Assembly: GCF_019431375.1 (NCBI RefSeq)
Contig: NZ_CP080267.1
Location: 794,080-818,079 of the forward strand
Source: Alcanivorax sp.
GTDB taxonomy: Bacteria > Pseudomonadota > Gammaproteobacteria > Pseudomonadales > Alcanivoracaceae
Direction: 5' to 3'
Length of the DNA stretch: 24,000 nt
Shown: positions 1-24,000 of the stretch, in pieces
How positions within the stretch are numbered: the first letter of the stretch is position 1
How the letters are laid out: every line of letters starts with the position of its first letter
Notes under the pieces: generated by a model
What the model was told of the DNA's origin: nothing
Database searches by the model: none
Seen by the model: only the letters and a program-made list of their open reading frames with translations
Translations under genes and position numbers: made by a program

Positions 1-1153
1 AGCAGAACACTACCGAGCCGTAACAGTTGTCCGGCGGCAGCTGGTTGAGGTTGACGTTCTCCAGGTTCGCGCCTTCGCCCAGGGCGCTCAGGGCGTCGAG
101 CAGCCTCAGATCCACCGTCGCACTGGCGTTCTTGATCGCGGCATAGGGAATATTCATCCACCAGCCGCTGTTGGCCACCGCTGCGTAGCCGGTCTTGTCG
201 AAGGTGGGCCAGGCGACCTGCTCGCGCTGCAGGGACAGGAAGAAATCCCCGCTTTTGGAGGAGTCGAGCAGTACCTGGTGGATAAAGCGCAGGTTTTCCT
301 TCAGGTCGGCCGCGGCCGTGGTGCCGTTGAGGCTGCCGCTATACACATAGGCGGGGATATTGGCCAGGATCACGGCGTTCATGCGGGTGCCGCGGACAGG
401 CTGGAAGTAGGGATCCTGGATCTCGTTGCTGGTGTTGTTGTCCGGGTTGCCGTCGCAGTTGGCATGATCGGCGGTGGCGGTGTTGCCGAAGCAGATGGAC
501 TGATCGCCGAGAGCGGTACCCGCCAGAATGTTGGCGGACACCTCCAGGTTCAGGTTCCCGCTCAGCCGGTTGATGCCGGAATGGCAGGCGAGCGCGCCGC
601 TGCCGTCACCGGCCGAGGTATCGCAGGTGCCACCATGCTCCAGATTGACCTGGCCATTGCCGTAGAGGCGGCCGATGCCCAGCATGCCATCGGCAGTTTC
701 GAAGCCGATCTTGATGCCGGCGATCTCTCGCAGAGTCTTGCTGTCGGCGTTGCGTACGGCAAATTCCACATAGGGGCGCCGGGTTTTGAAATCGCTGGTG
801 ACCGGATCGCCGGGCTGATCACCGTTGCGTCCCATAAAACGCAGGTAATCGATGTCAAGATCGCAGGCATTGGCGACCAGGTTCTCGTTAGTGCCGCCAC
901 AACCGAGCTGTAGTCTGTCGATATTCAGATTCATGTCCAGATCGACGTTCAGGCCCGAGCGCATAAAGGTGAAGTCGGTGGTGCCGCCGGCGGTGCCGCT
1001 GGGGGCGATCTGGTCGCTCCAGAACAGGGCCTGCTGGCCGCTGATCTGCGCGAGCTGCGCATCGGCCATCCGCTCCATTGCCGCCACGGGCATGGACAGC
1101 GACGCCAGCAGTGCCAGGGCGGCGCTACGGCGCGCTGAGGGTTTAATAGCCAT
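1..1153 (-). CDS. Secreted protein of unknown function, 3'-partial (at least 384 codons; runs off the window start, so absent from the supplied ORF track)
   Basis: Manual scan found no stop codon in the minus frame from ATG 1153-1151 down to position 2. N-terminus MAIKPSARRSAALALLASLSMPVAA looks like a signal peptide and is followed by the box MERMADAQLAQISGQQ. The start overlaps the upstream gene stop by 11 nt. Confidence 0.75.
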   Translation of the reverse strand, partial: MAIKPSARRSAALALLASLSMPVAAMERMADAQLAQISGQQALFWSDQIAPSGTAGGTTDFTFMRSGLNVDLDMNLNIDRLQLGCGGTNENLVANACDLDIDYLRFMGRNGDQPGDPVTSDFKTRRPYVEFAVRNADSKTLREIAGIKIGFETADGMLGIGRLYGNGQVNLEHGGTCDTSAGDGSGALACHSGINRLSGNLNLEVSANILAGTALGDQSICFGNTATADHANCDGNPDNNTSNEIQDPYFQPVRGTRMNAVILANIPAYVYSGSLNGTTAAADLKENLRFIHQVLLDSSKSGDFFLSLQREQVAWPTFDKTGYAAVANSGWWMNIPYAAIKNASATVDLRLLDALSALGEGANLENVNLNQLPPDNCYGSVVFC

Positions 1154-1823
1154 AAATGCGTACCTTCCCGTCGATATCGATTTGCGTTTGCCGGCCCAGT
1201 TCGGCATCGGCGACGCGCACTCCGGCAAAACTGCCGTTGGCATCCGCCTGGAAGCCTGTACTGCCATATTCGATGGCGATGCGGCCGATTTCCAGCCCGA
1301 GGATGACGTCGGCCTCGAACACGCCCGCCGTGCCGGTAAAGGACAGCATCAGGGCCGGCAGGCCGTTGGGGTCGCAGCCGGCCAGCAGGCAGGTGCCGTT
1401 GTCGTCCTGGAAGCGGGTGGCGTCGTAGTAGGCGGTCGAGGTGGCCGGGTTGAAGGAGCCGTCGATGTTCAGGCCGTCGAGGAACAACCGGCCGAAGAAA
1501 TCCTTCAGTACTATCCACTCGCCGCCGCCGCCATCGCGGTTGGCGAATTTCAGCCCCAGCCGGCAGGGATTGCCGATGCCGGTGCAGGAGGACAGGCTGG
1601 CGAGAGGGGCGCCGTTTTCGTCCGCGTTGATGCGCAGTTCCAGCAAGGTGCCGACCCCCTCCCTGGCCACCACTCCGGCCAGGGCCGCGTCGCTCATCGG
1701 CACCAGGCCGGTGTCGATGCTACCCTCCGCCGCCACGGTTTCACACAGGGGGAGCAGCAGCATGACGACAGCGGCCAGGACCCGGCGGGCCCTGCCGACC
1801 GGAAAAAACAGTATGTTCATCAT
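1143..1823 (-). CDS. Secreted protein of unknown function (226 aa), aromatic C-terminus ...VRIYGY
   Basis: ORF track. Hydrophobic N-terminal segment ...RRVLAAVVMLLLPLCETVAA followed by the box LVPMSDAALAGVVAREG. ATGA start/stop overlap with the upstream gene at 1820-1823. Confidence 0.75.
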   Translation of the reverse strand: MMNILFFPVGRARRVLAAVVMLLLPLCETVAAEGSIDTGLVPMSDAALAGVVAREGVGTLLELRINADENGAPLASLSSCTGIGNPCRLGLKFANRDGGGGEWIVLKDFFGRLFLDGLNIDGSFNPATSTAYYDATRFQDDNGTCLLAGCDPNGLPALMLSFTGTAGVFEADVILGLEIGRIAIEYGSTGFQADANGSFAGVRVADAELGRQTQIDIDGKVRIYGY

Positions 1824-3430
1824 GGCCCCGCCCCCAGGCTGGTGATTTTCAGGTGCTGGATGAGCAGGCCCTCAATCCGGCCATCGCCGAGATTGACCGC
1901 GCTAAGTCCGGTGCGGGTCCGGGTAAGGGTGGGCGGGGGGTCGTTGTAGTTGCCGGAGGTATCGGGCTGGGTGGCGGTGGCGGTGAACGTGGACGCCTCC
2001 GTGGCCTTGATGAAAATAAAGCCGTCATCGGTGGCGGCGGAACTATTGCACAGCGTGCCCGCGGCGCCGCAGTTGGCCCCGTTGCCCGGGTACCAGTCTC
2101 CCCAGCGGATAAAGCCGTGGGTCTCGTGATAGCGCGACGGCCGCTCGGTTCGTTGATAACCGCAGCTTGCACCCTGATAGCGAGCGTCCACGCAACCCTC
2201 GCCAGTGCCGCCGTTCAGGCCCGGCAGGCTGTAGAAGTCGTTGTAGGCATTGTCCCGGTTCGGCAGGCGGGTCAGCTCGATCACGAAGTTGCCATCGCCG
2301 CCGGCGCCACTGCCGGGCACGTTATCGTCCAGAATCAGCGACTGGTAGAACAGCTGGCCCATCGGAATCCAGCTATTGACGTTGCGGAAGATCAACCCCG
2401 GCGCATCGCCAGTGCCGGTGCCGTTGTCGAACTCGGGCACCACGCCCAGGGCGTCGCCGCTGGCGGCGGTCTGGGCCAGACTGAAGCGGAAATCCCCGGA
2501 CAGGGCAATATTGAAGGTCATGCCGACGGAGCGATCAGCATCGTCCTGATTCTGGAACAGCCGGAACAGGGTGCCGCGGCGGACGGTTTCCTCGGTGAAG
2601 CTGGTGGGCCCCGGCGTGGAGGTGCTGTTGGTCGTGGTGCAGGTGCGCGGGGTACCGAATCCGCTGCAACCACCACCACCGCTGCCCGAGGTGGTGGTGG
2701 TGGTGGTTACCTGGGAGGTAGACACCAGCACATTGTTGACGTAGGTCTCCTCGGTGGTTTCGGTGGTGGTTTCCGCCGTGTACTGGGTGCAGGCAAAACC
2801 GCAGGAGGTGACGGTGGTGGTGGTGGTGGAATCCTTCGTTGTCACCACGTAGGTGCTTTCCCGGACAGTATCATCGACCACGGGCCGGCCGTTGATCAGG
2901 GCCTGGCTTTGCAGCAGGCCGTTGTTGGTGGCGCCGCTCTTGCCGGCTTCTATCTCGCCCCAGAACGACCAGCGGTAGGGGTCGGAGGCGGTGGGGCCGA
3001 CCATTTCCAGCACCGTCTTGGTCACCTCGGTGTTCTGGAAATCGAAGCCGGTCTTGTCGAACACCCGCAGCAGGTAGGGGTTGTCGAAAGGGGCAATGGT
3101 GGCGCCGGTGAGGGACAGGGGGCAGAGCGAATGACCGCAGGCCTCGCCGTTCCAGCCCAAGCCGCCGGCGCCACCCGCGCCCGATACCGTCAGGCCATAC
3201 CAGCGCAGATCGCCGCGCTGATAGCCGGCCCCGACACCCGGGTCCGTGCCGATCTGCTCGATATAGCCGGTGTTGCGCATCTGGAAGCGGAAATCCTCCA
3301 GCACCAGGGCGATACCCTCGCCGGTGACCGCCGCCAGGGCGTTGTCGGGCAGGGATTCGAGGGCACTGGCCGCTGTCCCGACGCTCAGGCCGCAGGCGAC
3401 GAGAAAGAGTTGCAGCTTGCTGATGTGCAT
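1820..3430 (-). CDS. Large secreted protein of unknown function with an internal Thr-rich low-complexity region (about 536 aa from ATG 3430)
   Basis: The ORF track gives 1820..3484, but that start is TTG. ATG at 3430 yields MHISKLQLFLVACGLSVGTAASA (signal-peptide-like) followed by LESLPDNALAAVTGEG. Thr/Gly/Cys-rich segment in the middle. Confidence 0.75.
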   Translation of the reverse strand: MHISKLQLFLVACGLSVGTAASALESLPDNALAAVTGEGIALVLEDFRFQMRNTGYIEQIGTDPGVGAGYQRGDLRWYGLTVSGAGGAGGLGWNGEACGHSLCPLSLTGATIAPFDNPYLLRVFDKTGFDFQNTEVTKTVLEMVGPTASDPYRWSFWGEIEAGKSGATNNGLLQSQALINGRPVVDDTVRESTYVVTTKDSTTTTTVTSCGFACTQYTAETTTETTEETYVNNVLVSTSQVTTTTTTSGSGGGGCSGFGTPRTCTTTNSTSTPGPTSFTEETVRRGTLFRLFQNQDDADRSVGMTFNIALSGDFRFSLAQTAASGDALGVVPEFDNGTGTGDAPGLIFRNVNSWIPMGQLFYQSLILDDNVPGSGAGGDGNFVIELTRLPNRDNAYNDFYSLPGLNGGTGEGCVDARYQGASCGYQRTERPSRYHETHGFIRWGDWYPGNGANCGAAGTLCNSSAATDDGFIFIKATEASTFTATATQPDTSGNYNDPPPTLTRTRTGLSAVNLGDGRIEGLLIQHLKITSLGAGP

Positions 3431-3543
3431 AGGGAGCCAGCCTGTTTTGTTATTATTGACTTGCCTGACCTTTCTTTTTACCAAATCGGCCCCCGGCTTG
3501 CAAGCCCGGCCCTGAAGGCCCTAAGGTCGGGCCTTGCCGCATT

Positions 3544-3631
3544 GACGGAAGGCGCCGGGGCGCCGGTGTAAGGGGCTCGTCGAAGCGGTGGAACTCCAGA
3601 CCGGCGCCCCGGGCGACGCCTTCCGGCCGTC
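3544..3631. repeat. Long GC-rich imperfect inverted repeat (possible terminator/attenuator or REP-like hairpin)
   Basis: ccggggcgccgg (3555-3566) pairs perfectly with ccggcgccccgg (3601-3612). ggaaggcg (3547-3554) pairs with cgccttcc (3617-3624). Loop of about 34 nt. Lies between the truncated paralogue and the 536-aa gene. Confidence 0.4.
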
Positions 3632-3840
3632 AGCAGAGCACTGCCGTGCCAGTTGTCCGGCGGCAGCGGGTTGTGGTTGACGTTCTCCAGGCTCGCGCCT
3701 TCGCCCAGGGCGCTCAGCGCGTCAAGCAGCCCCAGATCCACCGTCGCACGGGCGTTCTTGATCGCGGCATAGGGAGCATTTATCCACCCGCCGCTGTTGG
3801 CCACCGCTGCGTAGCCGGTCTTGTCGAAGGTGGGCCAGGC
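3632..3840 (-). pseudogene. 3'-terminal remnant of a paralogue of the gene at 1-1153, truncated by the IS3-family element
   Basis: 3632-3840 aligns to 1-214 with 14 substitutions and one 5-nt indel (my manual count). Homology stops exactly at 3840/3841, where the IS3-like sequence (TG...) begins. Encodes ...ANSGGWINAPYAAIKNARATVDLGLLDALSALGEGASLENVN... versus ...ANSGWWMNIPYAAIKNASATVDLRLLDALSALGEGANLENVN... Confidence 0.7.
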
Positions 3841-4411
3841 TGCTTCATTCTTATTTGTAGTGGCCTAATGAGTCCGGACACCAACGTAGGTGGTAACGTT
3901 ACCACCTTAAGCGAGGTGTCAGATAACCAGCAAACGACGTTCCTTGACTCCTGAGTTCAAGCAGAAAGCCGCCAGCCTGGTGCTGGATCAAGGCTACACA
4001 GTTCCCCAGGCCATCGCATCGCTTGGTGTCGTCGAGAGCGCGCTGCGGCGCTGGGTTAAGCAGCTTGAGGCGGAACGCCAAGGTGTTACCCCCCAAAGGC
4101 AAGGCCCTTACCCTGGAGCAGCGCCGCATTCAGGAGTTGGAGGCCCGTTGTGAACGCCTGGCCTTGAAGGCCATGGTGCACCGTCTATGCAGGCAAAGCA
4201 GGAGTTCGGCGGGCAGCCGCACGATACAAGGGGTGCTCAAGTGAGCAGGGGCTGGAAATCGGTCTTTTCAAGGTGCGCAGACTAATGGATGAATTGGGAC
4301 TGATTTGTAAGCAACCGGGCCGCATGCCTACAAGCAGGCAACTGTAGAGAGACAGGATATGCCGAACCATCTGGATGTTCATGCGGTGGTTTCTGCTAAG
4401 GAGTTATTTAG
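3841..4411 (+). mobile_element. IS3-family insertion sequence remnant (frameshifted orfA, internally deleted and 3'-truncated orfB)
   Basis: Starts with TG. Encodes ...SKRRSLTPEFKQKAASLVLDQGYTVPQAIASLGVVESALRRWVKQLEAERQGVTP, then continues in another frame after a C-run at 4088-4094 (KGKALTLEQRRIQELEARCERL). OrfB-like pieces follow (SAGSRTI..., GLEIGLFKVRRLMDELGLICKQPG..., YKQATVERQDMPNHL) across several frames. It ends at the IS5 left end. Confidence 0.8.
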
Positions 4412-5561
4412 GGAACCTCTGAAAAACTCCCCGACTTTGCCATAATCAGGGCTTTCTATCAGCCACTTTCCGGGAATGCCATGAGCAGCTGACTTTTGCC
4501 GAAGCCGAATACGAACACAAGAAGCGCAAGACCCGGCGGGAAGTGTTCCTTGAGAAGTTGGATCAGTTGCTACCCTGGAAGGCGCTGGAGTCCACGATTG
4601 CGGTCTATTACGCCTCCGGTAGCACTGGCCGGCCGCCGTATCCGCTCTCCAGCATGCTGCGCATTCATGTCATGCAGATCATCTACAACCTGAGTGATCC
4701 GGCGATGGAAGATGCCTTGTATGAGATCGAGTCTATGCGCCGTTTCGCAGGGATTCGGCTCTCTCGGGTTCCTGATGAGACAACGATCCTGAACTTCCGG
4801 CACCTGCTGGAGCAGCACACTCTTGGCAAGAAGCTGTTCAAGAAGATCAACCGTCAGTTGGCACGACATGGCCTGATGGTTCGGGAAGGCAGCATCGTTG
4901 ATGCGACGATTATCGACGCCCCCAGCTCGACGAAGAACAAGGAAAAGGCCCGTGATCCGGAGATGCATCAGACCAAAAAAGGCAATCAATGGCATTTTGG
5001 CATGAAGTGTCATATTGGCGTCGATGACACAGTGGGTCTGATTCATAGTCTTGCCACTACCGCCGCGAATGAGCATGACCTGACGGCATCAGACCAGCTT
5101 TTGCATGGCAAAGAGAAACGTGTCTGGGGAGACGCGGGTTATTGCGGTATCGAGAAACGCGAAGAGCACAAGAACCGTAAAGTGGATTGGTTTATCGCTG
5201 AGCGTCCTGGTAAGCGCTCCACGATGTCGAAGGTTGCGCTGGAATGCGAAACCATCAAAGCCAGCGTACGTGCCAAAGTGGAACATCCCTTCCGAGTGAT
5301 CAAAGGCATGTTCGGTTACAGCAAGGTTCGCTACCGGGGTCTGGCGAAAAATACCAACCGGCTCTATCTCCTGGCGGGGCTGCACAACCTGTTGAGGGTG
5401 AAACGGGTGCTTCTGCCCTAGGGGCAGTGCGCCTGATTGCCGCTAAAGTGCGGCAATCAGGCGAAAAAATGAACACTCAAGAGTGAATTGTGGCCTGAAT
5501 TTGATGGCAGAAGCCTGTTGATCATCGTAAAGGCGAAAAAAGCGAGTTATTCAGACCTTCC
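4412..5561 (+). mobile_element. IS5-family (IS5 group) insertion sequence, about 1150 bp
   Basis: Terminal inverted repeats ggaacctctgaaaaactc (4412-) and gagttattcagaccttcc (-5561), starting GGAA as in E. coli IS5. The internal DDE transposase is clearly collinear with E. coli IS5 InsH. Confidence 0.9.
4543..5421 (+). CDS. IS5-family DDE transposase (InsH-like); the N-terminal 20 codons lie upstream in the same frame without an in-frame ATG
   Basis: Strong similarity from memory to InsH: [85 protein letters not shown]. Codons [19 protein letters not shown] (4483-4542) are in frame, but the ATG at 4481 is in the +1 frame. Confidence 0.9.
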
Positions 5562-5593
5562 CTAACCCTTCGTCGGCTTGAAGATACCAACTA

Positions 5594-5874
5594 ATGGAAT
5601 TGTTCTGGACTCTCAAGGCAACAGACAACCGCGACGAAATTCATGAATACATCGAAACGGATAACCCTTCTGCCGCTTTAGCACTTGATGAATTTTTCTC
5701 GGCACGCGCGCTGCTCATCTGCTCGATCACCCGGACAGCGGCCGGGTCGGTCGTGTGTCCGGCACCAGGGAGCTGATTGTGCATCCACATTATATGCTGG
5801 TCTATGATGTACAGGGTACACGGGTACGGATACTGAGCGTCGTACATACAGCACGGCAATGGCCGCCTTTCTAA
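5594..5874 (+). pseudogene. parE: ParE/RelE-family toxin gene with a 1-nt frameshift
   Basis: Frame A encodes MELFWTLKATDNRDEIHEYIETDNPSAALALDEFFSARA... and stops at 5776. Frame B from about 5716 encodes HLLDHPDSGRVGRVSGTRELIVHPHYMLVYDVQGTRVRILSVVHTARQWPPF*, ending at 5874. Total length is 281 nt (not a multiple of 3). The shift must lie between 5692 and 5715. Confidence 0.7.
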
Positions 5875-5905
5875 AATGCATCATCGTTACTGCAAGGCAG
5901 ATCAA

Positions 5906-6109
5906 ATGCGCATCACTTTGACTATTGATGACCAGCTATATCAACAAGCCCTTGCCATGGCCGACCCAGGTGTTGGTAAGGCTGATTTGTTTCGTGAAGC
6001 CATGCGGACTTACGTGCGGGTTCAGGCGGCGAAACGCCTGGCGTCATTGGGCGCGGCGGCGCCGGAAATGCGAGATATTCCCCGGCATGGCGGAAGCGAT
6101 GATTTGTGA
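5906..6109 (+). CDS. vapB: VapB-family (PF09957-like) type II antitoxin, apparently orphan
   Basis: MRITLTIDDQLYQQALAMADPGVGKADLFREAMRTYVRVQAAKRLASLG...MRDIPR matches the MRTxIDIDDELxxxAl...E.V..AL..lv pattern of VapB antitoxins. The ORF track start at 5876 is trimmed to ATG 5906. No intact PIN-domain ORF follows. Confidence 0.65.
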   Translation: MRITLTIDDQLYQQALAMADPGVGKADLFREAMRTYVRVQAAKRLASLGAAAPEMRDIPRHGGSDDL

Positions 6110-6264
6110 CTGCTATGATCAAAGGGCTCCGTTTAGGTAAAACATCTCAATAGCTGGAGTAGCGTGCACTCTTCGTTGCTGGGGAATGACGTGATTGGCG
6201 GCTTTGGTCTGGACAGAATCGCGCCGCCGGCGCCGCTCCTCGCATGTTGCATGCCAACCACTGA

Positions 6265-6290
6265 GGTTCGCTTGCAAGCAAGCTCCTACA
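6265..6290 (+). repeat. REP element (ggttcgcttgcaagcaagctcctaca)
   Basis: Contains the perfect 10-bp palindrome gcttgcaagc plus the ctcctaca tail. The same sequence is at 9440-9465 and 22479-22504. About 35 bp of 3' sequence is also shared with the copy at 6552. Confidence 0.85.
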
Positions 6291-6364
6291 AACCCCTTAT
6301 GCACATGACGTGTGTACTCTCAGCGGCGACGCAGGACTCCCTCATTTTGACGAACTCATAACAT

Positions 6365-6521
6365 CGTCTTTCCGGACTTGATCCGGAATCTCCCTCTGCT
6401 GGCAGAGCCATTCGGAGAGGCCACGGTGGGTTGAAGGAGGTCCCGGGGCGACCAGCGCAGCGCAGAACAGACGAAGTCTGGCCCCGAAGGGGTGAGCGCA
6501 GCGAATAACCCCGGGATGACG
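6365..6521. repeat. 157-bp MITE-like repeat with terminal inverted repeats (copy A)
   Basis: Ends cgtctttccgg... and ...ccccgggatgacg. The right-hand ~85 bp is almost identical to copy B at 7768-7924. ORF-track ORFs 6356..6589(-) and 7759..7962(-) are its conceptual translations. Confidence 0.75.
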
Positions 6522-6551
6522 CCTGAAGGGGCTATTCGCAGGACAGCCCTG

Positions 6552-6574
6552 TCGCTTGCAGGCAAGCTCCTACA
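6552..6574 (+). repeat. REP element variant (tcgcttgcaggcaagctcctaca)
   Basis: Same family as 6265-6290. Also shares the downstream extension aaaccc.t.tgca.atga.gtgtgt..ctctcagc. Confidence 0.8.
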
Positions 6575-6629
6575 AACCCTTGCATGCATGATGTGTGTGT
6601 GCTCTCAGCCGGATTTATCAGCAGCGCCG

Positions 6630-7169
6630 TTAAAGCGAGGTCGGGAACAAGGTATCGAATTCCTGTTGGAAATCACTGTTTTCCGGGGAAATAGCCAGCC
6701 GTGCTTGCACCTCCACAATTAACCGTTGAGTCGTGGAGTAAAGCATGGGGCTGAGCTGGTGGAGAGTATTGAAGTGTTCGGCGATGATGGCGTAGTCGGT
6801 TTCGTAATCATGGGCGGCCATATTGCGTGCCATTCGGCTTTGTTGCCACAATTCAGCGGAATCCAATACACCCAGTTTTTCGTAAAAGACCAGCACCTTG
6901 AGGAAGCTGTCTGCGGGTTCACTCATCAGCAAAGCCGTATGACGCATGGCAGCTGCCAGGGTGTCTTGCAGTTTGGCGAAACGCTCATTGATTGCTGCGA
7001 GGGTTTCAAACAGGTCGACATCTTTGCGGTGCTTTTCAAGAAAGGGGCCGTGTAATGGCCAGTCGATCTTGCCTTCCGATTGGTGTAGAAACCAGGCGCA
7101 ACGCTGTAGAGCCACCAGCAAACCTGCCAGGTGGCGACGTTCATTATCCAGCATTTGTTGACTACTCAT
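6630..7169 (-). CDS. HEPN-domain protein (HI0074 / nucleotidyltransferase-substrate-binding-like), putative toxin of an MNT/HEPN pair
   Basis: R-x4-H-x-Y HEPN motif in SRMARNMAAHDYETDY. 179 aa. Lies downstream of a minimal nucleotidyltransferase gene. SD-like aggggg 7 nt before the ATG, and an in-frame TAG 12 nt upstream. Confidence 0.7.
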   Translation of the reverse strand: MSSQQMLDNERRHLAGLLVALQRCAWFLHQSEGKIDWPLHGPFLEKHRKDVDLFETLAAINERFAKLQDTLAAAMRHTALLMSEPADSFLKVLVFYEKLGVLDSAELWQQSRMARNMAAHDYETDYAIIAEHFNTLHQLSPMLYSTTQRLIVEVQARLAISPENSDFQQEFDTLFPTSL

Positions 7170-7180
7170 ACAAGCCCCCT

Positions 7181-7342
7181 ACGTGGGCCGCTTGCAAAAT
7201 TAGGCAACAGTTCGCGTCGCCAAAGCGCCCAGCTCTGCGTTGGAAAAGTTTGAAATAAGCCCACTATTCCTGCTCTTTTCCGCCTAGATCTGAACACTTT
7301 GGCTGCGCTCCTTTGTTACCGAATTTCACAAGCGGCCCACTA
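7181..7342. repeat. ~160-bp element bounded by ~24-bp imperfect inverted repeats, between the MNT and HEPN genes
   Basis: acgtgggccgcttgcaaaattagg (7181-7204) versus the reverse complement of ccgaatttcacaagcggcccacta (7319-7342). The 12-bp core gtgggccgcttg / caagcggcccac is perfect (7183-7194, 7329-7340). The right arm supplies the last codons and stop of the MNT ORF. Confidence 0.6.
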
Positions 7343-7628
7343 GCCTCTGAGATTTGCCCCTTGCCATGGATTCAAAATCCGTTGCAGGTCTGCCGGGTTC
7401 GCTGAACAGCAGGTCCACAGGCATGGAAAGCTCTTGTTCTAGCCTGAGTTTGAGTGCAGCCCTGGCAAGCAGAGGCACATGCTGCGGGCACTCAAGCAAC
7501 AGATCCAGGTCTCCACCACGCCGACTGTTGTCGAGACGCGAGCCAAACACCAGAACGCCAACCCCCTCGCCAAGACTGCCGGTGACGAGATCGCGGATGG
7601 TTTGTTGTTGTTCAAGGGTTAGGCGCAT
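7326..7628 (-). CDS. Minimal nucleotidyltransferase (MNT, HI0073-like), putative antitoxin of an MNT/HEPN pair
   Basis: GS-x(n)-D-x-D signature: VLVFGSRLDNSRRGGDLDLLLE. 100 aa. Upstream of and co-oriented with the HEPN gene. Confidence 0.8.
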   Translation of the reverse strand: MRLTLEQQQTIRDLVTGSLGEGVGVLVFGSRLDNSRRGGDLDLLLECPQHVPLLARAALKLRLEQELSMPVDLLFSEPGRPATDFESMARGKSQRLVGRL

Positions 7629-7767
7629 GTGAAGGGCTTGGTGGTTGATATGCCATCCATGTTACCCGGAGGTTGGCTTTTGGAGCAATCCAGGCACTGC
7701 GGTGGCTGTTACACCGTCCGATGCATCGGCTCGCTTTGGGGTAATAACATTTCCATGCTTATAGAGC

Positions 7768-7924
7768 CGTCATTCCGGGCTTGCCCCGGAATCTCCTCCG
7801 GTTGGCAGGGCCTTTCGGGAAGGTTGCGAGCGGCTGAGGGAGATCCCGGGGCGACCAGCGCAGAACAGAACAGACGAAGTCTGGCCCCGAAGGGGTGAGC
7901 GCAGCGAATAACCCCGGGATGACG
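7768..7924. repeat. 157-bp MITE-like repeat with terminal inverted repeats (copy B)
   Basis: cgtcattccgggc... and ...accccgggatgacg (TIR about 11/13 matching). Same length and orientation as copy A. Confidence 0.75.
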
Positions 7925-7949
7925 AGGTGTTCTGACTTATTCGCTGGGC

Positions 7950-8040
7950 GGTTCACTTGCAAGCAAGGTTATTCGCTTCGCTCACCCTACGGGCCGCACG
8001 GAACTACGTGCGTTACTCCGCTACGCTCCGTTCCTACAGG
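7950..8040 (+). repeat. REP element interrupted by a nested ~68-bp element (7973-8040)
   Basis: ggttcacttgcaagcaag | gttattcgcttcgctcaccctacgggccgcacggaactacgtgcgttactccgctacgctccgtt | cctacagg. The REP head and tail are separated by a sequence that recurs at 14543-14605. Confidence 0.6.
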
Positions 8041-8077
8041 AAAGGGGGTCATGAGCGGGAGTGTTTAAGGGATCTAG

Positions 8078-8369
8078 GGAGCCTCTGAATAACTCCTTGC
8101 GTACTCAGCGTGGCCTGAAGGGTGCAGCTGTTGTGTTTTGTCGCGACGGGCAGGGTGGTTCCCTTTCCTAGCGACAAAGCGCAGCAGATGTGCCCTTCAG
8201 GCCACGCCCTCCGGGTCTTCCAGGCTGGCCCGCACTCGTTGTTGCGTGTTGAAGGTGAAGAGCCGATGGATCGACATACACCTTCAAAATCGCGCCCTCT
8301 GTGCTCTGCGAGTATAGATTGCGAGCCAGCCTGAAAGACTGAGCATGCAAGGAGTTATTCAGAGGCTCC
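8078..8369. mobile_element. 292-bp MITE with IS5-family-type ends, flanked by a CTAG target-site duplication
   Basis: Perfect 23-bp terminal inverted repeats ggagcctctgaataactccttgc (8078-8100) and gcaaggagttattcagaggctcc (8347-8369). CTAG at 8074-8077 and 8370-8373. The ends resemble the IS5 copy ends (ggaaggtctgaataactc). No transposase-sized ORF inside. Confidence 0.8.
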
Positions 8370-8426
8370 CTAGAGTTCAGATCACTTTTGCTGCTGGCAG
8401 CCCGTAGTACAGACCAGTCAGGGGCA

Positions 8427-9143
8427 TCAATGGCCTTGTAATCTTCTCAGCCATGATTTGGCAGTGTCATTAATCAGAGAAGAGGCGAGCTCAGGTTCTA
8501 TCTGCATTTCATCGACTAGCCGCTCAACAGACTCTTCTGGTTTACAGGTAATGAGCTCCAGAGACTGGCGCAGTGAGCGAGAAATAACGGCCTCTCCATA
8601 ATGATTCACCGCAGCTTGCCAGGCGGAGTCAGGAATTCCGCCCCACTCTCTTCGCATCATGCAAAGATCAATCAGATCTTTATTACTGCTTCGATACCGA
8701 TCTGCATTGGCTAGGAGCTTGGTAGAAAAACAGCTTTCCTGTGCTACAAAAGGAACAGGGAAAAGTGAAGTACGGCTATCGGCCAGGATTCCCTGCTCAT
8801 CGAACTGGATAAGCTCCAGTTTTATTGGACGGCCGCTCCCATCGATAATGCTCCGTATGGCATCCCGATCAGCACGAATCTCACGGCCCTTATAAAGAGC
8901 CGGTTGTTTGCCTGGTTGGAAGATGTCTCCAAAGCTGTTCTGGGTAATGGAAGAACGAGCCGCTTTGTAGGACTCTCTGCCCACGCAGAACAAATCAATA
9001 TCAATGGATTCACGGTATTCGCCAAGTTCCATGGCGATTCGCGTACCACCACCAAACAGAATGTTGTACTCAATCAGGAAAGGCCCATTCAGGGCTTCGA
9101 GGATGCTCCAGATAGTTTGATGATGTGGCCTGAGCAGTTTCAT
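8427..9143 (-). CDS. AbiEii/AbiGii (DUF1814, MenT-like) nucleotidyltransferase toxin family protein, 238 aa
   Basis: N-terminal NTase motif FGGGTRIAMELGEYRESIDIDLF (GGT...R.S.DID). ATGA overlap with the upstream small ORF. Confidence 0.7.
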   Translation of the reverse strand: MKLLRPHHQTIWSILEALNGPFLIEYNILFGGGTRIAMELGEYRESIDIDLFCVGRESYKAARSSITQNSFGDIFQPGKQPALYKGREIRADRDAIRSIIDGSGRPIKLELIQFDEQGILADSRTSLFPVPFVAQESCFSTKLLANADRYRSSNKDLIDLCMMRREWGGIPDSAWQAAVNHYGEAVISRSLRQSLELITCKPEESVERLVDEMQIEPELASSLINDTAKSWLRRLQGH

Positions 9144-9361
9144 GCTGTCAGCATGACCCCATGTCCATACTTGGTTGCCAAACGAGTTATCATGGCCTTC
9201 TCTTCCGGTTTCAGCCGTTTCTGGTCCACATAACGCCAGCGGGTTTCATAGAGATGAAACGCCGCTTCCTCGGAGACAAGGCGGTCCGCTCGGTCCCACA
9301 TAATGAGATCCAGTTCGGGGTAGTATTCTCTGTCTATCAAATTTTCCGCCATACTTGTCAT
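9140..9361 (-). CDS. Small (73 aa) protein of unknown family, putative cognate antitoxin of the AbiEii-like toxin
   Basis: 4-nt ATGA overlap with the toxin start (9140-9143). No wHTH/AbiEi-sized domain. Assignment rests on position only. Confidence 0.5.
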   Translation of the reverse strand: MTSMAENLIDREYYPELDLIMWDRADRLVSEEAAFHLYETRWRYVDQKRLKPEEKAMITRLATKYGHGVMLTA

Positions 9362-9439
9362 ACCAAGCTATCCAGAAGACTACTTGCTCACTTTATCAGC
9401 AGCACGGTACGCAGAGCAATTGGGGCTTGTTAGCAGGGT

Positions 9440-9465
9440 GGTTCGCTTGCAAGCAAGCTCCTACA
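9440..9465 (+). repeat. REP element (ggttcgcttgcaagcaagctcctaca)
   Basis: Identical to the copies at 6265-6290 and 22479-22504. Lies just downstream of the prpD stop. Confidence 0.85.
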
Positions 9466-9482
9466 ACAACCCGAAGATGCTG

Positions 9483-10967
9483 TTAATGGGACAACATGTC
9501 CATAAATTCGTTGACTGGTTGAGACTCTAGCTCATCGCGGTCCTGGCACAACTCGAGGATACGTTCGGCTCTCCCCGACGGGAAACAGGTCAGCAGGTTC
9601 TGACGGAATTTGCTTTCCAGAACCGGGATGCCCTCTTCCCTGCGGCGACGGTGACCGATGGGATACTCTACGGCCACCTTGTCCGTGTGGGTGCCATCCT
9701 TGAAGAATATCTGGATGGCATTGGCGATGGAGCGTTTCTCCGGGTCGTGGTAATCCGCTGAATACTGCTTGTCTTCCTGCACCTTCATCTTATCGCGCAG
9801 GGTGTCGATAAGGGGGTGGTTTTTGTGGAAGTCATCCTCGTAGTGCTCGGCAGTGAGCTCACCGAATATCAGCGGTACGGCAACCATGTATTGCAGGCAG
9901 TGGTCCCGGTCAGCCGGATTGGCCAGCGCACCCTGTTTGGAAATGATGCGAATGGCGGAATCGTGGGTGGTGAGTTCGATGCTGTCGATCTGGTCCAGGT
10001 GATCCTTCACTTGAGGATGCAGAGTGACCGCCGCTTCACAGGCGGTCTGGGCATGGAACTCTGCCGGGAAGCTCAGTTTGAAGAGAATGTTCTCCATGAC
10101 GTAGGAGCCATAGTTTCGCTGAAAGCGGAATTTACGCTCCGCGTCGGGTTTTATCTGCTGGTCCTTGTTGGTCTTGGAAAACAGCACATCGTAGAAGCCC
10201 CACTGCTTTGCGGTCAGCGCACTGGGGATGCCCATTTCCCCTCTCAGCGCGATATCGGCCAGCCGCACGGCCCGGCTGGTGGCGTCGCCAGCGGCCCAGG
10301 ATTTTCGTGAGCCTGCGTTGGGGGCATGGCGATAGGTACGCAATGACTGGCCATCAACCCAGGCATGGGAAATGGCGGAAAGCAGCTGTTCGCGATTGGC
10401 GCCCATCATTTTTGCCGCCACGGCCGTGGACGCCACTTTCACCAGCACCACATGATCAAGCCCTACCCTGTTGAATGAATTCTCCAGCGCCAGTACGCCC
10501 TGTATTTCGTGGGCGCGGATCATGGCATCGAGCACGTCTTTCATGGTCAGCGGTGCCCTACCCTGCGCCACTCGCTTCTGGGAAAGGTGATCTGCCACCG
10601 CCAGGATCGCGCCCAGATTATCCGATGGGTGCCCCCACTCTGCCGCCAGCCAGGTGTCGTTATAGTCCAGCCAGCGAACAATGCAGCCGATGTCCCAGGC
10701 GGCTTTGACCGGGTCAAGGCGGTGCAGGGTGCCGGGAACCCGGGCAGCATGTGGGACCAGGGTGCCCTCCACCAGCGGCCCAAGGTGTTTGGTGCACTCG
10801 GGAAACCGCAGTGCCAACAGCCCACACCCCAGGGTATCCATCAGGCAGTGGCGCGCGGTGTCCCAGGCTTCTTCCGAGTCGATACGGTAGTCCAGCACAT
10901 AGTCGGCAATGGCCTGGATTTCCGGGTCGTAATCCGGGCGTTCGTTGCTATCGACGTTGGTAGACAT
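9483..10967 (-). CDS. prpD: 2-methylcitrate dehydratase PrpD (494 aa from ATG 10967)
   Basis: MmgE/PrpD-family sequence of typical length, in prp-locus context. The ORF-track start 11033 is trimmed to [24 protein letters not shown], which has SD aagagg 7 nt upstream. Confidence 0.9.
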
Positions 10968-11040
10968 GATCAAGCCTCTTATTCCCTGGCAAACCCTTTC
11001 TTGATGCAAGCAAGCATCATCTCCCACACACAAACCAGCG

Positions 11041-11556
11041 TCAGAAACAGTCGCCGGGGACCCGTACCCAGCCTTCCATCAGCACCCGTGCGCTGCGGCT
11101 CATGCTGGCCTTGGTGGCAGTCCACTGGCCGTTCACTTGCTGGGCGCCGGCACCGACGCGCAGGGTGCCGGAGGGGTGGCCAAAGGTTACACTGTCACGT
11201 TCGCCGCCACCGGCGGCAAGGTTAACCAGGGTGCCCGGCACTGCCGAGGCACTGGCAATGGCCACGGCGGCGGTGCCCATCATGGCGTGGTGCAGTTTGC
11301 CCATGGACAGGGCCCGCACCAGCAGGTCCACCTCACCTTCCCCAATGTCCTTGCCACTGGAAGCGGTGTAGGCCTTCGGTTTTGCCACAAAGGCAATTTT
11401 GGGGGTGTGCTGACGGGCTTCCGCTTCTTCGATGTTCTCGATCAGGCCCATGCGCACGGCGCCATAGGCACGAATGTAGTCCAGCACATAGTCGGCAATG
11501 GCCTGGATTTCCGGGTCGTAATCCGGGCGTTCGTTGCTATCGACGTTGGTAGACAT
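11041..11556 (-). pseudogene. Chimeric ORF: prpD codons 1-27 (with its RBS) fused in frame to the last 144 codons of prpF
   Basis: 11476-11569 is 100% identical (94 bp) to 10887-10980. 11041-11475 aligns to 12811-13245 (prpF 3' end). The junction reads ...LDY|IRAYGAV... Confidence 0.85.
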
Positions 11557-11615
11557 GATCAAGCCTCTTCTACGCTGGTGGAGGCTTTCAGGATGGGGAC
11601 GTAATCACGTTCAGG

Positions 11616-12032
11616 TCAAGTTTCAATAATAGCCATGGTCGCAGCAGCAAAACCCGTAAAATCATCAAGGTGATGCTTGGCGATAGCGAATACGATGTTC
11701 CAGTCAAGAACATCGTAATTATGGACTGCCATATTCCGAAAACCGACAGATTTCTTCAGCTTCTCGGACAACAATGAAGTGATGATTTCCAGCTGAGCGA
11801 GACGATCGAAGGTCTCCCCCATGGTATTGGGCGGCGGCACATCATGGTCCACCAACAAGTGCGCACCGATATCAACACATAACTGCACGGCGCGACTGAG
11901 ATTCAGAACCAGGATGTCCTGAATGTCGGGGTCATTTTCCAGCACTGAGGCGGTGTCCGGACGTTTGAGTTCCACACGCTTTATACAGCGACGTAAGGAT
12001 TCCAGCTTCCGTTCAATAATCAAGATATCCAT
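11616..12032 (-). CDS. hepT: HepT (DUF86 HEPN) toxin of an MntA/HepT module
   Basis: 138 aa. HEPN motif GFRNMAVHNYDVLDW near the C-terminus. 13-nt overlap with the upstream MNT gene. Confidence 0.85.
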   Translation of the reverse strand: MDILIIERKLESLRRCIKRVELKRPDTASVLENDPDIQDILVLNLSRAVQLCVDIGAHLLVDHDVPPPNTMGETFDRLAQLEIITSLLSEKLKKSVGFRNMAVHNYDVLDWNIVFAIAKHHLDDFTGFAAATMAIIET

Positions 12033-12409
12033 TGCTGTCTCCGCTCGGACAACAAACGGCGAATGGCGGGCAAAAAATCTTCGCTGTTATAGATATGGCG
12101 CTGTATCAGCGCAACATGTTGACTGTCTGAGCCTTTCAGCCGCTTACCATCCCTGAGAATCTCGCCCAAGAGCGGCTCTCCTGCCTGGTTAACGTCGACA
12201 AGATCCACCGGGCGCCCAGCAATACTTGCCAATTTGGCAATTATTTCCATTTTCCTGGGCGCGGAGAGAGGCGCGACCGTCTGAATCGCTACATCAAGGT
12301 CGCTTTGATACTTTTCGCTGCCCTTTGCCATGGAGCCAAAGACATAGGCAAGGCTCACGTCAGATTCGTGATCCAGGTAGTCTCTAACGTGTTCAAGGGT
12401 GGTAGCCAT
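12020..12409 (-). CDS. mntA: MntA nucleotidyltransferase antitoxin (129 aa from ATG 12409)
   Basis: AYVFGSMAKGSEKYQSDLDVAI (GS...D.D). The ORF-track start 12664 runs through REP repeats, so it is trimmed to MATTLEHVRDYL (alternative ATG at 12439). Confidence 0.85.
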   Translation of the reverse strand: MATTLEHVRDYLDHESDVSLAYVFGSMAKGSEKYQSDLDVAIQTVAPLSAPRKMEIIAKLASIAGRPVDLVDVNQAGEPLLGEILRDGKRLKGSDSQHVALIQRHIYNSEDFLPAIRRLLSERRQQWIS

Positions 12410-12650
12410 GCTCGCTCCGCTGGGGTTTGCGACATCCATGATGTTAGCAGAATACGAAGGTAGCAATAAGGTTTTCGCTTCACTGGCCGCTTTTGATTCG
12501 TTAGCCCGAGAGGAAGGCCTTGCCGGTGAGTTAGTGCTTTTGTGGGAGCACATGTTGGCCTGGCAAGGAACAACGCCCGGTATTATCTGGTGCCGTTCTG
12601 AAAAACCTTCTCTGCTCGGGCAATTTGTAAACCCAGCCTCGCTAACGCTC

Positions 12651-12770
12651 GGTTCGCCATGCAAGCATGGGCTCCTACAAAACCTGCCCCCACCGTAGGA
12701 AGCTGCTTACAGGCCAAACTCGCCGTTAGCCTCAAAGCGAAAGAATTCGCCTGCAAGCAACCTCCTACAG
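12651..12770. repeat. Cluster of three REP-family elements downstream of prpF
   Basis: ggttcgccatgcaagcatgggctcctacaa (12651-12680), inverted gtaggaagctgcttacagg (12695-12713), and ttcgcctgcaagcaacctcctacag (12746-12770). Confidence 0.75.
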
Positions 12771-12810
12771 TGGAGCGCTCCTAACAGGCTCTGTTTTTAC
12801 AAAAATCAAC

Positions 12811-13989
12811 TCAGAAGCAGTCGCCGGGGACACGTACCCAGCCTTCCATCAGCACGCGGGCGCTGCGGCTCATGCTGGCCTTGGTGGCGGTCCACTGGCC
12901 GTTCACTTGCTGGGCTCCTGCGCCGACGCGCAGGGTGCCAGAGGGGTGGCCGAAGGTGACGCTGTCCCGCTCGCCGCCACCGGCGGCCAGGTTAACCAGG
13001 GTACCCGGCACTGCCGAGGCGCTGGCAATGGCCACGGCGGCGGTGCCCATCATGGCATGATGCAGCTTGCCCATGGACAGGGCCCGGACCAGCAGGTCCA
13101 CCTCCCCTTCTCCAATTTGCTTGCCACTGGATGCGGTGTAAGCCTTGGGTTTTGCCACAAAGGCAATTTTGGGGGTGTGCTGACGGGCTTCCGCTTCTTC
13201 GATGTTCTCGATCAGGCCCATGCGCACGGCGCCATAGGCACGAATGGTCTCGAACCTCTGCAGCGCCTCCTTGTTTTCGTTGATGTCGCCCTGCAGCTCT
13301 GTACCTGTGTAACCGATATCTTCTGCGTTCACGAAAACCGTAGGAATACCGGCATTGATCATGGTCGCCGGAAAGGTGCCAACGCCGGGGACTTCAAGCT
13401 CGTCGACCACATTGCCGGTGGGGAACATGGCGCCGTCGCCATCTGCCGGATCCATGAAGTCTACCTGCACCTCTGCGGCCGGGAAGGTCACCCCGTCCAG
13501 CTCGAAATCACCGGTTTCCTGGACGTCACCGTTGGTGATCGGTACGTGGGCAATGATGGTTTTCTGGATATTCACCTGCCAGATGCGCACCACGGCAATG
13601 CCGTTCTCGGGAATCCGGTCGGCTGCGACCAGGCCATTGTTGATGGCAAAGGCTCCTACCGCCGCGGTCAGGTTGCCGCAGTTGCCGCTCCAGTCGATGA
13701 AGGGCTTGTCGATGGAAACCTGACCGAACAGGTAATCCACGTCGTGATCGGCGCTGTCACTTTTGGACAGAATCACCGTCTTGCTGGTGCTGGAGGTGGC
13801 GCCGCCCATACCGTCGGTGTGCTTGCCGTAGGGGTCCGGGCTGCCGATGACGCGCAGCAGCAGTTTGTCACGGGCCTCGCCGGGCACCTGGGCCACTTCC
13901 GGCAGATCGGTGAGGCTGAAGAAAACGCCTTTGCTGGTGCCGCCGCGCATGTAGGTGGCGGGGACTTTTATTTGGGGTGCATGGGGCAT
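12811..13989 (-). CDS. prpF: PrpF, 2-methylaconitate cis-trans isomerase (392 aa from ATG 13989)
   Basis: MPHAPQIKVPATYMRGGTSKGVFF... is a typical PrpF N-terminus, and the gene follows acnD. The ORF-track start 14058 lies in GC-rich repeats and is trimmed. Confidence 0.9.
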   Translation of the reverse strand: MPHAPQIKVPATYMRGGTSKGVFFSLTDLPEVAQVPGEARDKLLLRVIGSPDPYGKHTDGMGGATSSTSKTVILSKSDSADHDVDYLFGQVSIDKPFIDWSGNCGNLTAAVGAFAINNGLVAADRIPENGIAVVRIWQVNIQKTIIAHVPITNGDVQETGDFELDGVTFPAAEVQVDFMDPADGDGAMFPTGNVVDELEVPGVGTFPATMINAGIPTVFVNAEDIGYTGTELQGDINENKEALQRFETIRAYGAVRMGLIENIEEAEARQHTPKIAFVAKPKAYTASSGKQIGEGEVDLLVRALSMGKLHHAMMGTAAVAIASASAVPGTLVNLAAGGGERDSVTFGHPSGTLRVGAGAQQVNGQWTATKASMSRSARVLMEGWVRVPGDCF

Positions 13990-14029
13990 GGGGCTTTCCT
14001 GTTCTGTTGGCTTTGTGCTTCGTAGCGTA

Positions 14030-14069
14030 CCCCTCTCCCCCCGCCCCCTCTCCCGCAAGGCGAGAGGGG
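14030..14069. repeat. GC-rich palindromic repeat (cccctctccc...gcaagg.gagagggg type)
   Basis: The hairpin ccctctcccgcaaggcgagagggg recurs at 14137-14160, at 14521-14539 plus 14597-14614 (interrupted copy), and at 14683-14721. Confidence 0.7.
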
Positions 14070-14124
14070 CGCTTTCTTTTCCGGAGTTTGGGGTGACCTG
14101 CGGACCTCGCAGTTGCTACCCTGC

Positions 14125-14487
14125 CTATCTATTCAGCCCCTCTCCCTTTGTCAGAGAGGGATCAAGGGCACTGAAAATCACCTCCAGTACCGCTTCCGTA
14201 TTCTGCAAAATCTCGTTGTTCCAGAAACGCAACACCTGAAAACCTTGTTCTTTCAACCAGGCATCACGCTGTTTGTCGGTTTCACTTTCATTGTGCTGAC
14301 CGCCATCTGCTTCAACGATCAGCCGTGAATTGAAGTGCACGAAATCTGCTATATAAGGCCCTAACGGTTGTTGCCGGCGGAATTTCTGGCCGCTCAGCCG
14401 GTGGGCCCTCAGGTGTTTCCATAACAGTCGCTCAGCGTCTGTCATGTTGGTTCGCAAGTCCTTTGCGAAATGGTGGCGGTAGTCCAT
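14125..14487 (-). CDS. DUF559 (Vsr-like endonuclease fold) domain protein
   Basis: MTDAERLLWKHLRAHRLSGQKFRRQQPLGPYIADFV...LIVEADGGQHNESETDKQRDAWLKEQGFQVLRFWNNEIL is the classic DUF559 pattern. The C-terminal tail is encoded by a GC-rich repeat. Confidence 0.85.
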   Translation of the reverse strand: MDYRHHFAKDLRTNMTDAERLLWKHLRAHRLSGQKFRRQQPLGPYIADFVHFNSRLIVEADGGQHNESETDKQRDAWLKEQGFQVLRFWNNEILQNTEAVLEVIFSALDPSLTKGEGLNR

Positions 14488-14504
14488 TACCGGCCTCCTT
14501 TCGT

Positions 14505-14721
14505 TTTGTGCTTTGTAGCGCCCCCCTCTCCCTGTCCCTTACTCGCTTCGCTCGCCCTACGGGCCGCACTGCGTGCGTTACTCCGCAAGCTCCGTTCCCG
14601 CAAGGGGAGAGGGGACCTTTTAGATAGGCTTTGGGGTAACTGCAACGCTAGCAGTTTATCCCAAACTTCGGGAAAGAAAGCTCCCCTCCCCCCTCGCGGG
14701 GGAGGGGCCGGGGGAGAGGGG
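14505..14721. repeat. Composite GC-rich repeat block between the acnD stop and the DUF559 start, including a nested ~63-bp element (14543-14605)
   Basis: gttttgtgctttgtagcgcccccctctccc... parallels ggctttgtgcttcgtagcgtacccctctccc... at 14009-14040. ggctttggggtaactgca parallels gagtttggggtgacctgc at 14083-14100. The nested unit matches 7973-8040. Confidence 0.65.
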
Positions 14722-14727
14722 GCGGTT

Positions 14728-16429
14728 TTAGCTCGCTTCCGCCATGAAATCCTTGGCGAACTTCTGCAGGATGCCACCGGCGGAATACACGGAGACTTCC
14801 TCGGCGGTATCAAGGCGACACTTAACCGGGACGCGTTCCACATCGCCATTCTGACGGTGGATGACCAGGGTCATGGTGGATCCGGGCGCGCGCTCACCTT
14901 CCACGTCGAAGATCTCGGTGCCATCCAGGCCCAGCGTCTTGCGGGTGGTGCCTTCCTCAAACTGCAGAGGCATGACGCCCATACCGATGAGGTTGGTACG
15001 GTGGATGCGCTCGAAACCTTCGGCAACAATGGCTTCAACCCCTGCCAGTGCCACGCCTTTGGCCGCCCAGTCACGGGACGAGCCCTGGCCGTAGTCAGCG
15101 CCGGCGATGATGATCAGCGGCTGCTTGCGGTCCATGTAGGTTTCGATGGCTTCCCACATACGCTTCACTTCGCCTTCCGGCTCAACCCGGGCCAGGGAAC
15201 CCTGGATCACGTTGCCCTGCTCGTCCTTGACCATTTCGTTGAACAGTTTCGGGTTGGCCAGGGTGGCGCGCTGGGCGGTCAGGTGATCACCACGGTGCGT
15301 CGCGTAGGAGTTAAAGTCCTCCTCCGGCAAGCCCATCTTGTCCAGATAGGCACCAGCGGCACTGTCCAGCAGGATCGCATTGGACGGCGACACAGGTGCA
15401 CGGGCCTCAGCCATGGTGCCTTCCCAGTACTTGGCGTAGGTTTTCCACCAGCGCCACCTGCTTGTCTTCGCGGCCGGTTAGCTTCAGGTATTCCAGGGTG
15501 TTGTCGTCGATGAAGAACATGCCCGCGGTGGCGCCATACTCGGGCGTCATATTGGCAATGGTGGCGCGGTCGCCCACGGACAGGCTGTCGGCGCCTTCAC
15601 CAAAGAATTCCAGGTAGGCACCAACGACACGCTCGCGACGCAGGAATTCAGTGATCGCCAGTACCAGGTCAGTACCATTAATGCCGGGACGCAGTTTGCC
15701 GGTGAGCTCCACGCCGACAATGTCGGGCAGACGCATCATGGACGGGTTGCCCAGCATCACGTTCTCGGCTTCCAGGCCGCCCACGCCCACGGAGATCACG
15801 CCGAGCGCATCCACCATGGGGGTGTGACTGTCGGTGCCGACACAGGTATCCGGATAGGCGACACCATCACGGACCTGTACCACAGGAGACATCTTCTCCA
15901 GATTGATCTGGTGCATGATGCCGTTGCCCGGCGGGATCACATCCACGTTATCAAAGGCGGTCTTGGTCCAGTTGATGAAGTGGAAACGGTCTTCGTTGCG
16001 GCGCTCTTCCACCGCCCGGTTTTTCTCGAAGGCGTTCTCTTCAAAGCCCGGGTGCTCAACGGCCAGGGAGTGATCCACGATCAGCTGGGTGGGCACCACC
16101 GGGTTGACTTTAGAGGGGTCACCACCCTGCTCGGCAATGGTATCCCGCAGCCCGGCCAGGTCCACCAGTGCGGTCTGGCCAAGGATGTCATGGCAGACCA
16201 CCCGGGCCGGATACCAGGGGAAATCCAGATCACGCTTGCGCTCAATCAGCTGCTTGAGCGAATCAGTCAGCGCTTCCGGCGCGCAGCGGCGTACCAGCTG
16301 CTCGGCAAGAATACGTGAGGTGTACGGCAGTTTGTCATAGGCCCCAGGCTGGATCGCATCGACGGCCGCACGGGTGTCGAAATACTCCAGCTCGGTGCCG
16401 GGAAGGGGTTTGCGGTATTCGGTGTTCAT
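14728..16429 (-). pseudogene. acnD: acnD (Fe/S-dependent 2-methylcitrate dehydratase, aconitase family) with a frameshift and a ~300-codon internal deletion
   Basis: Two ORFs: 15407..16429 (340 aa, [23 protein letters not shown]...CVGTDSHTP...) and 14728..15414 (228 aa, ...SPSNAILLDSAAGAYLDKMGLPEEDFNSYATHRGDHLTAQRAT...IIAGADYGQGSSRDWAAKG...). The total of 568 aa compares with about 865 aa expected. Domain 3, which carries the cluster Cys ligands, is absent. Confidence 0.85.
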
Positions 16430-16477
16430 AGCCTGGGACTCTTGTTCAGGGGGAATCCTGGGTTTAAGGAGTGCGCT

Positions 16478-16543
16478 TTCGCGATGCGAGCATCGCTTCC
16501 CACAGGCGTAGTCGTCTGTGGGAAGTCATGCTCGCATGACGAA
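16478..16543. repeat. Convergent pair of REP-variant elements forming a long hairpin between prpC and acnD
   Basis: ttcgcgatgcgagcatcgcttcccacagg (16478-16506) and ctgtgggaagtcatgctcgcatgacgaa (16516-16543) are near reverse complements. Confidence 0.8.
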
Positions 16544-16547
16544 GCCT

Positions 16548-17678
16548 TTAGCCACGCTCGGCGATTGGCGTTACCTTGCGCAGTTCCGGACCGGTGTACT
16601 CGGCACTCGGACGGATGATGCGGTTATCGGCACGCTGCTCGAACACGTGGGCGGCCCAGCCAGTCAGGCGGCTCATCACGAAGATCGGTGTGAACAGCTT
16701 GGTGGGAATGCCCATGAAGTGGTACGCAGACGCATGGAAGAAATCGGCGTTACAGAACAACTTCTTTTCGCGCCACATGACTTCTTCACAACGCACGGAT
16801 ACCGGGTACAGCACAGTATCGCCCACATCATTGGCCAGCTTTTCGGACCAGTGCTTGATGATGGCGTTGCGCGGATCAGATTCGGTGTAGATCGCGTGGC
16901 CGAAGCCCATGATCTTTTCCTTGCGCTCCAGCATGCCCAGCATTTCTTTTTCGGCGTTATCCGGATCAGAGAATTTCTCGATCATGTCCATGGCCGCTTC
17001 GTTGGCGCCGCCATGCAGCGGACCACGCAGAGAGCCAATGGCACCGGTGATGCAGCTGTGCAGATCACTCAGGGTGGAGGCACAAACACGGGCGGTAAAG
17101 GTGGAGGCGTTGAACTCGTGCTCTGCATAGAGGATCAGGGACACGTTCATCACCCGCTCGTGCAGCTCGTTGGGCTTTTCGCCACGCAGCAGGTGCAGGA
17201 AGTGAGCGCCGATGGAGTCGTCATCGGTTTCCGGATCGATCTTCACGCCATCGTGACTAAAGCGGTACCAGTAACAGATGATTCCGGGGAAAGCGGCCAG
17301 CAGACGATCGGTGGCATCTTCCTGTTGGCTGAAATCGGTTTCCGTTTCCAGGTTGCCCAGCATGGAGCAGCCGGTACGCATCACGTCCATGGGATGGGCG
17401 TCCTTGGGAATCTGCTCGAGGACGGTTTTCAGCGCATCGGGCAGGCCGCGCAGGCTTTTCAGCTTGGCCTTGTAGGTAGCCAGTTGGTCCTGGGTGGGCA
17501 ATTCGCCTTTCAGGATCAGGTGTGCCACTTCCTCGAACTCACAGTTCTCGGCCAGATCTTTCACATCATAACCACGGTAGGTCAGGCCGGAGCCGCTCTT
17601 GCCAACGGTGGAGAGAGCGGTTTTGCCTGCTACCTGGCCACGCAGACCTGCGCCGCCTACTTTTTTGCCTTCTGCCAT
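16548..17678 (-). CDS. prpC: 2-methylcitrate synthase PrpC (376 aa)
   Basis: Citrate-synthase family sequence (GPLHGGANEAAM, MGFGHAIY) of PrpC length, between prpB and acnD. Confidence 0.92.
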   Translation of the reverse strand: MAEGKKVGGAGLRGQVAGKTALSTVGKSGSGLTYRGYDVKDLAENCEFEEVAHLILKGELPTQDQLATYKAKLKSLRGLPDALKTVLEQIPKDAHPMDVMRTGCSMLGNLETETDFSQQEDATDRLLAAFPGIICYWYRFSHDGVKIDPETDDDSIGAHFLHLLRGEKPNELHERVMNVSLILYAEHEFNASTFTARVCASTLSDLHSCITGAIGSLRGPLHGGANEAAMDMIEKFSDPDNAEKEMLGMLERKEKIMGFGHAIYTESDPRNAIIKHWSEKLANDVGDTVLYPVSVRCEEVMWREKKLFCNADFFHASAYHFMGIPTKLFTPIFVMSRLTGWAAHVFEQRADNRIIRPSAEYTGPELRKVTPIAERG

Positions 17679-17760
17679 TGTTTATCTCCTTATGAATCTG
17701 TTTGTTTATCCCATAGAAGCCTGGCTGCAGGCGATTTCCCATCCTTCACCAGAATATGGA

Positions 17761-17784
17761 TCGCTTGCAGGCAAGCTCCTACGG
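17761..17784 (+). repeat. REP element variant (tcgcttgcaggcaagctcctacgg)
   Basis: Same family, in the prpB-prpC spacer. A degenerate second copy (aatcgcctgcagccaggcttctat on the minus strand) lies nearby. Confidence 0.75.
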
Positions 17785-17801
17785 TTTAGGTGGCAGCGAA
17801 A

Positions 17802-18689
17802 TCAGCCCTTGCCCTTGGCAAAGAGCGCGTCGAGCTTCTGCTCGTAATCGTGGTAATTCAGGAAATCGTACAGTTCCATACGTGTCTGCATGATGTCTAC
17901 CACGTCCTTCTGGTGGCCCTGCTCGCGGATACTCTGGTACACCTTCAGTGCTGCCTGATTCATGGCACGGAAAGCACTCAGTGGATACAGAATCATGTCC
18001 GCGCCAGCCTCAGCCAGCTCCTCGCGGGTAAACAGCGGCGTAGCGCCGAATTCGGTGATATTCGCCAGCAAGGGAACGTCGCCCAGACCTTCCTTGAAGG
18101 CCTTGTAATCTTCCAGCGTGTGTACTGCTTCGGCGAAGATGCCATCGGCACCGGCCTCGATGCAGGCTCTGGAGCGCTCGATGGCCGCTTCCAGGCCATC
18201 CTTCTGGAACGCGTCAGTACGGGCGATGATGAAAAAATCATCATCGGTCTTGCCGTCAACGGCGGCCTTGACCCGGTCGACCATTTCTTCCTGAGAGACA
18301 ATTTCCTTGTTCGGGCGGTGGCCGCAGCGCTTCTGGGCAACCTGGTCTTCCAGGTGCACCGCGCCGGCACCGGCCTTGATCATTTCTTTCACGGTACGGG
18401 AGATATTGAACGCCCCACCCCAGCCGGTATCGATATCCACCAGCAACGGGGTTTCCACGGCGCTGGAGATTCGACGCACGTCTTCCAGCACATCATTCAT
18501 GCTGGTCATGCCCAGGTCCGGCAAGCCGTAGCTGGCATTTGCCACACCACCGCCTGACAGGTAGATAGCCCGGTAGCCGGTCTGTTCTGCCATCATTGCC
18601 GCATAGGCGTTGATGGTGCCCATCACTTGCAACGGTTTTTCTTCGGCCAGTGCCTTGCGGAAACGACCGCCGGCGGTGAGTTTGCTCAT
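17802..18689 (-). CDS. prpB: 2-methylisocitrate lyase PrpB (295 aa)
   Basis: PEP mutase/isocitrate lyase superfamily with the KRCGH motif ([15 protein letters not shown]). Locus context. Confidence 0.92.
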
Positions 18690-18740
18690 GGTAAATCTCC
18701 TCGTTATGAGCCCTGGGAGCTTGTTTCCAAGCGAACTATG

Positions 18741-18767
18741 TTCGCCATGCGAGCATGGCTCCTACGG
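18741..18767 (+). repeat. REP element variant (ttcgccatgcgagcatggctcctacgg) overlapping the regulator stop codon
   Basis: Same tail (ctcctacgg) with a compensated stem (gccatgcgagcatggc). Confidence 0.7.
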
Positions 18768-19457
18768 GGTATTAGCCGGTGTGGTGTACTGGTTTTCGAT
18801 ATTTTTGCGCGCACTGCTGATATGGCGACGCATTAACAGCTCGGCCATCTCGGCATCCCGGGCTTCGATGGCTTCTACGATTCGGCGGTGTTCATTGAGA
18901 GCTTTCTGGGGTCGGTTGGCCACGGTGCTGAACTGATAGCGGTACATACGCACCAGGTGGTAGAGCTCCCCGATCAGCAACTGGCTGAGCGTGGCATTGT
19001 GGCTGCCCTGGATAATGCGATAGTGAAAATCCAGATCCCCTTCGCGCTGAAAATAAGCCACATCTTCGCGAAGGTCCTGCTGCTGCTCATGCTGGGCCAG
19101 CACATCATAAAGGCCGCGCACTTCCTCGGCAGTCATATGCTCGGCGGCAAGCCTGGCGGCCATGCCTTCCAGGGCTTCGCGTACATGGTAGATTTCAATC
19201 AGATCGTTGACGCTAAGGGAGGCCACCCGGGTACCCACATGTACCACTCTCTCAAGCAGCTTGCGGGATTCCAGACGGCGGATAGCTTCACGAAGGGGGC
19301 CACGGCTGACGCCGTAGCGGCTAGCCAGCTCGGTTTCGCTGACCTTGGAACCGGGCAGGATCTCCCCGCGCACAATATCGTCCTGAAGCCGGGCGAAAAC
19401 CCGATCTGCCAGTGTGCGTGTGTTTTCAGGCAAGGAGCCCGGGGAAGCAACAGACAT
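18762..19457 (-). CDS. GntR-family (FadR/FCD subfamily) transcriptional regulator of the prp locus
   Basis: N-terminal wHTH (SETELASRYGVSRGPLREAIRRLE) plus an FCD-like C-terminal domain. It sits first in the prp gene string, as with PA0797 in P. aeruginosa. Confidence 0.8.
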   Translation of the reverse strand: MSVASPGSLPENTRTLADRVFARLQDDIVRGEILPGSKVSETELASRYGVSRGPLREAIRRLESRKLLERVVHVGTRVASLSVNDLIEIYHVREALEGMAARLAAEHMTAEEVRGLYDVLAQHEQQQDLREDVAYFQREGDLDFHYRIIQGSHNATLSQLLIGELYHLVRMYRYQFSTVANRPQKALNEHRRIVEAIEARDAEMAELLMRRHISSARKNIENQYTTPANTP

Positions 19458-19468
19458 AAAACAGCCCG

Positions 19469-19480
19469 ATTGTTGACAAT
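19469..19480. promoter_or_regulatory. Candidate GntR-type operator ATTGT-TG-ACAAT (site 1)
   Basis: Perfect 5+5 inverted repeat 12-23 bp upstream of the regulator start codon. A near-identical copy lies 63 bp away. Confidence 0.4.
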
Positions 19481-19497
19481 CTGAACAACCGGGCTGG

Positions 19498-19526
19498 ACT
19501 TTACGCCCCTAAACAGGATGTTTCAA
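19498..19526 (-). promoter_or_regulatory. Candidate sigma70 promoter for the prp operon (-35 TTGAAA, 17-nt spacer, -10 TAAAGT on the minus strand)
   Basis: Minus strand reads cccc TTGAAA catcctgtttaggggcg TAAAGT cc. It is bracketed by the two ATTGTTGACAA sites. Confidence 0.3.
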
Positions 19527-19531
19527 GGGGC

Positions 19532-19543
19532 ATTGTTGACAAC
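19532..19543. promoter_or_regulatory. Candidate GntR-type operator ATTGT-TG-ACAAC (site 2)
   Basis: 11/12 identical to site 1 and immediately upstream of the candidate -35. Confidence 0.4.
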
Positions 19544-19548
19544 TTGAC

Positions 19549-21504
19549 TCAGGGAGCTGGTGCCATGGGGTCACAGGAATCACCCGGTGCGCCCTCAAAG
19601 AACTGCACCGCCCCACTCACCAGAGACGCCACACGGCGATCTTCTGCGGCCGTGCGATCTTCGCCGAGCTCCGCCAGAAGAAGCCGTGGCAAATAGGAAT
19701 CCTCAACCCAACGGGCACGCAAGCCGATTTCGAAGTTCTCATCGGAGAGACGATACATGGGAGCACAACCTCCTGCCGCCAAGTCAATCCGCCCCTCTAT
19801 CGTTGCATTGAAGTGGGGAATATCGGCAGCCACATCCAGGCCCGGGGCAAGCCGCAGCGATACATTCGCACTTTTGGGGTCACTGAAAGTCCGGGTGACA
19901 AAACCGACGGTATAAGTCGTATCACAAGCGCCGGCGACCCCTGTTGATACCTGGCCTTCGCTGGAGATCACCAGGCAGAATTCATCAACACTATTTTCAT
20001 CCAGACGAAAACGCTCTCTGGTGATAATTTCACCACCGATTATTTGAGGGTAATTTCCCCCTGAATCGCTGATCTCTTCATTCACATCGGGGGTGTCCGG
20101 AGTGGGATCAACAATATCAGAGCAATTAGCATCATCATTGCCAAGATCATCATCCACACAAGCGCGCATTAACCGAATGGTATAGGTGCCTGCCAGGTCC
20201 GAAACAATAGCACTATCAGGGAGCGCCTGAACAAAGCCCGTTTTCGTGGCCCGGAAAGGTAGCGGGGATTCGGGATCCAGGGCCTCATTCAATAACTTAC
20301 CATTGATTTCCCCCTTATCATTCGGGTCGAGCGCTGTTGCGCTGCCGGGGAAATCCAGCTTGAAGTCACTTCTCCCATCAATTTCCACCCCGGCGTAAAG
20401 GCTGGAGCCAAGAAACCGGCCGCTAATTTTCCCTTGTGTATTGTCCGCCGGGGCATCGCCGATATCACGACTTAGAAGATCTACGGCCAAGCTTTCATCC
20501 TGTTGATTCTGAAGCTCAAGCAGATCAGAAAGCCCTGCATTTGAATCAAAACCCAGGTAATCCAGTATCTGATTCTGATCATTAGATGCCCTGACTCCGG
20601 TGCCGCCACCCAGAATGCCACCATCAGGGAGAACCAAGGCGTTGAGAGTAAAAGACACCGTGGAGCCCGCTTCTCCACCGAACTCACACCCCTCTAGAAT
20701 GATGCATTCACCTGCTATTTCAAACGCATAGAGGCCCGCTCGTGAGCGATCATTACCAAGCTCCAAGCGCGTCTGATAATTTGTCGTATCAGTATCAAAC
20801 CCGTCAGTTGGGCTCTCTGTATTCACACGATCAATGAATCCCTGCCATGCGGCCTTGAAAGCCTCGTAATCGGTTCCTGCAAAGCCACTATCCGGAGCAA
20901 GATCCGGTTGAGCATCAAGAATGGTATTTGGATCACCTGCATCCGCCTTTTCTGCCGGATTACCAGGAATGATAATTGCCTGGTCAGGATCGTTCCCCAT
21001 TTCATTCAACGCATGCAACAGAGCAGACCTGTTAAGCACAGAGCTGGTCGCATCCATACTGTCTGCTTTGAGCGCCACACGACGAGGGGATGTTATCGTG
21101 TTAGCGAGACTCAAATCGGCCAAAGTGACTTGGTAGGTGCCCTTACGAAGCTGCTGGGGCAGAAGGTAACGGCCAAGGCTGGCGTTGTTACCTTCAAAAA
21201 GCCCACTGCCAATATAAAATTCGATACTGCCGGAATTTGCCGGACACAGCGCATGAAACGGAGGAACAACAACATTACCAAGCGTCACCTCTTCTGCCCG
21301 GGTGTAGCCGGTAGAATTGCCACAGCTGTAGCCCAGATTGGCAACCCGGGGACCCTGCAACTCGACCAGGACCTCACCTCGGGGGTTCAGGTCGCAATTC
21401 GCACCTAGCGGGCAACCGGGAACCGTAGCATCAGAAAAGTCTTCGCCGCCATTACAGCCAGCCAGCGCCAGGGCGGCAAAAGCCATTAATGTAAGGTGTC
21501 GCAT
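19549..21504 (-). CDS. Large lipoprotein of unknown function (651 aa)
   Basis: MRHLTLMAFAALALAGC has a lipobox (LAGC). Acidic, with many Cys residues. I recognise no domain. Confidence 0.7.
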   Translation of the reverse strand: MRHLTLMAFAALALAGCNGGEDFSDATVPGCPLGANCDLNPRGEVLVELQGPRVANLGYSCGNSTGYTRAEEVTLGNVVVPPFHALCPANSGSIEFYIGSGLFEGNNASLGRYLLPQQLRKGTYQVTLADLSLANTITSPRRVALKADSMDATSSVLNRSALLHALNEMGNDPDQAIIIPGNPAEKADAGDPNTILDAQPDLAPDSGFAGTDYEAFKAAWQGFIDRVNTESPTDGFDTDTTNYQTRLELGNDRSRAGLYAFEIAGECIILEGCEFGGEAGSTVSFTLNALVLPDGGILGGGTGVRASNDQNQILDYLGFDSNAGLSDLLELQNQQDESLAVDLLSRDIGDAPADNTQGKISGRFLGSSLYAGVEIDGRSDFKLDFPGSATALDPNDKGEINGKLLNEALDPESPLPFRATKTGFVQALPDSAIVSDLAGTYTIRLMRACVDDDLGNDDANCSDIVDPTPDTPDVNEEISDSGGNYPQIIGGEIITRERFRLDENSVDEFCLVISSEGQVSTGVAGACDTTYTVGFVTRTFSDPKSANVSLRLAPGLDVAADIPHFNATIEGRIDLAAGGCAPMYRLSDENFEIGLRARWVEDSYLPRLLLAELGEDRTAAEDRRVASLVSGAVQFFEGAPGDSCDPMAPAP

Positions 21505-21548
21505 AATTCGTTACCTATAATCGCAAGCCGGGCTCTACCCGGCTGAAT

Positions 21549-22376
21549 TCATTGGGCGGACAGCAGCAATTCGCCTTTCAATACTGCCTGCAGCCCATCG
21601 GTGCTCGGCTGTTCTTGTAGGTAAGGCAGGAAAACCACCAAGTGACGTTGACCAGGTTCACGCGGCAGAGTTCCCTGCAGGTAGCCGTAGCGGTACCAGG
21701 TTTCCGGATACTTTCGGCTGAACGGCTGGTCAATCAGCAGGACCGGTCGCCCTTCTTCATCCAGCCACAATAGCTGTGCCGCCACATAGTTCTGCTTGCG
21801 AATAAAAGCCTTCAGGTCAAGGGTACTTACATCTTTCGCCAGTTTCAGCGCCATTGCCTTGAGCGGCTCGTCACCAAGCATGACCGGGCTACCCTGGTCA
21901 AAGGTGATCAGCATCTCCGCCCCCCGGGCAAGCTCGACAGCTTCCTCCAGCAAATGCAGGCAGCAATCCTGCCGTATTGTCCGGTAGGTTTCCAGGAACT
22001 CGCCGCCGGATATCTCAGCATAATCCGGTTCAGCGCTGCTCTGAGCGTCTTTCTCGGCCACCATATCCAATGGGCGACTGACCAGTTGACCACTCTCGTC
22101 CACATAAGTGATAAAGCGGTCCCGCTCTTTGGCTTCCAGTTCCTGATCTATCTCTTCGCTGGGGCGATAACCCTCTAATGACTCATTCCGCGACAGATTT
22201 TCAGCCTTGCGACCCGGTTCAGCCGTTTTTTTCTCAGCAGGTCTCTCTATACTGACCAGATTGCCCTGAGCATCCGTATAGACATACAGTTCACCCTGCC
22301 CCGGCCGACCTTGGCAGGCGGCCAGAAAGAAGGGAATCAATACCAACAATGCATTTTTATGCAGCAGTTGCTTCAT
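21549..22376 (-). CDS. Lipoprotein of unknown function (275 aa from ATG 22376)
   Basis: MKQLLHKNALLVLIPFFLAAC has a lipobox (LAAC). The ORF-track start 22427 is trimmed. Two short Y-x-D-x-x-G-x-L-V-S repeats lie near the N-terminus. Confidence 0.7.
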   Translation of the reverse strand: MKQLLHKNALLVLIPFFLAACQGRPGQGELYVYTDAQGNLVSIERPAEKKTAEPGRKAENLSRNESLEGYRPSEEIDQELEAKERDRFITYVDESGQLVSRPLDMVAEKDAQSSAEPDYAEISGGEFLETYRTIRQDCCLHLLEEAVELARGAEMLITFDQGSPVMLGDEPLKAMALKLAKDVSTLDLKAFIRKQNYVAAQLLWLDEEGRPVLLIDQPFSRKYPETWYRYGYLQGTLPREPGQRHLVVFLPYLQEQPSTDGLQAVLKGELLLSAQ

Positions 22377-22430
22377 GCGATTGGCCTGCATTGTCTTTGC
22401 GTTCCCCGTAACCACTATTCCCATCATTTT

Positions 22431-22504
22431 CCTGTAGGAGCCTGCTTGCAGGCGAATTCTCGCTATGCGTTTGGGCCTGGTTCGCTTGCAAGCAAGCTCC
22501 TACA
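22431..22504. repeat. Pair of REP elements in opposite orientation between the OMP gene and the lipoprotein gene
   Basis: cctgtaggagcctgcttgcaggcgaa (22431-22456, inverted) and ggttcgcttgcaagcaagctcctaca (22479-22504). Confidence 0.8.
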
Positions 22505-22518
22505 TGGCCAGGAAGGCA

Positions 22519-24000
22519 TTAGAAGCGAGTTCTGAATGCCAGCCCCAGAATCGTTACCGTCGCTTCGGTCTTGATATCCAGACCGGCATAGGGGTTATAC
22601 ACCACATTGTCGATACCCGTGCAGTTAGCGGCACAGCTGGTGTTGGCAGGAATTTCATCCTTGCTGCGCAGCTGGGCGATGCCCAGGTCGATATCGGTCT
22701 CCTTGTCCCATTTATAGCCAAGACCAAGACTGTAATACTTCGCCTCATTGATCGGCACCATCGGGCTGCGGCGGTCTTCCGGAATCGCTGATGCTCGCGG
22801 CTCGTAGCCGGCTCGAAGCTGGATACGCCCAGTCAGGTCATAGGAAGCGCCAAATGCCAGATTCCAGGTGGACTGAAAATTCAGTGGGTAGCTTAACCGT
22901 GTCGAGGTGGAACCCGGCGAAAACAGGCGCGCCAGACTGAGTACCGCAGAACTGCGATCAAAGGTAAAGTCGAAGGAATCCCACTCCTTGTAATCGGCCC
23001 AGACTGCATCCACATTGAATTGCAATCTTTCCGTGGGCCGCACTTTGATACCAGTCTGGAAAGTCGCGGGCATGGTCAGATCCATACTCACGCGGCCCAC
23101 CTCTTCTGCCCCGATTCTGGAGGGTATACCCAAGACAGCCAGGGCAATCGCACCGGTTGGTGAGCCACCAATGCCGTTGATCGTTTCCTGGGTCGCATTG
23201 CTATAACTTATTTTGTAGTCCCCCCGCATATGGGTCTTGGCCGGAGAGCGCCACACGGCCCCCCATGCAAAACGTTCATGGGGCTCCCATAGCACCCCAA
23301 GATTGTAAGAAGGACTAAAACGCTGATCCATGGCCACATCCAGTGATGCCAAGTTCTTGAATGGACCCAAGCCCTCCTCCGGGCGACAGACACCAAAAAG
23401 AATCAGATCCAGAGCAATATTGGATTCACCTTTGAAAGGCGCACAAATACTTTCATCCAGCACCCGCGCAAACCCCAGCAGCTCATTGGGGGCACGAAAA
23501 TCCTGTTCCAGGGCCACTGCCTGGAAGCTCATGCCGATGGAGGCACCGATCGATAGCTCATCATTTACCCGGTAGCCCACTGAAGGGGAAAGATAAGTAA
23601 TTCGCTCCAACGCTACGCGCTCACCCATGAAGTTACCTACGTCATCTTCATCCCGATAAAAACCGGCAGCCATAGGCAAATAGGTAGCCGTACCAAAAGT
23701 GAATTTGGAGCCAGCAGGACGGATTGAAAAGGCTGGCAGTGGACCTGCGATAAGAGGCCCGGGTGGCAGATCTACCGTGTCATTGATAAAAGGAACATAG
23801 AGGGAAATACCCTCAATCGTACTGGTCGCTGTTTTGAAATCCCGACAGAAATCCACACCATCATTGGGAGCATCGTTACAGACAACGGGATCATCCGAAA
23901 AGCCGAAAACGTTATACCCCGGAGGCGCAGAAAACTCCGACTCAAGACTGAAATCAGCACCGAGAAACTGCAGATCCATCCTGCGACCATCTAGCTTGGC
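22519..24000 (-). CDS. FadL/TodX/OmpP1-family outer-membrane hydrophobic-compound channel, 5'-partial
   Basis: Ends in ...ILGLAFRTRF (OMP C-terminal Phe). FadL-like pattern RAGYEPRASAIPEDRRSPMVPINEAKYYSLGLGYKW. No signal peptide at the listed Met 23979, and the frame stays open to position 24000, so the true start is outside the window. Confidence 0.7.
   Translation of the reverse strand, partial: AKLDGRRMDLQFLGADFSLESEFSAPPGYNVFGFSDDPVVCNDAPNDGVDFCRDFKTATSTIEGISLYVPFINDTVDLPPGPLIAGPLPAFSIRPAGSKFTFGTATYLPMAAGFYRDEDDVGNFMGERVALERITYLSPSVGYRVNDELSIGASIGMSFQAVALEQDFRAPNELLGFARVLDESICAPFKGESNIALDLILFGVCRPEEGLGPFKNLASLDVAMDQRFSPSYNLGVLWEPHERFAWGAVWRSPAKTHMRGDYKISYSNATQETINGIGGSPTGAIALAVLGIPSRIGAEEVGRVSMDLTMPATFQTGIKVRPTERLQFNVDAVWADYKEWDSFDFTFDRSSAVLSLARLFSPGSTSTRLSYPLNFQSTWNLAFGASYDLTGRIQLRAGYEPRASAIPEDRRSPMVPINEAKYYSLGLGYKWDKETDIDLGIAQLRSKDEIPANTSCAANCTGIDNVVYNPYAGLDIKTEATVTILGLAFRTRF

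Follow-up and report, generated by a model that had tools for sequence, protein, structure and literature searches.

A conserved four-gene module of exported proteins in Alcanivorax and its candidate double-glycine-type leader shared with FilA

Alcanivorax is an oil degrader. At one locus of Alcanivorax sp., consecutive genes encode exported proteins of no named family that resemble each other only at their N-termini. What is this shared segment for, and to which system do the proteins belong? The window analyzed here is a stretch of 24,000 nt from contig NZ_CP080267.1 (positions 794,080 to 818,079), and all coordinates below refer to it.

The A-D module

The original prediction described three minus-strand reading frames, here called A, B, and C, as a single operon with coupled translation whose exported products share a box. 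This description is supported by the present analysis. Gene A lies at 1820..3430 (minus strand, 536 aa), gene B at 1143..1823 (minus strand, 226 aa), and gene C at 1..1153 (minus strand). Both predicted overlaps are present. A and B overlap in ATGA, where the TGA stop of A lies at 1822-1820 and the ATG of B starts at 1823. B and C overlap by 11 nt, as the TAA stop of B ends at 1143 and the ATG of C lies at 1153. Gene C had been regarded as cut by the window edge, but its coding part of 384 aa is complete and just the stop codon is outside the window; the A. jadensis counterpart, P0022, is 99% identical and equal in length (384 aa). The three-gene reading is right for A, B, and C but incomplete, because the operon has a fourth gene, D (about 694 aa), immediately outside the left window edge.

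All four genes are present in every locus spanning the region, in around 24 lineages and with permuted gene order. Comparison of neighborhoods in related genomes, proposed with the original prediction as a check, showed that A-D stay together across these lineages. The four-way linkage and the overlapping reading frames argue for a joint function. The module contains no peptidase, barrel, or lipoprotein, and Pfam and NCBIfam profile searches found no secretion or assembly machinery genes of its own. A scan of positions 1-4000 for promoters and terminators revealed no promoter and nothing convincing, and Rfam gave zero matches across the window. Judged from sequence, A-D is a conserved four-gene module of predicted Sec-exported proteins from four unrelated, uncharacterized families.

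Protein A is conserved at residues 1-188 and 285-536 and has the conserved C-terminus NLGDxRIEGLLIQHLKITSLGA. Between the two regions, ortholog comparison revealed a Thr/Ser/Gly-rich low-complexity insert (residues about 189-284; 2579..2866, minus strand), which is missing from most orthologues (435-450 aa). Protein A is just 92-95% identical between strains whose B is 100% identical. An exhaustive search of 1.84 billion proteins found 131 cluster representatives homologous to A. The homologue search with D yielded only 15 proteins, none of them named. Protein C has 8 conserved Cys residues and the C-terminus NCYGSxxFC. Its AlphaFold model is all-beta and confident (pLDDT 87.5, pTM 0.81); neither this model compared with PDB folds nor the C sequence profile compared with PDB found a match, so that C is a confidently predicted structure with no PDB counterpart. 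PDB profile searches with A, B, C, and D found no relative for any of them. Outside the N-terminal signal peptide and box, none of A-D has a relative in Pfam, NCBIfam, or PDB.

Gene C once had a second copy, of which a remnant matching C residues 307-384 by tblastn lies at 3628..3861 on the minus strand. Within it, positions 3632-3840 are a DNA copy 91% identical to window positions 1-214, where gene C has its 3' end. The remnant lacks the terminal Cys motif and is also found in A. jadensis contigs. The segment had been taken for a fourth paralogue truncated by an insertion sequence. An IS3-type end does cut its 5' side, but the segment is a 3' fragment of C without the box. The truncating IS debris (3867..5500, plus strand, boundaries placed by eye) is the left end of an IS3-family element, which retains an orfA fragment (3944-4153) and has in turn been split by a DDE transposase gene of the IS5 family (4543-5421).

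The shared box and its likeness to double-glycine leaders

The predicted signal peptides of A, B, and C, assessed by eye, each have a basic n-region, a hydrophobic core, and an AxA-type site. That of A is MHISK followed by LQLFLVACGLSVGTAASA, with predicted cleavage before LESL. That of B is MMNILFFPVGRARR followed by VLAAVVMLLLPLCETVAA, with the predicted site before EG, and that of C is MAIKPSARRS followed by AALALLASLSMPVAA, with the predicted site before MERM. The boxes are LESLPDNALAAVTGEG at the predicted mature N-terminus of A (3314..3361), LVPMSDAALAGVVAREG in B (1656..1706), and MERMADAQLAQISGQQ in C (1031..1078), all on the minus strand. The consensus is AxA up to the predicted cleavage site and [LM]xxLxDxxLxxVxG[QRAE]xG after it. 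In A-D, an amphipathic helix extends to V-x-G and is followed by a beta-strand. The shared box had been recognized in the original prediction. It is more than a chance resemblance, and orthologues keep it down to ~30% identity.

The profiles of the A, B, C, and D families align mutually over only ~50 N-terminal columns (hhalign probability 87-95%, E 1e-6 to 1e-8). HMMs of A-D searched against the Fil proteins of A. baumannii and Alcanivorax matched FilA only, at its N-terminus, and profiles with the box trimmed matched nothing there. The earlier view of A, B, and C as paralogues is therefore abandoned, since hhalign, the HMMs, and the box-trimmed profiles indicate no similarity, mutual or to Fil proteins, beyond the box. 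D was considered as FilA-like beyond the box and rejected, as the similarity is not significant alone and is lost on trimming.

The original prediction could not assign a family with certainty, and the profile databases agree. A, B, and C score 16.0, 14.4, and 17.6 bits against Pfam DUF6160 (PF19657), all below the gathering cutoff of 27 bits, and NCBIfam is empty for them; NF050077 pilus_FilA, whose whole-protein cutoff is 220 bits, does not match A, B, or C at E<=1. D orthologues reach 19-35 bits with NF050077, at the N-terminus only. DUF6160 is above threshold for D orthologues (32.8 bits) and FilA (36.9 bits), and matches 40 of the 111 C homologues at E<=0.01. The link of A-C to DUF6160 is judged real at the profile level despite the scores below the cutoff. 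FilA has the box in common with A-D (probability 73-97%).

The box also resembles the double-glycine leaders of class II bacteriocins, microcins, and competence peptides, which are handled by PCAT transporters and cut by C39 peptidases. These leaders have Gly at -2, hydrophobic residues at -4, -7, and -12, and often an acidic residue near -8, and the box pattern agrees. The consensus L..L.D..L..V.G of A, B, C, D, and FilA fits the three hydrophobic positions and the Gly alike. A 12-column matrix built from the A-D boxes alone was tested against 2000 shuffles on 17 classical leaders entered by hand, 16 of which beat the shuffles (p<=0.025) in the predicted register, where the G of the box is leader position -2. 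At position -1, where G, A, or S is canonical, the box mostly departs from the leaders: family A has A or E, and B, C, D, and FilA have mostly Q or R. The box also differs from classical leaders in that it sits behind a Sec signal peptide, so that any processing would need to take place beyond the cytoplasm. Here too, a C39 peptidase, FilB, is genetically linked. The cargo of classical leaders is peptides, whereas A-D are large (226-700 aa) and folded, and the C39 of PCATs is a domain of an ABC transporter, whereas FilB is a stand-alone protein.

Linkage to the fil operon

The original prediction likened the box to the N-termini of DUF6160/FilA-like proteins of Fil loci. This link is confirmed, as FilA has the same box and the fil operon lies ~16 kb upstream of A-D on the same strand. 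Its tail, FilD and two lipoproteins, occupies the right end of the window. The FilD homologue (22519..24000, minus strand, N-terminus off the window) is an outer-membrane barrel of the FadL/TodX family (Toluene_X, 219.7 bits) and is 49% identical to A. baumannii FilD over 494 aa (524 bits). The lipoprotein in the FilE position (21549..22427, minus strand, lipobox LAAC) is a positional match only, its similarity to A. baumannii FilE being not significant (E 0.011). The 651-aa lipoprotein in the FilF position (19549..21504, minus strand, lipobox LAGC) agrees with FilF in size, in position, and in being a lipoprotein, though not significantly in sequence. Its homologues precede the prp genes in two further loci, L027 and L028. 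FilF is a vaccine candidate in A. baumannii (PMC4751259).

The rest of the complete fil operon, FilA, FilB, and FilC, is supplied by a contig 99.5% identical to the window (L035). Its FilA (275 aa) contains DUF6160 and the same box and is 36% identical to A. baumannii FilA. Its FilB (269 aa) is a Peptidase_C39 protein ~50% identical to A. baumannii FilB, with the Cys motif YDYSCGSAAL and the His motif HFVVL. At the operon level, a DUF6160 FilA and a C39 FilB in the near-identical contig, together with the FadL/TodX-type FilD in the window, identify a Fil system; Alcanivorax FilA-D are 36-50% identical to the fil proteins of A. baumannii.

The fil operon of Acinetobacter (FilA-FilF) bears the annotation of a putative pilus system. 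Its FilA begins with the same signal peptide and box, and apart from the box none of FilA-F is homologous to A, B, or C. The term pilus is an annotation only, FilA is presumed to be a subunit of the system, and no mechanistic work on Fil or DUF6160 was found in the literature. A. baumannii has both a fil operon and, ~122 kb apart, a C-A-B-D cluster that closes with a FilA-like gene (C-A-B-D-FilA2).

Between the fil operon and A-D, profile searches identified the methylcitrate (prp) operon (9483..19457, minus strand): gntR, prpB, prpC, a damaged acnD, prpF, an inserted MNT/HepT toxin-antitoxin pair, a prpF fragment, and prpD. The order fil - prp - A-D is observed in every locus extending past gntR (the window, L017, L027, and L028). 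The strongly conserved prp linkage may reflect the synteny of fil with A-D and not a metabolic connection. A functional link to alkB was also considered and rejected. An AraC-alkB-rubredoxin block follows D in A. jadensis and is absent in L039, where A-D lies directly between prpD and ppsR, and the alkB island is an insertion.

A possible two-step export route and its rivals

The box on A-D, together with the same box on FilA of the fil system, points to an undescribed two-step export route. The favored reading, with a probability of roughly 0.5, is that A-D leave by Sec and belong to the Fil system as cargo or subunits, tagged by a double-glycine-type leader that FilB reads. Sec would export A-D and signal peptidase I would remove the signal peptide. 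FilB, acting on the periplasmic side, would then recognize the exposed box and probably cut after G-x. A-D would be handed to the outer-membrane components, namely the FadL-family barrel FilD and the further outer-membrane proteins or lipoproteins FilC, FilE, and FilF, and would reach the cell surface or the exterior, where they may be accessory, tip, or alternative subunits beside FilA. The end product would be a surface structure, possibly a fibre. Several observations speak against this reading. FilB has an N-terminal hydrophobic segment without a basic n-region, which weakens its assumed periplasmic placement. A-D do not neighbor fil in every genome, as the ~122 kb in A. baumannii and the loci L009, L040, and L041 show, and A, B, and C of the window stay below the DUF6160 cutoff.

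The Fap system of Pseudomonas (FapA-F) has a comparable layout, with Sec-exported subunits, a dedicated outer-membrane barrel, and the C39 peptidase FapD, which is itself Sec-exported, acts in the periplasm, and is required for secretion (PMC5557850). The Alcanivorax barrel differs in being FadL/TodX-type, not FapF-type, and the Asn/Gln-rich amyloid repeats of Fap are absent. Fap substrates have no recognizable leader, whereas here an explicit candidate element is common to five families. Several subunits likewise share a mature N-terminal motif in chaperone-usher pili, whose pilins have an N-terminal extension (donor strand). Pfam and NCBIfam searches of the module and its neighbors detected neither a PapD-like chaperone nor an usher nor a pilin fold, and the model of C matches nothing in PDB.

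It is also conceivable, but rather unlikely, that A-D work without Fil, as a complex of their own in the periplasm or outer membrane. The box would then be a docking element through which the four subunits complement one another with a helix or strand, and the complex would help hydrocarbon and lipid degraders to capture or import hydrophobic substrates. The strict four-way co-occurrence of A-D with permuted gene order is consistent with this, as are the loci L009, L040, and L041, where no fil genes are found within 7-10 kb of A-D, and the low confidence of the box segment in the C model (pLDDT about 60), expected of a partner-dependent segment. The module occurs in Alcanivoracaceae and the lipolytic Agitococcus, and its recurrent neighbors are prp (at least 9 loci), AraC-type regulators (4 lineages), and alkB (2 lineages). 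These genomes, however, abound in lipid and hydrocarbon catabolism genes anyway, and the alkB island is an insertion, given the arrangement in L039. Pfam, NCBIfam, and PDB profile searches found no lipid-binding or transport domain, and a self-contained complex leaves both the match to double-glycine leaders and the box of FilA unexplained.

The C-terminus of B suggested another role. The original prediction compared its aromatic end to those of outer-membrane barrels, and all 20 B orthologues indeed terminate in ...YGF or ...YGY. B might then be a small outer-membrane beta-barrel that, like an usher, serves A, C, and D as anchor or exporter, with the terminus as the BAM targeting signal; its mature part of ~190 aa has, as read from the sequence, stretches of alternating hydrophobic and polar residues. 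This is improbable. The terminus is conserved, but the barrel idea depends on it: no outer-membrane-protein family in Pfam or NCBIfam matches B, the four conserved Cys residues are unusual in barrels, and the AlphaFold model is unreliable (pLDDT 39, 16 sequences). Both FilA proteins end in ...GH, and Ab5, a FilA-like protein in the second A. baumannii cluster, ends in ...SGF, so that the aromatic end of B may be a feature of subunits rather than a BAM signal. It is similarly doubtful that the box merely extends the export signal of four independent proteins, either tuning Sec and signal-peptidase handling or serving as a pro-piece cut by a general protease. In each protein the box does follow the predicted signal-peptidase site directly, and the similarity goes no further. 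Yet its regular expression matched 97 of the 920 ORFs in the fetched loci, nearly all in the A-D families and FilA (all but ~5 are A-D members). The box also co-occurs with a dedicated C39 peptidase, and the linkage of the four genes argues against independence.

A broader form of the favored reading is put forward tentatively. The DUF6160 box would be a periplasmic double-glycine leader, and a Sec signal plus a C39-read leader would define a distinct two-step, Fil-type pathway. In it, a stand-alone C39 peptidase would work with a FadL-family barrel to bring the folded or foldable A-D, a multi-protein cargo, to the surface, forming a surface structure in hydrocarbon degraders and Acinetobacter.

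The box provides a concrete candidate substrate signal for periplasmic C39 peptidases, the best studied of which, FapD, has no known target (PMC5557850). It ties DUF6160, a Pfam domain of unknown function, to a candidate C39 signal. On the favored reading, the Fil system would grow by four new protein families, also carried by A. baumannii, and the association suggests that a FadL-type barrel may have a part in exporting proteins. In Alcanivorax, A-D are candidate surface proteins that could matter at oil-water interfaces.

Gene content and spread of the A-D module

The three minus-strand reading frames that had been proposed to encode secreted proteins are present in the window. They are gene A (3430->1820, 536 aa counted from the ATG), gene B (1823->1143, 226 aa) and gene C (1153->2), whose stop codon is outside the window. 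Their predicted overlaps are also observed: the TGA of A and the ATG of B share ATGA (1823-1820), and the ATG of C at 1153 and the TAA of B ending at 1143 give an overlap of 11 nt. Read directly from the sequence, all three N-termini have a basic n-region and a hydrophobic core that leads up to an AxA-type cleavage site. An 'Alcanivorax sp.' protein matches B at 100% identity, and C is 99% identical to a 384-aa protein of A. jadensis. Window positions 1-4656 show 98.4% DNA identity to an A. jadensis-type contig. Based on this close identity of protein and contig, gene C is complete except for its stop codon.

The operon is longer than the three genes originally predicted. The near-identical contig L029 carries, in this order, A (538 aa), B (226 aa), C (384 aa) and a fourth gene, D (694 aa). 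Only 14 nt separate the end of C from the start of D there, and thus D lies just past window position 1, beyond the left edge.

For comparison, ~24 distinct lineages were fetched, including Alcanivoracaceae, a Moraxellaceae MAG, Agitococcus lubricus, unclassified Pseudomonadota MAGs and Acinetobacter baumannii. Every locus spanning the region has one member each of the A-D families. The gene order is permuted (ABCD, ACBD, BDAC, BACD and ABDC), and in A. baumannii it is CABD plus a FilA-like gene. The families are rare: an exhaustive search of 1.84 billion proteins with A revealed 131 representatives (50% identity clusters), and a word-limited search gave 199 clusters with C, 21 with B and 15 with D. 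No match to A, B, C or D in these searches carried an informative name. Conserved C-termini differ among the families, one per family: ...IQHLKITSLGA in A, ...VRVYGF in B, ...NCYGSxxFC in C and ...IPSGQWYSSITLK in D.

A Thr-rich insert in A (2579-2866, minus strand) is lineage-specific and missing from most orthologues. Among near-identical strains this insert differs, and identity is 92-95% for A against 100% for B; the insert may be a hypervariable, possibly glycosylated linker. The only family member seen outside the four-gene module is encoded on the 177-kb Acinetobacter cumulans plasmid p1_060092 (L033 8932-10356): a C-family protein of 474 aa (E 1e-76 against the C profile), with no A, B or D nearby. 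AraC-family regulator genes flank A-D in four lineages in differing orientations (L029 6778-7845, L040 6485-7630, L041 6515-7537 and L007 8221-8637) and are candidate regulators of the module. Three of the four contain the Arabinose_bd domain, and the one in L007 is a 138-aa HTH-only ORF. In five lineages, A-D adjoin a gene for a 1100-1340-aa protein combining a di-haem cytochrome c peroxidase (MauG-like), FG-GAP repeats and ASPIC/UnbV (L011 3564-6860, L014 4696-8607, L015 14368-17766, L019 14023-18048 and L016 6526-7161).

The segment at 3632-3840, just upstream of A, had been taken for an IS-truncated fourth paralogue. It is no gene with a box but a copy of the 3' end of C, 91% identical to window 1-214 at the DNA level; at the protein level, 3861-3628 matches C residues 307-384 with 73% identity. 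The terminal NCYGSxxFC is gone: the frame reads NWHGS... and continues to 3478. The remnant is cut at ~3866 by the end of an IS3-family element (orfA fragment at 3944-4153), into which an IS5-family element (transposase at 4543-5421) has inserted. As A. jadensis has the same remnant and IS junction, it is an old partial duplication.

The shared box

In profile-profile comparison, A, B, C and D are alike only in the first ~50 columns, corresponding to the signal peptide and the box (probability 87-95%, E 1e-6 to 1e-8), and are unrelated past them. The box postulated after the signal peptides is the sole common region. In A, B and C it starts 0-8 residues past the predicted cleavage site. Anchored at its Gly, the consensus is the same across A-D: AxA followed directly by [LM]xxLxDxxLxxVxG[QRAE]xG, and then a hydrophobic-alternating strand. 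The corresponding regular expression, run over the 920 ORFs of all DNA fetched, matched 97, of which all except ~5 were A-D members.

As anticipated, no family could be named for the proteins. Pfam DUF6160 scored 14-18 bits on A, B and C of the window, under the 27-bit threshold; the NCBIfam search of A, B and C gave no match, and no sequence relatives of A-D were found in PDB. The DUF6160 threshold is passed by D orthologues (32.8 bits), and DUF6160 matches 40 of 111 C homologues at E<=0.01. AlphaFold predicted a confident all-beta structure for C from the 111 homologues (pLDDT 87.5, pTM 0.81), in which the box forms a short, low-confidence (~60) helix preceding the first strand. Foldseek with this model found no counterpart in PDB (best E 0.13, TM ~0.1). 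For B, the pLDDT was 39 and the model was not usable.

C39 peptidases cleave double-glycine leaders, whose consensus is LSxxELxxIxGG. Counted from its conserved Gly, the box has hydrophobic residues at -10, -5 and -2 and Asp at -8, which is the same pattern when this Gly is placed at leader position -2. The following residue is mostly Q, R, E or A in the box, whereas it is G, A or S in double-glycine leaders. A 12-column matrix built from A-D boxes alone was applied in this fixed register to 17 classical leaders and to 2000 shuffles of each. It beat the shuffles in 16 of 17 leaders (p<=0.025), 15 of which showed p<=0.005. This result is supporting, not decisive, for a leader-like nature of the box.

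Fil operons in Acinetobacter and Alcanivorax

A tblastn search of C against a plasmid collection led to A. baumannii chromosomes filed as plasmids. One record contains a cluster of C (492 aa, HMM E-value 8e-79), A (677 aa, 5e-24), B (241 aa, 1e-12), D (816 aa, 2e-33) and a FilA-like protein (317 aa). The canonical fil operon, whose six genes are given in PMC4751259 (Suppl. Table S3), is ~122 kb away in the same genome. Pfam assigns FilA to DUF6160 (36.9 bits), FilB to Peptidase_C39, FilD to Toluene_X (FadL/TodX, 212.9 bits) and FilE to FilE_C, with no match for FilC or for FilF, a lipoprotein. Only FilA is matched by the A-D profiles, at the N-terminus alone. The NCBIfam model 'pilus_FilA' has a cutoff of 220 bits, and D orthologues match it weakly, at 19-35 bits. 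The names 'heme utilization protein' for the A. baumannii D homologue (L032 13388-15838) and 'long-chain fatty acid ABC transporter' for the FilD barrel (L034 6773-8437) are likely misannotations. In strain VB31459, filB and filE are apparently split by frameshifts.

The search of Fil proteins against all fetched sequence revealed a FilD homologue in the window itself (22519-24000, minus strand; 49% identity over 494 aa, Toluene_X 219.7 bits). It is followed by genes for a 292-aa and a 651-aa lipoprotein at the FilE and FilF positions. With the box in FilA, these genes bear out the link to DUF6160 and FilA that had been suggested in the original prediction. Contig L035, 99.5% identical to window 15431-24000, reaches further upstream and encodes FilA (275 aa, DUF6160, box MEALEDSALSGVTGQDG), FilB (269 aa, C39, with Cys motif YDYSCGSAAL and His motif HFVVL), FilC and FilD. 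Alcanivorax FilA-D are 36-50% identical to the A. baumannii counterparts. Between filA and filB, Alcanivorax has a gene for a 632-aa TPR and sulfotransferase protein (L035 3349-5247) not seen in the A. baumannii operon, which might modify Fil components or a glycan.

On the minus strand the layout is filA-(TPR/ST)-filBCDEF, gntR-prpB-prpC-acnD-prpF-prpD, mobile debris and A-B-C-D, which places A-D in linkage with a complete fil operon. A-D follow the prp genes in at least nine loci, and fil genes are found beyond gntR in all four loci that reach that far (the window, L017, L027 and L028).

The window has several other features. Its acnD (14711-16429, minus strand) lacks ~930 bp present in L035 (acnD at L035 15081-17672; the part absent from the window is L035 16078-17008) and is split into 340- and 228-aa ORFs; it is therefore probably a pseudogene in this strain. 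An MNT/HepT-type toxin-antitoxin pair (11028-12664, minus strand; nucleotidyltransferase 12664->12020, HepT 12032->11616) is inserted between prpF and prpD. On its flanks are a second, 449-bp copy of the prpF 3' end (11028-11476 and 12799-13246, 93%) and a 103-bp repeat (10887-10989 and 11476-11578, 97%). The region from prpD to the IS elements (5500-9200) contains small mobile or defence-like genes, among them one for an AbiEii toxin (9143->8427) and part of a nucleotidyltransferase gene (7628->7326), and has internal repeats (7768-7924 and 6365-6521, 85%). Near 5594-6109 there are small ORFs that resemble toxin-antitoxin genes. Three perfectly identical copies of a 26-nt sequence, GGTTCGCTTGCAAGCAAGCTCCTACA, lie between genes (6265-6291, 9439-9466 and 22478-22504), and this repeat looks like a REP-type element.

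Possible role of the box in Fil-dependent export

The leader follows a Sec signal, and a cytoplasmic cut would strip this export signal; thus, processing after export is parsimonious. Alcanivorax FilB starts with a hydrophobic segment, MLTSMLGVALIYFAA, immediately past the upstream stop codon. The segment has no basic n-region, and a periplasmic location of FilB is therefore tentative. A precedent for a C39 peptidase working in the periplasm is FapD of the Pseudomonas Fap system, which is Sec-exported, is needed for secretion via a dedicated outer-membrane barrel, and whose substrate is still unknown (PMC5557850). Based on this precedent and the post-export leader reading, we propose that the Fil machinery handles A-D as additional clients. 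In the arrangement that we infer for their cleavage, route, location and fibre formation, A-D would be exported by Sec, recognized and probably trimmed by FilB via the box, and delivered to the surface by FilD with FilC, FilE and FilF components, where they would act next to FilA as accessory, tip or alternative subunits.

It is also conceivable, although rather unlikely, that A-D constitute a self-contained envelope complex, its four subunits joined by the box and perhaps handling hydrophobic substrates. Loci without fil genes nearby, the taxonomic distribution and the recurrent AraC-type regulators fit such a complex. It leaves the leader-like pattern and FilA unexplained, however, and the alkB neighbour is an insertion. 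Much less probable is that the box is a mere extension of the signal peptide: the box is restricted to these families and a peptidase is linked to them, both of which contradict this reading. We give similarly little credence to B being an outer-membrane barrel: the aromatic C-terminus is its sole support, but the FilA-like protein of the second A. baumannii cluster likewise ends with ...SGF. Both FilA proteins end with ...GH.

The original finding is sound and its suspicion of a Fil relationship was right. In the papers found, Fil proteins are described in relation to pellicle and outer-membrane-vesicle expression and use as vaccine antigens rather than in terms of mechanism, and 'pilus' is only an annotation. 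In the searchable literature, DUF6160 is mentioned by a single paper, in passing, and a double-glycine-type leader that follows a Sec signal and is genetically linked to both a stand-alone C39 peptidase and a FadL-type barrel is undescribed. This leader is what unifies the A-D module. The module fits no characterised family and extends the uncharacterised Fil-type system by four families; the extension is new, and it is widespread but rare.

Follow-up and report, generated by a model that had tools for sequence, protein, structure and literature searches.

Probable insertion of a foreign prpF fragment with a 94-bp target duplication at the 5′ end of prpD in an Alcanivorax sp. chromosome

We analysed a 24,000-nt stretch of DNA from Alcanivorax sp. 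(hereafter the window; contig NZ_CP080267.1 of assembly GCF_019431375.1, forward positions 794,080-818,079), in which the intact prpD gene is preceded by a chimeric open reading frame (ORF) that joins the first 27 codons of prpD to the last 144 codons of prpF. The structural variant is real, very recent and strain-specific, and the DNA inserted in it is foreign, having come from a related lineage without the mntA-hepT cassette (lineage D). Its probable origin, in our assessment, is illegitimate recombination that placed 495 bp of a foreign allele at an ectopic site, with a 94-bp duplication of the target. The variant is a recombination accident, and neither a new gene nor a new system.

Anatomy of the prpF-prpD interval

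On the minus strand, genes follow the order prpF, mntA, hepT, a 59-nt native prpD leader, the chimeric ORF and prpD (Table 1). The cassette between prpF and prpD conforms to a type VII MntA-HepT system: the nucleotidyltransferase and HepT-like genes are adjacent and overlap by 13 nt, and sister contigs conserve the pair. The two copies of the prpD start match at 94 of 94 positions, and comprise an AAGAGG SD motif, a further 7 nt, and 27 prpD codons from the ATG. The upstream copy runs on without a break from the resident hepT-prpD leader, and the region that contains it is 100% colinear with four sister contigs (L004, L005, L007 and L010). The downstream copy is the true 5′ end of prpD, which remains intact because the duplication regenerates both SD and ATG; prpD is identical to that of L005 in protein and DNA sequence. 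The upstream SD and ATG now head the 171-codon fusion ORF. Between the two copies lies the insert, made up of the prpF codons and stop followed by a 60-nt intergenic piece with a REP-like hairpin (GATGCttgcttGCATC).

An earlier note on this DNA, made from the letters of the sequence, had described the repeated prpD start (13 nt with the SD plus 27 codons) joined, with the frame kept open, to the final 144 codons of prpF, the gene order with a 60-nt spacer and a full prpD downstream, and an open frame of 171 codons that uses the prpD SD and start. All of these were recovered here. An exact 94-nt repeat together with a 435-nt repeat at 93.6% identity would lie far beyond what chance could be expected to produce.

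Transposable elements carry a transposase, terminal inverted repeats or both, and generate target-site duplications of 2-15 bp. Insertion of such an element was rejected as an explanation for the locus: the inserted DNA is part of a housekeeping gene with 60 nt of intergenic sequence attached, 94 bp of the target are duplicated, and a repeat search of the window returned no inverted repeats at the insert ends.

Table 1. Features of the prpF-prpD interval and divergent tracts (window coordinates)
Feature	Position	Strand	Details
Resident prpF, full-length	13989->12811	-	392 aa; Pfam PrpF, 572 bits
mntA-hepT toxin-antitoxin pair	11616..12409	-	Between prpF and prpD; resident
mntA	12409->12020	-	129 aa; Pfam Polbeta/NTP_transf_2
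hepT	12032->11616	-	138 aa; Pfam HepT-like
Upstream 94-nt target duplication copy	11476..11569 (read 11569->11476)	-	prpD -13..+81; 5′ end of the chimeric ORF
Chimeric ORF PrpD(1-27)::PrpF(249-392)	11556->11041	-	171 codons + stop; from ORF list and translation
J1	11475..11476	-	prpD codon 27 / prpF codon 249, GGACTAC/ATTCGTGCC; three-way alignment with resident prpD and L096
Inserted fragment, 495 nt	10981..11475	-	prpF codons 249-392 and stop (11475->11041), then 60 nt intergenic (11040->10981)
J2	10980..10981	-	Lineage-D intergenic nt 60 / prpD -13, GCCAGGGAAT/AAGAGGC
Downstream 94-nt target duplication copy	10887..10980 (read 10980->10887)	-	True 5′ end of intact prpD
prpD, intact	ATG 10967, stop 9483	-	494 aa; Pfam MmgE_PrpD_N and MmgE_PrpD_C
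Divergent tracts vs L002/L092	9792-10503, 13300-13381, 15439-15551, 16292-17043

Foreign origin of the insert and the empty-site allele

The insert is identical to positions 138-632 of contig L096 at 494 of 495 nt (99.8%), its 60-nt "spacer" included, and the only difference is a non-synonymous GAA to GAC change at window position 11347. L096 is a single 2.7-kb metagenome contig and the only known representative of lineage D, which has no mntA-hepT cassette. The earlier note had taken the two prpF segments of the window to be near-identical; however, the prpF part of the insert differs from the 3′ end of resident prpF (12811-13245) at 28 of 435 nt (93.6% identity). The first 98 nt are identical, all 28 differences fall within the next 337 nt, and 26 of them are synonymous, with one Q to D codon (Sd = 26, Nd = 2, dS = 0.283). 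The resulting dN/dS of 0.02 points to divergence in a functional full-length gene elsewhere, and not in a truncated duplicate. Identity of the insert to sister strains is 92.9-94.6%. Nine of the insert variants (nt 186-330) also occur, independently, in the sister contig L001, so the insert-type allele circulates in the population. The last 435 nt of resident prpF and the 60 nt downstream are themselves 100% identical to four relatives (L002, L003, L006 and L093). The only resident DNA that is truly duplicated is the 94 nt of the prpD 5′ end. The donor may also have been a second prp locus of lineage-D type elsewhere in the same genome, our analysis covering the 24-kb window.

The empty site is preserved in sister contig L005, to which the window is identical at 3747 of 3747 nt once 589 bp are removed. 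The arrangement prpF-mntA-hepT-59 nt-prpD, with the chimera absent, was found in all 17 contigs with the same HepT and all 7 with the same PrpF, and contigs L001-L010 have prpF, mntA, hepT and prpD arranged as in the window. The cassette is absent from L094, L095 and L096, and in L011 and L012 a short intergenic region separates prpF from prpD. The chimera is unique to this strain: no identical protein is recorded in databases, a PrpD N-terminus on PrpF-like proteins occurred in 0 of 2538 matches, no database protein spans both parts, and a 24-mer across J1 was not found in metagenome contigs.

These comparisons bear on the earlier note's explanation of the locus as a tandem duplication of the resident prpF-3′/prpD-5′ junction. 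The head-to-tail topology would fit such an event, a prpD-5′/prpF-3′ joint is the junction type so made, and the first 98 nt past J1 match resident prpF, where outgroups differ at 15-19 sites. As in spontaneous tandem duplications with a chimeric ORF at the novel junction, there are direct repeats, the 5′ part of the downstream gene runs straight into the 3′ part of the upstream one, and instability is expected via recombination between the repeats; deletion between the 94-nt copies would restore the L005 structure. However, the resident DNA duplicated here amounts to 94 nt and the other 495 nt are foreign, the insert being far closer to L096 than to its resident counterpart. The two prpF copies, which would be near-identical in a young duplication, stand at dS 0.28, while the flanks on both sides are 100% identical to the empty-site contig; comparison with sister strains, which the note had proposed as a check, speaks against duplication in situ. 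The spacers are unrelated as well (one is 1.24 kb long and contains mntA-hepT, the other is a 60-nt lineage-D sequence that is not resident intergenic DNA), and a duplication of the resident junction would have included mntA-hepT. Instead of the single novel junction expected, there are two relative to every recovered relative. In its simple form, the explanation is contradicted by the copy divergence, the L096 match and both novel junctions. In a multi-step form, a cassette-less ancestor would have undergone a tandem duplication of 589 bp, and recombination with cassette-carrying DNA would later have replaced the upstream unit; this requires a crossover within 94 nt or less plus an unsampled 73-nt spacer. 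Across both forms, we regard in-situ duplication as very unlikely.

Junctions and possible routes of joining

At J1, microhomology is limited to 1 nt (prpD ...CTAC / prpF ...GACC) and the reading frame runs on from prpD codon 27 into prpF, which agrees with the earlier description of this joint as illegitimate and essentially homology-free. J2 is a second novel junction because, in L096, the 60-nt piece and the prpD SD are separated by an additional 192 nt. These nucleotides, missing in the window, include the native prpD leader that is also present in the resident hepT-prpD spacer. J2 borders an imperfect repeat that matches at 17 of 26 positions (CATCAAGAAAGGGTTTGCCAGGGAAT versus CATCCTGAAAGCCTCCACCAGCGTAG). 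Both junctions are known from one assembly.

Under ectopic insertion, the recipient would be an L005-type chromosome carrying mntA-hepT, and the donor a lineage-D fragment that starts at prpF codon 249 and ends 60 nt after the prpF stop. The fragment would have landed in the 5′ end of resident prpD, with a direct duplication of prpD -13 to +81 as its flanks and with both junctions illegitimate, J1 at a single nucleotide of microhomology and J2 at the edge of imperfect homology. The likeliest route would be double illegitimate recombination or template switching on imported DNA: a nascent strand may have copied prpD to +81, switched onto the foreign fragment, and then rejoined the chromosome 94 nt behind. 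We infer both the entry route of the DNA and the exact mechanism of joining. For none of the mechanisms named here is a target duplication of 94 bp a documented hallmark, as far as could be verified in the literature compared.

Double illegitimate recombination (DIR) was reportedly described in Acinetobacter baylyi by Hülter and Wackernagel in 2008. The locus has its traits in that J1 shows 1 nt of microhomology, J2 sits at a 17/26 imperfect match, and relative to L096 there is no contiguous homologous anchor. Short-patch DIR (SPDIR), also of A. baylyi (Harms et al. 2016, as summarised in bioRxiv 10.1101/2023.11.22.568220), is given in that summary with patches of 3 to ~100 bp and a laboratory frequency of ~1e-12 to 1e-13 per cell. 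In the accounts as summarised, the donor in DIR/SPDIR may be extragenomic, and a joint at a stretch of imperfect homology such as J2 is a shared feature. However, the 495-bp insert exceeds the SPDIR patch size and would need a long-segment DIR class, microhomology at J1 is a single nucleotide, and the verified features of DIR/SPDIR do not include a 94-bp target duplication. Those events were also obtained in the laboratory, whereas the present one is from a natural isolate or assembly.

Homology-facilitated illegitimate recombination (HFIR) is a RecA-dependent process that occurs during natural transformation. Its joints typically have 3-10 nt of microhomology, according to the summary in PMC6382021 of work by de Vries & Wackernagel 2002, Prudhomme et al. 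2002, and Meier & Wackernagel 2003. In keeping with HFIR, the foreign DNA is that of a related donor, and at least one illegitimate joint lies beside homology (here, the prpD 5′ end). However, the single nucleotide at J1 falls below that range, and the target is duplicated here, not deleted. Compared with L096, the sole sampled donor, the insert also has no contiguous homologous anchor: the 94 nt of prpD 5′ sequence are identical in donor and recipient, but lie 192 nt from the insert in L096, and no lineage with a 73-nt spacer was found among the sequences recovered.

Should an unsampled lineage have a 73-nt prpF-prpD spacer, the second illegitimate junction would be unnecessary. One illegitimate junction and one homologous crossover would then suffice with a donor from a cassette-less lineage D′ with this spacer natively (marked by the k-mer GCCAGGGAATAAGAGGCTTGATCATG), either through a circle of prpF codon 249 to prpD codon 27 that entered the chromosome by one Campbell-type crossover within the 94 nt of prpD homology, or through one-sided HFIR anchored on prpD. 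A single crossover of a circle yields exactly such a structure, in which a copy of the homology borders the donor-specific DNA on either side. Lineages scarcely differ over the first ~100 nt of prpD (1 difference, at +87), and a crossover there would therefore leave no trace; the 26-nt imperfect repeat could, in addition, have removed the 192 nt in some D-type lineage. Yet a pattern search of metagenome contigs found no prpF stop followed by a prpD ATG 60-85 nt later, and the recovered cassette-less relatives all have 166-265-nt spacers in which the native prpD leader (CTTGACC...CCTGAA[A/G]GCC) is kept. A homology of 94 nt is short for a RecA-dependent crossover, and J1 would still have just 1 nt of microhomology. 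We consider a D′ donor possible, if unlikely.

Template switching of the FoSTeS/MMBIR type is known mainly from eukaryotes, and from stress-induced amplification in E. coli. It shares with the locus a short duplication plus an insertion templated by a second molecule, and joints that show zero to a few nucleotides of microhomology, and a second complex lesion nearby, in acnD, is compatible with serial switching. By this analogy, the joints would have been made by synthesis rather than ligation.

An assembly or library artefact, in the form of a chimeric contig from a sample that mixed cassette-carrying and cassette-less lineages, seems to us improbable. Both lineages are found in marine metagenomes, the junctions and fusion protein are unique to this assembly, and the acnD lesion, with a +1 in an A-run, is another oddity in the window. 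However, the partners joined at J1 and J2 have no k-mer-length sequence in common, and a graph mis-join therefore cannot produce them. To arise as an artefact, the structure would require a pair of chimeric joints separated by 495 nt, with the same locus regained precisely 94 nt back and in frame. A PrpF identical to the resident one is, moreover, encoded on a 3,966,100-nt contig, which we presume to be of the same genome and to be a finished assembly, not a fragmented co-assembly.

The chimeric ORF and its recombining background

The chimeric ORF scores 185.8 bits against Pfam PrpF (PF04303; gathering cut-off 27 bits) over residues 27-169, a match that takes in only positions 231-371 of the 371 in the profile. 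In So-PrpF, the N-domain spans residues 5-185 and the C-domain ~184-379, with K73 and C107 as catalytic residues (PMC5690661). By alignment to 2PVZ, the fragment in the chimera begins at approximately So-PrpF residue 256, and the two-domain DapF-like architecture with K73 and C107 is not present: the N-domain, both residues, and ~72 residues (one third) of the C-domain are missing. The chimera is probably inert for these reasons, and the expressed PrpF domain with a dominant-negative effect that the earlier note had envisaged is unlikely. Judging from sequence, the fusion ORF is probably a by-product that is translated yet without function.

That the chimera is a selected small protein, such as a dominant-negative or regulatory PrpF fragment, we find highly improbable. 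Its SD, ATG and frame are all intact, and it is probably transcribed because it lies inside the operon. However, besides the missing domain and residues, it is a singleton absent from the contig with identical flanks, its sole change relative to the donor is non-synonymous, and acnD, the source of PrpF substrate, is broken here.

The window is near-identical to L002 and L092 except for short tracts at ~5-8% divergence (Table 1), and the patch at 13300-13381, inside resident prpF, is of L096 type (lineage D). Short discontinuous imports are typical of natural transformation (PMC13344027). The insert would be one among several short imports from diverged lineages in the prp operon. In the same operon, acnD has a similar complex deletion, a second illegitimate scar that directly adjoins one of the divergent tracts. 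It resembles the classical HFIR outcome, with an imported tract on one side and recipient DNA deleted at the illegitimate end. The gene is broken in this strain, and a homopolymer error is possible at the A-run. The acnD product supplies the substrate of PrpF.

Anatomy of the chimeric locus and its empty site

The ORF list and Pfam matches place the region in a prp (2-methylcitrate) operon on the minus strand, in which a chimeric ORF of 171 codons lies between the mntA-hepT cassette and prpD (see table). The 94 nt from 11569 to 11476 (AAGAGG, 7 nt, ATG and 26 further codons) are identical to those from 10980 to 10887, and the second copy opens an intact prpD of 494 amino acids. Past the first junction (J1, 11476/11475; GTGCTGGACTACATTCGTGCCTAT), the last 144 codons of prpF and its stop follow in frame, and then 60 nt up to the second junction (J2, 10981/10980; GCCAGGGAATAAGAGGCTTGATC). 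The junction peptide reads ...ADYVLDY/IRAYGAVR..., and the Pfam match of the chimera is restricted to positions 231-371 of the PrpF profile. The anatomy described in an earlier note (a 94-nt repeat, a prpD-5'/prpF-3' joint and a 171-codon ORF) was borne out base for base; the note was also right to call the joint illegitimate and the ORF chimeric, with 1 nt of microhomology at J1 and an open frame. Toxin-antitoxin-type modules bracket prpD, with mntA-hepT upstream and the 73-aa and AbiEii nucleotidyltransferase genes downstream, and a VapB-like gene lies still farther along in sister contigs.

Features of the prp region and tracts diverging from close relatives (window positions)
Feature	Position	Strand	Basis
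GntR regulator	19457-18762	minus	ORF list, Pfam
prpB	18689-17802	minus	ORF list, Pfam
prpC	17678-16548	minus	ORF list, Pfam
acnD, broken (ORF remnants)	16429-15407 and 15414-14728	minus	ORF list, Pfam
DUF559 gene	14487-14125	minus	ORF list, Pfam
prpF	13989-12811	minus	ORF list, Pfam
mntA-hepT	12409-11616	minus	ORF list, Pfam
Chimeric ORF	11556-11041	minus	ORF list, Pfam
prpD	10967-9483	minus	ORF list, Pfam
73-aa gene and AbiEii gene	9361-8427	minus	ORF list, Pfam
Divergent tracts	9792-10503, 13300-13381, 15439-15551, 16292-17043		Window vs L002/L092

Exact-protein look-ups led to contigs of relatives through HepT (17 contigs), PrpF (7) and PrpD (1). Every spanning contig carried prpF, mntA-hepT, 59 nt and prpD, with no chimera and an AcnD of 863 amino acids. 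In blastn comparisons of the window with these contigs, identity was 99-100% across 11476-14623, 97.6-99.9% for positions up to 10989, and only 92.9-94.6% in the chimera's prpF portion. Removing 589 bp (the insert and one 94-nt copy) from the window reproduced the sister contig L005 (Logan, SRR15039771) at 3747 of 3747 nt. The nearest species representatives, Alcanivorax hongdengensis and an Alcanivorax MAG, have prpF separated from prpD by a short intergenic stretch, with PrpF at 92-93% protein and about 80-85% nucleotide identity; they were rejected as close comparators given their distance (84% nucleotide identity or less) and serve as outgroups only.

The variant is a singleton on one assembly. 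The J1 24-mer had 0 matches in metagenome contigs, exact look-ups returned no record of the 171-aa chimera or the 228-aa AcnD C-fragment, and a PrpD N-terminus occurred on 0 of 2538 PrpF-like proteins. One database protein of the PrpF cluster (P0132, 171 aa) was considered as a second chimera and rejected, as its N-terminus is MCIRDS and its remainder ordinary PrpF, with no PrpD N-terminus; we take MCIRDS to be adapter-derived sequence at a contig end. That the singleton is an assembly or library artefact is unlikely: the partners at either junction lack common sequence on which an assembler could go wrong, library chimeras would not be expected to come back through two joints to the original locus, precisely 94 nt back and in frame, and a 3.97-Mb contig, presumed to be the finished assembly of the window's own genome, carries the exact resident PrpF.

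Origin of the insert and the second junction

The prpF 3' ends of the resident gene and the chimera share 98 identical nt and then differ at 28 of 337 positions. All but two of these differences (26) are synonymous third-position changes, and the other two lie in a single codon (CAA/GAC, Q/D). The resulting values (dS = 0.283, dN = 0.006, dN/dS = 0.02) fit the pattern expected of allelic copies of a full-length, functional gene, not that of a freely evolving truncated duplicate.

Three contigs without the mntA-hepT cassette were reached through members of the PrpF C-terminus cluster. One of these, L096 (JGI 3300049904), which represents a donor-type lineage D, matched the window from 11475 to 10981 at 494 of 495 nt (435 nt of prpF and the 60-nt "spacer"), and on this identity we regard the whole 495 nt as an allelic fragment from lineage D. 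The sole difference, GAA to GAC at 11347, is non-synonymous (E to D); the resident codon at this position is CAA (Q), giving three alleles (Q/E/D) at one PrpF position. Lineage D is 93.8% identical to the resident sequence over the prpF 3' end and 90.8% over prpD. A resident origin of the insert, first inferred from the 98 identical nt after J1, was rejected, as L096 is identical there too. The sister contig L001 independently has nine of the insert variants (nt 186-330), and the resident prpF patch at 13300-13381, common to L001, is L096-type; D-type DNA therefore recombines into this population. In L094 (8001-9068; ENA ERZ27295509), also cassette-less, PrpF (P0133, 355 aa) is missing 37 internal residues, in frame, between two ...TFPA repeats (GVTFPA/GVGTFPA), so damage to prpF also occurs elsewhere in the group.

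Between the 60-nt piece and AAGAGGCTTGATCATG, L096 has 192 more nt, which hold a REP-like element and the native prpD leader CTTGACCTGAACGTGATTACGTCCCCATCCTGAAAGCCTCCAGCAGCGTAG; the leader is also present in the resident hepT-prpD spacer, with a recognisable version in L094 and L095. These 192 nt are missing from the window, which reads GGGAAT/AAGAGG at 10981/10980, and J2 is therefore a second novel junction, bordering an imperfect repeat of 26 nt (17/26). The arrangement thus reads as a 94-nt target copy, a 495-nt foreign fragment and a 94-nt target copy, not as two tandem units. It is possible that an unsampled lineage with a native short spacer was the source, in which case one illegitimate junction and a crossover in the 94-nt homology would suffice; a pattern search for such a spacer (prpF stop, 60-85 nt, prpD ATG) gave 0 matches in metagenome contigs. 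The in-situ tandem duplication of the prpF-3'/prpD-5' junction proposed in the earlier note is not supported, since the divergence of the prpF copies is far too large given flanks identical to the empty-site relative, and both the near-identity of the insert to a foreign lineage and the presence of J2 argue against it. Topology alone may suggest tandem duplication where horizontal insertion occurred, and copy divergence set against sister genomes settles the choice between the two.

Probable recombination with diverged DNA

The window is almost identical to L002 and L092, contigs of relatives, save for short tracts of about 5-8% divergence, the one in prpD being shared with L005 and not L096-type. 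Imported DNA that recombines typically leaves such a discontinuous mosaic (PMC13344027). The tracts point to import from diverged lineages, either repeatedly or in several tracts at once, and the 495-nt fragment would be one further import, inserted at an ectopic site through two illegitimate joints: if synthesis left prpD at +81 for the foreign fragment and re-entered prpD at -13, a duplication of exactly 94 bp would result. An origin from a transposon or IS was rejected on the lack of terminal inverted repeats, the housekeeping-gene content and the 94-bp duplication.

We infer that the variant works like three known processes, namely double illegitimate recombination and its short-patch form (DIR/SPDIR), homology-facilitated illegitimate recombination (HFIR) and replicative template switching; it is assigned to none of them because none of the three families fits completely. 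In DIR/SPDIR, ectopic single strands find (extended, imperfect) microhomologies at a replication fork, anneal there and become part of the nascent strand (bioRxiv 10.1101/2023.11.22.568220); the insert here (495 nt) is larger than SPDIR patches. HFIR joints typically have 3-10 nt of microhomology (summarised in PMC6382021), whereas J1 has 1 nt, and the sampled donor L096 offers no contiguous anchor. The variant is a recombination event of a known kind and a well-resolved natural case in which foreign allelic DNA was integrated ectopically. Its value is modest and lies in how closely its parts are known: the empty site at 100% identity, the donor lineage at 99.8% and the two joints to the base; comparable illegitimate events are otherwise known mostly from laboratory selections (about 1e-12 per cell).

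In comparison with L091, deletions of 840 nt and 56 nt have removed part of acnD, and a 33-nt island (15398-15430) survives between them. The lesion occupies 15393-15440; the gene has also gained TG, and one A in an A-run adjoining a divergent tract (15441-15551) that directly abuts the deletion junction. AcnD residues 333-613 and 624-643 are gone, the frame is broken and the Pfam Aconitase match ends at profile position 261 of 463; the protein is intact in all relatives. Judged from its sequence, acnD is a pseudogene, and given the deletion and frame break the AcnD/PrpF branch of the 2-methylcitrate cycle is predicted to be dead in this strain, with the PrpD branch intact. In the classical HFIR outcome, an imported tract stops where recipient DNA has been deleted, and the tract that ends at the acnD deletion supports the view that both lesions, the acnD scar and the prpD insert, are side-products of recombination with diverged DNA. 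A single recombination between a cassette-less donor and a mntA-hepT recipient might have left the chimera, the 13300-13381 patch and the acnD deletion beside its own imported tract as its footprints, the normal outcome (allelic replacement with loss of the cassette) being lethal or disfavoured and only aberrantly resolved (template-switched or illegitimately joined), cassette-keeping recombinants surviving; we consider this very improbable. If true, the locus would document in nature how a toxin-antitoxin module shields its own site from replacement, and would also be a record of multi-switch, chromoanasynthesis-like repair in a bacterium.

Fate of the chimera and intergenic elements

The chimera keeps the prpD SD and ATG inside the operon. 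No promoter-like sites were found in 9300-14200, terminator-like sites there were at or below shuffle expectation, and no Rfam families were found in the window. Translation is likely, given the SD and ATG, the operon position and the lack of a convincing separating terminator or promoter. The product would join 27 residues of the PrpD N-terminal tail to an incomplete domain. In an alignment to 2PVZ, its PrpF part begins at about residue 256 of Shewanella oneidensis PrpF, a protein whose N-domain spans residues 5-185, whose linkers are E180-N183 and I379-M380, and whose catalytic residues are K73 and C107 (PMC5690661). The chimera would therefore be without the entire N-domain, both catalytic residues and about 72 C-domain residues, so that what had been proposed as an expressed PrpF domain is an incomplete fragment.

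The chimera is almost certainly an inert by-product, with prpD preserved, and the variant has little importance for gene function. Selection of the chimera for a function of its own is very improbable: it is missing from a contig identical on both flanks (L005), its lone change from the donor is non-synonymous, and AcnD, the maker of the PrpF substrate, is broken in this strain. The variant is expected to be unstable, since recombination between the 94-nt repeats would precisely delete the insert and restore the L005 structure.

REP-like palindromes (of the TGTAGGAG...GCTTGC...GCGAA type) fill intergenic regions at 12680-12790, 9442-9465, 8073-8374 and 10990-11030, and contigs of relatives break at such elements. 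One lies within the 60-nt foreign spacer (GATGCttgcttGCATC). L094, L095 and L096, which have no mntA-hepT, have REP-containing spacers instead, and prpF and prpD are also separated by a short spacer in L011 and L012. At 14624-14710, an insertion of ~87 nt that is not in sister contigs is flanked by an 11-nt direct repeat (CCCCTCTCCCC). With this insertion, the DUF559 gene is flanked by 94-nt inverted repeats (14038-14131 and 14621-14714; 77% complementary), and the insertion looks like a MITE/REP-like element tied to DUF559.
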